Position numbers and translations under genes: made by a program
Part shown: piece by piece, positions 1-64,000 of the stretch
How positions within the stretch are numbered: position 1 is the first letter of the stretch
Layout: each line of letters begins with the position of its first letter
IMG/VR virus record: IMGVR_UViG_3300037461_001312
Coordinates: 8,037 to 72,036 of that record
DNA from: a virus
Length of the DNA: 64,000 nt
Direction: 5' to 3' (one strand)
Notes under the pieces: generated by a model
Told to the model about the DNA's origin: nothing
What the model saw: the letters and a program-made list of their open reading frames with translations, nothing else
Databases searched by the model: none

Positions 1-250
1 ATACCAGCCTGCTTACTCTGTCCTCCCACGGCAGACTGTGGTGGTAGTAGTACGCCTTGGTCTTGCTCGTGTGCTCCCTCAGCCGCTTCATGTACTCCGG
101 CGAGAACAGCTTCTTGACATAGCGGCCGTGGTTGCCGATCACCCCGAAGCTCTTGTTGGTGTCCCGTGTGATGACTTTGTCCTCTTTCTCCGGGGGCCAG
201 TAGCCCCAGAGAAGGTGGATACGGATTGCCTTGGTATGCAGCTCAGTCAT
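1..250 (-). CDS. Partial hypothetical protein, DUF3150-like partner of phage MoxR ATPases (runs off left edge)
   Basis: Not in the ORF track. Manual translation from ATG at 250 (GGAGG upstream): MTELHTKAIRIHLLWGYWPPEKEDKVITRDTNKSFGVIGNHGRYVKKLFSPEYMKRLREHTSKTKAYYYHHSLPWEDRVSRLV, open to the edge. The KKL...YY..SLPW.D pattern resembles DUF3150-type proteins as I recall them. Confidence 0.55.
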   Translation of the reverse strand, partial: MTELHTKAIRIHLLWGYWPPEKEDKVITRDTNKSFGVIGNHGRYVKKLFSPEYMKRLREHTSKTKAYYYHHSLPWEDRVSRLV

Positions 251-440
251 TGTTGTACCCTCCTATCGCATGGTACATCTTCTCCATGCTGAGATTGATG
301 CTGTCGCCGACGATGTTGTAGTCATACCGCAGTCCATCGCGGTCTTCGTACACGTCGTCTTCCAGCCGTGCCCCATGGCGCTTGAGCACGGCGGCGATGT
401 CCTTCAGCAACGCCAGTTCCTTGTTGGTCAGTTCGTTCAT
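243..440 (-). CDS. Hypothetical protein (65 aa)
   Basis: ORF with purine-rich RBS (GGGGAATAAGAC ATG), packed in the operon. Confidence 0.7.
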   Translation of the reverse strand: MNELTNKELALLKDIAAVLKRHGARLEDDVYEDRDGLRYDYNIVGDSINLSMEKMYHAIGGYNND

Positions 441-443
441 GTC

Positions 444-632
444 TTATTCCCCCTTTCTAGCCCAGACTGGCCCTTCAAGCCAGCAGTCTAAATCTTCGTA
501 GTTATCGAATAGAGCAGTTACTTTAAGCAACACACGGGCGTAGTCCAGACCACAGGCATCTGCGATCTGCGGCATCTCGCCCAGCCAACTGTCGTGTGTG
601 CCTATCCACGTGAGCACGTTTGCCCAGAACAT
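444..632 (-). CDS. Hypothetical protein (start refined to MFWANV at 632)
   Basis: GGGAGGTG RBS upstream of ATG 632; abuts neighbouring genes. Confidence 0.65.
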   Translation of the reverse strand: MFWANVLTWIGTHDSWLGEMPQIADACGLDYARVLLKVTALFDNYEDLDCWLEGPVWARKGE

Positions 633-645
633 GATGATCACCTCC

Positions 646-1740
646 CTAGATATACACATCGCTGTGTTTGACAAACCAGTTGACATACGCCTGAGTATTC
701 TTCAGTGCCGGTGTACGCACTATCGCATCCTTGAAGTACGACAGCACGAACTCGCTCCTCGGGATCCCGTCCTTGAAGTTGCCCCCCTCGAACCAGCGGT
801 CAAAGTATCTGATGACCGCATCGAAGTTCGCCTCCCTGCTCTTGTTGGCCAGCGCCGCTGCGAGCGCATACTGTATCTCCGGCTGCTGCGGGATCTGCTC
901 CTTGTCCGGGTTCATGATGATCGCATCAGGATTCGGTATGGCCTTGTGGTATTTGTAGAAGCTCAGCAGCTCCGCCGCACGCCCCACGCCCACCATGCCT
1001 GAGAACGCCTGCTGCCACATGTCCTCGGGCAGACTATCATTCACCGCCTCGCCCACGAACGCCAGAGTCCTGGGGCAGACACTATTGACCAGGTCTGCGC
1101 TCGGCTCCCAGTCGGTGATGACCTCAGGCCTGAATCTCGCATACGCGATGATCCACACGGGGACTTTGTGGGCAATTGCCCACTTGCACCACGGGTCAGT
1201 CTCCGATGTCATGTGGATAACGCCACCGTCAAACCTGGACTTCAGCGGCTCGATGATGCCCCCTACCGCCGCCTTGTCCTCTCGCCTGTTGGTCGCTCCG
1301 ACAAAGGATACGGTGTCGGAGATCTTCTTAGTATTGATACTCCTCTCCAAGAACAACTGCATCATCGCCGCCTGCACCGCGTTGGTCGCTTGCCCCATAT
1401 CGTCAAACAGCATGATGAGTCTCTCGGATGTAGTCGTGATAAGCTCATTGAGAAACCCGTACGGATAGAATTCCGCCCGTGGCTCGCCGTCGCTTCCCTG
1501 CAGCACAAAGCCAAGACCGGAGTAGTGTGTCGGGTTGTGCACTACCGGGTGCGCAATGATGTACTTGTACGCCAGCGCCCTGCAGGCCTGCTTGAAGATG
1601 TCAGTTTTGCCAATGCCTGGACGCCCCACGATAAGCAGGTTTTTCATGGATTTCAGGCACCAGAGCAGGTAGTTGTACAGCTGCTCCTGGTTCATAGATG
1701 GTATATTTGACTCCATTGCCGTTCTCTTCGCTCTTGTCAT
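646..1740 (-). CDS. MoxR/CbbQ-like AAA+ ATPase
   Basis: Walker A GRPGIGKT, Walker B MLFDDMGQA, sensor GATNR, PLKSRF, PRTL motif typical of phage AAA_5 ATPases. Confidence 0.85.
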   Translation of the reverse strand: MTRAKRTAMESNIPSMNQEQLYNYLLWCLKSMKNLLIVGRPGIGKTDIFKQACRALAYKYIIAHPVVHNPTHYSGLGFVLQGSDGEPRAEFYPYGFLNELITTTSERLIMLFDDMGQATNAVQAAMMQLFLERSINTKKISDTVSFVGATNRREDKAAVGGIIEPLKSRFDGGVIHMTSETDPWCKWAIAHKVPVWIIAYARFRPEVITDWEPSADLVNSVCPRTLAFVGEAVNDSLPEDMWQQAFSGMVGVGRAAELLSFYKYHKAIPNPDAIIMNPDKEQIPQQPEIQYALAAALANKSREANFDAVIRYFDRWFEGGNFKDGIPRSEFVLSYFKDAIVRTPALKNTQAYVNWFVKHSDVYI

Positions 1741-1760
1741 TGCTCACTTCCCCCTTTCGT

Positions 1761-2618
1761 TTAGGCATAGGTGACCAGGAACCTCGGCCCCTTCGATGTG
1801 TTGTACACTCTCACGTCCACCTTGATGCTGTACTCCGGGTTGTCCACCCCCAGCCGCTTCATCATCTCGTCCCTTTCCTTGTTTTCATAGTACAGGCTGA
1901 ACGCCTTGCCCACGGTGCTCACCGACGGCGGCAGCTGTCTCTGCAGCCACTCTGCGAACTTGACCTCGTTTGTCGTGATCGGGTACAGCCTCTGGGGCAG
2001 GCTGTCCCTGCGCTTTATCCACTCGTGCCTGCGCTTACGCTCCTCGCTCTTCTTGCGCAGCGCGTCTCTGTTCGCCCTGAATATCCGCTCCAGCATCTGC
2101 CCCGTGACTCTCGGCAGAAATGTCCTCAGCCTTATGGCCAGCTTGACGAACAGCTCGAGCCGGTACTTGTCGTACTGCCCCACGCGCCCAAAGTCTTGGT
2201 TGGCTATGAGCGTCAGCACAAACGGGAACGCCCTGATCGCCACGGCCATGGGCTGGCGGTGCATGCGAATACTCCTGTCCCTGTCCCACGTGTCGATCTC
2301 CCTGCACAACGGGTCGTTCTCCACCCGCATCTTCATCAGCAGGTGTCGGCACCCTTTGACGATGTCCGCGATCTCGTAGTCCGGCTTGTCTTTGTTGATT
2401 GCCGCGTCGTCCGTCTTGTCCCCCAGCTTCTTCGCCTGCCGCTTCTCGAAGCAGGGCACGCAGAGGACGGAGTACTTGTGCTCTCTATAGCTCAGGCAGG
2501 CGACGTAGACCTCCTCCAGGCCCTCCACCGGTACTCCGCACTGCTTGCACTTGTGGCCTGCTTCCACCAGCCTGTCATACCGGTAGTGCTCTTTGGTCTC
2601 TTTCCTAAACTCTCCCAT
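1761..2618 (-). CDS. Zn-finger hypothetical protein (start MGEFRK at 2618)
   Basis: CKQC and CVPC pairs; GC3-biased ORF in the operon. Confidence 0.65.
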   Translation of the reverse strand: MGEFRKETKEHYRYDRLVEAGHKCKQCGVPVEGLEEVYVACLSYREHKYSVLCVPCFEKRQAKKLGDKTDDAAINKDKPDYEIADIVKGCRHLLMKMRVENDPLCREIDTWDRDRSIRMHRQPMAVAIRAFPFVLTLIANQDFGRVGQYDKYRLELFVKLAIRLRTFLPRVTGQMLERIFRANRDALRKKSEERKRRHEWIKRRDSLPQRLYPITTNEVKFAEWLQRQLPPSVSTVGKAFSLYYENKERDEMMKRLGVDNPEYSIKVDVRVYNTSKGPRFLVTYA

Positions 2619-2778
2619 AATGCACCCCCTGTCTCCTGCGCTCCTTGACCAGGCGGAGAGTCCGCCTGTGCGCCTCTTCACGTTTACGGCAATGGCGGCA
2701 CACGGTGTCCCCGTTGTCCACGGGGCGTCCGCAGATGTCGCAGGCCTCATACGCCAGCTCGCTCGTCTGTGTTCTCAT
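2605..2778 (-). CDS. Small Zn-finger protein (CDIC...CRHC)
   Basis: ATG at 2778 overlaps the upstream stop (ATGA); two CxxC pairs. Confidence 0.6.
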   Translation of the reverse strand: MRTQTSELAYEACDICGRPVDNGDTVCRHCRKREEAHRRTLRLVKERRRQGVHYGRV

Positions 2779-3098
2779 CTCTCGCCACCTCCGTTTCCCA
2801 GCATCGTCCTGCTGATCCACATCCCCTGGCTCCCGCACCTGGGGCACTTGCCCGTGCTATCCGGCACGTAGACTTGGTTGCACGACGCTTCGCAACAGAT
2901 CTTGGACTCTCTCACCCCTGTCCAGCCCAGTCCCCGGTAGTCCACCGCGGTCGCATGCACCATCGGATGCGTGACCACCTTGATCCCCTGCATCCGGCAC
3001 GCCGCCCGGACATACGCGGTCTTGGAAGTTCTCGACGTTACCGGCCGGAGCCGGTAGAATACCCGCCAGAAATACTTAGTCAACGCTCTCATTGTCAT
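2775..3098 (-). CDS. Hypothetical Zn-ribbon protein
   Basis: CCEASC and CPRCG motifs; overlapping stop/start junctions. Confidence 0.6.
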   Translation of the reverse strand: MTMRALTKYFWRVFYRLRPVTSRTSKTAYVRAACRMQGIKVVTHPMVHATAVDYRGLGWTGVRESKICCEASCNQVYVPDSTGKCPRCGSQGMWISRTMLGNGGGER

Positions 3099-3346
3099 TC
3101 TCCTTTCCTATTCGTCTGTTTCCTCAGCACGTACACCTTCCCCGCGACATACCCCCGCTTCTCGACTCTCTTCCCCTTGTCCTCCACGAAATACGGCGTG
3201 TCGAACCTCACGTCCCCGACGACCTCCCCCGTCAGGTAGTTCACCGTGTCCCACTGCGCCGCCGCGTACCGCACCGCCTCCCATTGCAGAAACCGGTGGT
3301 ACACGTCCCCGTTACGCTTGCTCCGTACGATTTCCCCGATTCTCAT
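3095..3346 (-). CDS. Hypothetical protein, first gene of the leftward operon (start MRIGEIV at 3346)
   Basis: GGAGGTGG RBS upstream of ATG 3346. Confidence 0.7.
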   Translation of the reverse strand: MRIGEIVRSKRNGDVYHRFLQWEAVRYAAAQWDTVNYLTGEVVGDVRFDTPYFVEDKGKRVEKRGYVAGKVYVLRKQTNRKGE

Positions 3347-3450
3347 GATTCCACCTCCCTTTCGATTAGTTAGTCCACTACTGCAAAATCGGGGAATTTT
3401 AGTGCAAGTCCCGTTCCGCACTTTTCCTAACGCCTAAGTATCGGAGCCGC

Positions 3451-3509
3451 AAAGGGAAAAGGGAAAACGGGAAAAGGGAAAAAGAGAAAGGGGAAAAGGG
3501 GAAATAAAA
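3451..3509 (+). repeat. Purine-rich (GGG-A4/5)n tandem tract
   Basis: aaagggaaaagggaaaacgggaaaagggaaaaagagaaaggggaaaaggggaaataaaa; six G3/G4 runs. Confidence 0.9.
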
Positions 3510-3513
3510 CCGC

Positions 3514-3542
3514 TTGACTTACGCCCAGGGCTGTACTATACT
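3514..3542 (+). promoter_or_regulatory. sigma70-type promoter P1
   Basis: TTGACT (3514-3519) - 17 nt - TATACT (3537-3542). Confidence 0.75.
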
Positions 3543-3675
3543 GCTTTTATCAGGTCGACAACAGCGAATTATCCTAAGGAAAAATCAAATAGCGACGGGC
3601 GGCTCAGGGATAGGGACCATAACTGCTTGATATGATTTGAGAACGTAAGCAGATAAAGATTTTTTCTTTTTCTGC

Positions 3676-3704
3676 TTGACAAACGAGCAAAGACTGTGTA
3701 TATT
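3676..3704 (+). promoter_or_regulatory. sigma70-type promoter P2 (leaderless transcript)
   Basis: TTGACA (3676-3681) - 17 nt - TATATT (3699-3704), T-rich upstream tract, ATG at 3711. Confidence 0.8.
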
Positions 3705-3710
3705 CCCACC

Positions 3711-3893
3711 ATGAAAGAAACGGACCCCAAGAGAAAGATCGAGGCGTACATGAAACGGACCGGGCTGAAGGCCTACCAGGTGGCAGACCTCTGCAGCATT
3801 CCCCGTGTGTCGATCTACCGTTTCCTGTCCGGGAGTCGCGACCTGAAACTGGCACAGTGGCGTAGCGTATCGAGGCTCATCGACCGGCAATAG
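3711..3893 (+). CDS. XRE/Cro-like HTH regulator
   Basis: MKETDPKRKIEAYMKRTGLKAYQVADLCSIPRVSIYRFLSG, typical HTH pattern. Confidence 0.8.
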   Translation: MKETDPKRKIEAYMKRTGLKAYQVADLCSIPRVSIYRFLSGSRDLKLAQWRSVSRLIDRQ

Positions 3894-3911
3894 GAACGGA
3901 GGGCTCCACCC

Positions 3912-4451
3912 TTGGGGGGCGACAACGGCAACAGCAGATACCCACATCAAGAGTTCAAGATCAAAGCTGCTGACGAAAAGGGGCACTTCGAGCGCATCCA
4001 GCTGAGGATACCGCCCCAGATGTTCAGCAAGATGCAGAAGGTCGTCAACAGCAAGATCTGGCCGTTCGAGAACTACCAGGAGCTGGCCCGGCACGCGATC
4101 ATGAAAGAGCTGGCGTGGCTCGAGTCTGACGCACCGGAAGTGGGGAACCTGACCGCCCAGGTCCAGAACATGCACGCGATGATGCACGAGGAGACGGAGT
4201 TTCAGGTGATCGAGGATACCTTGGAGAAGATGAAAGCGGTGTTTTCGCGGAACCTGGCTGTCGGCGGCGAGGCGGCCAAGGGCAGGAACCTCAAGCTGGT
4301 GTGCGACATGTGGGGGCGCATATGCAGCATAGACGATGTCTACTGGCGTGACATCTGGAAGCAGCGGTTCCAGGAAGAGTACGACAAAGTCCTGCAGGCC
4401 GCGCCGGACGTGGGACTGGGGGAGCTAGAGGAAGACGACGGGGTGGAGTGA
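3912..4451 (+). CDS. Hypothetical protein
   Basis: TTG start with GGAGG RBS; stop overlaps the helicase start. Confidence 0.7.
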   Translation: MGGDNGNSRYPHQEFKIKAADEKGHFERIQLRIPPQMFSKMQKVVNSKIWPFENYQELARHAIMKELAWLESDAPEVGNLTAQVQNMHAMMHEETEFQVIEDTLEKMKAVFSRNLAVGGEAAKGRNLKLVCDMWGRICSIDDVYWRDIWKQRFQEEYDKVLQAAPDVGLGELEEDDGVE

Positions 4452-6139
4452 TGGGGAACGTAAGCAGGGTCCCAGTGCCTGGGACCGTAAGCAAGGTAAG
4501 CGCATCTATGCCCGCGCCGAGGGACATCGGCCTGCCGCAGAAGTTCGTGGCCTGGCGCAGGAACCAGGAGGCCGCGATCAACGAGTTCCTCGACTGCAAG
4601 CGGGACTATCTCGCCCAGTGCATGCCGACAGGTTCAGGCAAGAGTCTCACCTACGTGTCAGACGCGGTGCTGTCTGGCAAATCCACTGTAATATTGACGA
4701 GTACTAAAGCTCTCCAGGCCCAGCTGCTGGGCGACTTCTCCGAGATCGGTATGGTCGAGATCAAGGGGAAGAACTCCTACCGCTGCCTGGAGGACGCGTA
4801 CGGCCGGGGGTGCGACTACGGGGACTGCAACTTCGGGCTCAACTGCCACCGCCAGGCGCACGGCTGCCTCTACTACGACGCCCTGCGCACGGCGACCAGC
4901 TCCCGTCTCGTGGTCACCAACTACGCCTACTGGCTGACGATGAACCGGTTCAATCCGGGGGGGCTGAAGTCGGCATCCCTGCTGGTGCTGGACGAGGCCC
5001 ACCACGCGGAGACCCACCTGGCCCAGTCGCTCTCGTTCAGCATCAGGCCCAAGGAGGCGGAGTCCCTGCTGGGGATGCGGATGCCCACCATGGCCTCCGT
5101 AGGCAAGTGGGCGGACGACGCGTACCAGCGGGCCGACGACCTGTACGTGACGGAAAAGGACCATCTGGAGACCCACTTGAACGGGGACAAGGACCTGCTG
5201 CACAAGCTGAAGTCGGCCAAGGACAAGCTCCAGCTGCTGCGCAAGCACTGGGACGACCCGGACTGGCTGGTCGAGGCGGGCGACGGGATCAAGTTCTGCC
5301 CCGTCTGGCCGAAGCAGTACGCCAAGCGTATCCTATTTAATAACGCCTCCAAGGTGCTGATGACGTCGGCGACCGTGCGCCCCAAGACGGTCGAGATGCT
5401 GGGGCTGGTACCGGAAGTGGGCAAGGGGGACCAGATGAGCAAGGCCGAGGTGTTGATGGCCAAGGTCGGGCCATCGGGGAAGAACACCGCGTCCGCCGCC
5501 TCCGGCCCGGCCTGCACGTTTTCGGACTACCCCAGCATCTTCGACCCGGAGCGGAGGCTGGTGCTGCATATCCCGACTATAAGAGTAAACCACCATACGA
5601 CCAAGGAGGACTACGTCGTCTGGCTGAAACGCATAGACCAGATCATCGCGCCCAGGCTGCATCAGAAGGGGATCATTCACACTGTCTCATACGACAGGCG
5701 GAACTATGTCATGGAGCATAGCGAGCACGCGGAGCATATGATCACACACACGACGGAGAGCGTGGTGACCGCGGTGGCCAAATTCAAGAAGGCGGATCCG
5801 CCCGCGATACTCGTTTCCCCATCGGTGATGACGGGGTTTGACTTCCCTCATGATCTGTGCAGGTTTCAGATCATCGGCAAGATACCGTTTCCGGACACAC
5901 GGGACAGGCTGACCAAGGCCAGGATGGATAGAGACCCAGAGTACGGAGCGTACATTGCCATGCAGTCCCTGGTGCAGGCGTCAGGAAGAGGCACACGGGC
6001 CCCGAATGACTCGTGTGTCTCCTTCCTGATTGATGACAGCGCGTTCTGGTTCATGAAGCGGTTCGGGCGGTTCGCCCCGAGGTGGTTCATGGATGGGTAT
6101 AGAGTAAGTGATCTGATACCGCAAGTACAGGAGGAGTAG
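4448..6139 (+). CDS. DinG/XPD-family SF2 helicase with Fe-S cysteines
   Basis: MPTGSGKS (motif I), LKGK-like IKGKNSYRC plus Cys cluster, VVTNY, LDEAHH (motif II), QASGRGTR (motif VI). Confidence 0.9.
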   Translation: MMGNVSRVPVPGTVSKVSASMPAPRDIGLPQKFVAWRRNQEAAINEFLDCKRDYLAQCMPTGSGKSLTYVSDAVLSGKSTVILTSTKALQAQLLGDFSEIGMVEIKGKNSYRCLEDAYGRGCDYGDCNFGLNCHRQAHGCLYYDALRTATSSRLVVTNYAYWLTMNRFNPGGLKSASLLVLDEAHHAETHLAQSLSFSIRPKEAESLLGMRMPTMASVGKWADDAYQRADDLYVTEKDHLETHLNGDKDLLHKLKSAKDKLQLLRKHWDDPDWLVEAGDGIKFCPVWPKQYAKRILFNNASKVLMTSATVRPKTVEMLGLVPEVGKGDQMSKAEVLMAKVGPSGKNTASAASGPACTFSDYPSIFDPERRLVLHIPTIRVNHHTTKEDYVVWLKRIDQIIAPRLHQKGIIHTVSYDRRNYVMEHSEHAEHMITHTTESVVTAVAKFKKADPPAILVSPSVMTGFDFPHDLCRFQIIGKIPFPDTRDRLTKARMDRDPEYGAYIAMQSLVQASGRGTRAPNDSCVSFLIDDSAFWFMKRFGRFAPRWFMDGYRVSDLIPQVQEE

Positions 6140-6143
6140 TCCT

Positions 6144-6368
6144 ATGTCAACTTCGATACAACTGGAGTACATGACCTGCCAAAACTGCGGCAGGGACATG
6201 GAGAGGTGGAACCTGAAAGCGGAGGTGGTCGACGGGGTACTCTGCGTCCGCTGCCCGCACTGCAGGGAGCATTTAAGACTAGTCATGAAAGGAGGTGTGA
6301 GCGAAGACGATATGCAAGGAGCAATCAACAAGACACTGGAGCAAACTATCACTGAGAAAGGAGACTAG
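6144..6368 (+). CDS. Zn-ribbon protein
   Basis: CQNC and CPHC pairs. Confidence 0.7.
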   Translation: MSTSIQLEYMTCQNCGRDMERWNLKAEVVDGVLCVRCPHCREHLRLVMKGGVSEDDMQGAINKTLEQTITEKGD

Positions 6369-6371
6369 ACT

Positions 6372-7136
6372 ATGGCAGACGAAGAATTCGTAAGTTTCAA
6401 TCCGGAGACATTCACCGAGGGGGGTGGGGGGCTGATCAACGACGTAGACGGCGAGTTCACCAACTTCAAGTTCATGGCGATCAACCCGAGCGCCAGGGAA
6501 CTGTCCGCAGGCGACACGCCCTACCTCGTCGCGGACTTCACCACCGAGGACGACACGTACGGCATGCGCTGGTCCTGTGGCGGCGCGGCCAACTGGGAGA
6601 TCGGCGCGGGGGGCAAGAGCCTCAAGGCCAAGGGGACCGCGAAGGGAGTCAACAAGGGCAGCAATCTCGGGCTGTTCCTGACGAGCCTGTACAACTCGGG
6701 CTTCCCCAAGGACAAGCTGGGGAACGACATCGAGATCCTCAACGGGCTGCAGGCGCATATCATCAGGATCCCGGAGCCGGAGCGCAAGGGACTGCAGCGT
6801 GCGCCCAGGACCGACGGCCGTGAGGGCCCGGGCATCGTGACGATCAGCAAGATCAACAAGCTGCCTTGGGACAAGGGGGCGAAGGGCAAGGCGAAGTCAG
6901 CCGCGCCCAAGGCACCTGCGGCAAACGACGCGCTGGATGCCGAGGTGCTCGGGATCATCCTCACCAGTCTCGCGGACAACCCCGAGGGCATCGCCAAGAA
7001 GGACGTGATCAAGGCGGTGGTAGCGCAGGCAAGTGCCGAGAACCGCGGGGCCGCGATGCAGCTGGCGAACAACGACACGTGGCTCAAGAGCAAGACTGAA
7101 TGGGCCTACGAGAACGGAGTGATCAGGCTGCCGTAA
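6372..7136 (+). CDS. Hypothetical replication protein (possible ssDNA-binding protein)
   Basis: Strong RBS and GC3 bias; lies between helicase and nuclease. Function inferred from context only. Confidence 0.5.
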   Translation: MADEEFVSFNPETFTEGGGGLINDVDGEFTNFKFMAINPSARELSAGDTPYLVADFTTEDDTYGMRWSCGGAANWEIGAGGKSLKAKGTAKGVNKGSNLGLFLTSLYNSGFPKDKLGNDIEILNGLQAHIIRIPEPERKGLQRAPRTDGREGPGIVTISKINKLPWDKGAKGKAKSAAPKAPAANDALDAEVLGIILTSLADNPEGIAKKDVIKAVVAQASAENRGAAMQLANNDTWLKSKTEWAYENGVIRLP

Positions 7137-7137
7137 G

Positions 7138-7692
7138 ATGAAGGTCGAAATCATTCATCAACCTTTTCCTGAGACGGTCTTTCGCCAATCACATACTCGG
7201 TCGGCAGGAGTCCATCTCAGCGCGATCATCCGGGACATGGAGGAGACTCTGTATCCCGACCGCTTCAAGAACACTTCCGGCTGGGACCTGAACGCCGCTG
7301 CCCAAGCCGGGGTGTTCTTTGAAGTGGCGCTGGAGGCCGCGTACCGTGACATGTTTGCCGTCGACGTGGGCGAAGTGTCACTCGACGGAATCACAGGGAC
7401 ACCAGACGGAGTCAATTTCGACGATGACGGTGCTTATGTGGAAGAATTTAAGCTGACTTGGCGCAGCAGCAATAAGACACCGTTGGATATCTTCCACTAC
7501 CGTATGCAGGGGCTAGGATACTGCAAGATGCTGGGGTTGGACAGGGCAATGTACAGAGTCCTGTATCTCAACGGGGACTACAAAGGCAGTGGTCCCATCT
7601 ATAAGGTGTACATGGTTCAGTGGGACCAGTGGGAGATTGATGAAAACTGGGATAGCATCGTGTGTCATGCACGATTCAGGGGGTGGGTATGA
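7138..7692 (+). CDS. PD-(D/E)XK exonuclease (RecB/Cas4-like fold, no Fe-S cysteines)
   Basis: GTPDG...VEEFK and QGLGY (QxxxY) motifs. Confidence 0.8.
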   Translation: MKVEIIHQPFPETVFRQSHTRSAGVHLSAIIRDMEETLYPDRFKNTSGWDLNAAAQAGVFFEVALEAAYRDMFAVDVGEVSLDGITGTPDGVNFDDDGAYVEEFKLTWRSSNKTPLDIFHYRMQGLGYCKMLGLDRAMYRVLYLNGDYKGSGPIYKVYMVQWDQWEIDENWDSIVCHARFRGWV

Positions 7693-8201
7693 GCCTTATA
7701 TCGTGGAAAAATAAGAGTACGGGCACGGATCAGCAGAAATGGGAGCGCGTGCAGCGGGAAATAGCAGAGGCTAAGAGGCAGTACGAGGAGCTGATGCAGC
7801 AGCAGGCATTGGTAGGCAGCGGCCGGCTTGACCCGAACTCGATGCGCGCCGTAGACGAGGTCGCAGAGAACGCGGTAGCCAAGGCGCAGGCCTCTGCCCG
7901 CGAGGCCCAGATCAAGCTGCAGGATCTGCAGCACGCGGTCGCGTCGATAGTGCTGAGACTCAAAGTGCTCGATGTCGAGGCGCTGGAGAAGGATCTCGGC
8001 GAGGACGGGACAGTCCCGCTGCGGCTGGCGCTGTCGGAGCTGAAGCAGCTGCTGGCAGCGTATGATGGCCTGCCCAAGACGAGCATGCCTGACTATGGCG
8101 GGCTGACTTATGCGACTACTACCGCACCAACGGCCTGGTATCAGCAGCAGATGCGACAGGCGTCCAGTACCTACTACAACACATCAGGGAGGCTTAAATG
8201 A
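7689..8201 (+). CDS. Coiled-coil hypothetical protein (start MSLISW at 7689)
   Basis: ATGA overlaps at both ends; heptad-rich sequence. Confidence 0.7.
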   Translation: MSLISWKNKSTGTDQQKWERVQREIAEAKRQYEELMQQQALVGSGRLDPNSMRAVDEVAENAVAKAQASAREAQIKLQDLQHAVASIVLRLKVLDVEALEKDLGEDGTVPLRLALSELKQLLAAYDGLPKTSMPDYGGLTYATTTAPTAWYQQQMRQASSTYYNTSGRLK

Positions 8202-8959
8202 TCACAGACAAAGAACTGCTCAAGGCGGGCTTCAAGCCGAAGAAGGCAGAGGTACAGAAGAGACTGATTATACAAGTCGAGGGGCATGAGAAGACGGGCA
8301 AGACACACTTTGCGCTTACTGCCCCCGGGCCGATCGCGTATTTCGGTCTGGATTTGGGGGATGAAGGAGTAATTGAGAAATTCCTGGCTCAAGGCAAGGA
8401 GATCATCACTCCTGATGACTCTATCCGCGTGCCCAACGTGATTGAGATGCACCCAGATGGTCCTAAGATGGATGCAGTAAACGCATGGGAACAAATGAAG
8501 CGTGCTTTCATCGCATCCTGCAGGTCTCCACAGGTCCGTACTGTTGTGTTTGATACAGCGACAGAGGCGTGGGAACTAATCCGTTTGGCGCGTTTTGGGA
8601 AATTGGCGCAGGTACTCCCGGTTCAATACGGCCCAGTGAATGCGGAGATGAGAGGATTAATTCGCACAGCGTACGACTCAACCAAGTCGCTAATTCTGTT
8701 GCACAAGATGAAGCCAGAGTACGTTAATGACCGTAGAACGGGAAAGTATGAGCGTGCAGGCTTCGGGGACACTGAATACCTGGTGCAGGTAAATCTCAGA
8801 ACCGTCTACGACACAGAAACTAACACCTTTGGGATGGAGGTTCTAAATTGTCGGCAGAACATGGTGCTGTCTGGGCAAGTGTTCATGGAAGACTTGTGCA
8901 CGTTCCCCATGTTGGCGTCTATGATACTGCCTAATACTCAGCCTGGGGACTGGGAATGA
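8198..8959 (+). CDS. AAA_24/Sak4-like P-loop ATPase
   Basis: GHEKTGKT Walker A, VVFDT Walker B, LILLH. Confidence 0.8.
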   Translation: MITDKELLKAGFKPKKAEVQKRLIIQVEGHEKTGKTHFALTAPGPIAYFGLDLGDEGVIEKFLAQGKEIITPDDSIRVPNVIEMHPDGPKMDAVNAWEQMKRAFIASCRSPQVRTVVFDTATEAWELIRLARFGKLAQVLPVQYGPVNAEMRGLIRTAYDSTKSLILLHKMKPEYVNDRRTGKYERAGFGDTEYLVQVNLRTVYDTETNTFGMEVLNCRQNMVLSGQVFMEDLCTFPMLASMILPNTQPGDWE

Positions 8960-9705
8960 TAATCGTAGACGCGCGCGTCGGAAGTAAGGAGCTTATCGGT
9001 CATTTTGCAAAAGGTGTGGCCCGACTAGACCATCTTGAGTTCGCCGATGCGGCCTTCACCGGTCTAAAAGGCGATTCAATAGTAACTATTGGAGTCGAGC
9101 GCAAGGCACTGAGTGATCTCTTGTCCTCCATGCAGAGCGGTAGACTCGCAGGAGTACAGTTGCCTGGGATGAGAGCCTGCTATGACGTAATGTATCTGGT
9201 TGTTGAGGGGGTCTGGAAAGCCGACCAAAGTGGTAGGATATTAATTCCGAGGGGGGGATCCTGGTACCCATTCCACCTCGGCCGGCGCCAGTTCACGACC
9301 CGAGAACTCGATGGCTTCATCAATTCACTGTGTGTCGAGGCTGGCGTACTAGTACGGGAAACCCACGGCATCCACCAGACCGCCATGCTTATCTATAACC
9401 TATCCCGGTGGTGGAGCAAGAAGGAGCACATGTCGCTGCTTGCTATACACAAGCACCGCTTTCCGGATGACCCCATGAGTGGGATATTATTTCAGCCTCC
9501 GTCACTTCTGCGGAGAATGAGTTCAGAGCTTAAAGGCGTAGGGTGGAAACGTTCAAAAGATGTAGCCGACCATTTCAAATCTGTTAAGGACATGATCGAG
9601 GCAGGAGAAGAAGAATGGTTGAAGATACCGGGTATAGGAAAGGTACTAGCCAAAAGCGTTGTGGAAGAATTGACCTCAGTGGCCGACGATTCCACAGGCT
9701 CTTAG
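8956..9705 (+). CDS. ERCC4 (XPF/Mus81-like) structure-specific nuclease with C-terminal HhH
   Basis: IIVDAR N-terminus, GVERKALSDL (ERKxxxD), IPGIGKVLAK helix-hairpin-helix. Confidence 0.85.
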   Translation: MIIVDARVGSKELIGHFAKGVARLDHLEFADAAFTGLKGDSIVTIGVERKALSDLLSSMQSGRLAGVQLPGMRACYDVMYLVVEGVWKADQSGRILIPRGGSWYPFHLGRRQFTTRELDGFINSLCVEAGVLVRETHGIHQTAMLIYNLSRWWSKKEHMSLLAIHKHRFPDDPMSGILFQPPSLLRRMSSELKGVGWKRSKDVADHFKSVKDMIEAGEEEWLKIPGIGKVLAKSVVEELTSVADDSTGS

Positions 9706-10271
9706 CCCTTACTCCAGAATCAGACGGCAGGTGGAAATGCCAATGTGACTGCGGCCGCACCACTATTACGAGATCACGTTATTTAAGATCCGGAAAGGCA
9801 AAAAGCTGTGGGTGCTTGCGGGCGGAGAGATTCGTTAAAGCAGTTACAAAACACCATAAAAGCAGCAGCAGAACATACGCCGTTTGGAGAGCACTGAAGC
9901 AGCGCTGTACTAATCCAAAAAACAAGGGCTTCAACAACTACGGGGGTAGGGGCATTACCTTGTGTAGCTCTTGGCATGACTTCTCAAACTTCTTAAAGGA
10001 CATGGGCGAGGCCCCTCCTGGCAGGTGCATAGAGCGCTTGGATAATAACAAAGGGTATTACCGTGAAAACTGTGCATGGAAAACGTACACAGACCAAAAC
10101 AGAAATAAACGGGACAATAGAATACTAAGGCACAAAGGCAAAGCCATGTGCCTATCTCAGTGGTCTGAAGAAACTGGGTTGAAAAGCATCACTATCCTAC
10201 ACAGGATAGACTACTTGGGGTGGAACGTAGGCAAGGCACTGTCTACACCGGCTGCTCCTTGGGGAAGATGA
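9615..10271 (+). CDS. HNH-family homing endonuclease
   Basis: WKCQCDCG, KSCGC, YGGRGITLC..W..F..F..DMG, ERLDNNKGY..ENC.W pattern. Confidence 0.85.
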   Translation: MVEDTGYRKGTSQKRCGRIDLSGRRFHRLLALTPESDGRWKCQCDCGRTTITRSRYLRSGKAKSCGCLRAERFVKAVTKHHKSSSRTYAVWRALKQRCTNPKNKGFNNYGGRGITLCSSWHDFSNFLKDMGEAPPGRCIERLDNNKGYYRENCAWKTYTDQNRNKRDNRILRHKGKAMCLSQWSEETGLKSITILHRIDYLGWNVGKALSTPAAPWGR

Positions 10272-12829
10272 TGACCTGCCAACTGTGTGAACTGCACAAG
10301 ACCTGTAAGCAAATGGTCTGGGGCGACGGGCCCGTCGACACGGGACTAGTGCTCCTGGGCGAGGCTCCGGGCGAGGAGGAGGACGCCAGCGGACTGCCCT
10401 TCGTGGGCAAGGCAGGCCGCGAGGTGGACAACCAGTACCTGCTGCGGTTCACTAGAGTCCTGCGCCACGAGTGGTACGTGACCAACGTGGTCAAGTGTCG
10501 CCCGCCAGGCAATCGCACTCCTAAGGCTGACGAGATCGCCATGTGCAGTCGCCACCTGCAGTGCGAGCTGGACACCATCCGCCCGCGAGTGATAGGAGCC
10601 CTAGGCAAGACTGCCTCGTCCTATCTCCTCGGCTCTGATGTGGACATGGAGATGCTGCACGGCATCCCCCAGCGCGGTGCGAACGACGTGATCATCGTCC
10701 CAATGTATCATCCTGCCGCGGGGCTGCACGATCCGAGCAAGACGATCCCTATCCAGCGCGACTTCGAGATGCTGGGGAAGGTGGTGAGGGGTGAGGCACG
10801 GCCTGAGATGTGGAGAGACGAGATCGAGCACCCGGACTACAAAGGCTTCCTCTCTGAACCTAAGCCCTTCATGGACGTCTTGGCTATAGACACAGAGACA
10901 TACGTGAATGGAGAGCTGTTCTCGGTCCAGACATGCCGCCGCCCCGGGTCAGCCACGTTCCGCACCAAGCACCAACTGCCAGTGATCCCGGAAATAGACG
11001 CTGCCTTACTAGTCATGCACAATGCGCTGTTCGACCTTCCGGTATTGCGTGATGCCGATTGCAGGATATCCTCGAAGATCATGGACACGATGGTGATGGC
11101 CTACGTCCTCCAAGACGAGCCGCAGGGACTCAAGACCCTCGCCTACCGCCACTGCGGGATGCAGATGAATACGTTCGCCGAACTCGTGCGCCCGGCTCAG
11201 AGGGACAAGGCCAAGGCGTACCTGCACAGGGTCATCCGCGCGTCCTGGCCGGAGCCGAAGCAGATCCTCGTGTGGAACGGGGACGAGCCGCGGCTCAAGA
11301 AGCCGTGGCCGCTGGCCCGCAAGGCCGCCTCCATAGTCAAGGCGTATGTCAAGGACCCGGGAGTAGACATGTACGCCCGCTGGCAGCAGATCCCCGCGGA
11401 GGAAGGGCGCCAGCTGGCGGAGTCCCGCCTAGGGCCCATGCCCCGCGCGGGCATAGAGCATGTCCCCCTGGGCGAGGCGATCGCCTACGCCTGCCGCGAT
11501 GCGGACGCGACCTACCGCATCTTCCCCAAGCTGTGGTCAAGAGTGAAAGAGCACGGGCTGGAGCAGGCATTCTGGATAGACATGGGCATCGTCGACATGG
11601 TCATAGACATGATGGCGTATGGCATGCCGACACAGCCCCACAAGTTCCTCGCCCTCGCCTCCGAGTTCGCCCTCCACGCGGACGAGGTGGAGTCGGAGAT
11701 CTCCAAGCTCGTGGGACACTACGTGAACCCTGGCAGCAGTCAGCAGGTCGCGAGACTATTATTCACCACTCTCGGGCTCAAGAGCAAGAAGAAGAGCAAG
11801 AAGACGGGAGACGACAGCACCGACCAGAAGTACCTGGAACAGATGCGGGGGCAGCATGAGGTCGTGGGTCGCATACTCGACTGGCGCAAGACCAAGAAGC
11901 TGCAGACAACATACGCGGAGTCCCTGCCACGACTCGTAGACTCCGCCGGGCGCATACATCCAAGGATCAAAACCACACGGACTAGTACTGGTCGACTCGC
12001 CATGACTCCAAACTTACAGAACATTCCTGTACGTTCTGAGGAAGGCAGGATGATACGAGATTGCTTCGTTACTTCCGATGACCATACCTTTCTCAGTATG
12101 GACTACGCTGGGATTGAACTACGCGTACTCGCCCATCTGTCTGAAGACGCCCGCATGTTGGAAGTGTATCGGAACAACGGGGATTTGCACGCGGAAACAG
12201 CTAAGCTCATCTTTGGGGTTGATAAGAAGGACCAAGATCCTTACAAGCATCGCATCCCAGCGAAGACTACTAACTTCTCTATAGTGTATGGGGTGTCTGC
12301 CCTGGGGCTCAGAGACAGTATCATAAAGAATGGCGGCCGAGAAGAGGATTGGCCAGAGGAGCAGTGTGAACACCTTATTGCCGAGTGGTTCAAGGCGTAC
12401 CCGGGAGTAAAGCAATTCATGATTCTGCAAGAGACGAGAGCGAGGCGCTATGGGTATGTGTGGGATATGTTTGGCAGGATACGCAGGATTCCAGGGGTGT
12501 TCTCGTCTGTTCCGTCTGTAGTTGCTGGAGCTCTTCGCGAGGCTGGGAATCAACCAGTACAGGCCACAGCACAGGAGATCATGAAGATCGCTATGGCAGA
12601 TCTGACGCCTGTGTACCAACAGTGGGTAGCTGAGGGATGGTATGCCAAGCCCATCAACCAAGTCCACGATGATCTGATGTGGGAGCTCGAGCTGGGAGTT
12701 GCCAAAGAAGTATACACCGTGTGCAAGATCATAATGGAGAATGCAGTACGGCTCAGCGTGCCTGTTCGTGCTGATGGGAAGAAAGGACAATCATGGGGGA
12801 GCATGAAGGAGATCACGGAATGGAACTGA
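10268..12829 (+). CDS. polA: Family A DNA polymerase with N-terminal family-4 uracil-DNA glycosylase domain
   Basis: UDG: CQLC..C, GEAPGEEED, PFVGKAG, NVVKCRPPGNR, HPAA. Exonuclease: IDTET, HNALFD, YACRD. Polymerase: TGRL, DYAGIELR, KTTNFSIVYG, QVHDDL. Start refined to ATG 10268 (ATGA overlap). Confidence 0.95.
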   Translation: MMTCQLCELHKTCKQMVWGDGPVDTGLVLLGEAPGEEEDASGLPFVGKAGREVDNQYLLRFTRVLRHEWYVTNVVKCRPPGNRTPKADEIAMCSRHLQCELDTIRPRVIGALGKTASSYLLGSDVDMEMLHGIPQRGANDVIIVPMYHPAAGLHDPSKTIPIQRDFEMLGKVVRGEARPEMWRDEIEHPDYKGFLSEPKPFMDVLAIDTETYVNGELFSVQTCRRPGSATFRTKHQLPVIPEIDAALLVMHNALFDLPVLRDADCRISSKIMDTMVMAYVLQDEPQGLKTLAYRHCGMQMNTFAELVRPAQRDKAKAYLHRVIRASWPEPKQILVWNGDEPRLKKPWPLARKAASIVKAYVKDPGVDMYARWQQIPAEEGRQLAESRLGPMPRAGIEHVPLGEAIAYACRDADATYRIFPKLWSRVKEHGLEQAFWIDMGIVDMVIDMMAYGMPTQPHKFLALASEFALHADEVESEISKLVGHYVNPGSSQQVARLLFTTLGLKSKKKSKKTGDDSTDQKYLEQMRGQHEVVGRILDWRKTKKLQTTYAESLPRLVDSAGRIHPRIKTTRTSTGRLAMTPNLQNIPVRSEEGRMIRDCFVTSDDHTFLSMDYAGIELRVLAHLSEDARMLEVYRNNGDLHAETAKLIFGVDKKDQDPYKHRIPAKTTNFSIVYGVSALGLRDSIIKNGGREEDWPEEQCEHLIAEWFKAYPGVKQFMILQETRARRYGYVWDMFGRIRRIPGVFSSVPSVVAGALREAGNQPVQATAQEIMKIAMADLTPVYQQWVAEGWYAKPINQVHDDLMWELELGVAKEVYTVCKIIMENAVRLSVPVRADGKKGQSWGSMKEITEWN

Positions 12830-13332
12830 AGACGAAGAACGGATACACTTTTTACATAGATGATGAAGACGTTGCTATAGTATCGAAATATAAGTGGTAC
12901 GGGTATACCCCAAAACGGTACAGGAAGGACGGAGGAGTATCGTACTATAAACCGTTCATTCAAGCCAATGACAGAGCTAACAGCAGTACGATAAGACTTC
13001 ATCGCCTGGTGATGAACGCTCCAAAAGGCACAGAGATAGACCATATAGATGGAGATAGATGCAACAATCGGAAGAGGAACCTGAGATGCTGCACTGGCCT
13101 CCAAAATAAGAGAAACAGATCAAAGAACACAAACAATACCAGTGGATTTAAAGGAGTAACCTGGCACAAGAAAGCAGGAAAATGGGAGGCGCAATTGCAG
13201 AGAGGTGCCAGACATTCTTATTTGGGATTGTTTGAACGAAGAGAAGAGGCGGCCCGGGCCTATAACAAAGCTGCACTAGAGTGGCATGGGGAGTTCGCTA
13301 AACTCAATGAGATAAAGGAGGAGGAGATATGA
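12820..13332 (+). CDS. HNH-AP2 homing endonuclease
   Basis: LHRLVM, DHIDGDRCNNRKRNLR, NNTSGFKGV, AP2-like W.A....YLGLF...EEAARAYN. Confidence 0.9.
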   Translation: MELKTKNGYTFYIDDEDVAIVSKYKWYGYTPKRYRKDGGVSYYKPFIQANDRANSSTIRLHRLVMNAPKGTEIDHIDGDRCNNRKRNLRCCTGLQNKRNRSKNTNNTSGFKGVTWHKKAGKWEAQLQRGARHSYLGLFERREEAARAYNKAALEWHGEFAKLNEIKEEEI

Positions 13333-13541
13333 GCATAGAGTATGGGGACAGATTCAGGAAGAACCTTCGCAGGCTTATCCGTGAGGCCGGGGTAACTCAG
13401 CGTGAATTAGCTATTGCCTCTGGCGTGACCCAAGCCTCGATAAGCCAATACCTGAGCGGGGAGAGGCTTCCATCCGCGCCCCTGCTCTATAGACTGGCCC
13501 GTGGTCTGGATTCGACCATGGACGAACTGTGGTGGCTATGA
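13329..13541 (+). CDS. XRE-family HTH regulator
   Basis: LRRLIREAGVTQRELAIASGVTQASISQYLSGERLP. Confidence 0.9.
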   Translation: MSIEYGDRFRKNLRRLIREAGVTQRELAIASGVTQASISQYLSGERLPSAPLLYRLARGLDSTMDELWWL

Positions 13542-13678
13542 TCCACTTCTCCCTGCGCATGGGCACCTTGGCACTCTATTGCATAGAGCGGATAGTGGCA
13601 TACTTCATAAGTCTCCGCTTCTCAGAGCGAAGACACAGGACAAGGAGGAGATCCAATGAACATAGAGTCTTACAGTGA
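13538..13678 (+). CDS. Small ORF (46 aa) below the track cut-off
   Basis: MIHFSLRMGTLALYCIERIVAYFISLRFSERRHRTRRRSNEHRVLQ; ATGA-coupled to the HTH stop. Confidence 0.35.
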   Translation: MIHFSLRMGTLALYCIERIVAYFISLRFSERRHRTRRRSNEHRVLQ

Positions 13679-14081
13679 TGTACTGGAGAACACCAGGTAC
13701 CTGCCCATTGTCAACGACGCGTACAGCTTCACCGTGCTCTACAGCGTGCCGGTGACGGCGGAGCCCACGGACTTGATCATCGTCCTGGCGCAGGCGGAGC
13801 TCAGCAACCCTTACAAGTTCAACATCGGCCTTGGGCGCTACATCAGCCGATGCACGTCGCCGACCGACGCAGTAGGCCGTCGCGTCGCACCGGCCACGAT
13901 GGAGAACGTAACCCCGGAGATGCACCACAAGGTGCTGCTCAACTGGGCAGTCGACACGGGCGTCTCGGGATTGGTGTATTACAACTACATAGCCTACGCC
14001 GCCGGGTTCGGCAACTGCGGCAACATGATCGTGGAGCAGGGCTATGGCAAGCTGTCCGTGATCGTGGTGAAGAGGCCGTAG
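13656..14081 (+). CDS. Hypothetical protein
   Basis: AAGGAGG RBS, strong GC3 bias. Confidence 0.75.
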   Translation: MNIESYSDVLENTRYLPIVNDAYSFTVLYSVPVTAEPTDLIIVLAQAELSNPYKFNIGLGRYISRCTSPTDAVGRRVAPATMENVTPEMHHKVLLNWAVDTGVSGLVYYNYIAYAAGFGNCGNMIVEQGYGKLSVIVVKRP

Positions 14082-14102
14082 CGAAAGATAAGGAGGAGAT
14101 GG

Positions 14103-14516
14103 ATGACTGTACCCGTAAGCAACAAGGCAGAGGCGCTCAAGTCCGCCGTCGAGGGGACTAAGGCCAAGGTGGACCTGAGCAAGGCGAGCTGGCTGGACAA
14201 GCAGCTGGTCGAGGACCTGCGCAGCGCGATACGCGAGCGCGCGCACATCAAGACTAAAGAGGAGAGCCTCGAGGTGGCCAAGAAGGACGTGATCTCCCAG
14301 ATAGAAGTATTACTCAATACTCTCGGCATCGAGTCCGCGCTGGACCCGAGGGTAGGCAGTGTCACGGCATACACCCAGCAGAGATCTAGCCTGAACCAGG
14401 GGAAGCTGAAGGAGGAGCTGTTGAAGGCGGGGCTGCCAGCGGAGACGATCGTCAAGTGCTTTACCAAGGCGACGACGTATACCGAGTCGTCGGGATTGAA
14501 GTTTACACCGGTGTGA
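14103..14516 (+). CDS. Hypothetical protein
   Basis: AAGGAGG RBS, strong GC3 bias. Confidence 0.75.
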   Translation: MTVPVSNKAEALKSAVEGTKAKVDLSKASWLDKQLVEDLRSAIRERAHIKTKEESLEVAKKDVISQIEVLLNTLGIESALDPRVGSVTAYTQQRSSLNQGKLKEELLKAGLPAETIVKCFTKATTYTESSGLKFTPV

Positions 14517-14521
14517 TCACG

Positions 14522-14642
14522 CGTGGCGGTAGTAGGGTAGCAGTGAGGGCATCCGATGAACACACCTCTTGAGGTCATGTAGCTACAGGCTGATAGGGGA
14601 TCAGAGCAGGATGAGCGACCTGGCCTACCCGAACCCGCCACG
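14522..14642 (+). ncRNA. Candidate structured non-coding RNA or 5' leader
   Basis: CGTGGCGG/CCGCCACG closing helix, UAGUA/GAAC loop-E-type internal loop, GGGTAG/CTACCC, CATCC/GGATG, hairpins ACCTC-TT-GAGGT and CTGAT-AGGGG-ATCAG. Confidence 0.55.
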
Positions 14643-14660
14643 ATTAAAGGAGGTGTGGAA

Positions 14661-14849
14661 ATGAGAGATCCAAGAATGGACGAAATAAACACTCCTGAAT
14701 TTGAAGCCGTATGGCAGTGTATTAGACATTGGGATATAGGAGTTCCAGAGGATATAACCGAAGAGGGAGGACAATCTTACTCACACGGGACTGGAACCCA
14801 TGTTATAACCATACTAGATGCATTGAGAAAAGCAAATTGTCTAAAGTGA
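14661..14849 (+). CDS. Hypothetical protein
   Basis: AAGGAGG 7 nt upstream of ATG 14661. Confidence 0.7.
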   Translation: MRDPRMDEINTPEFEAVWQCIRHWDIGVPEDITEEGGQSYSHGTGTHVITILDALRKANCLK

Positions 14850-14884
14850 GTGACTTCGCCCCAGGCGGGCGAAAGGAGGATGGG

Positions 14885-15346
14885 ATGAATACAGAATTTG
14901 AAGTTTTGACAGATACGCTTTTGCACATCGGAGAAGTACAAGAGAATATGGAAATCTTTGTAGGAGAACTACGGCAGCGGGGCCTTGCACACGACAGAAG
15001 CAAACTTCAGGAATTAGAATTTGATGCTTTTGTTTCAACCCGACCGAAGTTCAAAAAAGCGAACTACGGAAGTCCTGAGTATCAGGAATGTGTTGATGCT
15101 ATCAAACCGGCGATTGACCACCACTATAAGCACAATAGGCACCACACAGCTTTTCACTCAGAAGGTATCAACGAAATGAACCTCATTGACATCCTTGAAA
15201 TGATAGCCGATTGGAGAGCCGCAGCGAGAAGAAGCCCGAATCAAACCTTTGAACAGTCATTGGATTATGCGTTTAAGAAGTATCAGATAGGCGAACAACT
15301 GAAGGGGATTATATTGCATACGCTCAAAGATTTGAATTGGGTGTAG
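14885..15346 (+). CDS. DUF5662-like (HD-related) phage protein
   Basis: HDRSKL, HHYKHNRHH, EMIADW motifs; start MNTEF at 14885 with GGAGG RBS. Confidence 0.75.
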   Translation: MNTEFEVLTDTLLHIGEVQENMEIFVGELRQRGLAHDRSKLQELEFDAFVSTRPKFKKANYGSPEYQECVDAIKPAIDHHYKHNRHHTAFHSEGINEMNLIDILEMIADWRAAARRSPNQTFEQSLDYAFKKYQIGEQLKGIILHTLKDLNWV

Positions 15347-15357
15347 GAGGTCCAACC

Positions 15358-15684
15358 ATGAACGATGTGAACAGTAAAATAGCAACCCTTATAATGGGAT
15401 GGCATAAAAACGGTGTTTGGTGGGAGGACGGGAATACTATCGAGCTACTCGGAACTGGAGAAATAGGAGTTGACTACTTCGACCCCATTCACCGGATCGA
15501 GTACGCGTGGATGGTGGTAGAGAAAATAGAATCACGAAAATTCATTATTGAGCGAAAATATGACAGATGGCTCTGCAATATCCAAGACAAAACCGGAAAG
15601 TGGTTTGATGTTGACCCGCAAGCCACCGCACAAGAGGCGATATGCCTAGCCGCACTCAAGGCGAAGGAGGTGGAGAATGAGTGA
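15358..15684 (+). CDS. Phage ABA-sandwich-like protein
   Basis: IATLIMGW...FDPIHRIEYAWMVVEK...AICLAALKA pattern. Confidence 0.65.
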   Translation: MNDVNSKIATLIMGWHKNGVWWEDGNTIELLGTGEIGVDYFDPIHRIEYAWMVVEKIESRKFIIERKYDRWLCNIQDKTGKWFDVDPQATAQEAICLAALKAKEVENE

Positions 15685-16048
15685 GAGACTTTTTGCAATT
15701 TATGAGACTAATCAGATTAGCTCAATCGGACTACCGACAATCACCGAGAGCGACTTGTTTCATCGGCTTGTTATGGTTACTGATTGGATAGGCTTTAAAG
15801 AAACTACACCAGATGTAATACAGGGTGCTATCAACATTCTAATCCACGGCGATGGGGAGAAGGTGCCTAGAGTAAAACGGAATGATGGCAAGTATGCCGA
15901 GTATGACCCTGAGCAGCCCTCCCCCACCCCTACACGGGCAGAGTGGGAAGATTTTGCTCACAGGCTTACAACGGCTATACACGCTGATGGAGGGTGGACT
16001 AGCATTTACAGCGCCATCCTCTCCATGCCCATCGTGCCGAAGGAGTAA
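15677..16048 (+). CDS. Hypothetical protein
   Basis: RBS GGAGGTGGAG; overlap-coupled. Confidence 0.65.
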   Translation: MSERLFAIYETNQISSIGLPTITESDLFHRLVMVTDWIGFKETTPDVIQGAINILIHGDGEKVPRVKRNDGKYAEYDPEQPSPTPTRAEWEDFAHRLTTAIHADGGWTSIYSAILSMPIVPKE

Positions 16049-16072
16049 GTCGCAATAGAAAGGAGGACTAGT

Positions 16073-16798
16073 ATGGGCGTAGTACTAGGCACACTGACTA
16101 CCAAGGACGGGCAGGTTATCCCGCTGCCCACTGCGGCGGACGCGCTAGACGAACCGGTAGTGGACGAATACAGAAAGGAGGAGGAGAGGAAGTATTCCAA
16201 GTGCATACACAGGCCGGTGACCCATGGCGTATGGGACAACTCGTGGCAGCCCAAGCCGGTCACGAGGCCGGTCGCGTTGTACTTACTCAAGACTCAAAAC
16301 CTAAGACTACAGGGGGAAACTATGAAACCAAAAAGCGTTTACAACACGAACCAGTACAAGGTATTCGAGTACATCTTCAAGCACCCGAACGAGTGGCTGG
16401 ACACGGAGATGCTGAGCAAGGCGATCGGGATGCCTAGGGACTCCGCCTCGGCCTCGATGACCTACATACGCAGGTTCCTCAAGGACGAGGAGCTGGCAGT
16501 GGAGAAGGACAAGGAGGGCACCAGCGGGAAAGGCAAGTGCATCATGTTCAAGGCGGTGTGCGAAGACCCGGTGGCGGAGTCCAAGCTCTGGTACTCTAAG
16601 TTTCTGGACTACCGCAAGAGGGCCAATAAAAAGCCCGCGGCCAAGGGCGCTAACCCTCAGCCGCAGGCGGTAGCTGCCACGGCGCCTAAGACCAGCAGCC
16701 CGGTCACTCCCGTGCAGGTGGACACCAGCACGATGGAGGCCATCGTCCGCGTGCCTCTCGCCAAGCTGGCCTCGGTGCTGAAGCTGCTCACTTCTTAA
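16073..16798 (+). CDS. Hypothetical protein with possible winged-helix C-terminal part; second in-frame start at 16322
   Basis: RBS AGGAGG at the first start; AGGGGG before ATG 16322. Confidence 0.6.
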   Translation: MGVVLGTLTTKDGQVIPLPTAADALDEPVVDEYRKEEERKYSKCIHRPVTHGVWDNSWQPKPVTRPVALYLLKTQNLRLQGETMKPKSVYNTNQYKVFEYIFKHPNEWLDTEMLSKAIGMPRDSASASMTYIRRFLKDEELAVEKDKEGTSGKGKCIMFKAVCEDPVAESKLWYSKFLDYRKRANKKPAAKGANPQPQAVAATAPKTSSPVTPVQVDTSTMEAIVRVPLAKLASVLKLLTS

Positions 16799-17120
16799 TC
16801 AGCTTGTCCTGCTTCTTCTGCAGCTCTTCCAGCTGAGCCTTCAACTTCTTGTACTGCTCCCGGTCCCTGGCATCAGGCCACTGGGAGCAGTCGGAAGTGT
16901 GTCTCACGTTGCGCTCTTCCAAGGCCCATATCGCCTTCTGAGTCTCGTACAGCTGATCCCCGACGATCTTCTGGTCCAACCGTGTCTGGGTGAGAACCAC
17001 CTCGGAGCGCAGCGCCTCGAGTTCGCTGGCCTTGGCGAAGTACGCGAGAGACCCGCTCACTCCTCCAGCCACGGCAATCACCAGCACGATGGTCGACAGG
17101 TATTCCTTCAGCTTGTTCAT
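16788..17120 (-). CDS. Membrane-anchored coiled-coil protein (i-spanin-like)
   Basis: N-terminal TM (IVLVIAVAGGVSGSLAYFA) then coiled coil; in the lysis cassette. Confidence 0.5.
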   Translation of the reverse strand: MNKLKEYLSTIVLVIAVAGGVSGSLAYFAKASELEALRSEVVLTQTRLDQKIVGDQLYETQKAIWALEERNVRHTSDCSQWPDARDREQYKKLKAQLEELQKKQDKLIKK

Positions 17121-17449
17121 GGCGTTGGCGGCTTCAGGTCATCCTTGCTGGGCAGCACGAACGCCCCGCCCCTCTTGCTGAGGAAGGCATACCCCAGGTC
17201 ACTCATGATGCCAGCGAGGACCCCGTTGATCAACACCTGGTACCAGATCACCTTGGATCCGGCGTATAGGTCCCCGAGGACGGCCAGCACAATGCCTGAC
17301 GCGATGGTGAAGTACTTGATGTACGCGTCCGGGATGCTGGCCTTGAAGTACTGCACCACAGCCAGGGTCAGCACGGCGATGCCGCCGATCTTGGCCATGT
17401 CCAGCCAGGTGGGCAGAATTCCCAATATGTCTTTGATGTCTCCAGTCAT
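17117..17449 (-). CDS. Putative holin
   Basis: 110 aa with about three hydrophobic helices and a charged C-terminus; in the lysis cassette. Confidence 0.6.
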   Translation of the reverse strand: MTGDIKDILGILPTWLDMAKIGGIAVLTLAVVQYFKASIPDAYIKYFTIASGIVLAVLGDLYAGSKVIWYQVLINGVLAGIMSDLGYAFLSKRGGAFVLPSKDDLKPPTP

Positions 17450-17453
17450 GTGA

Positions 17454-17636
17454 TTAGTCCTCCGGCGGTTTCGGCACCAGGTCAGGCCGGTTCGCGTAGA
17501 ACTTCGGCCTCTCCGACGCCATCATTTTGTTTATGTCCTCCTCGGTCAGTCCCGCCTGGGCCGCCAGGGTCAGGTACACCTGCAGCGCCATGCGCACGAC
17601 CTCTATCCCCGCTCCGATGATGATCGGGTCTACCAT
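17454..17636 (-). CDS. Small hypothetical protein
   Basis: GGAGGTG RBS; amphipathic N-terminus. Confidence 0.65.
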   Translation of the reverse strand: MVDPIIIGAGIEVVRMALQVYLTLAAQAGLTEEDINKMMASERPKFYANRPDLVPKPPED

Positions 17637-17663
17637 ACGACACCTCCTTTAGTCTTCGCTCTG

Positions 17664-18017
17664 TTAGTACCTGTAGCTGATGAGGAACTGGTTGATCTGG
17701 GTGATGACCGCCTCGTCGATGGTGGCCGTGATCCCCTGCACGTAGTCGTCATACGCCTTGATCACCGGCCAGGTCCTCTCGAACGTGGCGTACTCTATCT
17801 GCAGCACCTTCTTCTCCGCGGCACTGAGGTTGGGCAGGGCCATCTTGGCCTTGTAGCTGTCCACCTGGCTGTTGTAGATCCTCATCGCCACCAGCGACTT
17901 CTCCTTCGGCGTCATGTCCGCGACAGGCTTGATGTTGAGGTTCTGGGTGCAGGCATAGGCCATGAGCACAGTCACGACCACTGCCAGCAGCACGAATCCT
18001 TGGTGTTTATACCTCAT
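17664..18017 (-). CDS. Lipoprotein (possible o-spanin)
   Basis: Signal peptide with lipobox LMAYA-C. Confidence 0.65.
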   Translation of the reverse strand: MRYKHQGFVLLAVVVTVLMAYACTQNLNIKPVADMTPKEKSLVAMRIYNSQVDSYKAKMALPNLSAAEKKVLQIEYATFERTWPVIKAYDDYVQGITATIDEAVITQINQFLISYRY

Positions 18018-18020
18018 ACT

Positions 18021-18326
18021 CTACCTCCCTTCTCCCCATGATAAATGGTTACCGTCGTTCCACCTGCCCCCCCACGAGGCGTGTGGATCCAGAGACTCAT
18101 AGTAGTGGCCAAGGGGTGCCCAGTCCATCGTGTCCGTCAGGTACTTCCCGTCGCGGAACAGGTTGAGGTCGATCGCCAGCCCCAGCGGGTGCTTGCCGTG
18201 CTCCGCGTGCTTGAACTTCCCTGGGTAGGTGTCTCCGAACGTGAGCTCATACCCCTGCTCGTAGGCGTACACGATCAGCTTGCCGATACACTCCACGAAC
18301 TTGCTCTGTTGCTCTCTCAGGCTCAT
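18021..18326 (-). CDS. Endolysin, peptidase M15-like
   Basis: H(PLG)LAIDLNLF, WGGRWNDGNH Zn-ligand pattern; start MSLREQQ at 18326. Confidence 0.85.
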   Translation of the reverse strand: MSLREQQSKFVECIGKLIVYAYEQGYELTFGDTYPGKFKHAEHGKHPLGLAIDLNLFRDGKYLTDTMDWAPLGHYYESLDPHASWGGRWNDGNHLSWGEGR

Positions 18327-18502
18327 AGCTTTCTCTCTGTATAGGTTTGGTCCACACAATGGCACTTCAGCTTTTCGATAACCTTTTTAGTCTCCTTGGC
18401 CCGTACCAGAGCACGGTCTGGATACCCGCTCTCCAGATGCTTGATGAGCTTGTCCAAGCTCTCATCGAACATACACAGGAGGTTGCCAAGGTCATACTTC
18501 AT
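18323..18502 (-). CDS. Small ORF (59 aa) below the track cut-off
   Basis: MKYDLGNLLCMFDESLDKLIKHLESGYPDRALVRAKETKKVIEKLKCHCVDQTYTERKL; stop overlaps the endolysin ATG. Confidence 0.55.
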   Translation of the reverse strand: MKYDLGNLLCMFDESLDKLIKHLESGYPDRALVRAKETKKVIEKLKCHCVDQTYTERKL

Positions 18503-18818
18503 CTGTTTGTCTCTTCGCCCTCTGTTTGAGCACTTTATTCTCTATTTCCATCGCATGGAGAGTACACTTGTACTCATGCTCTTTGACAGTCAGGAATGTC
18601 TTATGAATATCTGAGACATTTTCAACTACCTGTTTAAGCGTCGTCGCTGTCCCATTGATTCCTTGGACTGCTGACTCTATACTTCCTATTGTCTTAATAT
18701 AGAGCTCCTTGTCCACTTTCTTCTCCAATCCAAGAGAAAGTGAGCGGTACACAACACCAATCAAAGCAATGATAACAGCGGTAGCAATCGAGATAAGCGC
18801 AACGAGAGCCTGGTCCAA
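18492..18818 (-). CDS. Single-TM coiled-coil membrane protein (probable TTG start)
   Basis: ALVALISIATAVIIALIGVVY TM segment; GGAGG upstream; start position uncertain. Confidence 0.55.
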   Translation of the reverse strand: MDQALVALISIATAVIIALIGVVYRSLSLGLEKKVDKELYIKTIGSIESAVQGINGTATTLKQVVENVSDIHKTFLTVKEHEYKCTLHAMEIENKVLKQRAKRQTDEV

Positions 18819-18838
18819 TAGGGTAATCTCAACCTCCG

Positions 18839-19174
18839 TTATACCAATGCGTACGTGTACTTCTCCGCCCCGTAAGCCGCCCTGAGCCACTCCGCCGCCA
18901 CGTTGTGATCGAAGTCCACGCAGGAGTCGATGACGACGCGAGCAGACGACGACTCCGGCCAGGTGTGGATGAACAGGTGTGATTCCGCGATGACGAGGCC
19001 GCAGCTGAGCCCCGGGGGAATGGACCGGGTGAACGGCTCCCCGACCGGTGTCACCCCCAGCACGCTGCACATGGCCTGGATGATCGCCTCGGTGAACCAC
19101 GGGTCGGACAGGCGCCCGCAGGCGCAGTTGATCAGGATGATGCGGATGGTCTTCCCCCCGTCTACCTCGTGCAT
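18839..19174 (-). CDS. speD: S-adenosylmethionine decarboxylase proenzyme (class 1b)
   Basis: GLS.GLVIAE|SHLFIHTWPE self-cleavage motif, downstream DSC with catalytic Cys. Confidence 0.9.
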   Translation of the reverse strand: MHEVDGGKTIRIILINCACGRLSDPWFTEAIIQAMCSVLGVTPVGEPFTRSIPPGLSCGLVIAESHLFIHTWPESSSARVVIDSCVDFDHNVAAEWLRAAYGAEKYTYALV

Positions 19175-19176
19175 GT

Positions 19177-19371
19177 CTACCTCCCCTTTGCCCTGGTCCT
19201 CTTGGGCAGCTTCTTGCCTCTCGACTCTTTCAGGTGGCTCTTCAGCTCCGCCCGGGTGATGCTCGGGATCTTGGGCCGCTTGCCAGCCTTTCGCTTGGCG
19301 TACTCCGCTCCGAAGAGCCCGCGCTGGGCCTTAGACACGATCGGCGTGTGCTTTCGATGTTTCCCCGGCAT
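19177..19371 (-). CDS. Highly basic 64-aa peptide (possible DNA-condensing virion protein)
   Basis: MPGKHRKHTPIVSKAQRGLFGAEYAKRKAGKRP...; 13 K + 9 R versus 3 E; GGAGG RBS, ATG 19371. Confidence 0.75.
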   Translation of the reverse strand: MPGKHRKHTPIVSKAQRGLFGAEYAKRKAGKRPKIPSITRAELKSHLKESRGKKLPKRTRAKGR

Positions 19372-19421
19372 ACTATTTCCTCCCTTTCTTCTTCTTCTTC
19401 TTTCCACCACACGGCATACGA

Positions 19422-22400
19422 TCACCTCCCCTCTTTCTCCCTCTGCCACCTCAGCTTGCGCACCATGGACATCACGTCCGAGGTCAGCATCCCCTCCCTC
19501 CTGAGGTGGTACACGATCTTGTTGTACTCCTCCGGGGGCATGACCTTCTGGTACGTGGTCAGCAGCTCGGCCTTCTCCCTGTTGGTCCTGGCGAACACGA
19601 TCATGTCCACCTCCCTGCTGTTCTCCGTCCTCAGGGCGTACCGGGTGTACATGTTCTTGAAGCTGTTCCACGACGTCTCTTCCCTGTCGATCGTCCCGTT
19701 CCTGACCAGCTCCCGGTAGAGGCTGTTCGCCGCGGTGGTCGTCGGCTTCTTCCCCTCGTCCAGCTGCTTCTCCAGGCTGTGCCAGATCGCCTGCCGCCTG
19801 TCGTAAGCCCTCTGGGACGCGGCGTTCTCCGCCTTGGTGGCGGTCCACTCGTACCTCTGGCGCTTGCCGTAGTCGGAGATCTGCCAGTAGGTCCAGGCCA
19901 TGGGCCCCAGGATCGGTACTTTCTCGGACAGCTCCGTGTACAGCTCCTTCTCCTGGTACGGCACCGTCTCGGACCGGAAGGTGAACAGTCCCGCCGGGTT
20001 CTTGCCCAAGATCCTAGCCCCCATCTTCTCGGCCGCGTAGCCGGCGAAGGTCGAGGCGATCAGCCACCTGTTCCCCGTCTTCATGATGTAGTCGGGCACG
20101 ATCGGCTTGCTGGTGAATCCATCATACGGGTTCGCCCCGCGCAGGAGGTCCAGGGTCTCCAGCGACAGCCCCAGGAGCGGGTGGACGCTGCCGTACGGGT
20201 TCGTGTCCAGCACGAAGTCGAAGAAGTTGGACCACTCCGTCGGGTTGTACTGGAACTTGTCGCTGTGGAGGCCCTCATAGATCAGGTTCACCATGCGGTA
20301 GAACACGCTGCCTATCATCTGCGCGCCGTAGTCCGGGGCGATGCGCAGGTAGGTGGACTCCCCCTTGTCGGTCATCCCCGTGGGGATGATGATGTTGACG
20401 CTCTTGTTGTACTCCGAGATGTTGTCGAAGAACTTCTTCCAGTAGTCCCCGAGCCAGCCGAAGCCTGCTGCCAGCACCAGCATCTTAGGCAGTATCGTGG
20501 TCTTCATCGTCTTCCACACATACTCCGAGGCGAATAGGTTCTTGCTGCCGTGGATCCGGTACTCGTCGGTCAGCGCGGACCAGTGCTCCCGCCAGCCTTC
20601 CTTGCCCACGTTGGAGAACATGAAGATGGAGTTGTACAGCCAGGCCCAGTTGCCGCGGCGGTAGATGTCCGGGGTCCCTGCCCGGTTGCGGATGTCGTAC
20701 GCCATCTTCTTCGGCGCCGCGACCCAGCCGAGCTCGTCCTTGAGCCACTTGAGCCGGTCGTCCTGCCTCTTGCTCCTAGACGCTATCGCCTCGAGACCAT
20801 CCTTCTCCGCCTTCAGCTTGTCCACGTACTTCTTGCTGAGGCGGTACGATGCGATCTTGGTCCAGGCTTCCGTGAACTGCCCGAACTTGTCTACCGGGGC
20901 CACGACGGCGTTGTAGAACTTCTTCCTCAGCGTGTCCGCCTGCTTCAGGTCCTTGCCGTACATGTACTGCATCTGCTTCATCCGGCTGACTGCCGCGTCG
21001 GTGGTCTCCCTGGTCGGGTCGAAGGCGCGCCCGGCCACCAGCATCTTCCCCGCCATCATCTCGTCCACGTCGGAGTTCCACAGGTCCTTGAAGACGTAGT
21101 CCCACGCGACGCCCCGGGAGGCTATCATCTCCTTGACGAGGGCGGGGATGGTGAACCCCCGCATCTTCTTGTAGGAATCCACCATGTCGCGGGGCAGGTT
21201 GCGGATGATCCAGACGGGATTGTAGCGAACGAAGATGCTCTTGGAGATATTGGATATGAACAGCGCCGTCTTGGCGATGTGATGGGCCATGTACGGGTCC
21301 GTCTTGAACTGCTTGGCCACCTCTGGGCGGACGTGGAACCCCTTGATGACGCCCTTGTGCATCATGATGATGGTCTCGAACCCGGTCGGGGCGTTCTCCA
21401 GCATCCCGCCGCGCCCGTGCTTCGCGTCCTTCACTTCCTCGTCGCCCCAGAAGGCGCGGAGGGCAGCGACGGTGGTCTTCACCGCCATCTTCTGGTGCGT
21501 CGCACGGATCAATGCCATGTCCTTCAGGACCGTGGCGAGGAACGGGCTCAGGAGGTCGTCGTCGAGGTTGCCCGTGGTCTGGTACACCTGCGGGCGCAGG
21601 CCCTTGAATATCCCCTGGTCGGTGAACAACTGGTCTATGTGCTTCGCGCCGATGAAGTGCACGTAGTCCTTGTTCGTCTTCATCAGCCTCAGGTTCTCGT
21701 CGCTCAGGATCTCGGACTTCTCCACGTGGGGGGTGACGTACTTCTGCCTCATCTCGAAGAGCTTCTCCTTCAGCTCCCCCATCGCGTGGAACTTCTCAGA
21801 CCCGACCTTGCCCTTCAGCGCCTCGTACTGGTCCGTCGCGGTCTTCAGCCGGTACCCGCCTGGGAACGCCTGCCCCTTGAGCTGGTACTCGATGACGCGG
21901 CCGTACTTCAGGTACGCGTCGAAGTCGTCCTTGTCGATGCCCTTCTCCACCATGACCTTGATGACCTGGTCGTTCACGTGGTACTGGTACCGCGCCATCA
22001 GGTTGTCCACATACGGCGCCTCGGACAGCCAGTACAGCGGGTCCCTCTCCGGGTCCAGCGTGATCCCCATCTTGCGCAGGCCCTTGATGGCCGTGATCGT
22101 GCGCTGGTTCTTGTCGATGAAGTGGAAGTAGAAGTCCTGGGCCCGGACCCGCCACCAGGCTTTCTGCGACAGCTTCTCCTCCTCCACCTCCTTGTCGAAC
22201 TTCGCTTTGGTGTCCTGGAACCCCTTGCGGGTCAGCTCCAGCCGCGCCTGGTTCAGCTTCACCGGGTCAGACAGGTCCGCCTGGATGTTGTTGTAGATGT
22301 TCATGACCTTGGGCATCTTGTGCAGGTACTCGAAGAACCCGGCGTAGAACTTCGGGGCGATCTTCTGCAGCAGTCCCGGGTCCTGCACCAGCATGCTGAC

Positions 22401-25400
22401 CGCGTCGGAGTACAGCTCCCTGGACGAATAGCGGTGGCGGCGGTAGGCGGGGTCGACATTGTCCTCGTCGAAGGGTATCAGGGTCTGGCTCACCTGCTTC
22501 AGCTCGTCCGTGATCTCCGGCGCGCTGGCCAGGTCGTGGAAGTGCTTCTTCATGAACTTCTTCAGCTTGGCGATGCGCCCGAGGATATTGCCCCTCGCCG
22601 GACCGATCAGGTGCTCGTCCATCCAGTCGACGATGCGGCCGATCTGCTGGGCTATGACGGACAGTGCCTCGTCCTCGCTCTGGAAGATCTTGCTGGACAG
22701 CTTCAGCTTGCCGGTCTTGGTGTTGAATCTCCCCTTCTCCCCGTACTTGGTGGTCAGGTCGGGGAGCAGGCTGAGATTGTCGAGGGATCCGCCCATTGCC
22801 TGCTTCATGAATCGCACCGTCTCCGGCATCTCCATCGCGCGGAGGCGGACGATGTTGTTCGGGTTCGTGGGGGGCTGTGAGATGTTGGTGGTCGGCTGGC
22901 CCGGGGGGCCGGTCGTCTGCTGGACCGTCATCATGTCCGTCTTGCGCACCTGCGGCCCGGGGGCGGCTGGGATCTTGGACGCCTCGCGCTCCTGCCTCTC
23001 CGCTATGCTGTCGAACAGGCGATCAGCCAGGACCGGGTTGCTGGCCACGTGGTCGGCGAGGAGTTCCCCCTGCAGGTCCCCGTGGTTCAGGACCACATCG
23101 TCGAGAGAAACCTTGGCCTCTGTGGCCAGGGCTGCGTGGAGATACTCCATCATGGCGCTGTACGCCGTAGTCATGTCTGACGTGTCGACGACGACATCCG
23201 CCGCCCGGAAGAGGGCCGCCATCTCGCGGGCGGTGTTCTCGTTGGGCCAGTACGAATTATCGTACTCGGCTTCCAGGCTCATGCGATCCCCCGCGTTGGA
23301 CAGGTCTATGATGGAGGCAAACTTCGGGTGCCTGTTCCCAACCAGCTCGAGCCTGTCCTCTATGCCGGTTCCCGTTCTTATCTCCTCCATCCTGTTCACC
23401 AAGTAGCTGGCCGCGTTGTACAGCTTCCCGACCCCGCTGCGCACGACCCTCTGGGCTTCGGCCATGACCTGTTTGGCGTTCTTCACCGCCTGAGCATTGA
23501 TGGATTTGATGGTGGACTCGTCTATGTACCCGTTCCTGTGCGCCACGTGAGTCCCCTCGTGGTGGAAGATGGACGGTGTGACCCGGCCCACCGCTCTATG
23601 GCCTATGACGATGAACCTGCCGTTGTCTATGCTGGACGCGACAACGTCGTTGAGCCAGATGATGTCCTCAAAAGACGATCCTTCCAGCACCTCCTCGTTC
23701 GCGTGGATCACGACGAGCCCGGTGCCACCGTAGGCGTTTCTCATCGTGCGCAGGAACCGCTGGAACCCGGAGACCGTGTTCCGTATCACCCCGTCTATTT
23801 TGACCTGGTGTTCGCCTTTAAAAGTTTCCCTTCCAACGAAGTGAGCTCCTCCTCGCTCGCCCTTAGCATCCTTTGCGAAAGCAGCGGCTCTTGCTGCGGC
23901 GTGGACCCCAGCTTCGCCAGAAACTGGCTGATACGCCTGGCCCGCTTGCGCAGGTCCGCCGACGCCTGCAGCACCGCCTTGCTCGGCTGCGGCTCGTCCA
24001 GGTCCGCCAGCGCCCGGAACGATTTGCTCTTGAGCAGCTTCGGATCTACCTTCAGCATATCCCTCTGCGGCCAGCTCCCCTCCTCCTTCTCCTTCTTCAT
24101 CCGGCACACCTACCTTTCTGAATATGGTTTGCACTGCATTTGGGGCGAACACCTGCCTCTGCAGCGCGGGGGTACGCTCCACGTAGCCCAGGTCCAGGCC
24201 CTCGAGCGCTTCCCACTCCGCCCTGCCCTCGGGGCTGCGGAGATCCAGGTCCTTGCGCGCCTCGACCGCCTGCCAGACACCCTCGACCCGGTTGAACTTC
24301 ACGGTCTTGCGCAGGTCCACCGCTCCCATGGGCTTGGTGATGGCGAACCTGTCCCCGCGGTTCATCAGCTGCTCCGTGTCCGTGCCCCGGGGGTACTTGG
24401 CGCGGAGATCCTTGCGCAGGCCCTCGACGGGGATGCTGATGTACACCGGCACGTTGGCCACGTCCGGGGCGAGCAGCCGGTTCATGGCGGTGAGCACTCC
24501 ATGCCTGGGGGTCTTGCCCTGGAGCTTGTCCAGCCGGTTCTCGAGATAGTTGATCGCGTGGGTATACCTCGCCTCGTAGCGCTTGTACCGCCTCTTGGTC
24601 TCCGGGTCCAGCTTGTCCTCTTTGACCCCGGTGCTCTTCGCCTCCTCGTCCTTCCTCAGCGCCGGGGCGATGGTGGCCATCTCCCCGTAGATCTGCTTCA
24701 GGAGACCGCCGACGCTCTCTATCGTATGCTGCTCCTCGATGCCGATGACGGTGAGGACCCGCTCCTCCGCCTCCCACTGGGCCCTGTCGTAGCGCTCCTC
24801 CGGGGTCATGCCCACTTCGCGCATGGGGATCTGCTTCACCTTCATCCCCTTGGGCACGGGGGTCAGGTCCTTGCCCTTGAAGCGTGCTTCCGGGACAGTC
24901 CTGGCGACCTCGGCGACGGTCGGCCCGGCCTTCAGCTGTGCCGGTGTCACCGCGGCCAGGGTCTTGGTCCTCTTGCCCACCGGCTCGATGGGACCGACAC
25001 GGTAGATCCACACCCAAGGCTTGCCGGAGCGGAACTTGTCCATGACGTAGACTGTAGACCCCGGGGGCATGCGCCCGGACAGGGCCAAGCCGCCGCCTGT
25101 CGTATCCTGCGGGTTGTCGTACTTCCCGCTGTTGTCCCGGCGCAGCACGCCTTTCTCGTCCTTGACCACGACCGTGCGCACCGTGCCGGACTCGGGGTAT
25201 CTGAGGAACTTCCTCGCGCCTATGAGCCATTCCTCGGAGCCGGGGGACATAGTCGTCTCTATCACGACCGCGTTCTTGGTCCCGCGGAGGCTGCCCTTGG
25301 CAGAGACCTCGACTCTCCCGGTCTTGGGGCTGATGACGGCGCGGTTGAACACGGGGATGAGCTCGTTCTCGACAGCGGAGAAGGGCAGCAGGCGGATAGT

Positions 25401-28400
25401 GGGCGCACCGCCGGCAGCGGCGGGGATTTCCATGTCCTCCAGGGTCTTCGGTGCGGCGACTTTCGCCTCCTTCTCCTTGGTACCTTTCCTCTTCTCCTTC
25501 TCCGCCTCCTTGGTGACCAGCCACTCGCCCGGGGTCAGCATCCGCATGAACCTGCCCTGGTACTTCCCCGCCTCCTCCACCAAGAACACGTTCGGGTCCC
25601 TGCCCCACTTGCGGCCGAGGAATTCGTACACAGTCTTGGTGGTGGTCTTCTTGGTGAACGGGTTCGTGGTCTCCACCTCGACCTTGTCGAAGTCGAGCCG
25701 GAGCCTGCCCTGCTCCTCCAAGTCCGCCGCCTCTCGGCCACTGAGTATTCCCCTCGTCTCTACGTACGGCGCCTTGCGGGCCGCTGCGGCTGCGGCGCCC
25801 GCCTCCTTCGGCTGCTTGGCCTTCCAGTACTCGTTCGCGGTCTTCAGATCCGCCACGTACTGCTTCGCGTTGGCGACCATGGCTTGGAGATCTGCTATCC
25901 CCTCCTGCGCGGTCTTCCAGGGCAGCCCGTAGGACACCTTCTCCAGCTCCTTGGCATCCGACCCGCGCTTGGTCCGGATCAGCCCCTCGAGGACTCTGAT
26001 CCTCGCGTTTCGGTCCTCTATATTCCTCTCTGCCGCCTGTGTCTTCTGTGCTACGACCCAGTCCTCCGGGTCCACCATCTTGTCGTTGTAGCTGATCTTG
26101 CCGGACATGGCCACGGTCCCGCGGACCATGGCCTCGGAGAAGCGCTTCTGCAGGTCCGCCGTGCCTTTGGGGACCTCTATCGGCGTAGACGCCCGCTCCT
26201 CGTATATCTTCTTCACCCCCGCCAGCCTCTCCGCCTTCGCCTGGCCCAGCGCCTCCAGCATGGTGAGAGAGCTGTCCTGCCTCAGGATCTCTATGGCACG
26301 CGCGCGGTCCCGGATGCTCTCGTTCATCGCGTTCGCTTCCGCGTCCGTGACCCCGGCGTACTCCTCTACGGCCGGCTCCTCCACTGCTACCGGCGCGGGG
26401 GTCTCACCCTTGGCTACCGCCTCTATCTGCTCTCCACTGACGATCGCCTCCAGCCTCTCCTGGTCCTTGGTCTTCTTCTCCTTTACTACCTTGACCGGCC
26501 CCTTCTCGGTGAACCCCTGCATCGCGATCTTGCGTACCAGGTCCTCCCGCTTGCCCTTGGCGTAGCCGGTGATGCCCATGTACTTGGCCAGTTCCCTGAC
26601 CCGCTTGACGGTGACGTTCTTGTCCCTGAAGACGTTGTAGATCTCATCCTTGGTCTTGCCTATGAAGGAGTTGTAGAACACGTCCGGGGCCGGGGGCTTC
26701 TCGGCCACCTTCTTCTGCTTCGGCGGCGCGGCCTTCACCTTCTCCTTGGCCACCTCGGCCTTGCCCGCGTTCTCCTTGGCGACCTGCTCCTTGATCAGGG
26801 GCAGCGCGTCCCAGGCGGCATCTAGCCCGGAGATCGCACGCACTTCCATGAACCGGTCGAACACTGTCTTATTGCCGAAGTGTTTCAGGTACTTCCGCTC
26901 GACCGGCCTGCCCATGGTCGTACCCGTCTGGGCCGCGTAGTCCGCCCGCTGCGCCGCCTTCTTGGCCTTGGCCGCTGCGGACGTGGCCAGCTGCTCCTCG
27001 ACGGTCCCCTTCCTGTATGCCTCCTCTGCCCTCCTCTCTCCCTCGTCCTCCATCCCCCAGACCAGCAGCTGGTCCCGGTAGTCCTGGTCCACCATCGCCT
27101 TGGCCATATCGGCTATCTCATCCGGGTCGGCGTACTTCGCATAGCGCCTGGCCAACGTCGCCATCAGCGCCTTCTCATCCTTGGCCTTCAGCGCAGTGGC
27201 GAACGCTTCCTTCTCCCGATCCGCCAGCTCCATGTCGCGCTTGCCCTCTGCGGCAGCGGAGGAGTCCTTCTCCTGCTGGGCCCGGACTCTCGCGATGTAG
27301 TTCAGCCTGTCCTGTTTCCTGGCCTCGAACTGCTTGGCGTCCTCCCCTGCCCTGGGCCCGCCCTCTATAGGCGTCAGCATCTCCGCTTGCCTGGCCAGCC
27401 TGGCCTCCACGTTCTCCTTCTCGGCCTTCTCCAAGGCCATCATGTGCTTCTCGGCTATAGTCTCCGCCTTGGTCTTCACGCCCTGTCGCTTCCTCACCGC
27501 CTCGGCGTGGGCGACGCGCAGCTTCATCAGGGCCTTGTCCTCTTCGATCTTGGCCAGGGGGACCTTGGCCTTCCTCAGCTCGTCTACCCTGTCGTCTATC
27601 TGCTCCTCGAGAAGTCTGACGTCCTCGGGGATGGTGGCCTTCCTCCACATCTCGTCCTCGAGGCGGGCGATCTCCTCGTCGATGCCGGTGGGCTCAGTGG
27701 CCTTGGCGACCGGGGCCTTGGCGACCGGGGCCTTGGCAACGGGCTCCTTCGCCGCCGGCTCTTTCTCCGGTACGACCGCTGCCGGGACCACCTTCTTCCT
27801 CTTCTCTATCCCCTCCTTCACCTGCTCCAGGGTATATTCCCCGGACTCCACCAGCCTGGTCAGCTCCGGCGCTTTGGCGACATCCATTCCTGCCGCGGTC
27901 AACGCCGCCTCGATCTCGGGCTGGACCGCCTTCGCCTCGGGCTTGGCCACCGGCTCTGGGGCCTTGGCTACAGGCTCCTCTACTACTTTCTCCTGCTCCT
28001 TCGCCGGGGCCTCCACCTCTATCTCCCCTTCCAGCACCTTCCCCAGCGCCCCCTTCGGCTGCTTCTTCTCGAACTTCTCTACGAACAATACCCTTATCTG
28101 CCTGCCCAGCGGGTCCTCCCCTATCACCTCCCCGGTATTCTCATCCGTATCCGCTCCCGTCCCCAGCCTCGCGTCTATCTCGTCCCACGCCTTGTCCTTC
28201 TCGGATATGGGCCTGGACATCTCGGCGGGGACATGGAGTATGCCGTCCTCGCCTATAGTCCCTGGCTTTACCGTTATCCCATGCTTGGCCAGCTTCTCGT
28301 TCCTGGTCGTGACCCACTGGTCCGCCATCTCCCTGGTCCATGGCGTGGCCTTCTCAGCCTCCGCCTCGAGCTCCTCGATGTCGAGCTCCTCCTCTACCTC

Positions 28401-29945
28401 TTTCTTGCGCTTCTCGGCTTCCTCCTTGGTGAGGCCCAGTGCCGACGTGGCTCCTTTGGACGCACCCGCGGCAAAGCCACCCGTTATGATGGTCAGGAAC
28501 GCTGTCGGTCCTATGACGCTGAGAGCCTCTCTGAGGATATCCGCTGTCGGGCGTATGCCCGAGTACTTCTCCACGGCCGCCTGCCCGCCAGCCTGCCCCA
28601 CTTCCGTACCTATCTCGACTCCCAGGGTCTTGAAGAAATCCATCAGCTTCTGCTTGCCGGCCCGGCCAGCCACGGCCGCCTCGTCCAAGCCCATGAGTTT
28701 GCCCAGGTACTTGGACCCGAAGTATTCGCCTATCGCCTCGATGATGCCGGTCAGCGCCGGGGCAGTGCCGTACGCCTTGGACCGCATGATCTCGGCTTCC
28801 ACCATCTTCCCATCTTTCTCCAGCTGATCCGCAGCCTCCAAGGCCAGCGCCTTGGTGTTCTCGTACTGCTGCATGCCGAAGGCGGAGGCAACGGAGAAGT
28901 CGCCGATTCTGTTAGCCATCTTGGCAGCTTTCTTCGCCTGGTCCAGCAGCGCCGCCGCCTCTTTCGCCTTGGCTGCAGCCTCTTCTACACTGCCTGCGGC
29001 CTTCAGCGCCGTCGCAACCTCGCCAACCGCCCTCGCGTCTTTCACCAGGCCACCTATGCCCATCAAGGATCTCAGACCCAGCTTTATGGCGCCGCCGGGT
29101 ATGGCCGACGGGCCGAACATCTCAGCCCCTTTGTAGGCTATCCAGTCCAGGGTCTCCTCAGGGGCTTTGCCGTACCACTCGTCGCCCTTCTTCTCCGCCC
29201 AGTCGGATATGCCCTTGCCCACACCGGCGAGCTCCTCGGCTCCCAGGACATCCCCGAAGAACTCCATCATGGAGCCGCCCAGGCCCGGGACACCAGTCGT
29301 GACGCCGCGGGCAAAGCCCAGCCCGGCGGACTTGGCAAAGGACCAGAGGCCGCCTGAGAGCTTGCTCTTCTCCGGCTCTTTTTGCTGTGGTGCTCTCGCT
29401 TCCAAGGCCCGTACTCTGGCCTTAGCCGCCTCGACATAGTCTACCCGACCTGCCCGTGCCTGCGGTCGAGGACCAAGAATCCTCTCCTCTATGCTCAGGT
29501 CTTCATCCCCCTGCTCGGGCTGTACATCCTGCGACATCCCTCCGGACTTCAGCCCGCGGGCTACGTACTCCTCCGTGTCATACGGCTCCCCGTACTTGTT
29601 TACTCCCTTCCTCGGCTCATTCGGCTGCCCACTGTTGTGCTCCCTCAGCATCTGGGCAGGCGTGTACCCCTTGCGCTTCCACTCCCGGATCTGGGCACCC
29701 ATCACGTCTTCCTGGTTCTGCGGGACGGTGATGTCCTTCTCCTCGCCGAAGTGGCGCGTGGACCAGTCCTTCCACGTCGAGTCCTTGGTGATCTGGTATT
29801 TCCCATACCCCTTCGACGGGCTCTCAACGTGATAATCGCCACGGGATCTCTCTGCCGCGGCGATCATCGACTTGATCTGCTCGACCTCGTCCTCGTCTTC
29901 AGTCCCCGGGGCCGGGCCGAGTATAGACTCCTCAATACTGAGCAT
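19422..29945 (-). CDS. Giant (3507 aa) polyvalent internal virion/ejection protein
   Basis: N-terminal lytic-transglycosylase-like segment (AAE...GKYQI...TW...HNSG...YV), long A/K/E/P-rich region, HEGTH motif, LPD38-like C-terminus; last large gene of the ejection module. Confidence 0.8.
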   Translation of the reverse strand: MLSIEESILGPAPGTEDEDEVEQIKSMIAAAERSRGDYHVESPSKGYGKYQITKDSTWKDWSTRHFGEEKDITVPQNQEDVMGAQIREWKRKGYTPAQMLREHNSGQPNEPRKGVNKYGEPYDTEEYVARGLKSGGMSQDVQPEQGDEDLSIEERILGPRPQARAGRVDYVEAAKARVRALEARAPQQKEPEKSKLSGGLWSFAKSAGLGFARGVTTGVPGLGGSMMEFFGDVLGAEELAGVGKGISDWAEKKGDEWYGKAPEETLDWIAYKGAEMFGPSAIPGGAIKLGLRSLMGIGGLVKDARAVGEVATALKAAGSVEEAAAKAKEAAALLDQAKKAAKMANRIGDFSVASAFGMQQYENTKALALEAADQLEKDGKMVEAEIMRSKAYGTAPALTGIIEAIGEYFGSKYLGKLMGLDEAAVAGRAGKQKLMDFFKTLGVEIGTEVGQAGGQAAVEKYSGIRPTADILREALSVIGPTAFLTIITGGFAAGASKGATSALGLTKEEAEKRKKEVEEELDIEELEAEAEKATPWTREMADQWVTTRNEKLAKHGITVKPGTIGEDGILHVPAEMSRPISEKDKAWDEIDARLGTGADTDENTGEVIGEDPLGRQIRVLFVEKFEKKQPKGALGKVLEGEIEVEAPAKEQEKVVEEPVAKAPEPVAKPEAKAVQPEIEAALTAAGMDVAKAPELTRLVESGEYTLEQVKEGIEKRKKVVPAAVVPEKEPAAKEPVAKAPVAKAPVAKATEPTGIDEEIARLEDEMWRKATIPEDVRLLEEQIDDRVDELRKAKVPLAKIEEDKALMKLRVAHAEAVRKRQGVKTKAETIAEKHMMALEKAEKENVEARLARQAEMLTPIEGGPRAGEDAKQFEARKQDRLNYIARVRAQQEKDSSAAAEGKRDMELADREKEAFATALKAKDEKALMATLARRYAKYADPDEIADMAKAMVDQDYRDQLLVWGMEDEGERRAEEAYRKGTVEEQLATSAAAKAKKAAQRADYAAQTGTTMGRPVERKYLKHFGNKTVFDRFMEVRAISGLDAAWDALPLIKEQVAKENAGKAEVAKEKVKAAPPKQKKVAEKPPAPDVFYNSFIGKTKDEIYNVFRDKNVTVKRVRELAKYMGITGYAKGKREDLVRKIAMQGFTEKGPVKVVKEKKTKDQERLEAIVSGEQIEAVAKGETPAPVAVEEPAVEEYAGVTDAEANAMNESIRDRARAIEILRQDSSLTMLEALGQAKAERLAGVKKIYEERASTPIEVPKGTADLQKRFSEAMVRGTVAMSGKISYNDKMVDPEDWVVAQKTQAAERNIEDRNARIRVLEGLIRTKRGSDAKELEKVSYGLPWKTAQEGIADLQAMVANAKQYVADLKTANEYWKAKQPKEAGAAAAAARKAPYVETRGILSGREAADLEEQGRLRLDFDKVEVETTNPFTKKTTTKTVYEFLGRKWGRDPNVFLVEEAGKYQGRFMRMLTPGEWLVTKEAEKEKRKGTKEKEAKVAAPKTLEDMEIPAAAGGAPTIRLLPFSAVENELIPVFNRAVISPKTGRVEVSAKGSLRGTKNAVVIETTMSPGSEEWLIGARKFLRYPESGTVRTVVVKDEKGVLRRDNSGKYDNPQDTTGGGLALSGRMPPGSTVYVMDKFRSGKPWVWIYRVGPIEPVGKRTKTLAAVTPAQLKAGPTVAEVARTVPEARFKGKDLTPVPKGMKVKQIPMREVGMTPEERYDRAQWEAEERVLTVIGIEEQHTIESVGGLLKQIYGEMATIAPALRKDEEAKSTGVKEDKLDPETKRRYKRYEARYTHAINYLENRLDKLQGKTPRHGVLTAMNRLLAPDVANVPVYISIPVEGLRKDLRAKYPRGTDTEQLMNRGDRFAITKPMGAVDLRKTVKFNRVEGVWQAVEARKDLDLRSPEGRAEWEALEGLDLGYVERTPALQRQVFAPNAVQTIFRKVGVPDEEGEGGGELAAEGYAEGRSEAAQEQIVPGAGGPGRAAAEQGGAAGVGGPAQAGQAYQPVSGEAGVHAAARAAAFAKDAKGERGGAHFVGRETFKGEHQVKIDGVIRNTVSGFQRFLRTMRNAYGGTGLVVIHANEEVLEGSSFEDIIWLNDVVASSIDNGRFIVIGHRAVGRVTPSIFHHEGTHVAHRNGYIDESTIKSINAQAVKNAKQVMAEAQRVVRSGVGKLYNAASYLVNRMEEIRTGTGIEDRLELVGNRHPKFASIIDLSNAGDRMSLEAEYDNSYWPNENTAREMAALFRAADVVVDTSDMTTAYSAMMEYLHAALATEAKVSLDDVVLNHGDLQGELLADHVASNPVLADRLFDSIAERQEREASKIPAAPGPQVRKTDMMTVQQTTGPPGQPTTNISQPPTNPNNIVRLRAMEMPETVRFMKQAMGGSLDNLSLLPDLTTKYGEKGRFNTKTGKLKLSSKIFQSEDEALSVIAQQIGRIVDWMDEHLIGPARGNILGRIAKLKKFMKKHFHDLASAPEITDELKQVSQTLIPFDEDNVDPAYRRHRYSSRELYSDAVSMLVQDPGLLQKIAPKFYAGFFEYLHKMPKVMNIYNNIQADLSDPVKLNQARLELTRKGFQDTKAKFDKEVEEEKLSQKAWWRVRAQDFYFHFIDKNQRTITAIKGLRKMGITLDPERDPLYWLSEAPYVDNLMARYQYHVNDQVIKVMVEKGIDKDDFDAYLKYGRVIEYQLKGQAFPGGYRLKTATDQYEALKGKVGSEKFHAMGELKEKLFEMRQKYVTPHVEKSEILSDENLRLMKTNKDYVHFIGAKHIDQLFTDQGIFKGLRPQVYQTTGNLDDDLLSPFLATVLKDMALIRATHQKMAVKTTVAALRAFWGDEEVKDAKHGRGGMLENAPTGFETIIMMHKGVIKGFHVRPEVAKQFKTDPYMAHHIAKTALFISNISKSIFVRYNPVWIIRNLPRDMVDSYKKMRGFTIPALVKEMIASRGVAWDYVFKDLWNSDVDEMMAGKMLVAGRAFDPTRETTDAAVSRMKQMQYMYGKDLKQADTLRKKFYNAVVAPVDKFGQFTEAWTKIASYRLSKKYVDKLKAEKDGLEAIASRSKRQDDRLKWLKDELGWVAAPKKMAYDIRNRAGTPDIYRRGNWAWLYNSIFMFSNVGKEGWREHWSALTDEYRIHGSKNLFASEYVWKTMKTTILPKMLVLAAGFGWLGDYWKKFFDNISEYNKSVNIIIPTGMTDKGESTYLRIAPDYGAQMIGSVFYRMVNLIYEGLHSDKFQYNPTEWSNFFDFVLDTNPYGSVHPLLGLSLETLDLLRGANPYDGFTSKPIVPDYIMKTGNRWLIASTFAGYAAEKMGARILGKNPAGLFTFRSETVPYQEKELYTELSEKVPILGPMAWTYWQISDYGKRQRYEWTATKAENAASQRAYDRRQAIWHSLEKQLDEGKKPTTTAANSLYRELVRNGTIDREETSWNSFKNMYTRYALRTENSREVDMIVFARTNREKAELLTTYQKVMPPEEYNKIVYHLRREGMLTSDVMSMVRKLRWQREKEGR

Positions 29946-29962
29946 CAGCGCTTTCTCCTTGC

Positions 29963-31426
29963 CTACTCGGACAGCTTAGCAAGCTCCTCCTCCAATCTCC
30001 TGGCTGTAGCTTCGTCCTTTCTCATCCTCGCTCGTCGTATCCCATACTCCAGCCTCCTTCGCTCCTCCGCCTGCTTGGTCGGCTCAATCCACTGCTTGTA
30101 AGGGATGTGACCTGTTGCGTTCGGGGGGGCCATTCCTACTCCAGGCCCTGCCATTAGCCGGCCTCCTGGAGCGCGCGGCACCGACACTGGCCTGGGCCCT
30201 TCCTCTCCCTGCTCCCGCTCCGGCTTAACCGACACAGGCTTCCTCTCCTTCTTCAGCTCCTCCGCCTCTCTCCCTATAACCCCCCTCATCTGCTCCACTC
30301 CCACCCTGGCCATGGCAATCTTCTGCTCCCTGGGAATATTCATTGGGAGGAACTTTCGCAGTAGCCCTTCGTACAGAATCCGGTCCTGGCCCATGACCCG
30401 GTACGGCGCGTCTAACTCATCCTTATCCTTCAGCTTCTTGACTATCTCCCTCTGTCCTTTCGGGCTGTTCACCTTGGCCACGCTGAGGCCCAAGACTTCC
30501 TCGCTGTGCCTCTTGTACATATTGTCGTATCCCTCATCAATCACCCTGGTGCGTTCCCTGGCCTGCTCCTCCGTCTCGTTAGCAGGACCCCCGGGGTAGA
30601 ATCCCATCTTATCCTTCTCTCCGAACTGCTGCTTCATCCGCTTCTCTTCCAAGCCGTGACGGAGCGTCAGGTTCTTCTCCGCGTGCGACAGGGCCTGGTA
30701 GTCTATCTTCTCCTGACCCTTCCTCAGCTCGGTCGCCCTGTTGCTGAATCCCGAGGCAGCGTTCAACAGTCCCTTCCTGCTTTTCTCGTCCGGAGCCTCT
30801 TCAGCTTGGTTCTTCAGCCCCTCGGCAGCCCTGTCCAAGGCGTTCGCGTCATCGAAGAGCCACTTCATCTTGCCTGGGTCTATGGACCTGTTGGCGAAAT
30901 CCCACCTTTGCCCGGTTTTCCTGTCATACAGGTCCCACCCGCCTTTAGGGTTCATGCGCACCAGTGCGGATCCGTCATCGCCCATCAGGGTGTGAGCACT
31001 GTTATAGTACTTCATGAACGTGGCCGCGTCAGGCTTTCTCCCCCGGCTGGTGGCTAATTCTTTGTATTTGCTGAAGGCCTGGGACGCGCTGGGAACATTC
31101 CCTGTCTTCTCGTACTCCTCCAGCAGCGGGCCTACTGACTCAGACATGATGTCCTCGTCCAGCTGCCCCTCCTGCCTCCGCGTCTCCTCCGCCTCGGAGA
31201 TCTTCACCTGCCTCTCCCGCAGGGACATCTCCTTGTCCACCTGCTTCTGCCTCTCCATAAACTCCTGCTTCCTGCGGTCCATCTCCTGCTGCTGCATATA
31301 GCTCTGCACCGCTTTCCAGCCAGAGTCGCCCAGCGCTCCTGCGGACCTGGGGTCGGATGCCCCGGCGAAGGCCGAGAGCGCTACAGGCAGTAGCTGCTGC
31401 ATGTCGACGTTGTCGAAGATTCCCAT
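29963..31426 (-). CDS. Putative ejection/internal virion protein (487 aa)
   Basis: Amphipathic N-terminus, charged helical body; position between the gp14-like gene and the giant protein. Confidence 0.6.
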   Translation of the reverse strand: MGIFDNVDMQQLLPVALSAFAGASDPRSAGALGDSGWKAVQSYMQQQEMDRRKQEFMERQKQVDKEMSLRERQVKISEAEETRRQEGQLDEDIMSESVGPLLEEYEKTGNVPSASQAFSKYKELATSRGRKPDAATFMKYYNSAHTLMGDDGSALVRMNPKGGWDLYDRKTGQRWDFANRSIDPGKMKWLFDDANALDRAAEGLKNQAEEAPDEKSRKGLLNAASGFSNRATELRKGQEKIDYQALSHAEKNLTLRHGLEEKRMKQQFGEKDKMGFYPGGPANETEEQARERTRVIDEGYDNMYKRHSEEVLGLSVAKVNSPKGQREIVKKLKDKDELDAPYRVMGQDRILYEGLLRKFLPMNIPREQKIAMARVGVEQMRGVIGREAEELKKERKPVSVKPEREQGEEGPRPVSVPRAPGGRLMAGPGVGMAPPNATGHIPYKQWIEPTKQAEERRRLEYGIRRARMRKDEATARRLEEELAKLSE

Positions 31427-31438
31427 GAGAGTGTCCTC

Positions 31439-31972
31439 CTATCCTCCTAAGTAATCCGCACCGCCCCAGGTGCTCGGGTCGTTGTACCCGTATCCTGAGC
31501 TCGGGTAATACATCGGCTGCTGCTGCTGCACCTGGTTCGCCGCCCTCCACATGAGGGGCGCAGAGGCTATCATCCCTGCCGACAGCGCACTGGGCTGCAC
31601 GGGCTGGTTCGGTATCGCCCCGTGCGGGGAATACAGCGTGTTGAGCGCCCGCATCTGCGGCCCGTACATGCCGGGAAATGTCTGTCCGCCGAAGTTGACG
31701 TTCATCCCCGTGGGCATGCTGCGGATCTGCCCGAGCAGCCGCTCTTGGATATCGGACGGGATGTTCTGCATCGTGTACATCGGGCGGCCCCCGGACTTGC
31801 TGTCCCCGTCGTCCTGGGTCATAGCCCCCAGCAGGGTGGCCGCACCCATGGCGATGTACGGAGCCGCCGCCGCCCAGCACCGGGCTACCGGGCCGGAGTA
31901 CTCGTAGGAGTCCTCCTCTTCCACCTTCCCGGTCGCGATGTCTATCACTATTTTGTTATAGATCTTTCCCAT
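31439..31972 (-). CDS. Ejection protein, T7 gp14-like N-terminal motif after a 31-aa leader
   Basis: True start ATG 31972 (AGGAGGAG RBS): MGKIYNKIVIDIATGKVEEEDSYEYSGPVAR-CWAAAAPYIAMGAATLLGAM. Confidence 0.75.
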   Translation of the reverse strand: MGKIYNKIVIDIATGKVEEEDSYEYSGPVARCWAAAAPYIAMGAATLLGAMTQDDGDSKSGGRPMYTMQNIPSDIQERLLGQIRSMPTGMNVNFGGQTFPGMYGPQMRALNTLYSPHGAIPNQPVQPSALSAGMIASAPLMWRAANQVQQQQPMYYPSSGYGYNDPSTWGGADYLGG

Positions 31973-31974
31973 CT

Positions 31975-32466
31975 CTACATCTCCTCCTCTCTGCACCTCG
32001 CGTCCATCGTCTCCTTCTCCAGCTTCTCCGCATCGGTGACTCTCCTCACCAAATACCCCTGTAGCTTGATCTCCTTCCCATGCTTCTTGAACAGCTTGAT
32101 CCACGCTGAGGGATCCCGGTACGTGATCCACCAGATGTCCTCCGTCCCCAGCTTCTCCTCGATCATGGAGTAGATCTTGGGCGTGATGCCGCTGTTCGGA
32201 GTGTACGCGTGGTCGATCACGATCCTCTTGCCGGTCGGGAGGATGTACAGGGACGCGATGATGAACCCCACCGGGGAGTTGTCGTCGTTCAGCACCATGC
32301 AGGACAGCTTGAACGGGTTGTGGCACTCCCGCCTGACCTGGGCCAGGATGTCCTGCGGGCTGTCGTGGTCACCCGACTTGGCGATATACTTCGGGATCAG
32401 GCTCTCCAGCAGCACCTTTTCGTACTGCCGGAACGTCTTCATTGTCGCTATCCGCTTTATTTTCAT
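31975..32466 (-). CDS. Putative GNAT-fold acetyl/acyltransferase (T7 gp13-like position)
   Basis: About 160 aa; beta-strand pattern MVLNDDNSPVGFIIA...IVIDHAY; directly upstream of the gp14-like gene. Confidence 0.5.
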   Translation of the reverse strand: MKIKRIATMKTFRQYEKVLLESLIPKYIAKSGDHDSPQDILAQVRRECHNPFKLSCMVLNDDNSPVGFIIASLYILPTGKRIVIDHAYTPNSGITPKIYSMIEEKLGTEDIWWITYRDPSAWIKLFKKHGKEIKLQGYLVRRVTDAEKLEKETMDARCREEEM

Positions 32467-33352
32467 GGAGCTCCCACTCGTCTATCTCCCGTTGGTATGG
32501 GGATTTGAAGAAATACGCGTACTGCAGGTTCTTCCTCGTGCTGGCCTCCAGGTGCGACAGGTCGTACATCTCGTCGTTGCCGAACCAGAACACCGACTGC
32601 GCCGTGTTGGGGTTCAGGTACGCCAGCCCCGGGGGCACCTGCATCTGCACGGGCCGGGGGGTCGCCAGGCAGAAACCGTTCTGGGACGGCGGCGTGTGCA
32701 GGGGCAGGTGGACCTTGTAGGGGAACACGGCGTACTTCGGGAACGCCGCCGACATCGTCCGGACCAGGCACCCTGCGGCCTTGGGCTGGACGTACGGGGA
32801 CACCATCTGCGTGGCGAACACGCCGTCTTTGGCCAGTTTCCCCTTGCGAATTTCCTCGAAATGTTCTACAGTATACAAGCCAACCGAGTAAGGGGCAGTC
32901 GGGTCAGTATAATCGGCAATGATAAGCTCATATTCCCCGGCCGTATCCTGCTCCGCGACGTCTCCCCTTACCCAGTCGGCCGCGTCGGCGTGAACGATGT
33001 CCAGCCGACTATCGTCAGGAAAGTCCAAGAAAGTCCGCGCGGTTTCCACCACATCCGGATCAAGCTCCACCAGAGTCAGCTTCTCTATGGGAAACACGGC
33101 CAGCAGCAGCCGGGCGAGGTAGCCGTCGCCGCCGCCGAGTACAGCCACGCGGCGGGCGTGCTGGGTGAACATGTACGGGATGATGCCCAGGCACTCGTGG
33201 TACCGGTGCTGGTCGTAGGTGGTGAGCTGGACTATCCCGTCGAGCGTGAGGATGCGCCCGAGGCCTTGGGCGTCCTCCCACACTTGGATCAGCTGGTACC
33301 TGCTGCGGTACTCGTAGATCCTCTTCAGTCCTTTGATGTCTTCCATTTTCAT
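32369..33352 (-). CDS. speE: Spermidine synthase (aminopropyltransferase)
   Basis: LDGIVQ, YHE, VLGGGDG, VELDPDV, ADYTDP motifs; start MKMEDIK at 33352 (ATGA-coupled). Confidence 0.9.
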   Translation of the reverse strand: MKMEDIKGLKRIYEYRSRYQLIQVWEDAQGLGRILTLDGIVQLTTYDQHRYHECLGIIPYMFTQHARRVAVLGGGDGYLARLLLAVFPIEKLTLVELDPDVVETARTFLDFPDDSRLDIVHADAADWVRGDVAEQDTAGEYELIIADYTDPTAPYSVGLYTVEHFEEIRKGKLAKDGVFATQMVSPYVQPKAAGCLVRTMSAAFPKYAVFPYKVHLPLHTPPSQNGFCLATPRPVQMQVPPGLAYLNPNTAQSVFWFGNDEMYDLSHLEASTRKNLQYAYFFKSPYQREIDEWELHENKADSDNEDVPAVRKGAAGEPDPEVYRQVG

Positions 33353-34539
33353 GCGGTTGTGTACCCCAGCATCTTGTCGTACGGAGCGTACCAATTGGGC
33401 ATCTGGTTGCTTATGCCGGTCCCGTAGTTACCATAGTTGTTGAACAGGTTCGTGTTCCAGTTCGCCGTAGCAGTGCCCAGCTGCCCGAGATTGTTTATGT
33501 TCCCCTGGTTGTAGTTCCCTGCGGCCGTGCCCAGGTTCTGCCAGCCCGTAGCTATATTCCCCTGCAGGGGGCTAAGAATATTGTACGCGCTTGTGATCGC
33601 CTGCAGCTGGTCCCCCCGCAGCTTCGCCCCGACATTGGCCATCCCGACCTGGTTCGCCCCGTACTGGTTGCCTATCGTGCCATAGTTGCTGTATCCGGTC
33701 GTGAGGTTGTTCTGGAAGTTCTGCATCTGCTGGCCCAGAGTCTGCCACCCGGTGAGGGCGTTCCACTGCCACTTGTTGTACAGGCTCCCCATCGTGTCCG
33801 TTATGCCCCTGTCCGCCGCGCTGCCGCTGGCGTACCCGGTGCGGCCCAGTGCCCGCATGACGGCCTGGACCTCAGGCAGCACCGCGCCGCGGAACGCCCC
33901 CATGTCGGACATCGCGTTGAGGATCGCCTCCTGCTGCGGGGCGTACTCCAGACCCTTGGCCTTGATAGAATCCAGGTACTCTTTCAGAGGGCCTCCGTAG
34001 AACTCCAATCCTCCGCCGCCGCCCAGCGAGCCCAAGCCATTCTGCAGGCCGGTAATGAAGTTAGTAAGATTCGTCCCGGTGCCTTTCATGTTGGCCAGCG
34101 CCGTCTCTGCGTTACCTGCATAGGGCAGGCCGGCAGCGACGTTGCTCTGGATCATGTTGTAGATCTCGTTGCCGTACGGGAGCCCTTGGGCCTGCATTTG
34201 CTGCAGCAGGGCCCACTGCGCCTGGTTCGCAGGCAGGCCGGCTATGGTATTGTACATCTCATTAGGCGTGGGGTAGTTCAGCGTCGGTGCCGCAGTGGCG
34301 TAGGCGGGCGCGCCCACGGTCGGAGGAGGAGCAAGCGATGTCCTGGGGTCGGCCCATCCGTTCCAGCTATAGTCTGGGTAACCAGGACCCGCAGCGCTGT
34401 CCCCAAGATATCCTCCACTAGAGTCCCCTGCCGTACCCATGCCGTAGCACTGCGCCACCGGCCCGTCGTACTCGTAGTAGTCCTCGTCCTCTATCCTGCC
34501 TGAGTCGATGTCGATCACTACCCTGTTGTATATCTTCAT
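33349..34539 (-). CDS. G/N/Q-rich ejection (pilot-like) protein with a 30-aa leader ending GPVAQC
   Basis: MKIYNRVVIDIDSGRIEDEDYYEYDGPVAQ-CYGMG; low-complexity Gly/Asn/Gln/Ala composition typical of DNA-transfer proteins. Confidence 0.75.
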   Translation of the reverse strand: MKIYNRVVIDIDSGRIEDEDYYEYDGPVAQCYGMGTAGDSSGGYLGDSAAGPGYPDYSWNGWADPRTSLAPPPTVGAPAYATAAPTLNYPTPNEMYNTIAGLPANQAQWALLQQMQAQGLPYGNEIYNMIQSNVAAGLPYAGNAETALANMKGTGTNLTNFITGLQNGLGSLGGGGGLEFYGGPLKEYLDSIKAKGLEYAPQQEAILNAMSDMGAFRGAVLPEVQAVMRALGRTGYASGSAADRGITDTMGSLYNKWQWNALTGWQTLGQQMQNFQNNLTTGYSNYGTIGNQYGANQVGMANVGAKLRGDQLQAITSAYNILSPLQGNIATGWQNLGTAAGNYNQGNINNLGQLGTATANWNTNLFNNYGNYGTGISNQMPNWYAPYDKMLGYTTA

Positions 34540-34549
34540 AGTCTGTCTC

Positions 34550-35917
34550 CTATACGTACCTTCCTATCGCCGTCTTGAACGTACCAGTCCACACCGCCGT
34601 GCCCTTCACGACCCGGATCTCCGTCATCCAGCCGGCCAGGTCGTAGTTGTCCGTGCGCAGCAGCAGCTTCGTGTTGGCGTCCGGCACCGACCCGCCTGTG
34701 GGTACCGAGAACGAGACTGTATCAGCTGTAACCGAAAACACGTTGGATGCGCTGATGCGAATCTCGTCCATGGACCCATCGAAATACGATACTCCATTCC
34801 CATTAGACCCGAAAGTGAGGCTGCCTGTCAGCGTGTCCGTGCTGGTGTCGGTGGTGGATGCTATCCGCGTCCCGTCCTTGTACAATCCGTAGTAATTTCC
34901 CACCTTGCACAAAGCTATGTGGTGCCAGTCGCTGTCGTCTATTTCCCCAGCGAATCCCGTGTCTATGATGATCGGGCCTCCGTCCACGTGATACTGCCTA
35001 AAGACCAGACCGGACGTGTGCACGTGGTATATTCCCCACCACTCTCCAGCCCCTTCATACTGGATCACCAAGTACTCGGTACCCGCGTGATCATCGAACA
35101 ACACCCAAAAGTCTATGGTGTAGTTGGTGCTGGAGGACAGCTCCCAGTCCGCGCTATCCGCAAAGCTGATGTCGTCGTCGGTGCCGTCAAATCTCAGCGC
35201 CTTTGTCCCGAACTTGTAGGCAACCGCGCTCATAGCCGTGTCACTACCAATAGTTGCCGCGTGCGCACTGCTGCTGAAGTCGTACACGTCCGTGGTCGCC
35301 AGCCCGCCGCCGAATCTGGCCGCCCCATTCAGGTTCGGCATCGTCACGTCCGCCGTGAACGTGTGCACCGCAGTGCCGTTGACGCATATGGCCCAGGCGG
35401 TGGCCACCCCGCCCCAGCCCCGGATGAGGGCCACGTGGTACCAGGTGCTCACTGCCGGGGCCCATGTGCCGTACTCGTTGATCAGGCTGACGCTGCCGCT
35501 CACCACCTGCAGGCAGATCTTGTCCAGGTCGTGGTCCACGAAGAACCAGACGCGGTCGTCGTTGGCCCCGGCCTGGTAGTAGAACGTGTGGATGCCCGTG
35601 ACCGCGCTGAACCGCACCCAGAACTCTATGGTCAGGTTGCCCGTGCCGAAGTCCCAGTCCGCGTGGTCATTTATCGTAATATAGTCCCCGTTCCCGTCGA
35701 ACAGGATGCTGGACTTCCCGAGGTGCGACACGTACTGTGCCGTGTCGTGCTGGGCATTGGTGCCACCGTTCCCTGGGCTGTGGGTGCCAACAGAGTCGGC
35801 GAATGTCGTGCTCGCATCCGCCGCGTCGGAATGCACCAGCAGCTTGCAGTTCGCTCCCTTCTTCAGGGTGTTGAACCTCCCCGCATCGCCCCAGACATTG
35901 ATGGATCCTACGCCCAT
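34550..35917 (-). CDS. Tail protein with two LamG/ConA-like lectin domains
   Basis: Repeated FDG..D.I, TIEFWV/TIDFWV, WYHVAL/WHHIAL, MDEIRIS/MTEIRVV motifs. Confidence 0.85.
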   Translation of the reverse strand: MGVGSINVWGDAGRFNTLKKGANCKLLVHSDAADASTTFADSVGTHSPGNGGTNAQHDTAQYVSHLGKSSILFDGNGDYITINDHADWDFGTGNLTIEFWVRFSAVTGIHTFYYQAGANDDRVWFFVDHDLDKICLQVVSGSVSLINEYGTWAPAVSTWYHVALIRGWGGVATAWAICVNGTAVHTFTADVTMPNLNGAARFGGGLATTDVYDFSSSAHAATIGSDTAMSAVAYKFGTKALRFDGTDDDISFADSADWELSSSTNYTIDFWVLFDDHAGTEYLVIQYEGAGEWWGIYHVHTSGLVFRQYHVDGGPIIIDTGFAGEIDDSDWHHIALCKVGNYYGLYKDGTRIASTTDTSTDTLTGSLTFGSNGNGVSYFDGSMDEIRISASNVFSVTADTVSFSVPTGGSVPDANTKLLLRTDNYDLAGWMTEIRVVKGTAVWTGTFKTAIGRYV

Positions 35918-35933
35918 AGACTGCTCCCTTCCT

Positions 35934-36611
35934 CTACCACGCTACGACCGTGTTCGTCATGCGGTACTGTATCGCCACGCCGAACAGCCACGCGTCGTAT
36001 CCCATGTCGTCCGTGCCCCCTGTGTTGCGGGAGATCTTGAAGTAGACCAGGTCCCCCAGCCCCGGGGTGCCGTTGACGGTGACCGCAGGGGTAGCCGATG
36101 TCACGTGCATCTCCAGGTTCTTGTCCGTGAGCACCACGTCCGAGATCACCTCTCCCGTGTCCGTGAACTCCGTCGTGTCGATGTTGTCGTCGTTGGACAG
36201 GGATATCGCCTGGATCTGCCACTCCACGGTGTTGCCCGCAGAGCAGGCCGAGCTGCCCGGGGCCCAGTAGAACTTCGCCTTCAGCGTGCTGCGGTCCCAG
36301 TTCTCCGGCATGGTGATGCTGAAGCCAACGTACTCCTCCGGCGTCGTGTCGAAGGCGTAGTAATTGAGCAACACGTCGTCGCTGGTGGCGTACTCCGTAC
36401 TCCCCCCCTCCGCGCCCGCAGTGGTCAGCGCGGTCATGGCCGTCGCAGGGACCCAGATGATGTTGTACTCCGGGGCCCGCTTGTCCATGGTGTTCAGGTC
36501 CGTGATGACCCCGTCTATGTTCAAATCCGTGTAATTGATGGCCTCGTAGATCGTGTTCCCGCTCGGGGCACCGGAGGTGATCGTGAGGCTGTTCGCTTTG
36601 GTGAATGCCAT
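35934..36611 (-). CDS. Putative tail/virion structural protein
   Basis: Thr/Gly/Asp-rich beta-sandwich-like sequence in the tail module. Confidence 0.6.
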   Translation of the reverse strand: MAFTKANSLTITSGAPSGNTIYEAINYTDLNIDGVITDLNTMDKRAPEYNIIWVPATAMTALTTAGAEGGSTEYATSDDVLLNYYAFDTTPEEYVGFSITMPENWDRSTLKAKFYWAPGSSACSAGNTVEWQIQAISLSNDDNIDTTEFTDTGEVISDVVLTDKNLEMHVTSATPAVTVNGTPGLGDLVYFKISRNTGGTDDMGYDAWLFGVAIQYRMTNTVVAW

Positions 36612-36612
36612 G

Positions 36613-38730
36613 CTATGCCCTCCTGCTTGATGATATCTCCGCCACGAGGCGCTCCACCATGAAGGCCCCGCTGGTCAACGCGATGTCGAACTGGAACGAC
36701 TCCGTCGGCTGGTTGTAGTCCCCCTTCTTCTCCTCGTACAGCGTCTCGGGCCAGACATACATCTCGTCGTTTCCGCCTGCTCTGGTGTCGTACACATACA
36801 CCGGTGTCATCCCTATGCTGGTGTACACGCTGCCTACCGTGCCGGACCAGGAGTAGGTGGAGCCGGACTTGTAGGAGGAGAACGCGTACATGTAGTTCAT
36901 CGTCTCTGCCCCACAGGCGATCGACTGGCTGTAGTACCTCGTGGCCATCGTGCTGTTGTACACGTTCATGGTCAGGGTGCTGGCAGAGTAGTCCCGGATC
37001 ATCTCTACGACGTACTCTGTCGCCTCAGAGCCGATATACCACAGCTGGTCCGACGGGGAGCCACCGACGGACACGTAGTCCCCGCTGATCACCACCCCGG
37101 TATCGGCCACCGCGGTCAGCTTCACGTAATATGTCGCATACTTATTGGTAATGGCCGAGGCATACAGGTCGTCCACGTAGTTCGACAGGCCCCAGGCGTA
37201 CACGACGCTGTTGTTCACGGACGCGGCATTCATGTTGACGGAGAACCGCACGCTGAAGTCTCCACTGAACGGCGTCGCGGTGTAGTCGTAGTACACGTAG
37301 GACTCCGTCGTGCCCAGGCACGCAGCGGCCGTGATGGTGCTGCTGGCGCCCGTGAGCACTCCCGGCGTGTCCACCTCGGTGTAGGTGGCCAGGTCCGTAA
37401 TCGCCGCGTCCTGTGTGTTGTACACATACATCTGAGGCGCGGAAGTGGTCAGCGTCCCCCAAGTCGTAGCGGTCTGCCCGTAGTCCGTGTTGACCTTCAG
37501 GGTCCCGCTGCCAGCTGCCAGGGTGGTCCATATCAGGCGCGGGGACTTCAGCACCATCTCCCGGACGCCCTTGGCGAACATCTTCGTGGTGAGCCTGGAG
37601 GTGTACGCCCCGGACGTGTCCGCATAGGCCATGGAGGTGTAGTCGTACTTGTAGATGTACCCGTCGTCGCACCCGAGGTACATGTAGTCGCCTACCGGGT
37701 CGTAGTACGCGCAGTAGACCTTGCGGGACCCGAAGGTGAACCTCGTCCACGCGTTCAGATGGTAATGGTACACGAACATCGAGCTGTTCTTCGGGTCCGG
37801 GACGAACCAGATCTGGGCATCGCGCGGGTAGTGTGTGCCGAAGCAGTCCACCGACGCGTCGAACGCATTGGACAGCTTCAGCCCCGGGTTCTGGTCGTAC
37901 AGGATATTGCCGTACGTGTCGGTGCCCACCAGGGCGGACACGCAGTGCTCCTCCATGACGAAGACGCGGCCAAGCACGTGGACGGCTCCGGCGTGGGACC
38001 GCACCGAGTGACCGTCAGCAGCGAGCTTGTGAAGAGGGGTATCGTAGTCCAGCGAGGTGGCGTAGTACGTCTTCAGCCCGCCATAGCCCCGCTTGAATAT
38101 TATAAATGTCCCCTCGAAGGCCTCCAGGATGCCAACGACGCTGGTGTCGTCCAGGTATCCCACGTCGCCATAGTCGGTCGCGGTCCATATCGAGTCGTCG
38201 AAGTAGTTACACTGCTGCAGCCGGTCCACGTTGTCCTCGTCCCCGGAGGTCACCAGGCGGCTCACCTGCTGGAACACGTACGACGCCTTGGGGGCCCCGG
38301 TCACGTTCGCTATGGCCTGCGGCGTGGTGCCGGAGATGGAGATGTACTGCAGAAGAGCACCAGAAGCCACGATCAGCTTGTCGTTGAACGGGCAGAAGCA
38401 GGGGCGGGAGGAGCCGTTGAGTTCCCCCAGAGGCTGCGGGTCCTTGCTAGAGTCCAGGTAGTAGATCTTCCTGTCCGTCGTGGCCAGTATCCACTTCCCC
38501 TTCCAGTAGTGCATGTTGTACACTATGCCCGGGGCAGCGGTGTTGGAGTACTTGATGATGGGGTATCTCGTCCGCAGCCTGCCGCTGGTGCGGTCCATGA
38601 ACATGTTGTAGATCGCCGTGCACTCGTTGTCCGCGATCTGCGTCGGCGGGATGCCGGAGTTGATCCCGCCCGTGAAGGCGGACAGCTCTATGACCTGGGT
38701 TTCCTGGTGGTCTGTGGCCGTGTAGGGCAT
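36613..38730 (-). CDS. Tail nozzle/stabilization protein (P22 gp10/T7 gp12-like)
   Basis: FTGGIN N-terminus, beta-propeller-like repeats, YHYHLNAWT; position after the adaptor. Confidence 0.75.
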   Translation of the reverse strand: MPYTATDHQETQVIELSAFTGGINSGIPPTQIADNECTAIYNMFMDRTSGRLRTRYPIIKYSNTAAPGIVYNMHYWKGKWILATTDRKIYYLDSSKDPQPLGELNGSSRPCFCPFNDKLIVASGALLQYISISGTTPQAIANVTGAPKASYVFQQVSRLVTSGDEDNVDRLQQCNYFDDSIWTATDYGDVGYLDDTSVVGILEAFEGTFIIFKRGYGGLKTYYATSLDYDTPLHKLAADGHSVRSHAGAVHVLGRVFVMEEHCVSALVGTDTYGNILYDQNPGLKLSNAFDASVDCFGTHYPRDAQIWFVPDPKNSSMFVYHYHLNAWTRFTFGSRKVYCAYYDPVGDYMYLGCDDGYIYKYDYTSMAYADTSGAYTSRLTTKMFAKGVREMVLKSPRLIWTTLAAGSGTLKVNTDYGQTATTWGTLTTSAPQMYVYNTQDAAITDLATYTEVDTPGVLTGASSTITAAACLGTTESYVYYDYTATPFSGDFSVRFSVNMNAASVNNSVVYAWGLSNYVDDLYASAITNKYATYYVKLTAVADTGVVISGDYVSVGGSPSDQLWYIGSEATEYVVEMIRDYSASTLTMNVYNSTMATRYYSQSIACGAETMNYMYAFSSYKSGSTYSWSGTVGSVYTSIGMTPVYVYDTRAGGNDEMYVWPETLYEEKKGDYNQPTESFQFDIALTSGAFMVERLVAEISSSRRA

Positions 38731-38754
38731 CAGTCGTCACTCCACTGTAGTCTA

Positions 38755-39639
38755 TCAGTCATCACTCCCTCGTATCTTGGACTGTCCTCCGCCCGGCTTG
38801 CGGCGTACCCGGTCCTTGATGATGGTGATCACGTCCTGCTCCACTCTCCCCCGCAGCGCTTCCTCCACGCTGACATTGTACTCGTCCCGCAGCAGCGCGA
38901 GCTGCGTCACGTAGCCGCGGACGACCTCGTCGAAGATGCCGTTGTAGGGCAGCGTGTCGGAGGAGGAGGACAGCGCCGACGGCTTGTAGAAATAGAGCCC
39001 GTAGAACACCACCGTCGCCGTGTCCGGGCACGGGCCTATCAGCAGCGACGTGTCTGTCAGGAGGGAGTACACCTCCGGGTCCGTCGCCGTCTCCGTGTAG
39101 TCGCTGGCGTACTCGTCGTACTCCACCTGCTGCAGCTCGTCGTCCGCCGTCCAGGGCTTGACGATGACGAAGGTGTCCGTCGACGGCGTGCCACCGAAAG
39201 CCATGGTGGTAGCAGTCACCGTGCTGCCAACATAGTCGGTCACGTACCTCTGCTGGTCCGCGTAGGTCCCGGAGGTAAGCCGCAGGATCATCCCGTTGTA
39301 CGCGTCATTTGTGCTGCTGGCTGAGGAGTCCAGGGTCAGCGCTGTGGACGACGCGGCGGACGCCAGCGTGCCCGCGTGCTCGTAGGTCCTGGCGTAGAGG
39401 GCATAGAACGAGTTGAAGTCCGTGGGCAGCGTATACTTCGGGGTGTACGCGGTGGACTCCGTCGTGGTCCACTCCTTCATGCCCAAGTCGGACTTGAACC
39501 GGGCCAGCACCGGAGCGATCATGCCGCTAAGACAGCGGTTCATGTAGGCGATCAGCTCATTGGTCCTTGCGGTGGACTCCGACGAGGTGAACTTCAGGTC
39601 GTACCCTACAGACGTGATGATGCTCGCTACTATCGTCAT
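38755..39639 (-). CDS. Head-tail adaptor (gp11/gp4-like) with inserted beta-rich domain
   Basis: LIAYMN...YTLPTDF...IGPCPD pattern; position before the nozzle gene. Confidence 0.7.
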   Translation of the reverse strand: MTIVASIITSVGYDLKFTSSESTARTNELIAYMNRCLSGMIAPVLARFKSDLGMKEWTTTESTAYTPKYTLPTDFNSFYALYARTYEHAGTLASAASSTALTLDSSASSTNDAYNGMILRLTSGTYADQQRYVTDYVGSTVTATTMAFGGTPSTDTFVIVKPWTADDELQQVEYDEYASDYTETATDPEVYSLLTDTSLLIGPCPDTATVVFYGLYFYKPSALSSSSDTLPYNGIFDEVVRGYVTQLALLRDEYNVSVEEALRGRVEQDVITIIKDRVRRKPGGGQSKIRGSDD

Positions 39640-39818
39640 ACGTTATGGCTCCTCTTGCGCATGGGCCGGCGTTTGGTCTCGTCGGAGTCGAGAAAACGCG
39701 GATGGATGTATTTCCCGTTCACGTGCACCATCTCGGACTCATAGAAGCGCAGGCCCGAGACCGCGCAGCGGCGGATGCGGGAGTCGTACTTGTTCAGTCT
39801 ACCGTATCGTCTGGCCAT
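39636..39818 (-). CDS. Small basic hypothetical protein
   Basis: MARRYGRL...CAVSGLRF; ATGA-coupled to the adaptor. Confidence 0.6.
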   Translation of the reverse strand: MARRYGRLNKYDSRIRRCAVSGLRFYESEMVHVNGKYIHPRFLDSDETKRRPMRKRSHNV

Positions 39819-39948
39819 CCGCACACCTCACAGCAATGATCCTGATCTCCGGCGCGTCCGGCGTTGGCAGTGGCTTCTGTGGTCGCCATCCCATACCGGA
39901 GACTATGAACAGAACGAGCACCAGGGCTATGAGCCTGACTATCTGCAT
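39799..39948 (-). CDS. Small signal-peptide protein (49 aa)
   Basis: MQIVRLIALVLVLFIVSGMG-WRPQKP. Confidence 0.45.
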   Translation of the reverse strand: MQIVRLIALVLVLFIVSGMGWRPQKPLPTPDAPEIRIIAVRCADGQTIR

Positions 39949-40343
39949 ACCTGTGTCGCATTGCCCAGCTCCGGCGCATCCGGGACTACGCTCACCCCGC
40001 AGTTGACCGTTACGCTCTTCGCCGCACTCCACCCGTAGGTCAATGCCTTCGTGCCATCAGAGCGTGTCACCTCGACCACCGCCCCGACACGGTACGAGTA
40101 TGTCCCATCTGCCAACCCTGTCACCGTGAGGCTGGTGCATCCTGGGAGACACTGTTGGGCAAGGAGACTCCCGTTCTGCTCCACGACGTAGTATTTGAAC
40201 ACGGGAGACATGGACGCAGGGAACACGCTTGACCTCGGCGTGGGGTCGTCCAGAGATTTCGTGACAGCAATGGTCACATCATGGGCCTGTGCGAATGAGG
40301 CAAAGGCCAGTACCAGGAACACTGTTGCTATTAGCTTTTTCAT
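39939..40343 (-). CDS. Secreted FN3-like protein
   Basis: Signal peptide MKKLIATVFLVLAFASFAQA; FN3-like TGLADGTYSYRVGA...WS. Confidence 0.7.
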   Translation of the reverse strand: MKKLIATVFLVLAFASFAQAHDVTIAVTKSLDDPTPRSSVFPASMSPVFKYYVVEQNGSLLAQQCLPGCTSLTVTGLADGTYSYRVGAVVEVTRSDGTKALTYGWSAAKSVTVNCGVSVVPDAPELGNATQVCR

Positions 40344-40351
40344 AATTCCTC

Positions 40352-42901
40352 CTATCGAAAACTCGTTCCACTCATCGTGCATCCTGTGGCGGATGGGGGT
40401 GTGGTGCCACCTAACTGTGAAGATTGCCACCAGTTTTCAGGGAGTTCAGCCATCCAAACATTCCTAGCACTGCCGCCTGCGGTATCACCAGTTGCGTTCC
40501 ATGATGTAAAAAAATACACCCTTGATCCAGACCTATTTGCAGTAACTTCTCCAACTCCAGAATCTCCATAAGCCCCGCTGTATGTGTGAAATAAATGATA
40601 AAAAAGTGGGGTTGGAGTGTGTGTTGTGTTATTATATCCTATACTCTTTAAATTCAGCATTCCAACTAAACATGCAGACCATCTGTTTGATTTAGTTCTA
40701 TTAGCAGAACTACACGGATAGTGGCTTACTAAGCTCCAACCATTAACCGATGAAGAAAAAGGAGCAGAGAAATATCCATACGAAACATCTTGAGTTCCGT
40801 TCTCTATAGGCCAGGGTCTATACATCAACCTAGTAGCTGATACTCCTACCCCAACATAGCCATAACCGTCTCCACCTATATCAAATCCAGCAGCAACATT
40901 GTTACCAACACTATCTTTTGCTGTGTCCTGATGTGTTGCCCATATATTCAAGTAAGTTACTCCGGTCTTGCTGAAGTCAGATCCCATAGTAGACAGATTG
41001 TAGAAAGCTGCACTGTGAGATGGATAATCTTCACAAGAAGAATAAGGATCGCAGCTACCTCCTATATAAACATATGATCCATCATCTGATGACATTACGT
41101 TGTTAATACTGCCATGTCTACTTACAAGCTCAGCTCTATCTATCTGAGATATAATTGTATTGCTGACGGAATCATAAACAAATACATATTGGTAAGTAGA
41201 ACTATCATAGACCAACCATGTCCAGTATCTTCCATTGGCAGAAGAATCACCTTCATCGGCAGTTCCTATAGACACCATACCAGGGAAATCAGACGAAAAA
41301 TCACGAACAAGAGTTTTCGCTGAATCAGGAGCCGCATCAGTAATATCCACTAGGTACAGTTTCATTCCGTACAGCCAGTAAAATTTATTTGGATCAGTCG
41401 GATGCCATCGAGGTTCACATAATATTTCAGCACCAAGATAACTATAAGCCAATGCAAAAGTTTTCAGCGGTTTAGCAAACGTAGGACTGTTTTTGTTAAC
41501 ATCTACCACAACAAACGAATACCCGCCAGAACTGCCACCCCCTACTACTAATGCTCTAGTCTCATCGCAGTTTTCTGGACTCCAATGCGTATATCTGAGA
41601 ATAGTCGCAGAGGAATAGTCTGAATAATCAGTAAGACGATATAACACAGTATCAAATTTTCCATCACGATAGGCAACACCCCTACTAGGTAATGGGGGAG
41701 GTGTTGCATCAACTTGATATGTCGGGGTAGTACCCCATGCTGGAACATCTTTTATATAAGTATAATTGTCATAAGGATACCCCACACGGTATGAGCTTGT
41801 CACTCTGTAATCTGATACCACAATATCATCATAGGCATACCACGTCTCCAACTCCCCTGCCGGTCTGTAATACGAGTTGTTCCCACCAAATCCAATCGAG
41901 TTCCAACCTAGGTCGGAAGGAGTGCCAGACTTCACCCACTGCATATTGTTGAATGAAAACTGAGCCACCCCGTCAATGTAATATTCCAATACCCCATCCG
42001 CCACATTAGAAGCAGAGTTAAGTTTCAGATGATATTCGTGACAATGGTAATCCCCATCACCGTAGTTTCCTGAAGTTTTCCAGCCCCCGTTTCTAGTTCC
42101 AGAGTCCAAGGTGGCGTAAACATCAGCTTCTCCAGCAACGCCAGCCTTCCAATCACCAGCATCTAAATCACCGACAACAGGAACCCAGTCTGTCCTATTA
42201 GCGTATGGAAATTGTCTAACCCACGCATAATGCCATCTCATTGGGAGTCCACCACTGTCAACATCATCGGATCTTTGGGTGCCGTGTATAAACTTAGGAG
42301 TGTGTTGTTCAACCCCCCCTGTTGTAACCCCACTCCAGTCCGTGAGATGCCTCGCATTGTCAGACAGATACAGGCTGTGATTGTAGTGCGAAACACTAAG
42401 CCATTTTTGTGTATTGTTGCCTTCATAGTAATTGGTATCAAACTTCCTCCACACGGTTATCCAAATATCAGTATATCCCTTACTGGTTAAGGCATCTCCA
42501 AGAAATAGATATAAAGTTCCACTAGACGCATCTCCACTAGAATCGACAGCCGGAACCTCTGAGTAATGCGTTATAGCGTTTCCTGAACCTCCTCTAGCGT
42601 TTGAAGTACCAAGTGTAACGGTATTATAGGTATTTGTTGTCATAAAGGTGCGGTAGTCGTACCAACCAATCCAGCGGGGAATCACTCCAACTGATGTCCT
42701 AGTGGATGGAAAATCTGTCGCCCCGTATGTATAGGCAGTTGGAATATTCCTGATCTCGTTCGGACCGCCAGCATTAGGCTGCGTGATATTCCAAGCAGCA
42801 TCACTATTGAAGTTAGTCTCAAAAATGATGGTCTTGGAATAGCCCAAGGATGAAAACATGAACAAAATAAACAGGGTAACTAAATATATCATCTTTTTCA
42901 T
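40352..42901 (-). CDS. Secreted 849-aa protein: polysaccharide-lyase/ConA-like domain plus beta-propeller
   Basis: Signal peptide MKKMIYLVTLFILFMFSSLGYS; HCHEYHLKLN...DGVLEYYIDG; EPRWHPTDP, DEGDSSANGRY; AT-rich. Confidence 0.7.
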   Translation of the reverse strand: MKKMIYLVTLFILFMFSSLGYSKTIIFETNFNSDAAWNITQPNAGGPNEIRNIPTAYTYGATDFPSTRTSVGVIPRWIGWYDYRTFMTTNTYNTVTLGTSNARGGSGNAITHYSEVPAVDSSGDASSGTLYLFLGDALTSKGYTDIWITVWRKFDTNYYEGNNTQKWLSVSHYNHSLYLSDNARHLTDWSGVTTGGVEQHTPKFIHGTQRSDDVDSGGLPMRWHYAWVRQFPYANRTDWVPVVGDLDAGDWKAGVAGEADVYATLDSGTRNGGWKTSGNYGDGDYHCHEYHLKLNSASNVADGVLEYYIDGVAQFSFNNMQWVKSGTPSDLGWNSIGFGGNNSYYRPAGELETWYAYDDIVVSDYRVTSSYRVGYPYDNYTYIKDVPAWGTTPTYQVDATPPPLPSRGVAYRDGKFDTVLYRLTDYSDYSSATILRYTHWSPENCDETRALVVGGGSSGGYSFVVVDVNKNSPTFAKPLKTFALAYSYLGAEILCEPRWHPTDPNKFYWLYGMKLYLVDITDAAPDSAKTLVRDFSSDFPGMVSIGTADEGDSSANGRYWTWLVYDSSTYQYVFVYDSVSNTIISQIDRAELVSRHGSINNVMSSDDGSYVYIGGSCDPYSSCEDYPSHSAAFYNLSTMGSDFSKTGVTYLNIWATHQDTAKDSVGNNVAAGFDIGGDGYGYVGVGVSATRLMYRPWPIENGTQDVSYGYFSAPFSSSVNGWSLVSHYPCSSANRTKSNRWSACLVGMLNLKSIGYNNTTHTPTPLFYHLFHTYSGAYGDSGVGEVTANRSGSRVYFFTSWNATGDTAGGSARNVWMAELPENWWQSSQLGGTTPPSATGCTMSGTSFR

Positions 42902-42914
42902 ATCTATACTTCCT

Positions 42915-43787
42915 CTACGGGACCCTAGTTACTGGGTATCCAGCAGTATCTTTTATTGCAACAATGTCAATGTACCAATCATTGTTCCTGCTATCATCTA
43001 ACACATGGCCTAGATAGACACCTTTAATACCGGCCGCTGAGAATGTACCTCCATTGACAACCTCAGCACCAACGGCTGTAACCCCGTCTTCCCTGTAAAC
43101 CTTCATCTTGCAGGCGGTGGATGCTTCCCAGTCACCGACTATTTGCAGGTGCTCTCCGGTTCCGAGATATGTGTCAACATCTACTGATCCTATTACTGTA
43201 AGGCTAAATCCATTATGGCAGGATAACCTAAGAGAAGATGCCGTTCCGTCGTGGTATAGATGAATCTGCATCCGCTCAATAGAACTATCATCCACCAAAA
43301 GCACCAAAGCTGACGTTTGAGTATCGGACATACCATCTAATACCCAATCAAGGGAAAACCTAAACCCAAGATTTGCCTTTGTGTCAGCAAGTGTCAGTAG
43401 TAAATTGGCTACAGGAGTTCCATCACTGTCATCATATTTAAGGCAGTTGGTTTCCCCGTTCCAGCCATTGCCGCCGGTGTCCTTAGTTAAAGTGTCTCCT
43501 GTATCAGATTCAGTAGTCCATACATGACCAGCCCCGCCTCCAGTATTTTCTTCGTCGCTACCATCCTTCCATGTGCAGGAAAAGAGAAAACCTGTTTCCT
43601 CTGCCTCACCAGCAGGAGCCGCAGGCACACCCCCGCCCACTATCGCAGGGGAGAGTCGGGCCAGTTGGACGGATTCACTACATTGCTGTGGGAAGGTGTC
43701 AAGGCACTCCTCAGCATACTGCTGCGCCCGTGACTCGCAGGGCGGGACGAAGCACAGAAGGATGAGTAAGCAGATCAGTCGTTTCAT
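42915..43787 (-). CDS. Secreted ConA-like protein
   Basis: Signal peptide MKRLICLLILLCFVPPCESRA; Gly linker, then a beta-sandwich-like sequence. Confidence 0.65.
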   Translation of the reverse strand: MKRLICLLILLCFVPPCESRAQQYAEECLDTFPQQCSESVQLARLSPAIVGGGVPAAPAGEAEETGFLFSCTWKDGSDEENTGGGAGHVWTTESDTGDTLTKDTGGNGWNGETNCLKYDDSDGTPVANLLLTLADTKANLGFRFSLDWVLDGMSDTQTSALVLLVDDSSIERMQIHLYHDGTASSLRLSCHNGFSLTVIGSVDVDTYLGTGEHLQIVGDWEASTACKMKVYREDGVTAVGAEVVNGGTFSAAGIKGVYLGHVLDDSRNNDWYIDIVAIKDTAGYPVTRVP

Positions 43788-43796
43788 GGCAAACCC

Positions 43797-44282
43797 CTAT
43801 GGCAACGTCGCGTTGTTCGCTCCCGTCAGCACCGCCGGACGCATCTTGGCCCAGATGAGTGCGCGGAGCCCCTTGCCCAGTGCAACACCGACATCCTGAG
43901 ACCGGATAGAAAACGAGAAGGTATCCGTGAAGCAGGTGTCTCCAGCATACAGGCCCGTCCCAGTGCCCACACCCGTGCAGCCGTTGTATGGGACACCGAC
44001 CCCGGTGCAGTCCGCAGCGAGCTGTGCCGGGACGTCCTGGCAGGTCCAGGTGCGGTCCACAGTAACGTTTCCTACTCTGGGGATGGGGCCATTGTCAGCC
44101 CCCAGGAAACGATAGGTGACCGTCACAAGTTTGTTGGTGACATCGATGTTGATGTTCCTGAGGTCCAGCTTGGTCGCTGTGGGGACAGCCAGTGATTCCG
44201 GTGAATTCAGGGTAAGGACCTGGGCATAGGACGCCCCGCACAGCGCAGCTACGATGAACAATGACACTATCAGCTTCTTCAT
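43797..44282 (-). CDS. Secreted hypothetical protein
   Basis: Signal peptide MKKLIVSLFIVAALCGASYA (start 44282). Confidence 0.7.
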   Translation of the reverse strand: MKKLIVSLFIVAALCGASYAQVLTLNSPESLAVPTATKLDLRNINIDVTNKLVTVTYRFLGADNGPIPRVGNVTVDRTWTCQDVPAQLAADCTGVGVPYNGCTGVGTGTGLYAGDTCFTDTFSFSIRSQDVGVALGKGLRALIWAKMRPAVLTGANNATLP

Positions 44283-44324
44283 GACTCTATCCTCCGTTGT
44301 TGATCGTTCCCTCATCAATCCGTC

Positions 44325-47300
44325 TTATTGCTCTGCCCATGTTCCGACCGCCGACGTCGCGTACCAGTCCGTGGCATCGAAAGCAACTACGCAAATCTGG
44401 TTAGACGCACTGGAAGTGGCGGCGTAGTAATCTCCGGCAGCAGAAGTCCTCGCACCGGTGGTCATCACGATATAGTCTGTCCCATCCGTGTCTAGAGTAA
44501 GAGTCTGCGCATTGCCCTGGCCCATCTTAAAACAGACCCATGCCCCTGCTTCCGCCCCAGGGAGAGTGTAGGTAGTCGCTCCGGCAACGGTCGTTATAAA
44601 GAAAGTCCCTGCCTGAACCTGAGCTTGGGTGACGGCGTATTCCGTAGTCCCGCTGTTAACCACAACGGGAATTTTGCCAGAGATGGTCCCAGTGGTTACG
44701 ATGTTCAAAGCAGAAAAGCTGATTGCTGCCTCCGAGCTCGTCACAACCACGCTTCCCACGGTATCGTCGAGGTTGATGGTTAAGGTCTGGTCGTCCCCTG
44801 CGCTCTCACCGGTGAAGGTGATAGCCCCGTCATCGTCCGAGGTGAGGGCTACTCCTGTAGTCCCGACATGGACTCCCGTCGCCGCCGCAGTCGTTATGGC
44901 ACCCGTGGCCGTGATGGTCATGCCGGTGAGAGTTTTAGGAATATCCGCGTCTGCGATTGCCCTGAACGCCGGTGCGCCCGCCGTGGCCGTGGCAAACATC
45001 GCCTGAGTCGTGGTCGTGCTAGTCGCCGCCACCAGCACGGTCCCGGTCACATCGGGGAGGGTAGCTACTTTCGCTGAACTAGCATCCGTATTGATGAGTT
45101 GGATATTGTTAGTCGCTGCATCCCCAATGAAAATACTGGAGAAGGGTAGGGCAGTCGTTCCTATTACTGTCGCCCCTGCCGCGGAGGGCAGGATAGAAGT
45201 CGTGAATACAGGCGACGTCCCCAGCACCGGAGCGCCTGTGCCGGTCGACGCTGTCCACACGGGGATTGTCGTGACCCCCGCGCCTACCAGCTGATAGTTC
45301 GCGGCACCCGCGGCCAGGTATGACAGTGCCGCACTGGCCCCATTGGACATGAGGAAGGAGCCCACTGCGCCCGGAGCCAGGGCCGCTATCGTATTGGCCG
45401 TGGCCGCGTGGAGCAGGCCTCCCTGGACGTAGGTATCGGCAAAGGTAGAGGTTGAGTAGGCATTCAGGCTCGCCCCGGCTCGGAGGATAGTGCCTTCCGC
45501 GCCTTTGGCCAACCTTGCCCAGGTATTGTCGGCCGAGCCCTGGATCAGATCTCCCGCGGCATCGGCTAAGGTGTTGGCGATATTGCCTGAGGCCGTTCCC
45601 GTGAGTGCTCCTGTTACGCCTCCGTCCGCATAGATCATCCCGTCCACTTCCAGGAATCCCGTGATGTACGCGTCCGCGCCGTCCAGTGTCTGGGTCTGAG
45701 TCCCCGCGCCGATCTTCAGGTTGCCCGTGGTGATCTGGAACAGGTCCGTCGCGGCCACGAGCGCTGCGACCATGTCGTCGGTGGCGTTGACTCCCAGGGT
45801 CACGTCGGTTCCGGTAGCCGCCAGCTCCCACGCAATAGTAGCGGTGTTGGCCAGCCGCACTTGCCCCGCGTCAGCGGCGGTCGCTGCGGACCCGAGGATG
45901 ATGTAGGGTGATTCGATATAGGTCGTGAAGACCTGAGAGTCTATCAGAGCTAACGTTCCAGTAGTGGAAGGAAGGGTTAGAACTACCGCGCTAGCCGCTG
46001 CCGTGTTAATCAGTTGCACATTGTTGGTGGCTGCGTCTCCAATAAACACCGAGGAGAACGGGAGAAGTCCTGTCCCTAGGCTTGCGTTAGCGAACGTATT
46101 AGGCGTAATTGAGGTTTCAACCGTAGGAGCAGTGAAAGCCTGTACTCCGGTGAAGGTCTGCCCCGCGTCGGTTCGGGCCAAGGTAGCTGTGGTAGTGGGG
46201 AACGTGATCACCGTATTAGGAGTGAAGTCCAGGGTTATACTCGTTGCCCCATCGCCTAGGGTGAGAATCTCCGTGTCGGACTCGAAGTACATCTGCCCTG
46301 CTCCAGTGATCCCGCTTGCCGTTGCAGTCCCTACCACCATCGGGATGGAGGTCGTCGCACCTCCGGCGCTGAACGTCGCGGTCCCAGCAAAGGCGAGCGC
46401 TCCATTAGCACCAAATTGAGTGTAGTTCGTGCCGTCTCCTATCCTTGCCGCCGTGACGTCCGTGTCCGTAACGAGCACTTCAAACAGCACGCCGCCCGAG
46501 GGGTTCCCGGTATCCTGTAGAATCTGAAACTGCGAGCCAGTAGTAAAGGCCCCGGTGTACTGCCACACCACCTCCTCTCCGGCAGCGAAGACGATAGTCG
46601 AATCCCCCACCGGATCTCCTACAGTGTCCAGGGTGGGACTGCCTGCCGTCGCGTCTGCCCCGCAAGTCCAGTTGCCACTGCCGTCCGTCTTCAGAATATA
46701 TCCGGCAGAACAGGTATCGAAATCAAAGGTCTGGAGTGCATTGTCGGCACTTGACCCGCCGGCGTGGAGCAGTAGTTGATGACCGGTGGGGTTAATGCTT
46801 ATTTCTCCGCTTGAATCCGCGGAGGCGGTCGGCAGCCTGAGGTTGGTCACCCCGGCGAAAGAATGGGAAGTCCCGGTCCATGTCACCGAGTCTGCAGGAG
46901 TTACAATGTCCCGCTGGGTCCCGTTTTCGCACAGGGTGGCAACATCGTTCAGAAAGAACACACCGTCGCTGGAATAGCAGGCGGTCATGCTCGTGTTGCT
47001 TGTGAACCACGTGCCTCTCTGCTCGTTCGTGCCTGTGCCTCCTATGAACTTAGAGGCGTAGACAGTTCCTCCCGCCTCGACATCGCCTTCCACATACAGC
47101 GCGTTAGTCGCAGTGGCATATGTCGGCGCGCTGGTGTCGTCGTCATCGATGTTCACCTGGCGGGAGTTGCCTCCGATGATCCTGGAGCGGATCGTCACCG
47201 TGTCGGTGTCTGCGTCGCCAAGCACATAGGACCCCGTCAGAGTGCCCGCGAAGGCCGGATTGGCTGCAGCGCCACCGGACATGAGAAGCTGTCCTGCCGT

Positions 47301-49346
47301 GCCCGCCGAGCCCAGGGTAGCCGGAGCGGCACCGGCACCGCCGCCCATGACAATCTGATACTGGGCGAGAGCGGCGGAGGAGGTTATCGCATCCGAAGCG
47401 CTGTAGTACGGAACACCGCCGGAGGTTCCGGAAGTCAGCCCCGTACCGCCGTTCCCCACCGGCAGGGTGCCTGTGACTCCGTTGGCGAGGTTGACCTGCG
47501 CCCACGCTGGGTTGTTGTTGGTCCCCGTGTTGGACAGGTACCTGGTCGCAGTAGCGTCCTTGGCGAGCCGGGCCCATGCGGTTCCGCTGGATGCGTACAG
47601 CGTGTCCCCCTGGGCCTGGCTCGTGATGGTTATCTTCGACGCGTCGATCGTGTCGCTCAGGTTCAGCTGCGTCGTGCCTATGGTCAGGTTCTTGCCGGTG
47701 GCGATCGTCACGGAGGAGTTGCTGGTTATCAGCCCGTCCCCGAATGTCAGCGACGGGTCGAGCGTACCGGAGTTGTCCCACGTCCAGGCGATAGACGCCG
47801 CGCCACCCGCGGCCCAGGTGCGGGCGCCTGTGATCTCGGCGGTATCTACCGCCAGGGTATAGGTACTGTTAGCCCCGCCATCTACTTCTGATAACCCAGC
47901 GCCCGCTACCAGATATCTATCCGCAGTCAACGTCGAGTCATTCGCTCCGATGAGCATATAGGGAGAGTCGATGGGCGCTGCCGCCGCGGCGAACGCCTTC
48001 CAGCCCGAGTCGTAGATCTTTATGGAAGATGACGCCGTATCCCAGGCGATATAGCCTACGCCAGCAGACGGGTTGAAGTTGCCCCAGGCGGGGAGCTTCA
48101 GGCCCTCGGGAGTGGTGCTGGAGTGCGTGATGCCAGAGAAGTCTATGAGGTCTCCGTCCGCGAACGTCAGGGTCGCACCCAGGTTCGCCGCGGTTAGATC
48201 AGTTCCGATATAAGCTGCCGCTATGGCCGTCCCATTCCACGTGCCCGCTACGATGGTGCCGGCGTCCGTGATACCACCTGTGAACGTCGTGGCGGGAGTG
48301 ATTGTCACGCTGGTCGTGTTCGCGTCCCCGATAGTCAACACCTCTGTCGCGCTGACCGTCATCGCCGTGACTTCCCCGGTGCCCTCGGTGTCCTCGAATA
48401 TGATCGTGCCCGTGTTGGGCAGGCGGATCGTCCCCGCGTCAGCAGGATTAGTACCCAGAGCCAGGCTGGCCCCGCCAGAAATATTATCGCTCCCATCTAT
48501 CAGCACCCCGGTCTTCTTGACGCCCTTGGCCCCGTCGTCACCGACCACGACCGCGGTCGTGTCTATAGCCGCCGCGGCGGTGACATCGCCAGCGCCTGCG
48601 GTGGGAGACGTCCAGCTGAGCACTCCTGACCCGTCGGTAGTAAGCACCTGGCTGGCAGTCCCGTCCGTCGTGGGCAGAGTCAGAGTATACCCGGCGGCTA
48701 TCGCCGGCACCTGGATCTTCACCGCGTCGGTCCCGTCACTGGAGTCCTCATAGATGTTGATAAATCCCGACGCCGTCGCCCCATACTTCACGTCTATGCC
48801 TGCGTTGAAAGTCGCAAGGCCCGTCGTGGCCAGCGTCCCCACTCCAGACATGTTGTCGCTGTCGTCCAGCGCCACGCCGGACTTCTGCACCTTGGGCAGC
48901 GTAGTCCCGTCTGCGCGGATGAGCACATTGTCCGTGACGAAGTTGGACACGCCGGAGATGACTAGGTCGGCAGTGGTGCCTGCCAGGTTGGGGATATACA
49001 GCGTCCCGTCGGACCCGGTCGCGTCCCGGCCGACCAGGATCGTCTCCACCCCGTCCGCGGTGGTGCCCTCGAAGTAGAGGGTATTGCCCTCGCCGTCCGC
49101 GGTGAACACGCCGGTCGTGGTGCCATCGCCGACCTGGGTGATGGTGCCTGTGCCACCGACGGTCAGTGTCGCCACGCCGCTGGTCAGTGCCAGGCTGGTG
49201 TTCGGCACGATCATCTTCACCGCGAATCCGGCAGGCGACCCGTCCGCCTCCTCCAGCAGCATGCCGATGCTGCGCTGGGCGTAGGACGTGCCCGATAAGG
49301 CCAGTACCGCTATCATCACCATAGCTACAATCAGCTTGTTCTTCAT
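44325..49346 (-). CDS. Long tail-fibre-like protein (1673 aa) with an N-terminal signal peptide
   Basis: Start MKNKLIVAMVMIAVLALSGTSYA at 49346 (GAGG RBS); Thr/Gly/Ala-rich with fibre-type repeats (TLTLP..DG, GD.LYA..WARL). Confidence 0.8.
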   Translation of the reverse strand: MKNKLIVAMVMIAVLALSGTSYAQRSIGMLLEEADGSPAGFAVKMIVPNTSLALTSGVATLTVGGTGTITQVGDGTTTGVFTADGEGNTLYFEGTTADGVETILVGRDATGSDGTLYIPNLAGTTADLVISGVSNFVTDNVLIRADGTTLPKVQKSGVALDDSDNMSGVGTLATTGLATFNAGIDVKYGATASGFINIYEDSSDGTDAVKIQVPAIAAGYTLTLPTTDGTASQVLTTDGSGVLSWTSPTAGAGDVTAAAAIDTTAVVVGDDGAKGVKKTGVLIDGSDNISGGASLALGTNPADAGTIRLPNTGTIIFEDTEGTGEVTAMTVSATEVLTIGDANTTSVTITPATTFTGGITDAGTIVAGTWNGTAIAAAYIGTDLTAANLGATLTFADGDLIDFSGITHSSTTPEGLKLPAWGNFNPSAGVGYIAWDTASSSIKIYDSGWKAFAAAAAPIDSPYMLIGANDSTLTADRYLVAGAGLSEVDGGANSTYTLAVDTAEITGARTWAAGGAASIAWTWDNSGTLDPSLTFGDGLITSNSSVTIATGKNLTIGTTQLNLSDTIDASKITITSQAQGDTLYASSGTAWARLAKDATATRYLSNTGTNNNPAWAQVNLANGVTGTLPVGNGGTGLTSGTSGGVPYYSASDAITSSAALAQYQIVMGGGAGAAPATLGSAGTAGQLLMSGGAAANPAFAGTLTGSYVLGDADTDTVTIRSRIIGGNSRQVNIDDDDTSAPTYATATNALYVEGDVEAGGTVYASKFIGGTGTNEQRGTWFTSNTSMTACYSSDGVFFLNDVATLCENGTQRDIVTPADSVTWTGTSHSFAGVTNLRLPTASADSSGEISINPTGHQLLLHAGGSSADNALQTFDFDTCSAGYILKTDGSGNWTCGADATAGSPTLDTVGDPVGDSTIVFAAGEEVVWQYTGAFTTGSQFQILQDTGNPSGGVLFEVLVTDTDVTAARIGDGTNYTQFGANGALAFAGTATFSAGGATTSIPMVVGTATASGITGAGQMYFESDTEILTLGDGATSITLDFTPNTVITFPTTTATLARTDAGQTFTGVQAFTAPTVETSITPNTFANASLGTGLLPFSSVFIGDAATNNVQLINTAAASAVVLTLPSTTGTLALIDSQVFTTYIESPYIILGSAATAADAGQVRLANTATIAWELAATGTDVTLGVNATDDMVAALVAATDLFQITTGNLKIGAGTQTQTLDGADAYITGFLEVDGMIYADGGVTGALTGTASGNIANTLADAAGDLIQGSADNTWARLAKGAEGTILRAGASLNAYSTSTFADTYVQGGLLHAATANTIAALAPGAVGSFLMSNGASAALSYLAAGAANYQLVGAGVTTIPVWTASTGTGAPVLGTSPVFTTSILPSAAGATVIGTTALPFSSIFIGDAATNNIQLINTDASSAKVATLPDVTGTVLVAATSTTTTQAMFATATAGAPAFRAIADADIPKTLTGMTITATGAITTAAATGVHVGTTGVALTSDDDGAITFTGESAGDDQTLTINLDDTVGSVVVTSSEAAISFSALNIVTTGTISGKIPVVVNSGTTEYAVTQAQVQAGTFFITTVAGATTYTLPGAEAGAWVCFKMGQGNAQTLTLDTDGTDYIVMTTGARTSAAGDYYAATSSASNQICVVAFDATDWYATSAVGTWAEQ

Positions 49347-49386
49347 GCCCACACCTCGCTTATTGCTTCGCTTCGCGAAGCGAAGA

Positions 49387-49944
49387 CTACAGATGTTCCT
49401 TCGCGTCAAACCACCCGTGGATGTTGAACGAGGACGACGCGACGTCCGTGACGATGTTGATCGCCACCTCGCCCAGGTATCCCAGGATCAGCGTCCCGTC
49501 CAGGTTGATGTCGTGCACGTTCGTCGCGGGCATCTGGTAACAGGACAGCAGAGTCATCCCCGCGCCCGCGTCGACACCGGTGTTCGTGTGCCTGCAGGTC
49601 GCCTGGGCGACATTGTTGATGCTGCGGTTCATGCAGGTCCCGACGACGGCCGTGCCTGCTACCGCATTGCCCGTGCCCACCCAGATCTCGACCACGGCAG
49701 TGGCCGCCACGGAAGCGGTGATACGCTCGACATGCAGCACCTTCACGGTCGAGTCGTTGCGCAGCCAGAGGACGTTCTTGTCCGCTCCCCAGTCCGCCGT
49801 CGCGGTCCACACATACGCCTCGCCTTCGGTCCTGGATATGGCAGAGATAGCGCTGAACACGACGGAATCCGTGTGGAGCCTGTTGAGTATGCAGACCTCC
49901 GCCTCTCTGCCGCTGCCTTTCCCGTCTCTTATTGTCATTCCCAT
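49387..49944 (-). CDS. Hypothetical virion protein
   Basis: Packed in the late operon, GC3 bias. Confidence 0.7.
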   Translation of the reverse strand: MGMTIRDGKGSGREAEVCILNRLHTDSVVFSAISAISRTEGEAYVWTATADWGADKNVLWLRNDSTVKVLHVERITASVAATAVVEIWVGTGNAVAGTAVVGTCMNRSINNVAQATCRHTNTGVDAGAGMTLLSCYQMPATNVHDINLDGTLILGYLGEVAINIVTDVASSSFNIHGWFDAKEHL

Positions 49945-49947
49945 AGC

Positions 49948-50130
49948 TCATTCCTCCGTATCAAAATACGTCCCTGTCAGCTCTGCCAGGTACTTGTTCA
50001 TCGCGCGCAGCTCGGACAGGATAGACTGCAGCAGGATCCTCGTGTCGGGGAAATCCACCTCCAGTGGATTGCTGCGGACTCCGGCGATCTGGCCGTCGCC
50101 GTCCACTATTCTGGTTGCGCCACCGCTCAT
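49948..50130 (-). CDS. Small hypothetical protein
   Basis: ATGA overlap with the upstream gene. Confidence 0.65.
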   Translation of the reverse strand: MSGGATRIVDGDGQIAGVRSNPLEVDFPDTRILLQSILSELRAMNKYLAELTGTYFDTEE

Positions 50131-50429
50131 CCGATGTACACGTAGAGCAGGCTACCGGATCCCGCGTTGTCGATCGTGGCCAGGATGAACCCGTTGTACC
50201 ACTGCTCCAGGACGGTCTGCTCCAGCCCGTAGGACTCGTTGTTCACTCCCGAGGCGGCCGCGCGGATTCCCCAGATCTGGACGCCAGAGCCGTCGGTCAC
50301 GACGCAGTCATCGTCGGCCGCGGACGGCTTGAACACCATCTTCTTGATGTAGACGGGTTCGGTGGACGTCTTGATCGTGGCCGCCGTGTCCAGGGTCCAT
50401 ATGTTCTTTCCCAGGTTAGTATTCGCCAT
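50127..50429 (-). CDS. Hypothetical virion protein
   Basis: GGAGG RBS; beta-rich 100 aa. Confidence 0.7.
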   Translation of the reverse strand: MANTNLGKNIWTLDTAATIKTSTEPVYIKKMVFKPSAADDDCVVTDGSGVQIWGIRAAASGVNNESYGLEQTVLEQWYNGFILATIDNAGSGSLLYVYIG

Positions 50430-50433
50430 GGCC

Positions 50434-50730
50434 CTATACCTCCTTTACGCTCGTAACCACATCCGTAGGCATCTTGGGCCTGAACACGACGAAGTCCTGT
50501 ACAGGAGACCATGGGCCCCATTGGATGAAAGCCCTGGACCACCTGGCTCCGGCCCGGATGCGGATCTTATGAGTTCCGTCGGACAGCCCGGTAAGGTCCG
50601 CCTCCATTCCTCCGTCTGGCAGAGCAGGGAACTCCTTCTGCTCTATTCCGTTGAGCTCAATCTGATAGTGGGTAACCCCAGCCTGTGCCCCGGCTGTAAG
50701 AATCTTTTTCAGTTTTTTCTCTACTGTCAT
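50434..50730 (-). CDS. FN3/Ig-like small protein
   Basis: DLTGLSDGTHKIRIRA...WGPWS FN3-type pattern. Confidence 0.6.
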   Translation of the reverse strand: MTVEKKLKKILTAGAQAGVTHYQIELNGIEQKEFPALPDGGMEADLTGLSDGTHKIRIRAGARWSRAFIQWGPWSPVQDFVVFRPKMPTDVVTSVKEV

Positions 50731-50735
50731 CTCCG

Positions 50736-51218
50736 TTATCCTCCTTGCTTGACTAAGTCTGATTTCCTGAACGCTTCCAGCAGCTGGGGGAGTATGGAAT
50801 CCCAGCTGTATACGAACGCACGCTGCACGTCGACCCGGTGCCGGGTGATGACCACCTCGACCACGCCAGGGATCGTCCCCAGCGCCGCACTGAGCCTATA
50901 GGCCTTGGTGTTCCGGTCCGCGTCCCTGTCCTTGGACCAGGTGAAGGTCCCGGCGCCCAAGATCGGGTCCCAGGTGGAGAACACGGCCACGAGGCTGCTG
51001 CCCCCGTTCTGGGTCGCTACGATGGTGTACTGGCCCTGGTCGAATCCGACCCATTGGCCTGGGGTCGGGGTAACAGTCCTCGGCTGCGCCTGCGGCTGCG
51101 CCACCGCCGCCGGCGCCGACGCCGACGCCCCTGGCTTGGGTGCGTCTGCCGCAAAGGTTCCCGCTAGAGGAACCACACACAATGACAGCAACACGACTAC
51201 GATTGCCAATCTCCTCAT
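50736..51218 (-). CDS. Secreted protein with Ala/Pro-rich linker
   Basis: Start 51218: MRRLAIVVVLLSLCVVPLAGTFA-ADAPKPG. Confidence 0.7.
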   Translation of the reverse strand: MRRLAIVVVLLSLCVVPLAGTFAADAPKPGASASAPAAVAQPQAQPRTVTPTPGQWVGFDQGQYTIVATQNGGSSLVAVFSTWDPILGAGTFTWSKDRDADRNTKAYRLSAALGTIPGVVEVVITRHRVDVQRAFVYSWDSILPQLLEAFRKSDLVKQGG

Positions 51219-51859
51219 ACAATATTCCCCCTGTTGGTTTTTATTATCGGGACAGTGGCCAGATGCCCTACCACCGTGTCCAGATCTACATATGTCTTGT
51301 ATCCTGCCTTGTGGATCTTGTCGATGAAGTCGAAATCCACGTGGTTCGCTCGTTCCAGTCCGTCCACGCTCGCTCTGGCCTCGTACCATGGAGGAGGGAT
51401 GCTGGCCAGGACTTCCCGGGAATAGATCATGTTCGTGTGGGCATATGGAACCTCCACCACACCGGACAGACCAGACAGGTCCATCGGCCTCAATCTAGGG
51501 TGCTCATGGCTAGTGAAGGCCAGTGGCATGTATCCGCTGTGATCCCACCGGTCGTGTATAAGGGGTCCGACGACCTTGTGCTTCTCTGCCAGCGGCAACA
51601 GCCTCTCGAAGTAGTTGTCCGGATACTGCTGGTCGATGTCCATCTTGGCCAGGTAACTGCAGCCGCTGGACAGGAACTTGGCTATGATCTGATTGTTGCG
51701 TACGATGTCCCAGGGATGGGATGCTCGGAAGACGACGACAGGGCATACCGGCCGTATGGTTACAAACGACCAGAAGAAATCGGCAGGGACGGATTCCTGT
51801 GAATTGCATATCCCTACAAATACTTGTGCAGTGCCTCCTGCGCTTTCCATTTTGGCCAA
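51215..51859 (-). CDS. GT-A/GT2-like glycosyltransferase
   Basis: RNNQII, YLAKMDIDQ (DxD), DFDFI.K, DLDTVVGH. Confidence 0.8.
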   Translation of the reverse strand: MAKMESAGGTAQVFVGICNSQESVPADFFWSFVTIRPVCPVVVFRASHPWDIVRNNQIIAKFLSSGCSYLAKMDIDQQYPDNYFERLLPLAEKHKVVGPLIHDRWDHSGYMPLAFTSHEHPRLRPMDLSGLSGVVEVPYAHTNMIYSREVLASIPPPWYEARASVDGLERANHVDFDFIDKIHKAGYKTYVDLDTVVGHLATVPIIKTNRGNIV

Positions 51860-52578
51860 TCCTTGAACCTGTCGCCATAGGACTCGTCTATCGGGAACAC
51901 GTCCAGGTGGATGATGTCTATAGTCAGGTCACACAATATCCGCGCTCCGCCCTCCATCACCAGCCTGTAGCAGAAGGTCGTGTCCATCGACGCGGTCCTG
52001 TTATAGTCGTCATCCGATACCCTCTCCGAGAACCAGGGCTTCTTCATCTTGCCCAGCAGGTTCACGTCGAACATCAACGCTCCGGAGCCTGTGGATACGA
52101 TCTCCTGATACGGTCCGTCCGCCGGGTCCACCAGCTTCATGTAATCCGTATTATAGCAATCTCCTGTCTTATTGCCGTTGTCGTCTTTCCACTTCCATCC
52201 TATCTTGATGAACGGCTTGTCGATCTTGTCGCTCTTCACCCAGCCCCGACACGGGACCAAGGCGGAGACTACCGGCCATCCATTCGCCGCGTGCTCGGAG
52301 AACTTCACGAGTATATCCGCCGGATGCATCTGGTCCGCCCCGAGGAAGCACACGTGCGTCGCTCCCCAGGCCATGGCCCTTTCGACGCCGTCCATGTGGC
52401 GCCGGGCCGGGCACCACCCGAAACCGGGGAAGAAGCGGACATCCGTGTCTTTCGGCCGCTCCAGGTTCATCATATTGTAGGCGCCATGGGTCCATACGAA
52501 AGGAGATCCCCAGGCCGTGCATACCGCAATGCGTTTAGGCCTAAGGATCTCCCCCATAGTGTGATCCAGATCAGTCAT
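51814..52578 (-). CDS. GT-A/GT2-like glycosyltransferase
   Basis: THVCFLGADQ, GSGALMF, PWF, DTTFC, DLTIDIIH. Confidence 0.8.
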   Translation of the reverse strand: MTDLDHTMGEILRPKRIAVCTAWGSPFVWTHGAYNMMNLERPKDTDVRFFPGFGWCPARRHMDGVERAMAWGATHVCFLGADQMHPADILVKFSEHAANGWPVVSALVPCRGWVKSDKIDKPFIKIGWKWKDDNGNKTGDCYNTDYMKLVDPADGPYQEIVSTGSGALMFDVNLLGKMKKPWFSERVSDDDYNRTASMDTTFCYRLVMEGGARILCDLTIDIIHLDVFPIDESYGDRFKDWPKWKAQEALHKYL

Positions 52579-52589
52579 ATCGCACCCGC

Positions 52590-53507
52590 CTATGCCGTGG
52601 TCGTTGTGGCTGGGTGCTTTATGGTGAACTGCGCGGCTTTGGCCGCCTCGGTCGCCAAGAGGTCAATAGTTCCAAGGATATTGGACGGCAGGATTATATC
52701 CGTGACGTCTGCCGTATACGCCAGGCAATTCGCGACCAAGCCTGTACTGGCTGCAAGAGGTTTTATAGCAGGCTCTCCGTCGGCCATACCCATGAAAACA
52801 CAGTCCTTGATCAGCCAGCCCAGCGAGGCGCTGGAGCTGACCGTGATGATGCCATGGTCGCATCCTGCCGAGCCCACCACATTGAAATAGCACCCGGATA
52901 CAATCACCCGGTGCACCATCACGCTGCTGAAGATGATCGCATCTGGCCCCGCCGCCGATGCGACGAAGCTGCAGTTCTTGATCGAGATGTCCGTCGAGGC
53001 GGTCCCACTGAGCAGAATCGTGTACAGCTGCTTCGACGCCGGGGCGAAAAAGCACCCTTCCACATCGACGTAGGATCCGGAGATCGTCAGCAGCGGCTCG
53101 TTGGTCCCCGTGGCGGAGCCGGTGAAGTAGACGTTGGCGATGCGGTTGTTGGAGCCCGAGACGGTCAGCATCCCCGTGCTTCCCGTGGTGCCCTGCGTCA
53201 GGTTAGGTCTCGCCGTGCCGTTGCCCAGCCCAATGATGGACACGTTCGCTATGCTCAGCGTCACCGTGGTGCTGATGGTCTCCGCATGAGACGGCATCAG
53301 GATGATCACGTCGCCTTTGTTCGTGGTGCAGGCGGTGATGGCCGTGGTCAAGGTCGCGAACGCCTGAGTCGGATCCAAGCCACTGTTGCTGTTGGACCCG
53401 GTGGCGGAGTCTACAAAATAGACTGTTCCGGTGGTGACGATCGGTCCCGCGCCGATTACCGGGATGCCAAACGATGAGATGCCGTGTGGATATCTTGAAA
53501 GAGTCAT
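52590..53507 (-). CDS. Right-handed beta-helix (pectin-lyase-fold) virion protein
   Basis: YFVDSATGSNSNSG...AFATL...GDVIIL, then repeated I.N..F turns. Confidence 0.8.
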   Translation of the reverse strand: MTLSRYPHGISSFGIPVIGAGPIVTTGTVYFVDSATGSNSNSGLDPTQAFATLTTAITACTTNKGDVIILMPSHAETISTTVTLSIANVSIIGLGNGTARPNLTQGTTGSTGMLTVSGSNNRIANVYFTGSATGTNEPLLTISGSYVDVEGCFFAPASKQLYTILLSGTASTDISIKNCSFVASAAGPDAIIFSSVMVHRVIVSGCYFNVVGSAGCDHGIITVSSSASLGWLIKDCVFMGMADGEPAIKPLAASTGLVANCLAYTADVTDIILPSNILGTIDLLATEAAKAAQFTIKHPATTTTA

Positions 53508-53575
53508 GGTTTAATCCTCCTGGAATAGGATGCCTGCCCTGTCTCATGCACGCATGGGGAGAATTCCACTCCCCC

Positions 53576-54892
53576 TTACCCGGTTATGCCCGTGCTCACC
53601 TCATCAGATCCCCCGGGCCTGCGCCTGTCTTCGCTCCGCGAAGCGGAGATCTTGTGGCAATGCGCCATAATATGGTCCCTCGCCCCGGACGGGCCGACGG
53701 ACTCCCTCTCCACCAGCGAGATATCCACTGAGTCGAAATACGGCGCCACTGCCGTTCGCAACGTATCCATGTTGTACTTCCTGACGTGCTCGTACCACAT
53801 CGTGTCTTCCTTTGGCACGATGATGAAAGCCTGGTCCGTGGCGGAATCGCTGACCAGCTTTACTACCCTGTCCACATACGGATCGGTGATGTGCTCCAAG
53901 ACATGCGACAGGATGACCGTGTGGGCCCGCCGGCCGTTGACCTCGTAGGTCCTGAGATCCGCCACTTCGCCCGGGATCCCCTTGGCCTTCAGCGTGTCTA
54001 TGGACACGAAGGAGAAGTCCAGACCGTACACGTCGCAGGCCTTCTCCTCTTTCAGTATCCTCAGCAGCCCTCCGTCGCCGCAGCCGATGTCCAGCACCGT
54101 CGCCTTCTCCGGGATGAGGGGCATCAGCGCCTTGGAGATAGCCCGCATTCCTCTTTCCGTCCTTTCCACCAGTCCTCCCATCCACTTCTCGTTCCACCAC
54201 GTCGGCTCCAGGGAGTATGACCGGACCGTGCGCAGGAGCTCCATGTCCATGTTCTGGCGATGGTATGTCTCCACCCATGCCCGGTTGATGATAGACCGTC
54301 CGATATGCGATACATCCAGGCTCGTATCCGCAAATATCTTATACTCTGCCTTTCGCACCGCCTCACAAAAGATGATATCGTGTCCTTTATGCCTCTTGCC
54401 GTGTTCCCTGTCCCACACGTCCCAGAACGGGGGGTAGTAGACCTTGTTGAACACGTCCATGTCCACTAGGAGGCAGCCGATGCCGCACCAGTGGATCTCG
54501 ACCAGGGAGTCCCGGGGCAGGGGGCAGTACTCCTCCTTCCAGTGCTGGCCTCTTCCGTTGATCGCCACGCCCTTCTCGTCTGTCCAGCCCATGACCGGGG
54601 AGTACGGAGTGGCCTTCAAGTGATACAGGCCGGTCACGATAGGCAGCCTGTGAGACAGGAGCCGGTACAGCGTCCAGGGCGGAAAGTTCATGTCCACGTC
54701 CATGAAGAATATGTGACTGCACCCCGAGTTTGAGGCCATGGTGACATGTTCGTTCAGTGACGCGGACTTGATATGCTCACCCTGGAGAGATATTACCGTG
54801 CCCGGCGGCTTGTACATAGTGACCAAGTGCATCATGAAATCCCGATCGACCTTGTCGTGGTTCGCTGTGATGGCCAGGCAGACTTTCTGCAT
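53576..54892 (-). CDS. GT2-like glycosyltransferase fused to a class I SAM-dependent methyltransferase
   Basis: IFFMDVDM, GIGCLLVD, DIIFC in the N-half; VLDIGCGDG and SHVLEH in the C-half. Confidence 0.85.
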   Translation of the reverse strand: MQKVCLAITANHDKVDRDFMMHLVTMYKPPGTVISLQGEHIKSASLNEHVTMASNSGCSHIFFMDVDMNFPPWTLYRLLSHRLPIVTGLYHLKATPYSPVMGWTDEKGVAINGRGQHWKEEYCPLPRDSLVEIHWCGIGCLLVDMDVFNKVYYPPFWDVWDREHGKRHKGHDIIFCEAVRKAEYKIFADTSLDVSHIGRSIINRAWVETYHRQNMDMELLRTVRSYSLEPTWWNEKWMGGLVERTERGMRAISKALMPLIPEKATVLDIGCGDGGLLRILKEEKACDVYGLDFSFVSIDTLKAKGIPGEVADLRTYEVNGRRAHTVILSHVLEHITDPYVDRVVKLVSDSATDQAFIIVPKEDTMWYEHVRKYNMDTLRTAVAPYFDSVDISLVERESVGPSGARDHIMAHCHKISASRSEDRRRPGGSDEVSTGITG

Positions 54893-55002
54893 AACACCTC
54901 ATGATTAGGAAGCCGGGACGGAGGCTGGCGTAGGGCCCCCGCCCCGGGTTGGGGGTGGAGAGCCGCGGGCAGCGTGCCCGGGCTCAGGGGGAAAAGCCTG
55001 TA

Positions 55003-55539
55003 CTAAATCGCGCTATAGGACTCCGGCACATTCTCGAACACGTTCTTCTTCAGCAGAACGAGATATCTCGCGTGCGCCAGAGTGTTGTCATTGTCCACCG
55101 CGTTGTAATACCCGATGATCTGCAGCGGGTCCGCGGTGCCTGTCGTCATGGAGCTGTAGTCCAGCTCCTGCTTGGACACCTTGGTCGTGGTGTTGCCCGC
55201 GGTGAGTATCAGCACCGCGGTCTCCCCGATGTGGGCCCGCGCGGCGGCGGCACTGCCCGGGTCTGTCGTCCCGTCCGACTGGATCTCGAACACCGTCCCC
55301 GGGTCGTTGTACACCCAAACCTCGCCGGAGACCCCGGTGTAGTTTGCGGCAACGCCGAGAATGCTGGCGGCGCCGCCTGTGGTCACGATCGTGCGGACCA
55401 GGCCCGTCGCCTTGATCTGCACCACGTCGCCCTGGTATATCGCCGTGGAGGCATTGACCGTGTACTTGTCCATGGGGATTTTACCCCCGTTCATCATACG
55501 AACGGCCCTCAAGCCGTGAGGGGCATCTGTGTTAGCCAT
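55003..55539 (-). CDS. Capsid decoration/cement-like protein
   Basis: MANTDAPHGLRAV...IYQGDVV...VYNDP..VFEIQ; next structural gene after the capsid. Confidence 0.7.
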   Translation of the reverse strand: MANTDAPHGLRAVRMMNGGKIPMDKYTVNASTAIYQGDVVQIKATGLVRTIVTTGGAASILGVAANYTGVSGEVWVYNDPGTVFEIQSDGTTDPGSAAAARAHIGETAVLILTAGNTTTKVSKQELDYSSMTTGTADPLQIIGYYNAVDNDNTLAHARYLVLLKKNVFENVPESYSAI

Positions 55540-55592
55540 GATATATTCTCCTTATATCCGTCCCGCCACGGGTCACTCTGCGGGTACGCGTG

Positions 55593-56123
55593 TTAACTAT
55601 TGCTCCTGGCCTCTTTGATGGAGGTCAGGCGGTTTCGTACGTCGTCCTTGCTAACTGAGCCAAGGCCTCTCATATTCAAGGTCCGAAGTTTCCACAAGAT
55701 ATCTATGAATTCCTCGAACAGGTGAGAGTTCTTAGGTCCACTGGGCGCTAAGTCCAGGTACTTCAGAACCAGCTCGGCCTGAGCTTTTTTAGAGGCTAGA
55801 ACATCCAGTATCTGCGGGAGCACATGCCTGCACTGATTAGCGCCTAACGATACCTTCGCCACCAGTTTGTTATTCTTCACCTTCTTACTGGGCAAATGCT
55901 CCGTGATCAGTCCGTTTCCCATCACCTCTCGGGCCCTGATAAGAAGTGACAGATCCGAGTTGTAGATACACACGTTCGGCCCCAACCGGAATCCCATGAC
56001 ATTCTCGTCACGCTTCCAGATACTGAGGCTGATCGTGCCCTCACCGTCGAACAGACCGGCGATGTATCCGCGTTCCAGGTCTGTCATAATCTTATCAGTT
56101 ATCAGGTTCTGAAGTATTAACAT
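55593..56123 (-). CDS. LAGLIDADG homing endonuclease (single motif)
   Basis: YIAGLFDGEGTI motif, SKKAQAEL; AT-rich. Confidence 0.9.
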   Translation of the reverse strand: MLILQNLITDKIMTDLERGYIAGLFDGEGTISLSIWKRDENVMGFRLGPNVCIYNSDLSLLIRAREVMGNGLITEHLPSKKVKNNKLVAKVSLGANQCRHVLPQILDVLASKKAQAELVLKYLDLAPSGPKNSHLFEEFIDILWKLRTLNMRGLGSVSKDDVRNRLTSIKEARSNS

Positions 56124-56186
56124 TTTACTTTAACTATCTCAGATAACTTACTTTAAAGGTACAGTGCAAGTACCTGATTTTATTGG

Positions 56187-57131
56187 TTAAGCGCCCATTG
56201 AGCCATAGCAGAATCTCCAGTCCGTGTACCCGCAACTAAATCTCAGGACCACCGAGTACATGAACTCTTTTGTAAAAAAGTCATTGTCTGACTCCGTCTC
56301 CGGCTTCATCCTCCAGTACCACTTCAGGGGATAGTCCTTGCCCCACGGTTTCTTGTCGCCCAGGAGGAACCAGCAGTCGGAGTCGACATAGCCGATCCAG
56401 TAGGGCCAGACAATGTAGGACAGGTTCGGTCCCTTGCGCTTCTGCAGCGCGTTGATCGCGTTCTCCGCGCTCTCGGGGTACTTGTCGGACAGGAGCAGCT
56501 CGATGACCTTCTGCTCTGTCTGATGGGGAATGAGAATGGTCGACGGCGCGTTGCGCACCGGCTTGCTCTGGTCGTCCAGCATCTGGTAGAACGCGTTGAT
56601 GCCTGCCCAGAGCGACGTCGCGGTGAGGTCGCATGCGGTCGATGGGGTGTTGCTGCTGGTGCCTCCGCCCTTGAGCGGATGGCTGGCGCTGATGAGGGCG
56701 ACACCGTCGCCTCCGGTGACGAAATCTTCCGACGTGCTTGACGCGCGGGAGAACGTCCTCGACGCGTAGTAGTTCAGTGTCGCGTCGATGCTTCTTGCCA
56801 TGGCCTGGGGCAGCTTCTCCGTGATGCCATGCAGCTCGTCCTGCTGGGCTTCCATGGAGATCGCCGTGTAGAGGCCAAAGGTCTTGTGGGTGTATGTGGT
56901 CTTGTAGCCTTCTGACCAGTCACGAGCCGCGAGCGACACGTTCTCGTCCTTCTCCGCCAGCAAGGGGAAGCCTCCGACGGTGAGGCCGTATTCCAGCTTC
57001 TTGTCTGAGGTCGTGACGGAGTAGATGCTGTTGAGCAGCTCCTCGTACTTGAACGTGCCGAGTGTCTCGAACAGCACGTGGTCCAAGTCTACGGCTAATA
57101 GTTCCGGTATGTTTGCTCGAATAACCGACAT
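56187..57131 (-). CDS. Major capsid protein (HK97 fold, Mu gpT-like family)
   Basis: YTHKTFGL..ISMEA, DGVALISASHP, P..ILIP, RFSCGYTDWR..YGS.G C-terminus. Confidence 0.9.
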   Translation of the reverse strand: MSVIRANIPELLAVDLDHVLFETLGTFKYEELLNSIYSVTTSDKKLEYGLTVGGFPLLAEKDENVSLAARDWSEGYKTTYTHKTFGLYTAISMEAQQDELHGITEKLPQAMARSIDATLNYYASRTFSRASSTSEDFVTGGDGVALISASHPLKGGGTSSNTPSTACDLTATSLWAGINAFYQMLDDQSKPVRNAPSTILIPHQTEQKVIELLLSDKYPESAENAINALQKRKGPNLSYIVWPYWIGYVDSDCWFLLGDKKPWGKDYPLKWYWRMKPETESDNDFFTKEFMYSVVLRFSCGYTDWRFCYGSMGA

Positions 57132-57174
57132 GATTGCCTCCAGTTATGGATCACGGAGGCGGCAGGAAGGGGAA

Positions 57175-57594
57175 TTAGAACTTGATCTCCTCATCCTTCA
57201 GCCTCGCATGAGCTTTGCCGAGACCGCTGCGTTCCATTATCGCCGCGACCTCGTCGTAACGGTCCTTGACATCACGCTCATGCTGCTTCAGGCGGGCGTC
57301 TTTCATATTGTCCAGCTTTTCCCAGTTCTCTCGGGAAGTTTCCATCAGGATGTGTCCTGGCAGGTTCACGGGCTTGGAGTCGGCGGAGTCCTTTATGGCA
57401 ATGGGGCTGTACGGCCCCACTTCCTTTCCCTCGCATACCCGGTAGCCCATCATCTGGAGCTCACGGATGCGGATCGGGTTGTCCTCCGCGTGGAAGTAGA
57501 CCTTGCTCGGGTCCGCGTTGTTGACGTAGAACATGTCCTTCCGCGTCTCTATCTCCCTCGCCTCTACGGCCGGCTTGCTCTCCTTCTTGCTCAT
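57175..57594 (-). CDS. Hypothetical head-region protein
   Basis: Between scaffold and capsid, ATGA-coupled. Confidence 0.7.
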   Translation of the reverse strand: MSKKESKPAVEAREIETRKDMFYVNNADPSKVYFHAEDNPIRIRELQMMGYRVCEGKEVGPYSPIAIKDSADSKPVNLPGHILMETSRENWEKLDNMKDARLKQHERDVKDRYDEVAAIMERSGLGKAHARLKDEEIKF

Positions 57595-58505
57595 ACGACC
57601 TGTCCTCTCCTTCTCCTGATATCGACTATCCTCTGTGCCTGTGCCTTAATCTGCTCGTCCGTGTAGCCTCTCGCCTTGAAATAGGCGACAGAGTCCTTGT
57701 CCAGCTCGGGTAGGTCCCCTGCTGGCGGGGCGGACGGGCCCCGGGTGCCCTCTCCGGACACTCCGGAGGATCTCCCCATGCTCATGATCAGGTCCATGGC
57801 GGCCTTGACGGCTTCCTGCGACGGGGCGGGCTGGCCTGACGGCTGCGGCTGCTGGGCAGTGGGTGCCTGCTGAGGCGCGGATCTCTGTCCACCGCCTGCT
57901 CCCACCCTCTTCGACTTCGCTATCATCGCCTTCATCGCGTACGGGTTGGACGCCAGCATCTGGACCTCTCGGTCCGATACCTCGTGGATGGGCAGATCGC
58001 CGTAGTCCGGCACGAACTGCCTCGCCTGTCCTTCCATCGTGTCGCGATAGTTCATCCCTGTCTGCATTGCCCACATGATCGCCTGCCACGGCTTCTCGTT
58101 GAGCATATCCCTGAACTGATCCTCGAACTGGTTCGGGTCCATGGGGGGAGGCCCCTGGGCCACAGGCTGGGCTTGCTGGCCGCCCGCTTGCTGCGGCACG
58201 AGCTTCTCCCAGTTGAACAGTGGCTGTCCCGGCTCGGGCTCCGGCTCGGCGGGTGGAGGCGTAGTCTGCGGTGGCGGTGTTGCTGATGCCACCCTCTTCT
58301 TCCACTTCTCCCTCTCCCCGAGAAGAGCTTCCAGCGGGACCATCTTCTTGCCATCCTGCTCTACGACCTGGTCATCCTCGAATCGCAGATCGTCTTCTGG
58401 CGGCGACCCAGCGGTGGCGGCGGGATCAGTCCCATCGCCTGCGCCCGTTCCCGCAGGCGGCACCCCTGCAGGACTTTTTGTGCCCGGTGATGCAGGTTGA
58501 GGCAT
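57591..58505 (-). CDS. Putative capsid scaffolding protein
   Basis: P/Q/A-rich and low-complexity, VPLEALLGERE helix; upstream of the capsid gene. Confidence 0.65.
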   Translation of the reverse strand: MPQPASPGTKSPAGVPPAGTGAGDGTDPAATAGSPPEDDLRFEDDQVVEQDGKKMVPLEALLGEREKWKKRVASATPPPQTTPPPAEPEPEPGQPLFNWEKLVPQQAGGQQAQPVAQGPPPMDPNQFEDQFRDMLNEKPWQAIMWAMQTGMNYRDTMEGQARQFVPDYGDLPIHEVSDREVQMLASNPYAMKAMIAKSKRVGAGGGQRSAPQQAPTAQQPQPSGQPAPSQEAVKAAMDLIMSMGRSSGVSGEGTRGPSAPPAGDLPELDKDSVAYFKARGYTDEQIKAQAQRIVDIRRRRGQVV

Positions 58506-58538
58506 ACAGAACTCCTTTGTATAGTAGTGTTGGGGATC

Positions 58539-58567
58539 ACGGTATCACAATCTAGAGGGTATGTCAA
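58539..58567 (-). promoter_or_regulatory. sigma70-type promoter (extended -10) for the scaffold-capsid genes
   Basis: Minus strand TTGACA (58567-58562) - 17 nt - TACCGT (58544-58539), preceded by TGA. Confidence 0.55.
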
Positions 58568-58578
58568 TGAAGAAATAA

Positions 58579-58974
58579 CTAGTCGCCCGAGATCTGTCTC
58601 CAAGTGTTCACTTTCTTGAGGTGTTTTGGCAGGTCCTTCCACTCGGCTCCGGCTGCTATCGCTGCTGCAAGCGCCTCAGCCACGTCGGATTCCCCCCACA
58701 TCTTGGCGATAAACTCCGGATTCTCTTTCATCATGTCGTACTCGTCGCTCTGATCCGTCAGCTCCCAGCGTCCGCCCTGCTTGTCCTCCTCGAGCCGGTG
58801 GAAATACAATCCTCCGTCCTCCGTCTCGAACGCGTACATCGGGCTGCGCCCAGCGCCGATGCCTTGGTCGTACTGCGGCGGCACGTTCCAGTTGAACTTG
58901 CCCTTGCGCCCAGCCACGGTCATAGGATCGCTGTAACCACCCTTAGCTGCCGGTATTGCTATCAGGCCTCCCAT
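58579..58974 (-). CDS. Hypothetical protein (start MGGLIA at 58974)
   Basis: GAGGAAGAGGC ATG; GC3 bias. Confidence 0.65.
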   Translation of the reverse strand: MGGLIAIPAAKGGYSDPMTVAGRKGKFNWNVPPQYDQGIGAGRSPMYAFETEDGGLYFHRLEEDKQGGRWELTDQSDEYDMMKENPEFIAKMWGESDVAEALAAAIAAGAEWKDLPKHLKKVNTWRQISGD

Positions 58975-59302
58975 GCCTCTTCCTCTCCTCCTCGTCCGCC
59001 TTATCCGCCTTGTCCACCATCGCCCTGACTTTGTCGGACAGCCAGCGGAGCCCGCGCACTTCGCCCACGTTGACCCAGAAATCCTCGGGAGCATACCGCT
59101 CCCCGCTCGGCGTGCGGCCCTCACCGGAATCCATCAGCACCCTGGACTCATACGCCCGCTGCATGTCTGTCAGCATCTTGTAGACCGCCTTGGTGTCTTC
59201 GTTCTTGGCTATCGTGTCGCGTATGTGTCGCGCTATCTCCAGCTCCCCCGCCGTGGTGCGGACATAGGTGTCCTTCATCCCCTGGTCGAATATGCTCGGC
59301 AT
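58943..59302 (-). CDS. Hypothetical protein downstream of the portal
   Basis: GAGGAG RBS; helical 119 aa. Confidence 0.7.
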   Translation of the reverse strand: MPSIFDQGMKDTYVRTTAGELEIARHIRDTIAKNEDTKAVYKMLTDMQRAYESRVLMDSGEGRTPSGERYAPEDFWVNVGEVRGLRWLSDKVRAMVDKADKADEEERKRHGRPDSNTGS

Positions 59303-59303
59303 A

Positions 59304-61355
59304 CTATCTCCTCATCATCTGCGGCCCGGGCCGGGGTCCCTGCGCCTGTCCCCCCGAGCCCTGCGCCCGCATCTGTCCCGGCGGCGGTCCCATCGGCGGC
59401 GGCGGTCCTCCCTGGGGCTTTCTCCCCGCTGCTGCCTGCGGCGGCCCGCCTCCCTGGGTCTTGGCCATCTCCTGCTGCGCCTGGCTCAATGCCTGTGCAT
59501 TCTGGAGCAACGCCTGCACCGCCTGCTGCAGCCTCGGATCGCCCATAGCCGACGCTTGGAGCAGGTCCAGCGGTATCATCTGCTGGGCCGGCTGGACGAA
59601 GCTCTCGACTCTGTTGAAATTGTACAGCTCGTTGATTTCCTTGACTATCTCGGGGAAATTAAACTGCCACTGGCCGTTGGTGGTCTGCATGATCGTGCCC
59701 AGCTCGCGCATGATCTTGGGGAACACCTCCTGCTTGGCGTACTTGGAGTACTCCGGCTCGATGCCGGTCGCGGCGAACACGAACTCGAGGTCGTCGAGCA
59801 GGTCCTTGGCCGAGATGGCGATCTGGGAGTCCGGCGTGTTGAATATCTCGCCGCCGATGACGGAGGGCATATTACGCATCAATATCATGGTCTTGAGCGC
59901 CAGGGGGCGGAGAGTCAGGTGGTCAGCCATGTGGATGAAAGTGGAGAACCGCCTGGCCGACTCCGCCATCAGCATCTGGGTCTCCTGCCCCGTCTGGCGC
60001 TTGGTGGTCGGGATCCCCTGCATCATGGTGCTGGCGCCTGCTGTCCGGTCTATCTCGCGGTCGATGAGGCCGTGGACCGCCATGAACGCCTGGAGGTTCA
60101 CTTCTGGGAACGCGACCGGCTTCACGTCGTCGTGGTTGCGCATCACCCAGTGGGCATACGGGGCGAATTCCAGGTCGCGTGGTGTGAGACCGGATCGCTC
60201 CAGAACTGACAGGATGGTCATTACACTGCGTTTATGCTCATCCAGGTACAGGTCATGGTGCTCCTTCATCTCAGTTATGAGTGATTCGACCGGTTCTATC
60301 GCCCCGCTGCCGTAGAAAACCCCTGGGTTGGCGGAGTAGATGCTGGCCACGTAGGGCTTCAAATACTTTCGCTTCTGCTCCACCTGATCGTTGTAGTAGA
60401 ACTCCGACGGTTCGCACCGGATGATCGTTTCTATCTCGTCCCCGTTCATGACGCATGTGGCGACGTATTCCTCGTACTTGCCGGGCGCATAGGTCTTCCT
60501 GTCCACGTCGTAGACCCCGAACGTCGTCTCTATCTCGCCCCAGTACTCGCACAGGTCCAGGTTGGGGATGTCCACCTGCATCTCCGTGGCCGCGTCGATG
60601 TCGGCTACGGTAGTCCCCTCTCCCTCGGACTTCTGCACGTGGTTCTCCCAGACTTCCTTCAGGTTGAAATACATCCCCTGGTTCTGCAGCTGCTGGATGG
60701 TCACGCCCTCGAGAGTGTCCGTCATCTGCCCCGTCTCCGGGTCCATGACCGGCACGTCTATCTCCACGTCGGCCAAGCGCACAGTCGTGGCGCGCTCGAG
60801 CTCGCCGAACTCCCGCTGGAACCTGTTGAAGCAGAACGCCATGGAGTCGATGTCGCCGGGCTTCTTGGCTCGGGGATCCGGGATGAAATCGTCCACTTTG
60901 AGGAAATCGGCCGTCGCGCTGCCATTGGACATATACATCTTGAGCAGGCTGGTGCCGACTATGGGCGCGTCGGTGAAGAGCTCGACCGCCCGCATGTAGA
61001 AGTTCATCCGGCGGAGGAGGAACCAAGCGAACCAGCGGCCGAGGCGGATCAGCTGCGCGTCCGGCAGCTGCGGGTGCTTGATCGTGATGAAGTCCGCCAT
61101 GCCGAACACCGCGCCCAGGATCTGCGGGGTGACGGTCTGGATGATGTAGTAGGGCTTAGGGATGACCAGGTTCGCCTCCCAGCTGTGGTCCCGGTTGCGT
61201 ATCTCGTTGTGATACATGTCCCGGTACTTGTCCCAGTCGGGCTGCTTCGAGTCGACCCATTTTTTGCCCTCATCGTACCGTTTCTGCAGCAGTTTCTTGG
61301 TCTTTTCCAGGAAGTCCTTGCTTGGCGGTTTTGGCCTTATGACGTCGTTTGGCAT
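59304..61355 (-). CDS. Portal protein (P22/T7-like podovirus type)
   Basis: W.KYR..YH, GTSLLK, DFIPDP, FYGSG.I, TG-QE, Q/P-rich C-terminal tail. Confidence 0.9.
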   Translation of the reverse strand: MPNDVIRPKPPSKDFLEKTKKLLQKRYDEGKKWVDSKQPDWDKYRDMYHNEIRNRDHSWEANLVIPKPYYIIQTVTPQILGAVFGMADFITIKHPQLPDAQLIRLGRWFAWFLLRRMNFYMRAVELFTDAPIVGTSLLKMYMSNGSATADFLKVDDFIPDPRAKKPGDIDSMAFCFNRFQREFGELERATTVRLADVEIDVPVMDPETGQMTDTLEGVTIQQLQNQGMYFNLKEVWENHVQKSEGEGTTVADIDAATEMQVDIPNLDLCEYWGEIETTFGVYDVDRKTYAPGKYEEYVATCVMNGDEIETIIRCEPSEFYYNDQVEQKRKYLKPYVASIYSANPGVFYGSGAIEPVESLITEMKEHHDLYLDEHKRSVMTILSVLERSGLTPRDLEFAPYAHWVMRNHDDVKPVAFPEVNLQAFMAVHGLIDREIDRTAGASTMMQGIPTTKRQTGQETQMLMAESARRFSTFIHMADHLTLRPLALKTMILMRNMPSVIGGEIFNTPDSQIAISAKDLLDDLEFVFAATGIEPEYSKYAKQEVFPKIMRELGTIMQTTNGQWQFNFPEIVKEINELYNFNRVESFVQPAQQMIPLDLLQASAMGDPRLQQAVQALLQNAQALSQAQQEMAKTQGGGPPQAAAGRKPQGGPPPPMGPPPGQMRAQGSGGQAQGPRPGPQMMRR

Positions 61356-61695
61356 CTGTCAGCACACTCCTGATTATGACGTGTACGTCCTCTTCCTTCA
61401 TCACCACGTAGGTGATCCCGTCCACCCGGATATTGCTGCCCGCGTACTGGGAGAAGACCACGTAGTCTTCGGGGGACGTGAACCTCGCGTCGGGCCCGCA
61501 GGCGACCACGGTGCCGCTGAGCACCGGCTGGTCGGCGCGCACTGTCGGTGGGATCCAGATGACCCCGTGCTTCTCCGGCGCCTCGTCCTTGCGGATCATC
61601 ACCTTGTTGAACAGCGGGCATATGACCCGGCCTTCCGGCATCAGGTCCTGGGTGTATTCCACTACTTCCGCGTCTCTAATCGTCTCTTCGTCCAT
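61270..61695 (-). CDS. groES: GroES-like co-chaperonin
   Basis: PLFNKVMIR, GTVVACGP, VVFSQYAG, DGITYVVMKEEDV. Confidence 0.85.
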   Translation of the reverse strand: MDEETIRDAEVVEYTQDLMPEGRVICPLFNKVMIRKDEAPEKHGVIWIPPTVRADQPVLSGTVVACGPDARFTSPEDYVVFSQYAGSNIRVDGITYVVMKEEDVHVIIRSVLTDAKRRHKAKTAKQGLPGKDQETAAETVR

Positions 61696-62570
61696 AAGTA
61701 TACCTCCTTCAGGTTGGCTTTGTCAATTTGTATTCTGTCCACTCCGGGGCGGTCGGGACCGCGCCAGGTGGTAGGAGTGGTAGTATATACCCCAAGGACT
61801 GGTAGGTCCGGGCGGGCGACGACGGCCATGTGCAGGACTACGGAGTCCACGGCGATGACCGCGTCGACCTGCTGCAGCAGCCTGTAGGTCTGGTGGTATG
61901 TTCCCTTGCCGGTTATGAGCAGCAGGTTCGCGTCGGGCAGGGAGTCGTTCAGATAGGGCCACAGAGACGGGAGACTGCGGTCCTCGGTGGACGCCCTGAG
62001 GTGGACGGCGATGGCCGGATGGCTCACCGGGCGAGCCCCGTATGCCGGGCACCAGTCTATGTGCACCCACTTCTCCTGAGGCCGGATTCCCAGCATCAGG
62101 CCCATCCAGTCGTAGTGGTCCCAGCCGGAGTCCCTCGCCTCGCGCTGGATGAACTGCATGGCGATCGGGGCGTTGGTGACATAGGAGTGCTTATGTCTGA
62201 GTTGACCTAACCAGATCTCGGTGGGCCCCGAGCGGGTCACGGGCATGGTCTGTATGCCCTTGCCGAGTATCCTTTCCCTGTCCGCGTAGCAGGTCACGAA
62301 GTCGATGTCGCCTATGTCACGCAGGAACTGGGACAGGATCATCAGGTCCCCCGCGCCCTGGAGACTGAGCACCGCGTGGTCCGAGTCTCTAGAGGGGATA
62401 TTGAAGCTGTTGAACCCGCACCAGACCCGGTTATGCGGCAGATGAGGCACCCCCTGGTGCCAGTGGTCTAGTGTGGTGATGTCCTTTAGGTAGAACTCCG
62501 CCCCCGGGCCGGCGTAGTCGGCCGCGCGGGGGAGCTCGGACAGGGTCGTTTGGATGATGGTTCTAGTCAT
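61662..62570 (-). CDS. GT9-like (GT-B) glycosyltransferase
   Basis: AVHLRAS..DRS, VDAVIAVDSVVLHMA, TWRGP; start MTRTII at 62570. Confidence 0.75.
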   Translation of the reverse strand: MTRTIIQTTLSELPRAADYAGPGAEFYLKDITTLDHWHQGVPHLPHNRVWCGFNSFNIPSRDSDHAVLSLQGAGDLMILSQFLRDIGDIDFVTCYADRERILGKGIQTMPVTRSGPTEIWLGQLRHKHSYVTNAPIAMQFIQREARDSGWDHYDWMGLMLGIRPQEKWVHIDWCPAYGARPVSHPAIAVHLRASTEDRSLPSLWPYLNDSLPDANLLLITGKGTYHQTYRLLQQVDAVIAVDSVVLHMAVVARPDLPVLGVYTTTPTTWRGPDRPGVDRIQIDKANLKEVYLWTKRRLETRK

Positions 62571-62674
62571 TTCCTCTTGCTCGTCTGCCCACCGTAGGGC
62601 CAGGCCCCATGGACCAGGTACCAGATGATGTCTATTACCAGGCATGCGCCCAGCCATAGTAGTATGTACTCCAT
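62567..62674 (-). CDS. 35-aa hydrophobic peptide, not in the track
   Basis: MEYILLWLGACLVIDIIWYLVHGAWPYGGQTSKRK; GGAGG RBS; stop overlaps the GT9 ATG. Confidence 0.55.
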   Translation of the reverse strand: MEYILLWLGACLVIDIIWYLVHGAWPYGGQTSKRK

Positions 62675-62678
62675 ACTC

Positions 62679-64000
62679 TCACCTCCCCGCGAATCTGTCT
62701 CTCGCTTGGAACTCCCTCTTCTCATGATCGTACTCCATATACTTCGGCTTGAACAGGCAGATGTAACGCACGGTGTCTGCCCAGTCCTTGTAGTCCTCTT
62801 CCGGCTGGTCCGTGCCTATCTTGTAACGATATTTCCTCATACTCTCTATCGGCCCGTCGAGTCCACGGCACCGGTCGAGGAACACCAGCCCCGGGACGTC
62901 GCGATCGGCGAGCTTGAAGAACTGGGGCCGGAGATACGCGCGGACGGTCTTGTGCCCTAGCTCGACGGACCCCGGCTTGGAGTAGGACAGCTCTATGTAG
63001 CCGATGTTGACCTCGTTCAGCTTCTCCTCCCAGTTCACCGGCTCCTCCACGTTCATGGTCACCGTGCGCTTTCTCCCGTACTTCGCGTCCAATAGTATGG
63101 CGTAGGGGCCCTTGTCCATGTAGCCCAGGTCCAGGCGCTTCTGCTTAACCGCCTTGGCCATCTCGACTATGGTCATGGAGGAGTGGAGATTGAGGTAGTC
63201 GATGACGAAGATGCGGTGTACCACCTCGTCGTCCACCGTGATCTCCTGCGGCGCCACCGCGGCGAAGATCCACTTCGTCGGCTTCGCGTCGTGCGGGTCG
63301 ACGGATTCGATCCTGGTCCAGTGGCGGGGCACGTCGAACGTCGGCATCACGTACGGGTCCTCGTCCCTGAAACTGCTGTAGATTACGCTTCCTGAGTCCA
63401 TCCATTTCCCCAATACCCTCGCGTCGTATTCCTCGCGGGGGACGATTTTGACGAATTCCGCGATGGCGTCATCGGTGAGGAACCCGCCGTTGCGCGTGCT
63501 GTTCTGCCAGATGTCGCCTGCCTCCACGACTCTCGTGCTGTGGTCTGTCCCGCCGTAGTCGATGCTGACGTCGGCGAAGTCGCGGATCCAGGGCTCTTTG
63601 AGGCTGGTGAAGGTCATGTAGGAGACACCGTCGGTAGGGAGGAGACCGCGCTCGGCGGAGACGAAGTGCTTATACGGCGGGGGCTCGTCCCAATGGAGCC
63701 AGGCCTGGTCGATGCCCTCGAACGTCTCCGGATCCATGTCCATACTCCGGAAGTGTACTACGGAGCCGAGGGGCTTGCCGAGCAGGTCGCAGTTGAGGAC
63801 TATGCGGACGATGACCCCCTGGGCGTTCTTCTTCGTCTCCGCGCGGCAGATCTTGGGGACCCAGTGGAGGTATTCCGGGACCAGCTTCTTGTCTATGGCT
63901 TGAGTCAGCTGTTCGCCCACTACGAGTCCCACGTTCGGCAGGATCCAGTTGGGGATGCGGCGCAGGGGGTGGTCGTCGGGCAGGAACGGGTGTTCGCCTA
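62679..64000 (-). CDS. terL: Terminase large subunit (5' end beyond the window)
   Basis: Walker B WLHWDEPP, YMTFT, ARVLGKW, nuclease SVDPHD, DWADTVRY; frame open to the window edge. Confidence 0.9.
   Translation of the reverse strand, partial: GEHPFLPDDHPLRRIPNWILPNVGLVVGEQLTQAIDKKLVPEYLHWVPKICRAETKKNAQGVIVRIVLNCDLLGKPLGSVVHFRSMDMDPETFEGIDQAWLHWDEPPPYKHFVSAERGLLPTDGVSYMTFTSLKEPWIRDFADVSIDYGGTDHSTRVVEAGDIWQNSTRNGGFLTDDAIAEFVKIVPREEYDARVLGKWMDSGSVIYSSFRDEDPYVMPTFDVPRHWTRIESVDPHDAKPTKWIFAAVAPQEITVDDEVVHRIFVIDYLNLHSSMTIVEMAKAVKQKRLDLGYMDKGPYAILLDAKYGRKRTVTMNVEEPVNWEEKLNEVNIGYIELSYSKPGSVELGHKTVRAYLRPQFFKLADRDVPGLVFLDRCRGLDGPIESMRKYRYKIGTDQPEEDYKDWADTVRYICLFKPKYMEYDHEKREFQARDRFAGR

Follow-up and report, generated by a model that had tools for sequence, protein, structure and literature searches.

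The window, a 64,000-nt stretch covering positions 8,037 to 72,036 of IMG/VR record IMGVR_UViG_3300037461_001312, comes from an uncultured podovirus of ~75 kb (75,278-bp genome) that is so far known from wetland metagenomes only. All coordinates below are those of the window. The minus-strand block of late virion and lysis genes is tightly packed, with junctions of -98 to +17 nt between genes, and contains both a speD (18839..19174) and a speE (32369..33352), 13 kb apart. Both genes lie on the minus strand, at the positions given in a previous reading made from the sequence only. The block is closed by a strong intrinsic-terminator-like hairpin (16633..16668, minus strand) with a 16-bp stem and a T run, which is the sole strong minus-strand terminator-like site in 16600-36500; the other minus-strand match in this interval is a weak 5-pair stem within the giant ORF described below, and the remaining ones are on the plus strand.

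The speE product (327 aa) was assigned as a SpeE-type aminopropyltransferase by its match to Pfam Spermine_synth (PF01564; E 4.6e-23, 82.2 bits, cut-off 22.9) and by comparison to solved structures, which retrieved 25 aminopropyltransferases at E < 1e-13. The best solved relative is SpeE of Thermotoga maritima (1INL/1JQ3), and the alignment to 1INL (E 1.3e-23) places in register the GGGDG loop, the ribose-binding Glu of LVELD, and both the catalytic and the second Asp of the D-x-x-D-P motif (IIADYTDP). Among 23 relatives, G74, G75, and G77 of the GGGDG loop and D147 are invariant, while at least 90% retain G73, D76, and D150; the loop Asp has been lost in one of the relatives, P0023. Relative to T. 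maritima SpeE, the gate loop is unchanged in length and neither acceptor-side Asp is missing, which favors a small diamine as the acceptor; the D-x-x-D-P motif and gate-loop length are common to spermidine, thermospermine, and agmatine aminopropyltransferases. For a protein acceptor, which the sequence-only reading had proposed as one option, we found no direct support, and the same gate-loop and Asp features speak against it.

The phage SpeE differs from that of T. maritima in three respects. It is missing the first ~35 residues of the canonical N-domain (the 1INL alignment begins at T. maritima residue 36, and the N-terminal domain PF17284 is matched at 23.7 vs 22.1 over profile positions 21-52 only), it carries a Tyr instead of a Ser after the catalytic Asp, and it ends in a disordered acidic tail (residues 292-327, pLDDT < 50) that overlaps the next gene. 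The AlphaFold model (pLDDT 81.9) has four N-terminal strands. The closest cellular relatives, at 37% identity over the catalytic domain, are membrane-type aminopropyltransferases of ~500 aa (NF002956, e.g., Blastococcus), whose model aligns through residue 287; the phage protein has no membrane domain. No PHROG was matched by SpeE.

The speD product (111 aa) is a homologue of class-1b pyruvoyl AdoMet decarboxylases (AdoMetDC), matching Pfam AdoMet_dc (PF02675) with E 4.9e-16 and 59.4 bits (cut-off 25). In a search of the whole 75,278-bp genome, SpeD was the only PF02675 match, at 60.7 bits, and in PHROGs it matched AdoMetDC families only. Its best PDB match is the T. maritima AdoMetDC (1TLU, E 5.7e-08), to which the ESH...HTWPE...C core aligns, and residues E64, S65, H70, P73, E74, and C85 are invariant in the 21-member family alignment. 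S65, H70, and C85 are the counterparts of T. maritima S63, H68, and C83, given as essential residues (PMC10407285), and self-cleavage is predicted between E64 and S65. Thus the claim that both enzymes keep their catalytic motifs holds, in that all mappable catalytic residues align to 1TLU and 1INL. The length of SpeD would be sufficient for activity, since the validated AdoMetDC of cyanomyovirus S-PM2 has 110 aa; it also has the same core motifs, at ~29% identity, although in the cyanophages SpeD occurs alone and outside the structural operon.

Many phage SpeD homologues are ornithine or arginine decarboxylases (ODC or ADC) instead (PMC9992855, PMC10407285). If this were so here, SpeD would supply the diamine and SpeE would use decarboxylated AdoMet from the host, which would still amount to polyamine synthesis. 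The processing residues do not discriminate between AdoMetDC, ODC, and ADC, since they are common to all three activities, and the SpeD score does not reach the NCBIfam equivalog threshold for AdoMetDC (TIGR03330, 50.8 vs 75.65 bits); the phage also encodes no other diamine-forming enzyme. Nevertheless, we consider such a substrate shift unlikely. Both prolines of the central region, P54 and P73, are invariant among the 21 relatives, and one central-region proline distinguishes true AdoMetDC from the ADC type (PMC10407285). In addition, SpeD searches with tblastn retrieved only cyanophage-type SpeD (the validated AdoMetDC group) and not the pelagiphage ADC type, the best PDB match is an AdoMetDC, and one SpeD with one SpeE is the normal partner pairing.

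Both enzyme genes are under purifying selection (dN/dS ~0.17): the value is 0.17 for speD against relative L099 and 0.18 for speE against relative L095, equal to the 0.16 of the giant structural gene. The GC3 of speD and speE (0.77-0.89) and their codon usage are typical of the phage, which marks them as old residents.

Directly upstream of SpeE lies a 396-aa Gln/Asn/Gly-rich protein (33349..34539, minus strand) with a 31-aa N-terminal leader and no Pfam or PHROG match, whose C-terminal homologues are also found upstream of SpeE in relatives L006/L007 and L095. The stop of this gene overlaps the SpeE start as ATGA. The sequence-only reading had described speE as ATGA-coupled to an ejection gene; the overlap is real, whereas the ejection label found no HMM or BLAST support, and the 396-aa protein is only putatively tail- or ejection-associated, by its position. 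On the other side, the 3' end of speE is overlapped by 98 nt by the gene of a 163-aa protein (31975..32466, minus strand) with a GNAT fold (model pLDDT 85.9). Foldseek searches of the PDB with this model retrieved GNAT acetyltransferases including SSAT, DpA, and HPA2 (E 7e-08 to 1e-05), and structure matches in the Atlas have a TM of 0.60-0.68. The protein has no Pfam or NCBIfam match, and the acetyl-CoA loop (Q/R-x-x-G-x-G/A) is not conserved in its family, where the P-N-x-G-x-A region varies and only six columns are invariant. A complex of SpeE (residues 1-295) and the GNAT-fold protein was predicted with a score of 0.05, which we used neither for nor against any reading. A "gp13-like" label for this family was dropped, as hhalign against T7 gp13 gave a probability of 0.1%.

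Three further genes follow on the minus strand. The first encodes a 177-aa putative inner-core/ejection protein (31439..31972) that carries a 31-aa leader in common with the 396-aa protein on the other flank of SpeE. After the leader it continues as CWAAAAPYIAM, an 11-residue N-terminal motif resembling the start of T7 gp14 (MCWAAAIPIAI); BLASTP gives no alignment between this protein and T7 gp14, and a tblastn search of all phages with the two small proteins of our phage gave no match. Relatives of the 177-aa protein begin straight at the hydrophobic segment, without the leader. Next, in a gp15-like position, is a 487-aa charged protein (29963..31426) with homologues in L095 and L005 and no Pfam or PHROG family match, and in a gp16-like position is a giant protein of 3507 aa (19422..29945) with no Pfam, PHROG, or PDB match, whose C-terminus is 50-83% identical in L001, L002, L099, and L100. 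The N-terminal 150 aa of the giant protein resemble viral SLT domains in Atlas language-model features (score 0.95); the suggestion of a lytic N-terminus comes from these features only, since a Pfam SLT search over the whole genome gave no match.

Similar to the T7 gp13-gp16 core module, the order here is a small protein, a protein with a hydrophobic CWAAA-type N-terminus, a mid-sized protein, and a large protein whose N-terminus may be lytic, the whole series following the tail genes. In contrast to this shared order, no sequence homology to the T7 module was detectable by BLASTP, tblastn, PHROGs, or Pfam, and the corresponding slot in T7 holds no enzymes. The proposal that speD and speE lie in an internal-virion module therefore stands on the T7-type portal (phrog_332) and the SU10 adaptor identified in the phage, the gene order, the gp14 motif, and the SLT-like features, while HMM and BLAST searches did not support it. 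SpeD comes after the giant protein and a basic peptide, as had been noted; in between are a putative Lys-rich ORF of 14 aa read from the sequence (MPCGGKKKKKKGRK; 19373..19417, minus strand) and a very basic 64-aa protein (pI 11.9; 19177..19371, minus strand), with SpeD starting 2 nt downstream. The 64-aa protein itself has no Pfam match; its counterparts in relatives carry DUF6496 or DUF3008.

No close relatives of the phage were found in INPHARED (by megablast) or in IMG/VR. Among the relatives examined, the positions of the two genes proved conserved and not random; random positions were what the sequence-only reading had named as refuting its interpretation. In all relatives that were reached through SpeD, SpeD itself lies downstream of the giant protein, usually with one or two very basic small proteins in between, and proteins of pI 11.6-12 adjoin SpeD in most relatives. 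In all 9 contexts from relatives, three of them reached from the GNAT side, SpeE directly precedes the GNAT-fold gene, and putative ejection genes come after this pair wherever the contig extends far enough. One podovirus of the same architecture (L111/L112) has neither speD nor speE, and another, L104, has SpeE and no SpeD at the operon end, so the two genes are accessory. L111 retains a distant GNAT-family member in the same slot without SpeE, and the GNAT-fold gene thus does not need SpeE. A metagenome search with the giant-protein C-terminus returned a single 2.4-kb contig (L102, 32% identity). No SpeD can be seen downstream in it, to which we give no weight given how short, and perhaps error-prone, this contig is.

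The conserved placement of both genes amid putative internal or ejection genes, together with the translational coupling of SpeE to its upstream gene, might suggest that SpeE, SpeD, or both are packed in the capsid with the ejection proteins, delivered to the next host, and active at the start of infection. We regard this as very improbable. The virion role suggested in the sequence-only reading was not borne out, as both enzymes lack the 31-aa leader seen in the flanking proteins and neither matches a virion family in PHROGs. Moreover, the enzymes would depend on SAM and a diamine, both already processed by a newly infected cell, the module persists in L111 without either enzyme, and reports of polyamine enzymes in a structural module did not turn up in our literature search.

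The strict pairing of SpeE with the GNAT-fold gene also invites a reading in which the two modify a non-polyamine target, either a virion or ejection protein encoded nearby or DNA. Other relatives have further candidate modification genes in the slot: in L005, SpeE is immediately preceded by two radical SAM/SPASM peptide-maturase-like genes (the stronger match being to the PapB family, with E 1.6e-65, below cut-off), L104 has an added YcgN-type Cys-cluster protein, and L006 has a weak sulfotransferase-like gene. The unusual conserved Tyr following the SpeE catalytic Asp would also fit, as would the closest cellular relatives of SpeE having no established product. On the other hand, the gate-loop length and acceptor-side Asp are as expected for a closed small-diamine pocket, the studied phage has no radical SAM gene, relatives without the leader of the flanking proteins still keep SpeE-GNAT, and L111 has its GNAT-family member without SpeE. 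Action of SpeE and its partner on a non-polyamine target is thus quite unlikely in our view. The fuller version casts the slot between tail and ejection genes as a particle-modification cassette in which SpeE and GNAT, rather than making free spermidine, would add aminopropyl (and perhaps acyl) groups to a virion or ejection protein or to the packaged DNA, with the aminopropyl donor coming from SpeD at the operon end. We seriously doubt this version; if true, it would be the first case in a virus of a SpeE-type enzyme aminopropylating a macromolecule. Polyamine-linked DNA hypermodification was considered separately and set aside: the early genes scanned encode a helicase, AAA_24, an ERCC4 nuclease, PolA with a UDG domain, HNH, and others, and no hydroxymethylase, kinase, or other hypermodification gene was found among them.

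The reading we favor, and hold to be somewhat probable, is that late expression of the two genes yields spermidine or a similar triamine in the infected cell, made from SAM and host diamine; the activity, acceptor, timing, and purpose are what we infer from the features above. SpeD would self-process at Glu64-Ser65 to the pyruvoyl enzyme and decarboxylate S-adenosylmethionine, and SpeE would move the aminopropyl group to a small diamine, most likely putrescine, to give spermidine or a close analogue. The genome carries one SpeD and one SpeE as its pathway genes, and the diamine must come from the host because no PLP decarboxylase, arginase, or agmatinase was found in it. Both genes would be transcribed with the late virion and lysis genes, and cytoplasmic polyamine would therefore rise while capsids fill. 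Neutralization of DNA charge at packaging is a plausible purpose, in which the polyamine could act together with the very basic small proteins encoded beside SpeD; the polyamine could also sustain late translation. The two enzymes would then be accessory metabolic genes at two fixed insertion points of the operon and not parts of the virion. Several observations count against late triamine synthesis: the SpeD score below its equivalog cut-off, SpeE scores likewise below the NCBIfam equivalog cut-offs (NF002010, 149.7 vs 260; TIGR00417, 115.2 vs 249.55), the missing first ~35 residues of the SpeE N-domain, the Tyr after the SpeE catalytic Asp in place of the Ser or Cys of spermidine synthases, the product of the membrane-type relatives not being established, and the lack of SpeD at the operon end in L104. 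It also leaves unexplained the 13-kb split and the strict SpeE-GNAT pairing, given that other viral pairs are mostly adjacent or fused.

It was not until 2023 that viral polyamine synthesis was described (Li et al., PNAS 2023, PMC9992855), when SpdSyn and AdoMetDC pairs from an uncultured freshwater Caudovirales phage and two phycodnaviruses were found to restore spermidine in E. coli mutants. That phage was at the time the single known example with both SpeD and SpeE, as neighboring genes. Our phage likewise combines a virus-encoded class-1b AdoMetDC with an aminopropyltransferase. In contrast to those adjacent genes, its two genes are separated by 13 kb and occupy distinct fixed places in the late structural operon, with SpeE next to a GNAT-fold partner, and there is no close sequence kinship (the best IMG/VR match is 33% for SpeE). 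Among IMG/VR viral contigs, both genes occurred within the flanks read at 11 of 80 SpeE loci, mostly adjacent or fused and in two cases ~6 kb apart. Among 50,697 records, Microcystis phage MaAM05 (MW495066; speE, speH_2) is the only true phage record that matched SpeE, and it also carries SpeD; this is, however, a 274-kb jumbo phage with the two genes ~0.8 kb apart and identities of 32% (SpeE) and 29% (SpeD). Two other SpeE matches were set aside, one in the assembly of a Salmonella chromosome and one in an unannotated fragment of 5 kb that we read as bacterial DNA.

The split of SpeD and SpeE within a late operon is thus a rare layout for a metabolic pathway already known in phages, and the lineage represents a second, stable arrangement in which the genes are each locked in the late operon and SpeE is always followed by a GNAT-fold gene. 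That phage heads contain polyamines is an old observation. If the enzymes work as predicted, the layout would tie polyamine supply to the time of DNA packaging, would offer a genetic handle on the polyamines in phage heads, and might mean that the supply of a suitable polyamine is too low in some hosts; should SpeE act on another acceptor, the particle would be modified in a way not seen before. Either way, the locus provides three small, easily expressed proteins with clear assays.

A wetland metatranscriptome contains one 222-nt RNA contig inside SpeE (32937-33158) with 0 mismatches, which we do not count as expression because DNA carry-over is possible; two further short RNA contigs fit poorly. 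Beyond SpeD, a variable lysis region begins with a low-GC (0.43) gene for a 111-aa protein with an N-terminal transmembrane segment (18492..18827, minus strand) and a weak PHROG holin match (E 0.054). It also contains a candidate Peptidase M15-type endolysin (18021..18365, minus strand), matched by Pfam Peptidase_M15_4 below the cut-off (E 2.4e-04) and by a PHROG endolysin (E 5.4e-05), and in relatives the endolysin place is held by M15_3 or SLT.

The 111-aa SpeD protein (18839-19174, minus strand), a homologue of class 1b pyruvoyl AdoMet decarboxylases, matches Pfam AdoMet_dc (E = 4.9e-16) and the T. maritima AdoMetDC 1TLU (E = 5.7e-08). Its self-cleavage site E64-S65, together with H70 and C85, aligns with S63, H68 and C83 of the T. 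maritima enzyme, all three of which are essential there (PMC10407285). None of these residues varies among 21 SpeD relatives (50-89% identity), and neither do the HTWPE motif and the two central prolines, which bears out the sequence-only reading that the catalytic motifs of SpeD are kept. The small size of the protein is normal, given that the validated S-PM2 AdoMetDC is 110 aa long. SpeD falls below the NCBI equivalog cut-off and by that measure is not an orthodox SpeD, and it may instead be an ornithine or arginine decarboxylase; its conserved prolines, its match to the T. maritima AdoMetDC and its cyanophage-type neighbours all argue for an AdoMet decarboxylase.

The 327-aa aminopropyltransferase homologue SpeE (32369-33352, minus strand) was matched to Pfam Spermine_synth (4.6e-23) and to T. 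maritima SpeE 1INL (1.3e-23). The catalytic motifs had likewise been claimed for this protein, and the GGGDG motif, the Glu of LVELD, the adenine-side Asp-Ala and both Asp residues of IIADYTDP indeed align with 1INL, from which the gate loop does not differ in length. G74, G75, G77 and D147 do not vary across 23 SpeE relatives (39-80% identity), and G73, D76 and D150 occur in at least 90% of them. AlphaFold models the protein confidently up to residue 291, beyond which lies a disordered acidic tail (292-327). SpeE also lies below the NCBI equivalog cut-offs, and so is not an orthodox SpeE by that measure; its nearest cellular kin are the catalytic domains of membrane-type aminopropyltransferases, which are ~500 aa long and 37% identical. 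Both SpeD and SpeE have a dN/dS of ~0.17, matching that of the giant structural gene, and phage-typical GC3, which at the sequence level marks them as functional, long-resident genes. One SpeE family member, P0023 (49% identity), has SGGRG in place of GGGDG and FVTPP in place of YTDPT; with its key Asp residues lost, it is probably inactive or has been repurposed. A 222-nt wetland metatranscriptome contig matches the inside of SpeE (32937-33158) with 0 mismatches, which could also reflect DNA carry-over.

The virus record is 75,278 bp long with a 127-bp terminal repeat and encodes a T7-type portal (phrog_332, E = 8e-25), an HK97-like major head protein and an SU10-type adaptor (PF24175). No close isolated phage was found by megablast, the portal matches only that of Anabaena phage A-4L (22%), and the window DNA is present in several wetland metagenomes. 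The early and replication genes (helicase, AAA_24, ERCC4 nuclease and PolA fused to a UDG domain) are on the plus strand, and the minus strand holds ~50 kb of genes for the head, tail, putative ejection and lysis functions, a block closed by a strong terminator-like hairpin (16668-16633). In order of transcription, the SU10 adaptor is followed by proteins of 705 and 225 aa, a 455-aa lectin-fold protein, a Q/N/G-rich 396-aa protein, SpeE, a 163-aa ORF overlapping the SpeE tail, a 177-aa protein, a 487-aa protein, the 3507-aa giant (19422-29945), a 14-aa Lys-rich ORF, a 64-aa protein of pI 11.9, SpeD, a low-GC membrane protein, an M15-type endolysin candidate with holin-like and spanin-like genes, and the terminator. 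The sequence-only reading had described speE as ATGA-coupled to its upstream gene and speD as following the giant and a basic peptide; the ATGA overlap with the 396-aa gene and the two small ORFs after the giant agree with this. From the 396-aa gene to SpeD, the junctions vary between an overlap of 98 nt and gaps of 17 nt. Between SpeE and SpeD there is no promoter- or terminator-like site on the minus strand except a weak 5-pair stem within the giant ORF, and a promoter-like match and the terminator lie downstream of SpeD.

The same reading had called this region an ejection-protein operon. The mature part of the 177-aa protein begins CWAAAAPYIAM, resembling the MCWAAAIPIAI N-terminus of T7 gp14, and by language-model features the N-terminal 150 residues of the giant look like viral SLT domains, but no homology was detected for the genes of the module by PHROGs, Pfam, BLAST or hhalign, leaving the ejection label plausible but weakly founded. 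A 31-aa leader (M-K-I-Y-N ... G-P-V-A-x-C; 31880-31972 and 34447-34539) is common to the 177-aa and 396-aa proteins and specific to this phage; the gp14-like protein of relatives has no leader and begins at the hydrophobic segment (MAWVYPAV, MSWVGPAI or MGWFLPAV).

Both genes are real, and their placement is conserved in relatives rather than random. SpeD always follows the giant in the relatives' contigs L001 to L004, L099 to L101 and L103 (50-77% identity), and this position does not shift with the lysis enzyme encoded downstream, which varies (M15_3, M15_4 or SLT) and is missing in L103. In L001-L004 and L099-L101, the giant and SpeD are separated by one or two proteins of pI 11.6-12 that weakly match DUF6496; an acidic 108-aa protein takes their place in L103. 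Most relatives have such extremely basic small proteins before SpeD (49-68 aa, pI 11.6-12, weak DUF6496 or DUF3008 matches; window 19177-19417, L001:3613-3970 and L099:1011-1391), which are possible DNA-condensing internal proteins. In the similarly built podovirus L111/L112, which is covered from the adaptor to the operon end, neither SpeD nor SpeE is present, and in L104 SpeE and its partner gene are present and a 633-aa terminal protein is followed by a DUF3008-type basic peptide, with no SpeD at that place. Judged by these gene contents, SpeD and SpeE are accessory genes. Both products may be virion cargo, a reading whose sole support is gene position; a virion role is unproven.

The 163-aa ORF directly downstream of SpeE (31975-32466, minus strand) is not recognised by any sequence model. 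Its predicted structure folds confidently as a GNAT acyltransferase (pLDDT 85.9), with Foldseek matches to mammalian spermidine/spermine N1-acetyltransferase, the polyamine acetyltransferase DpA and HPA2, and structure matches in the Atlas point to the same fold. The putative acetyl-CoA loop is poorly conserved in the family, which is small and phage-only (41 clusters among 1.84 billion representatives). SpeE lies directly upstream of the GNAT-fold gene, usually overlapping it, in every readable context, both in those found via SpeE (L095, L005, L006/L007, L098 and L104) and in those arrived at separately, starting from distant GNAT members (L108, L109/L110 and one contig read by its gene list only). 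At 32369-32466, the last ~32 codons of SpeE, encoding the disordered acidic tail, overprint the first 32 GNAT-fold codons in another frame; this 98-nt overlap is kept in an 80%-identical relative (L095:1379-1476), and more distant relatives have SpeE without the tail and an overlap of just 4-25 nt. In L111/L112, a GNAT-like gene at the family's very edge (hhalign probability 96%) occupies the same slot, with an unrelated 212-aa protein and not SpeE ahead of it. This arrangement indicates that the slot is the home of the GNAT-fold gene and that SpeE joined it there in one sub-lineage, the two having since been kept together. The SpeE-GNAT pair is the most testable new feature of the finding.

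A macromolecule may be what the pair modifies. In L005 (7351-9724; SpeE 53% identical), two radical SAM/SPASM peptide-maturase-like genes lie immediately before SpeE, and other enzymes fill the slot in L006 and L104. These leave room for such a target, but the active site of SpeE is of the small-molecule type, which argues against it. The better radical SAM/SPASM gene matches the PapB family at E = 1.6e-65, under the cut-off, and a 63-aa Cys-rich ORF comes right after SpeE in L005. The slot after SpeE-GNAT holds a 67-aa YcgN-type Cys-cluster protein in L104 (2788-2991) and, in L006 (6855-7412), a 185-aa protein with weak sulfotransferase matches and no NCBIfam match.

Many phages carry SpeD, yet the combination of SpeD and SpeE was reported in just two algal viruses and a single phage, the two genes being adjacent in every case, and both complemented E. 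coli mutants (Li et al., PMC9992855). Among 50,697 phage records, we found SpeE only in Microcystis phage MaAM05, ~0.8 kb from its own SpeD; two other matches were rejected, one being a Salmonella chromosome assembly and the other an unannotated 5-kb fragment read as bacterial DNA. SpeD was within the flanks at 11 of 80 IMG/VR loci of more distant SpeE homologues, adjacent or fused in 9 and ~6 kb off in 2. Given these spacings, the 13-kb split within a structural operon, together with the GNAT partner, arranges a known pathway in a new way.

The genome has one SpeD and one SpeE, and no PLP decarboxylase, arginase, agmatinase or radical SAM gene was found in it. Most likely, SpeD would produce decarboxylated AdoMet and SpeE would aminopropylate a host diamine, both enzymes being made alongside the late proteins. 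The putrescine and spermidine carried in T4 heads offset some of the DNA charge, and spermidine production is low in some Gram-negative groups. As context, the highly basic small proteins encoded next to SpeD would fit a charge-neutralisation theme, and the purpose of late polyamine synthesis is something we can only infer.

At the end of the block, a 117-aa protein (17664-18017) has a signal-like N-terminal segment ending in a lipobox-like A-Y-A-C, and a 110-aa protein (16788-17120) has an N-terminal membrane helix and then a coiled coil. The two look like an o-spanin/i-spanin pair, which suggests a Gram-negative host. The 111-aa membrane protein after SpeD (18492-18827) and an 849-aa tail-region protein (40352-42901) have a GC of 0.43 (GC3 0.35-0.45) against ~0.60 for the genome and were probably acquired recently. 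An HNH endonuclease gene (phrog_5046, E = 4.8e-14; 55593-56123) adjoins the major head protein gene within the head module. The family-A DNA polymerase (10220-12829) carries an N-terminal uracil-DNA-glycosylase-superfamily domain (E = 1.3e-25), a fusion also present in the relatives L001 and L099.

Follow-up and report, generated by a model that had tools for sequence, protein, structure and literature searches.

Two proteins encoded in the window, the 64,000-nucleotide stretch of DNA from an uncultured short-tailed phage that was analysed, share a short N-terminal leader in front of unrelated cores. The leader is a widespread, conserved, and self-contained N-terminal module that is found on unrelated proteins, and it represents a new, large leader family of an already known kind. 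The reading that is favored here, with modest confidence, is that the leader serves as a targeting handle that brings unrelated cargo into the virion and that it is probably detached at a Cys/Gly-rich junction.

The leader pair and the leader family

Leader 1 (34447..34539, minus strand) is a 31-aa N-terminal β-hairpin module that ends in GPVAQC and is matched by the leader HMM with 65.6 bits. It begins a 396-aa protein (33349..34539, minus strand) with a Q/N/G-rich core, which is a putative ejection protein. Leader 2 (31877..31972, minus strand) is a 32-aa N-terminal β-hairpin module that starts with MGKIYN and ends in GPVARC, and it begins the 177-aa product of an open reading frame (31439..31972, minus strand) whose core starts with CWAAAAP and features a hydrophobic helix. 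BLASTP aligns the two leaders (residues 2–32 versus 3–33) with 20/31 identities and 28/31 positives (E=1e-13). The match ends right after the Cys, and BLASTP found no significant similarity between the two proteins outside of the leader, in agreement with the initial annotation, which had reported two ~31-aa leaders that end at a Cys. A six-frame motif scan and the leader HMM each place the leader at these two positions of the 64-kb window and nowhere else. At the DNA level the two leaders are ~74% identical with many synonymous differences, so their similarity is old and selected and does not reflect a recent duplication.

With a threshold of E<=1e-3 the leader profile matches 1056 protein clusters from uncultured phages, of which 174 remain at E<=1e-10, and in the matching clusters the leader almost always occupies residues 1–34. 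The leader-bearing proteins range from 36 to 992 aa, with most being 200–500 aa. The cores behind the leader fall into at least 36 families that are unlinked by BLAST among 115 representatives, while the leaders themselves are ~60% identical and are conserved across phages of 36–60% GC. The common leader and variable cores noted in the initial annotation are supported by this modular distribution over 1056 clusters and at least 36 core families. The leader is absent from Pfam and PHROGs, a tblastn search of GenBank phages (50,697 records) gave no match at E<=1, so that the leader was seen in no cultured phage, and nothing was found when the leader profile was compared with PDB sequences. A scan of prokaryote genomes returned one MAG contig only, which gives no host assignment.

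The virion module and its enzymes

The genes upstream of the leader pair include a 294-aa SU10-like adaptor (38755..39639, minus strand; PF24175 SU10_adaptor, 34.4 bits, above the cut-off) and an upstream tail gene for a 705-aa protein at the nozzle position (36613..38730, minus strand), which together mark the operon as part of the tail/ejection module of a podovirus. The same upstream tail-gene Pfam families flank the leader genes in loci L021–L024. Downstream, synteny assigns a 487-aa coiled-coil-rich protein (29963..31426, minus strand), which is conserved in relatives, to the IVP-C position (T7 gp15 / P22 gp20) and a 3507-aa giant protein (19422..29945, minus strand) to the IVP-D position (T7 gp16). 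Residues 187–489 of the giant protein resemble giant proteins encoded downstream of the leader genes in L008 and L009. The context of leader genes is always a virion module with the order adaptor, nozzle, small gene, leader gene, 360–500-aa gene, and giant protein; the exception in layout is L012, where the leader gene is located between terminase and portal. T7 gp6.7 compared with the small L012 proteins by BLASTP gave no significant match.

The label of ejection proteins for the two leader proteins is inferred from this synteny, without detectable homology. Neither protein matched the Pfam T7_gp14 and P22_gp7 families, the hhalign comparisons were not significant, and phmmer searches of the PDB with both whole proteins gave nothing meaningful. 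The 396-aa protein has no Pfam or PHROG match and is possibly P22 gp7-like. Among named families, language-model features put it closest to P22_gp7, which serves as a lead only; its core family aligned to P22 gp7 with a non-significant hhalign E=0.076, and PF25688 gave no match at E<=0.1. This core is kept at ~60% in relatives L002 and L028; when relatives were sought in IMG/VR and in JGI metagenomes, the truncated L002 contig was the sole result. The N-terminus of the 177-aa core resembles the T7 gp14 start, MCWAAAIP, and only the CWAAA-P motif is common to the two; the T7 gp14 family (PF24072) gave no Pfam match and a non-significant hhalign probability of 1%. Orthologues of the 177-aa core in P0002, P0004, and P0165 (60–76% identical) are leaderless and start with MAW exactly at the boundary. 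These leaderless orthologues, along with the Met-Cys-Trp start of T7 gp14, indicate that the leader is a separable add-on.

Open reading frames, Pfam matches, and fold data agree with the earlier description that the leader genes bracket only a spermidine synthase (SpeE) gene and a GNAT-like gene. The reported coupling is also seen, as the junctions are indeed tight: the leader-1 gene and SpeE overlap in an ATGA, SpeE overlaps the GNAT gene by up to 98 nt, and the spacing is 2 nt from the GNAT gene to the leader-2 gene and 12 nt from there to the gene that follows.

The GNAT-fold protein (163 aa; 31975..32466, minus strand) was assigned to the IVP-A position (T7 gp13 / P22 gp14) by AlphaFold2, Foldseek, and synteny. 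IVP-A has been characterized as an acetyltransferase-like, non-structural protein that precedes IVP-B, and the pair has been described for T7, P22, and epsilon15 (Hardies 2016, PMC4819975). No biochemical role for IVP-A was found in the literature searched. The AlphaFold2 model (pLDDT 76) matched PDB GNAT acetyltransferases (Foldseek E=2.6e-6, TM ~0.6). SSAT and DpA are among the many GNATs matched; a role as a polyamine acetyltransferase was considered and dropped since the IVP-A position is kept in loci that lack SpeE. By fold and position the gene corresponds to the small acetyltransferase-like gene that separates nozzle and IVP-B genes in such modules, and it immediately precedes the leader-2 gene, which encodes a gp14/gp7-type protein. 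Membership by sequence in the IVP-A families (PF11090 / DUF2824) was not found in Pfam or PHROG: the protein has no Pfam match, including to PF11090 and PF11039, its match to phrog_1249 has E=0.14, and the alignment of the upstream genes with P22 gp14 by hhalign was not significant. A small gene (127–197 aa) is located immediately upstream of 15 of the 19 leader genes examined, often overlapping, and nine of these 15 carry an acetyltransferase signal, drawn from the fold of the window gene, a Pfam match in L015 (PF00583, above the cut-off), matches to phrog_1249 (2.9e-6 in L007, 3.2e-4 in L021, and 8e-3 in L008), and jackhmmer links. The 163-aa gene is this phage's IVP-A, a known component of the module and not a new tailoring enzyme.

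The link between this gene and the leader that the initial annotation proposed holds in part. A small GNAT-like gene does precede the leader gene in most loci; however, the pairing of GNAT and core persists in relatives where the core is leaderless, and window leader 1, L011, and L012 have no adjacent GNAT. The leader is therefore not simply a GNAT recognition tag. Additionally, the IVP-A-like proteins are only 10–18% identical across loci compared with ~60% for the leader, which argues that the conserved partner of the leader is something other than IVP-A. Complex prediction with the GNAT protein and leader residues 1–40 gave a score of 0.01, which is evidence neither way.

The spermidine synthase (32369..33352, minus strand) belongs to PF01564 (E=4.6e-23; 82.2 bits versus a cut-off of 22.9), and the GGGDG motif is present in its translation. 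SpeE had been suggested as one of the tailoring enzymes of an undescribed system resembling those for ribosomally synthesized and post-translationally modified peptides (RiPPs). In the full form of this model, SpeE would aminopropylate the two proteins at the newly exposed N-terminus or at some other residue. The locus does recall RiPP logic in its conserved leader, its cores that vary, and its neighboring GNAT-fold gene, and the order of the genes at this locus is the only point in favor of the model. However, SpeE homologues occur only in the close relatives L002 and L027–L029 and in 0/17 of the other leader loci, the core adjacent to SpeE in those relatives is leaderless, and SpeE keeps the standard signature of small-molecule aminopropyltransferases. 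RiPP precursors are short peptides with a small core, whereas the window proteins are 177 and 396 aa long and the cores in the family are full-size structural proteins of 76–960 aa. Pfam revealed no RiPP recognition element, and of the two candidate tailoring enzymes, the GNAT-like gene also accompanies leaderless cores. This model is very improbable. SpeE is a lineage-specific polyamine auxiliary gene inserted in the operon, a passenger that is unlinked to the leader.

The hairpin and the boundary cysteine

The leader has the consensus MKIYNK-VVID-x-TG-E-V-LEEDSFEY-x-GPVA-x-C. AlphaFold2 predicts that residues 1–30 of the leader-2 protein form a two-strand β-hairpin (pLDDT 90–97) with strands at residues 2–10 and 17–25, and the protein is poorly ordered beyond the hairpin. 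The residue that follows the leader is Cys in 127/149 sequences (85%) and Ala in 15/149 (10%), and a K/G plus GGG linker is present downstream in 70/115 sequences. Removal of the leader at the Cys is plausible. No protease family match was found among the head-module genes of the window in a search for a prohead protease.

Two other roles for the Cys were considered and set aside. A lipoprotein Cys was rejected given that there is no hydrophobic signal peptide and the hairpin is acidic, with a net charge of ~-5; Q, R, L, or E precedes the Cys, which does not fit the lipobox pattern L-[AS]-[GA]-C. Autoproteolysis at the Cys was dropped because the sequence that follows is variable and Gly-rich and 10% of the leaders have Ala in this position.

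The boundary residue also bears on a role for IVP-A in modification, a version of the initial proposal limited to the GNAT, in which the leader would recruit the GNAT-fold IVP-A and acetylation or acylation of the exposed Cys, or of the N-terminal Met-Lys, would direct the protein to the core or to host membranes. The 85% conservation of the Cys fits such a role, as does the translational coupling of a GNAT-like gene to most leader genes. The ejected T7 proteins gp14 and gp6.7, which both begin with Met-Cys and adjoin or are controlled by the gp13 module, are also consistent with it. However, in an alignment the window GNAT and most of the upstream genes have a degenerate form of the acetyl-CoA loop Q/R-x-x-G-x-G/A. 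The substitution of Ala for Cys, the GNAT genes that stay beside leaderless and Cys-less (MAW) cores, and the three leaders without an adjacent GNAT argue further against it, and this role is unlikely. A more elaborate version, in which the hairpin leader and IVP-A form a phage-encoded maturation system for ejection proteins where IVP-A binds the leader, the protein is clipped at the Cys, and the exposed Cys is acylated or acetylated to prime membrane insertion, is quite unlikely. In T7 gp14 and gp6.7, loss of the Met would leave a Cys of this kind at the N-terminus.

Precedents and the proposed role of the leader

The claim of an undescribed RiPP-like system is not supported, since the IVP-A/IVP-B pair, the P22 gp7 leader, and the T4 capsid-targeting sequences (CTS) have all been described. 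The best precedents for the leader are the T4 CTS and the 20-aa P22 gp7 leader that is cleaved by OpdA. The T4 CTS are propeptides common to the unrelated internal proteins IPI, IPII, IPIII, and Alt (PMC9026906). Like the window leader, the CTS is a short N-terminal sequence shared by proteins that are otherwise unrelated, are loaded into the head, and are ejected from it; the CTS is used for modular cargo loading (PMC9026906). The same arrangement is seen here for two proteins in the window and for at least 36 core families. The CTS differs in being 10–19 aa long, binding the scaffolding core, and being cut by the prohead protease gp21, whereas the window leader is a 31-aa hairpin from podoviruses with no prohead protease detected and no sequence homology to the CTS.

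P22 gp7 loses its N-terminal 20 aa through cleavage by host OpdA just before KGGKGG (P22 GenBank note). It is an IVP-B-type protein encoded right after the acetyltransferase-like IVP-A (gp14), and its leader, like the one described here, ends before a K-G-G-rich stretch. However, the gp7 leader is shorter and has no Cys, and the window proteins have no PF25688 match. The leader HMM did not match the gp7 leader in a six-frame translation of P22. The T7 gp13–gp14 region presents the same order of nozzle, small GNAT-like non-structural gene, small ejection protein, and large internal proteins; T7 gp14 differs in being leaderless, and the window proteins reach neither PF11090 nor PF24072.

A stable hairpin that is conserved this strongly could just as well be a structural element retained in the virion. 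In the main alternative to a targeting handle, the hairpin would be a permanent structural domain. Its copies in the oligomer of an ejection protein would form a β-barrel ring or use strand addition to dock on the portal or core, fixing the position of the protein in the virion and perhaps also setting the order in which the proteins exit. The hairpin is predicted very confidently as an autonomous unit, the conservation of the leader across phages of 36–60% GC is extreme, flexible G/S linkers are typical of tethered docking domains, and no phage protease was found among the head-module genes of the window, all of which favor a permanent domain. On the other hand, the leaderless orthologues in close relatives and the leaderless T7 gp14 indicate that the core works without the leader, the leader is lost from P22 gp7, which is the closest precedent, and the comparison of the leader profile with PDB sequences found no solved virion structure that contains such a hairpin. 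A permanent domain is somewhat unlikely on this evidence.

In the preferred reading of a targeting handle, uncultured podoviruses whose head and tail genes are SU10-like would place the leader on proteins that are packaged in the capsid and ejected, namely gp14/gp7-type IVP-B proteins and others. The leader would act as an assembly or targeting handle that carries this cargo to the procapsid or core, resembling the T4 CTS and the P22 gp7 propeptide, and at the Cys/Gly-rich junction it would probably be cleaved off or, failing that, flexibly detached. The GNAT-fold protein would act as IVP-A, a non-structural assembly factor, which may also have a role in handling the leader.

These results correct an over-reading of the locus: SpeE is merely carried along in the operon, and the GNAT belongs to a module that was already known. 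If the maturation system described above were true, IVP-A (T7 gp13 / P22 gp14) would gain a biochemical function. For podoviruses from metagenomes, the leader offers a searchable marker of ejection or cargo proteins, and engineered cargo could be packaged by using it as a tag. The leader points to a conserved binding partner, and one conserved 31-aa hairpin on dozens of unrelated internal proteins provides a handle on how podovirus ejection proteins are recruited to the procapsid.

The leader pair and its operon

The two leaders lie in an operon on the minus strand. In transcription order, the SU10-like adaptor gene (38755-39639; PF24175 above the cut-off) is followed by a 705-aa gene in the nozzle position, a 225-aa gene, and the gene of a 455-aa protein (34550-35917) with two LamG/concanavalin-like domains (PF13385, 5.4e-24). 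LamG domains like those of the 455-aa protein are also found in giant virion proteins (phrog_701, phrog_3545). Directly 3' of the LamG gene is the gene of the 396-aa leader 1 protein (33349-34539), followed by SpeE (32369-33352; PF01564, E=4.6e-23), a 163-aa ORF with a GNAT fold (31975-32466), the 177-aa leader 2 protein (31439-31972), a 487-aa protein and a giant protein of 3507 aa (19422-29945). From the leader 1 gene to the 487-aa gene, neighboring genes overlap or are spaced by 2-12 nt. The alignment of the leaders features 20/31 identities and 28/31 positives (E=1e-13), which, with the coupled junctions, confirms the initial annotation's observation of paired leaders around SpeE and a GNAT-like gene. 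Beyond the leaders, pairwise alignment of the 396-aa and 177-aa proteins found no significant similarity, and motif and HMM scans located only these two copies in the 64-kb window. At ~74% identity, the DNA of the leaders differs at many synonymous sites, which marks the similarity as old and as kept through selection at the protein level.

A Pfam search detected no domain in the window's giant protein; its residues 187-489 resemble the N-terminal region of the giant protein encoded 3' of the leader gene in L008 (8756-12102), a comparison locus from an uncultured phage, and of that in L009 (31% identity, E ~1e-17). A 202-aa ORF a short way 3' of the giant gene (18492-19100) has no Pfam or PHROG match at E<=0.01. 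Amid the terminase, portal and capsid genes of the head module are genes for a 438-aa protein with a SAM-methyltransferase domain (53576-54892; PF13489, 2.5e-13), an HNH endonuclease (55593-56123; phrog_5046, 4.8e-14) and a weakly GT9-like protein (61662-62657).

Sequence, predicted fold and distribution of the leader

A profile built from 14 leaders was used in an exhaustive search of 1.84 billion cluster representatives, and it matched 1056 proteins (E<=1e-3), 174 of them at E<=1e-10. The match covers residues 1-34 in nearly all of these proteins, whose lengths span 36-992 aa. In the best 149 matches, column statistics revealed a near-invariant pattern of M-K-I-Y, V-I-D, T-G, E-E-D-S-F/Y-E-Y and G-P-V/I-A; the next residue is Cys in 127 and Ala in 15 of the 149, and then come K/G and a Gly/Ser run. 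With the leader removed, at least 36 core families that BLAST does not link can be distinguished among 115 representatives of 150 aa or more. The core opens with a G/S-rich linker in 70 of the 115 and with a hydrophobic helix directly past the Cys, like that of the window's 177-aa protein, in 6; the C-terminus is hydrophobic or Gly-zipper-like in 43, as it is in P22 gp7. The AlphaFold2 model of the 177-aa protein has pLDDT values of 93, 97 and 90 over the first three 10-residue blocks and features two 9-residue strands (2-10 and 17-25), a low-confidence stretch and a helix (38-51). These strands, together with the variable cores, indicate that the leader is a self-contained acidic β-hairpin, as modeled, that is tethered to variable cargo.

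The leader has no match in 50,697 GenBank phage records (tblastn, E<=1) or in Pfam, PHROGs or PDB sequences, and among 185,579 prokaryotic species genomes it occurs once, on a 5.7-kb MAG contig. Its carriers are thus uncultured and apparently non-temperate phages.

Genomic neighbors of the leader genes

The neighborhoods of 19 distinct leader genes were compared: the window's two and those of L001, L003, L004, L006-L008, L010-L012, L015, L017, L018 and L021-L025. Typically, genes for a SU10-like portal, MCP and adaptor precede a 460-620-aa gene in the nozzle position, and then come a small gene (127-197 aa), the leader gene, a gene of 360-650 aa and one for a very large protein. The small gene is present at 15 of the 19, and in several loci its 3' end runs 14-17 nt into the leader gene, an arrangement suggestive of translational coupling. 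The L010 locus has an endonuclease VII/HNH gene (5397-6017; PF02945, E=2.8e-20) exactly between the GNAT-like and leader genes, splitting a junction that is tightly coupled in other loci; it looks like a homing-endonuclease insertion.

There are four exceptions. Window leader 1 is preceded by the LamG gene, which is unusual; at other leader loci this place is occupied by a nozzle gene followed by IVP-A (the T7 gp13/P22 gp14 position). The L011 leader gene (6001-6753, 250-aa protein) is directly 3' of a 380-aa head-module gene, with no small GNAT-like gene upstream within the locus; its leader variant lacks the Cys (GPVELAAGG). In L012 (3593-4169; phage of 36% GC) the leader heads a proline-rich protein of 107 aa, encoded between the genes for the large terminase and a T7-type portal and followed by an 82-aa leaderless paralogue with a common C-terminal motif, R-[RK]-N-L-L-G (E=6e-6). 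The position and size of these small proteins recall T7 gp6.7/gp7.3, but BLASTP against T7 gp6.7 was not significant. L017 was counted as an exception because its upstream gene call is of low confidence.

The model of the window's 163-aa protein (pLDDT 76) has a GNAT fold, with Foldseek matches to 2eui (E=2.6e-6), RimI, AAC(6') and polyamine acetyltransferases. Among the upstream genes, that of L015 matches PF00583 at 23.1 bits (cut-off 20.7), those of L007, L021 and L008 match the phrog_1249 'acetyltransferase' (2.9e-6, 3.2e-4 and 8e-3), and that of L003 weakly matches Acetyltransf_3 and phrog_651, the P22 gp14 family. In jackhmmer searches L003 and L008 connect to L007, and L004 and L006 connect to L015. 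Most of these genes have a degenerate form of the canonical acetyl-CoA loop. In the podovirus internal-virion-protein operon described by Hardies et al. 2016, IVP-A is 5' of IVP-B (T7 gp14, P22 gp7) (PMC4819975), and the window GNAT gene is therefore the expected IVP-A. The long form of its ORF (from 32466) overlaps the SpeE 3' end by 98 nt (32369-32466). This appears to be genuine dual coding, because in L027-L029 the GNAT protein is conserved from its very first residue (81% identical, tblastn), and its N-terminus has an AlphaFold2 pLDDT >90.

The close relatives L002/L026 and L027-L029 retain the order SpeE, GNAT, core 2 (the remainder of the 177-aa protein) and 487-aa homologue, with 80-86% identity to the window in SpeE and 51-81% in GNAT. 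Their core 2 has no leader and starts with M-A-W at the boundary, and the same holds for P0004 and L030; leader and Cys thus come and go together in this lineage. It also follows from these sequences that core 2 can function without the leader. The contigs of the relatives are truncated short of the N-terminus of the 396-aa homologue. Leader 2 with its hydrophobic helix is closest to the N-terminus of P0040 (67% identical), a 781-aa protein of another SU10-like phage, which fits modular exchange.

The initial annotation had proposed SpeE and the GNAT as modifying enzymes recruited by the leader, with co-occurrence as a check. The small upstream gene does accompany most leader genes. However, the GNAT-core pairing persists where core 2 is leaderless and is thus independent of the leader, which makes leader-guided acylation or acetylation by the GNAT unlikely. 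Aminopropylation by SpeE, although its gene lies between the two leader genes here, is highly improbable: SpeE homologues occur in close relatives only and at none of the other leader loci, so that SpeE is a lineage-specific auxiliary gene outside any leader-linked system.

Known counterparts and a probable role

According to the GenBank record of P22, host OpdA cuts off the first 20 residues of gp7. In the translated sequence the cut maps just before KGGKGG, which resembles the Cys-K-G-G-G junction of the leader family. T7 gp14 begins with M-C-W-A-A-A-I-P, and window core 2 reads C-W-A-A-A-A-P directly past the leader; T7 gp6.7, also ejected, starts with M-C. T4 internal proteins have in common capsid-targeting propeptides of 10-19 aa, by which diverse cargo is loaded and which are later removed (PMC9026906).

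Beyond the modularity, predicted structure, synteny and separability described here, we infer targeting and cleavage by analogy, and lean toward the hairpin being an assembly or targeting handle for proteins bound for the capsid interior or ejectosome. It would probably be released at the Cys/Gly-rich junction, as in P22 gp7 and the T4 propeptides, with IVP-A serving as an accompanying assembly factor. Release is where this reading departs from one in which the hairpin is a permanent structural docking element, a conceivable but doubtful role. The IVP-A-like proteins are 10-18% identical across loci versus ~60% for the leader, so the leader's conserved partner may be something other than IVP-A. 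The leader could pair with itself in an oligomeric barrel, or its partner could be the portal, the core or a conserved factor of the host, for example a peptidase.

Given the P22 gp7 and T4 precedents, marking ejected proteins with a common N-terminal tag that can be removed is an established principle, and the GNAT-IVP-B pairing is known as well (PMC4819975). The novelty first claimed for the whole system thus narrows to the leader family itself, which appears to be undescribed and large.

Follow-up and report, generated by a model that had tools for sequence, protein, structure and literature searches.

A late gene cassette of an uncultured short-tailed phage that places predicted Sec export signals on a long fibre and its companion proteins

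The host-recognition fibre of an uncultured, short-tailed, 75-kb phage and the sugar-binding proteins encoded with it seem to be made outside the cytoplasm, and textbook tailed-phage assembly has no place for that. Six late genes on the minus strand (starts at 51218, 49346, 44282, 43787, 42901 and 40343 of the window, which is the whole 64,000-nucleotide stretch of DNA analysed) carry leaders with the Sec/signal-peptidase-I (SPI) layout. Judged from their sequence, these N-termini are very likely export signals and the proteins are likely exported. The phage, whose complete genome comprises 75,278 bp, is a lytic-type podovirus with its fibre gene within the late structural operon. The six genes form part of this single uninterrupted operon; promoter-like and terminator-like sites were not commoner than in shuffled sequences, and the signal genes lack a separate promoter or terminator. 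The genes of the region are the following (a slash marks the predicted cleavage site):

52590..53507 (minus): 305-aa right-handed beta-helix protein, signal-less
50736..51218 (minus): 160-aa protein, Sec/SPI-type leader, Pro/Ala-rich linker, small C-terminal domain, mature part free of Cys
50434..50730 (minus): 98-aa FN3-like protein, signal-less
50127..50429 (minus): 100-aa protein, signal-less, conserved backbone gene, upstream edge of the cassette slot
49948..50130 (minus): 60-aa protein, signal-less, no family match in Pfam and phrog searches
49387..49944 (minus): 185-aa protein, signal-less, directly upstream of the fibre gene, GC3 0.84
44325..49346 (minus): 1673-aa fibre-like protein, 23-residue Sec leader (SYA/Q)
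43797..44282 (minus): 161-aa exported-family protein, Sec leader, 4 invariant Cys and a facultative pair
42915..43787 (minus): 290-aa protein, Sec leader (SRA/Q), 6 mature Cys, low GC3 (0.45)
40352..42901 (minus): 849-aa protein, Sec leader (GYS/K), 8 mature Cys, lowest GC3 (0.35)
39939..40343 (minus): 134-aa FN3-like protein, Sec leader (AQA/H), 4 Cys
39799..39948 (minus): 49-aa protein, single N-terminal transmembrane helix
39636..39818 (minus): 60-aa Arg-rich small protein (MARRYGRLNKYDSRIRRCAVSGLRFYE...), no Pfam match, downstream edge of the slot
38755..39639 (minus): head-to-tail adaptor of SU10/T7 type, signal-less, PF24175 at 4e-8, 34 homologues
36613..38730 (minus): 705-aa nozzle-like tail protein, signal-less, its role suggested by its position after the adaptor and 47% identity to the post-adaptor gene of the relative L018

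The block lies in a variable cassette slot directly upstream of the adaptor and nozzle genes. It is best explained as an exchangeable receptor-binding cassette, with the conserved 100-aa gene at one edge and the small Arg-rich gene, adaptor and nozzle at the other. A preliminary description of this DNA had set it inside the tail module; its location is better given as between the head genes and the adaptor. The slot is regarded as a receptor-binding one because L018, whose adaptor and nozzle are 71% and 47% identical to those of the window's phage, has two ordinary signal-less tailspike-like proteins there, one of them with a Pfam Beta_helix match. The window's 134-aa and 49-aa genes are retained in L021, the former as a close homologue at the same place and the latter with its C-terminal tail kept, and the slot is empty in L023 and L025, which places the cassette outside the conserved backbone. 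There is no other long fibre in the complete genome, and the sole other receptor-binding candidate is the 305-aa beta-helix protein.

Signals were called by a hand-written rule (1-3 K/R, a 13-17-residue hydrophobic core and small residues at -3/-1) and by conservation in homologues. The leader of the 160-aa protein reads MRRLAIVVVLLSLCVVPLAGTFA/A, with cleavage at about TFA/A, and those of the 1673-, 161-, 290-, 849- and 134-aa proteins end in LSGTSYA/Q, CGASYA/Q, PCESRA/Q, SSLGYS/K and ASFAQA/H, respectively. The cores are too short for a stable membrane span, and each of the six starts is preceded at normal spacing by a Shine-Dalgarno-like GGAGG, GAGG or GGGGG. All seven minus-strand starts listed in the preliminary description are present, but its seventh signal protein, the 49-aa product starting at 39948, combines a single Arg with a hydrophobic stretch of 19 residues and lacks a -3/-1 site, so that a cleavable Sec signal was rejected and the protein reads as an N-terminal membrane anchor. 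The run of five consecutive signal genes (49346 to 40343) that it had pointed out was found again; with 7 such genes placed randomly among about 90, its probability is about 6e-5. Between this run and the first signal gene, at 51218, lie four genes without a signal, of 98, 100, 60 and 185 aa. The consecutive signal proteins are mutually unrelated and have only the signal layout in common. A crude scan of every ORF of the 75,278-bp genome revealed only one further real gene that starts in this way, at 17664-18017 within the lysis cassette, and no Sec-type start on the portal, capsid, adaptor, nozzle or ejection proteins. Neither a lipobox nor an outer-membrane sorting signal was found in the signal-bearing block of the window, and its proteins gave no Pfam hit at all, the sole match of the 160-aa protein (Nfu_N) being sub-threshold.

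The survey of homologues for conservation of the signals was positive. The 161-aa family comprises at least 35 clusters, and a member follows a signal-bearing fibre in L007, L008, L012, L015 and L016 (L013 agrees with the genes of L012 within the compared stretch). Among 30 relatives, identity is 30% in the leader against 63% in the mature part, and the n-region, the h-region and the -3/-1 rule are retained in 30/30; position -1 is A, G or S and position -3 small or aliphatic in every member, and Q occupies +1 in 27. A rule that persists in leaders of drifting sequence marks a cleaved leader rather than a structural element. The fold of the 161-aa protein had no match.

Behind its leader the fibre has a roughly 35-residue N-terminal beta module (LLEEADGSPAGF..K..VPN.SL) and a mosaic shaft made of pieces common to other phage fibres. 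Shaft modules are also found in the signal-less fibre-like proteins P0017, P0023 and P0029, the last two carrying PF13884. Pfam detected no T7-tail-fibre domain, and known anchor domains are absent. In homologues the N-terminal module always lies 5-15 residues after a signal, was never seen without one and has no relative in 50,697 GenBank phage records; thus nothing ties it to a virion.

Relatives of the fibre are found in at least nine other uncultured phage contigs, at the fibre position among further signal-bearing genes, and whole runs of such genes recur there in other phages. In L002, L004, L005, L006, L007 and the P0003 contig (known from its gene table only) they come directly after the giant ejection protein, which is the position of T7 gp17. 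Those with readable DNA have further signal-bearing genes on their flanks, Pel9A/beta-helix enzymes among them, and no signal-less fibre or spike is visible in the flanks at the fibre position of L002, L004, L005, L006 and L007. The L007 leader is fused exactly to a classical fibre N-terminus: its residue 22 (ADVKISDMPAM...) aligns with residue 2 of the annotated tail fibre protein of the cultured cyanophage KBS-S-2A (40% over 65 residues), and cleavage would therefore recreate the normal fibre end. Some members of sister modules also have canonical lipoprotein boxes, among them a 1259-aa fibre relative in L004 (LLGGC) and two proteins of L015, and there is a twin-arginine motif on one protein of L002. 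Lipid anchoring fits a cell-envelope location better than a virion. In L016, which has a tape-measure protein (PF10145), the 161-aa family and signal-bearing neighbours lie downstream of the distal-tail genes, so the module travels between tail types.

Oxidative folding, earlier suggested from Cys pairs, finds support within the window. The mature Cys counts of the six signal proteins (0, 6, 4, 6, 8 and 4) are all even, compared with 18 of 36 for the other genes. The facultative pair of the 161-aa family is complete in 14 members, missing in 16 and single in none, and the fibre has pairs at 790/806, 879/895 and 1605/1652, two of them with a spacing of 16 residues and, as pairs, absent from four homologous modules. 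The co-occurring pair and the 16-residue-spaced pairs make disulfides in the exported proteins rather probable. As a general rule for signal-bearing genes, however, oxidative folding is unsupported, since the parity in related loci is 19 even and 20 odd (crude cleavage rule).

The whole chain of export, periplasmic folding and attachment to the virion at lysis is the best explanation of these data, and it is put forward tentatively. The six Sec substrates would be synthesised late, at the same time as the virion proteins, pass through the inner membrane of the host and be cut by SPI; they would then fold in the periplasm, some with disulfide bonds. They would comprise the 1673-aa trimer-type fibre, its conserved 161-aa partner, a lectin-like 290-aa protein, a polysaccharide-enzyme-like 849-aa protein, the 134-aa FN3-like protein and the 160-aa protein encoded further upstream. 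The DNA-filled head with portal, adaptor and nozzle would be built in the cytoplasm as usual, and we infer an assembly in two compartments that holin lesions and lysis would merge; only then would the exported fibre meet the particles, perhaps with sugar-binding or sugar-cutting proteins joining alongside it. Fibre attachment would be the last assembly step and, at cellular (micromolar) concentrations, could take only seconds. The fibres and tailspikes of T7, P22 and T4 can attach in vitro, and we know of no tailed phage in which exported fibres become attached. Attachment after export, at lysis, is a possibility to be taken with some reserve, and the signal-less 305-aa beta-helix protein, which could be the true receptor-binding protein of the virion, counts against it. 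Among the three destinations named earlier without preference (attachment to the virion during lysis, display on the infected cell, membrane-associated assembly), the first is only slightly the likeliest on present evidence; the observation behind the preliminary description is confirmed and its interpretation partly supported.

Only a little less likely is that the proteins are exported and never enter the virion. They would then be a late phage-encoded envelope or secreted tool-kit of fibre-like adhesin, lectin and polysaccharide-enzyme proteins, periplasmic or reaching the cell surface, which could destroy or mask receptors, loosen capsule or matrix for release, exclude other phages or let the infected cell adhere to new hosts. 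Host recognition by the virion would then rest with the 305-aa protein, which is one of a large family of signal-less viral beta-helix proteins of roughly 300 aa and is conserved in L017. The lipoboxes and Tat motif of the sister modules, the empty slot of L023 and L025, the mobility seen in L016 and the absence of the fibre N-module from cultured phages all favour this. So do the low GC and bacterial-type relatives of the 849-aa and 290-aa genes. The GC3 of the 849-aa gene suggests recent acquisition, relatives 27-33% identical to the C-terminal half of its product occur in 13 of 401 Acidobacteriota genomes, and an existing model of it resembles a PL14-like jelly roll with a beta-propeller behind it; the protein has the look of a secreted bacterial enzyme that was acquired. 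For the 290-aa protein, language-model neighbours give no more than a lead towards a lectin or jelly-roll fold. On the other hand, every tailed phage, to our knowledge, requires a fibre or spike, and no signal-less one is visible at the fibre position of the five loci named above; ordinary tailspikes occupy the same slot in L018, the L007 leader sits exactly on a classical fibre N-terminus, and no promoter or terminator serves these genes alone. Besides, without an outer-membrane sorting signal, a 1673-aa fibre confined to the periplasm would have no obvious job.

Trimers that resemble phage fibres, are exported by Sec and sit on a cell surface have a precedent in the mosaic adhesive trimer (MAT) fibres of Bdellovibrio bacteriovorus (Caulton et al. 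2024, PMC10769870), and this also favours a location outside the virion. The MAT fibres are the nearest published counterpart, and no paper was found that describes fibres or receptor-binding proteins of a phage with such export signals. Both are long mosaic phage-tail-fibre-like proteins in which a signal peptide is followed by a conserved beta-rich N-terminal module, directly so in all 21 MAT fibres (PMC10769870), and both have exchangeable shafts and tips and folding after export (predicted here). The MAT fibres, however, are chromosomally encoded in a predatory bacterium and stand on its surface, whereas the present fibre belongs to a late structural operon and a tailspike slot; its module has about 35 residues against about 130, and no S74 chaperone domain was detected here.

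The fibres and tailspikes of classical podoviruses (T7 gp17; SU10 gp12/gp13, PMC9509320; L018) dock on the adaptor or nozzle. The same slot beside an SU10/T7-type adaptor and nozzle, the mosaic shaft and the sugar-binding or sugar-cutting companions are found here; but classical fibres are signal-less and dock in the cytoplasm by their extreme N-terminus, which here is a predicted cleavable leader. Porphyromonas gingivalis phages encode signal-peptide proteins that obey the Bacteroidetes Q-rule (Matrishin et al. 2023, PMC10367356; Q-rule PMC5837995), and they share with the present phage SPI signals on phage genes and a Gln exposed by cleavage; their genes are, however, of unknown function and read as envelope modifiers, with no tail parts named (PMC10367356). 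Gln is at +1 in three of the six window signal proteins (1673, 161 and 290 aa). The present phage differs further in its strong Shine-Dalgarno sites, which are unusual for Bacteroidota hosts. The genes for lambda Lom and Bor, T5 Llp and phi80/N15 Cor likewise lie within or next to tail modules, among tail or fibre genes, and code for exported, signal-bearing proteins that act in the host envelope. Each of these is a lone small lipoprotein or outer-membrane protein, often transcribed from a promoter of its own, whereas the present block spans 11 kb, includes the only long fibre and lacks a lipobox as well as any promoter or terminator separate from the operon. That the host Sec system is open to late phage proteins before lysis is known from Sec-dependent and signal-anchor-release (SAR) endolysins (PMC6116005), although they are lysis enzymes and neither virion nor receptor-binding proteins.

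It is improbable that the N-termini are signal-like and unused for export, acting as a tether on the cytoplasmic face of the inner membrane or as a trimerisation or docking helix while the fibres assemble in the cytoplasm. Such assembly is the rule in all studied tailed phages, and Cys parity is unenriched in related loci; nevertheless, unrelated consecutive proteins have only the signal layout in common, their cores cannot span a membrane stably, and the -3/-1 rule survives leader drift in the whole 161-aa sample. The lipoboxes and Tat motif of sister modules, the co-occurring Cys pair and the ordinary N-termini of portal, capsid, adaptor, nozzle and ejection proteins point the same way. Still more improbable are two isoforms per gene, of which an internal start would give a cytoplasmic virion-bound form and the full-length product would be a free exported enzyme or adhesin; some Klebsiella phage depolymerases occur in both free and virion-bound forms. 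A Met at residue 29 of the fibre lies six residues past the predicted cleavage and just before the conserved module. Unlike the annotated starts, however, neither this Met nor any other in-frame start up to 10 residues from the cleavage site in the six genes has a Shine-Dalgarno-like sequence before it, and near the cleavage sites of the 161-aa, 290-aa and 849-aa genes internal starts are absent altogether.

Some minor observations concern the neighbouring genes. The 98-aa protein and the signal-bearing 134-aa protein have a 49-residue segment in common (33% identity). A 181-aa ORF at 49406-49951 was discarded as a shadow frame of the real gene at 49387-49944. The 100-aa protein has a weak phrog_23862 match; a homologue adjoins the fibre in L017, and those of L018, L023 and L025 are neighbours of the small Arg-rich gene and adaptor. 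The small Arg-rich gene occurs in L018 as one copy before each tailspike gene.

The sequence forms part of a complete virus genome of 75,278 bp with a 127-bp direct terminal repeat, in which a single long late operon runs along the minus strand, with the portal gene first and the lysis cassette at the far end.

Main features of the late operon around the signal-bearing block
59304-61355, minus strand: portal (weak Head-tail_con match)
56187-57131, minus strand: HK97-type capsid protein (Phage_capsid_4 and Mu gpT matches)
55593-56123, minus strand: LAGLIDADG-type homing endonuclease gene, directly after the capsid gene (sub-threshold Pfam matches)
After the endonuclease gene, minus strand: methyltransferase fusion
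52590-53507, minus strand: 305-aa beta-helix protein, before the signal-bearing block
38755-39639, minus strand: SU10-type adaptor (PF24175 at 4e-8)
After the adaptor, minus strand: 705-aa nozzle-like protein
29963-31426, minus strand: 487-aa ejection-type protein, zero Cys
19422-29945, minus strand: 3507-aa ejection-type protein, zero Cys
Beyond the ejection-type proteins, minus strand: lysis cassette with M15-like endolysin

A LAGLIDADG-like domain is also found in a 590-aa protein of L015, one of the loci of related uncultured phages (L002-L025) compared here. When 50,697 GenBank phage records were searched by tblastn, there was no match for the 1673-aa fibre, the module at its N-terminus, the nozzle or the 290-aa and 849-aa proteins, and the portal showed a weak match to Anabaena phage A-4L. 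Judged by these searches, the phage appears to be distant from all cultured phages.

Between the 305-aa gene and the adaptor, the preliminary description had proposed seven proteins with Sec-type signals, five of them encoded consecutively. All seven starts are present and the five genes, from the fibre through the 134-aa gene, are indeed consecutive, but the signal holds for six of the proteins only. The seventh, a 49-aa protein (39799-39948), has a 19-residue hydrophobic stretch with a single R at position 5 and no cleavage motif, and is read as a putative membrane anchor.

Signal-bearing proteins (minus strand, 39939-51218) and their putative cleavage sites, residues -3 to -1 before the slash and +1 after it
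160 aa: TFA/A
1673 aa, fibre: SYA/Q
161 aa: SYA/Q
290 aa: SRA/Q
849 aa: GYS/K
134 aa (39939-40343): AQA/H

All six proteins carry 1-3 K/R within the first 2-4 residues, and all have an uncharged hydrophobic core of 13-17 residues (maximum 10-residue hydropathy 3.0-3.6); the criterion for a core recognised by Sec and signal peptidase I (SPI) is about 7-17 hydrophobic residues without charge. Neither a twin-arginine motif nor a lipobox ([LVI][ASTVI][GAS]C where the hydrophobic core ends) was found in any of them. A GGAGG-like Shine-Dalgarno site stands at normal spacing before each of the six starts, as for most genes of the phage, so that the start codons are correctly called. Export of the six proteins by Sec is likely. 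Four signal-less genes separate the 160-aa gene from the fibre gene. A 181-aa Arg/Gly-rich ORF (49406-49951, minus strand) is the shadow, in another frame, of a real 185-aa gene (49387-49944; GC3 0.48 for the shadow against 0.84). When all ORFs of the whole genome were screened with a crude rule, one further real gene with a signal-like start came up, located in the lysis cassette, and a run of five would arise by chance with P about 6e-5 (7 such genes placed randomly among about 90).

The survey of homologues called for in the preliminary description bears the signals out. Homologues of the 161-aa protein fall into at least 35 clusters (45-78% identity), and among 30 full-length members the pairwise identity is 30% in the leader and 63% in the mature part. 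Despite this the -3/-1 rule is kept in 30/30 (A/G/S at -1; A/S/G/T/V/L at -3), with Gln at +1 in 27 of the 30. The shape is thus retained while the sequence is free, which points to the evolution of a cleaved leader. For the fibre, 219 relatives of residues 24-195 were retrieved from 1.84 billion representatives. In 10 of 11 distinct clusters a signal-like N-terminus is followed, after 5-15 residues, by the first conserved element, LLEE-x-DGSP-(S/A)-G...K..V.N.SL; in the eleventh the start may be wrongly assigned.

Oxidative folding, which had been suggested from cysteine pairs, stands for particular proteins and fails as a rule. The mature 161-aa family has four invariant cysteines and two optional positions that are both filled in 14/30 members, both empty in 16/30 and never filled singly, a pattern that would fit a third disulfide. 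The mature proteins of the window contain 0, 6, 4, 6, 8 and 4 cysteines (all even), against even counts in 18 of 36 other genes, and the fibre pairs 790/806 and 879/895 (spacing 16 each) do not occur as pairs in four homologous modules. However, even parity as a general rule is rejected by the signal-bearing genes of the related loci, where a crude cleavage rule gave 19 even and 20 odd counts. The zero cysteines of the 3507-aa and 487-aa ejection-type proteins fit proteins that need to unfold on leaving the head, in contrast to the Cys-paired proteins with signals.

Regarding their identity, none of the six matched Pfam or PHROG families save for a sub-threshold Nfu_N. The 1673-aa fibre is a mosaic, separate stretches of which match separate long proteins (30-83% identity, 28 homologous clusters), and the homologues looked up lie on phage contigs, after an ejection protein or before an adaptor. 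Its N-terminus consists of the leader and a beta module of about 35 residues (the N-module), which among the relatives compared is found only behind signals; shaft matches such as P0017, P0023 and P0029 are signal-less, with the start of an ordinary phage fibre. No known virion-docking N-domain (e.g. that of T7 gp17) was found in it by Pfam or PHROG, and in an AlphaFold prediction for residues 1-200 only the leader helix and a module of four strands (29-61) are modelled with confidence. The fibre, the 849-aa protein and the 305-aa protein had no usable match when the PDB was searched by sequence. The 161-aa protein is modelled with a pLDDT of 80, and its fold has no match in the PDB or in AlphaFold DB clusters; a role as a fibre-tip-specific chaperone is unlikely, since the fibres that precede it (L007, L008 and the window) have unrelated C-termini.

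The 849-aa protein resembles, in its predicted structure, a PL14-type jelly roll with a beta-propeller after it; in 13 of 401 Acidobacteriota genomes there are relatives of the propeller half with 27-33% identity. As a lead only, the neighbours of the 290-aa protein, many of them viral, point to a lectin-like or jelly-roll-like protein. GC3 is 0.35 for the 849-aa gene, whose neighbours have 0.7-0.9, and 0.45 for the 290-aa gene, and the GC of 40352-43787 is 0.45-0.48 compared with about 0.60 for the phage; these depressed values suggest that the stretch was recently acquired from a lower-GC source. The 134-aa protein is FN3-like and has a segment in common with a signal-less 98-aa protein (50434-50730; 33% over 49 residues), so that one and the same domain occurs in this phage both behind a leader and leaderless. 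The 305-aa protein, whose N-terminus is MTLSRYPHGISSFGIPVIG, belongs to a very large viral family of about 300 aa, represented by dozens of Atlas clusters that all come from Uroviricota. A conserved copy lies in L017 with glycosyltransferase-like genes on either side, and the protein is a candidate head fibre or tailspike.

The position of these genes was compared in related backbones. Adaptor homologues (50-86% identity) are found in metagenomes; a metagenome scan for adaptor relatives gave contigs of 1-2 kb only. In L018 (adaptor 71%, nozzle 47% identical) the adaptor is preceded by a 118-aa homologue of the 100-aa protein encoded at the upstream edge of the cassette slot (50127-50429) and by two signal-less tailspike-like proteins of 612 aa (Pfam Beta_helix) and 535 aa. 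No signal-bearing protein is homologous to their N-termini, M(G/A)ENKYI.(D/E)L, and no docking motif common to the six mature N-termini of the window was found. A small Arg-rich family without any family match (MARRYG.LNKYDS..RRCA.SGLR.Y..EMV) is encoded before the adaptor in the window (39636-39818, minus strand) and before each L018 tailspike gene (5940-6236 and 8088-8390); it may be fibre-associated or regulatory, marking the cassette boundaries. L021 (adaptor 77%) retains the 134-aa and 49-aa genes, whereas in L023 (78%) and L025 (74%) the 100-aa-family gene adjoins the small Arg-rich gene with nothing between them. The somewhat more distant L017 encodes homologues of the 305-aa and 100-aa proteins together with a fibre that has both a signal and the N-module; three more of its genes bear signals, one of them Pel9A-like. 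On the contig of the fibre relative P0076, a few genes separate the fibre gene from SU10-type adaptor genes downstream of it. These contents indicate that the block occupies an exchangeable receptor-binding cassette slot, in which cassettes with predicted signals alternate with signal-less ones on closely related backbones.

The arrangement also recurs in other phages. In L002, L004, L005, L006 and L007 a fibre relative follows the giant ejection protein directly, which is the position of T7 gp17, with more signal-bearing genes flanking it, and the same order is read, from the gene table alone, in the P0003 contig. L004 has seven signal genes in a row between the ejection protein and the lysis genes, with two beta-helix enzymes and two proteins that have canonical lipoboxes among them; such lipoboxes also occur in the sister module of L015. 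In L002 the 248-aa protein just after the signal-bearing fibre (14575-15321; start MNRRKFLLNAYRVGG) has a twin-arginine (Tat) type motif. A signal-bearing fibre followed by a 161-aa-family gene is found in L007, L008, L012, L015 and L016 (L013 has the genes of L012 over the compared stretch), and the tape-measure protein of L016 (PF10145) means that the 161-aa module reaches long-tailed phages too. Residue 22 of the L007 fibre (ADVKISDMPAMTEPDGSDVIPIVD) aligns with residue 2 (ANVKITDLTAYTNPASTDVLPIVD) of the annotated tail fibre protein of the cultured cyanophage KBS-S-2A (40% over 65 residues). The L007 leader is therefore set exactly on top of a classical fibre N-terminus, and its cleavage would restore an ordinary fibre end.

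The fibres of SU10 and T7 dock on the adaptor through their extreme N-termini (PMC9509320), which a leader would preclude if it stayed in place. Phage proteins with signals have been reported among unknown-function genes of Porphyromonas phages (PMC10367356), and the literature also includes endolysins, spanins and prophage carbohydrate enzymes; a full-text literature search found no description of signals on tail fibres or tailspikes. The block is classed here as a phage receptor-binding cassette with secretory-protein products. To our knowledge, the fibres and tailspikes of all studied tailed phages assemble in the cytoplasm.

Where the exported proteins go is a separate question, and attachment of the fibre to the virion after export is, from the genes compared, quite possible. 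It is favoured by the location of the cassette in the tailspike slot, by several phages without a signal-less alternative at the fibre position, by the lack of any other long fibre in this complete genome, and by the L007 junction. We tentatively propose that tailed phages spanning several lineages build the virion in two compartments. The head, adaptor and nozzle would be assembled in the cytoplasm, while the fibre, its partner and the sugar-binding and sugar-cutting proteins would be exported by Sec and cut by SPI. This recognition apparatus would be disulfide-bonded in the periplasm and clipped onto the particles only once the holin breaches the inner membrane.

The exported proteins could instead constitute an envelope or secreted tool-kit, an explanation that is only somewhat less likely and has several points in its favour: the lipoproteins (one of them a fibre relative) and the Tat protein of sister modules, the empty slot of some relatives, the lack of a match for the N-module in those GenBank phage records, the bacterial-looking 849-aa gene, and the widespread signal-less beta-helix family of about 300 aa, which could provide the receptor-binding protein. 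There is also a precedent, the mosaic adhesive trimer (MAT) fibres of Bdellovibrio bacteriovorus, which are Sec-exported and phage-like and have a conserved domain immediately after the signal peptide (PMC10769870). The likeness is one of layout (a signal peptide, then a conserved beta-rich N-domain), the N-module having about 35 residues and the Bdellovibrio domain roughly 130 aa; moreover, a MAT is encoded by a chromosomal gene of the bacterium, outside viruses, whereas the present fibre belongs to a complete phage genome of about 75 kb with terminal repeats. If the proteins do stay on the infected cell, such surface adhesins and enzymes encoded by phages would make up a large class not described before, and bacterial fibre adhesins such as MATs would be likely to have evolved from it.

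The remaining explanations fare worse. That the N-termini have a role other than export is improbable, the leaders of the 161-aa family evolving as cleaved ones do. An internal-start isoform without the leader is highly improbable, because no ribosome-binding site lies behind any of the leaders. A promoter and terminator of their own, as moron or lysogenic-conversion genes of the lambda lom/bor type have, were not found for the signal genes: promoter-like and terminator-like sites are no commoner than in shuffles, and the genes overlap or stand 5-42 nt apart.

Two-compartment assembly, if shown, would be categorically new. A Sec-routed receptor-binding module would add a step to the assembly pathway of tailed phages, tie infectivity to the export and disulfide machinery of the host, and explain the origin of disulfide-stabilised fibres in environmental phages. 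Related to this, receptor-binding proteins would be misfiled by pipelines in which a signal is enough to class a phage gene as non-structural or 'auxiliary', and the expression of such fibres or depolymerases would require periplasmic systems.

In 185,579 species genomes the 161-aa family gave spurious matches of 19-28 residues only, and thus neither a prophage nor a host was identified there. Gln at +1 after cleavage is a pointer to Bacteroidota or Ignavibacteria (PMC5837995), and the leaders of the phage hint at such a host; on the other hand, the strong Shine-Dalgarno sites would argue against a typical Bacteroidota host. Finally, a 510-aa protein encoded on the plus strand (34508-36040), with no Pfam or PHROG match and a low GC3 of 0.52, is the most Cys-rich of the genome, with 19 cysteines (3.7%).
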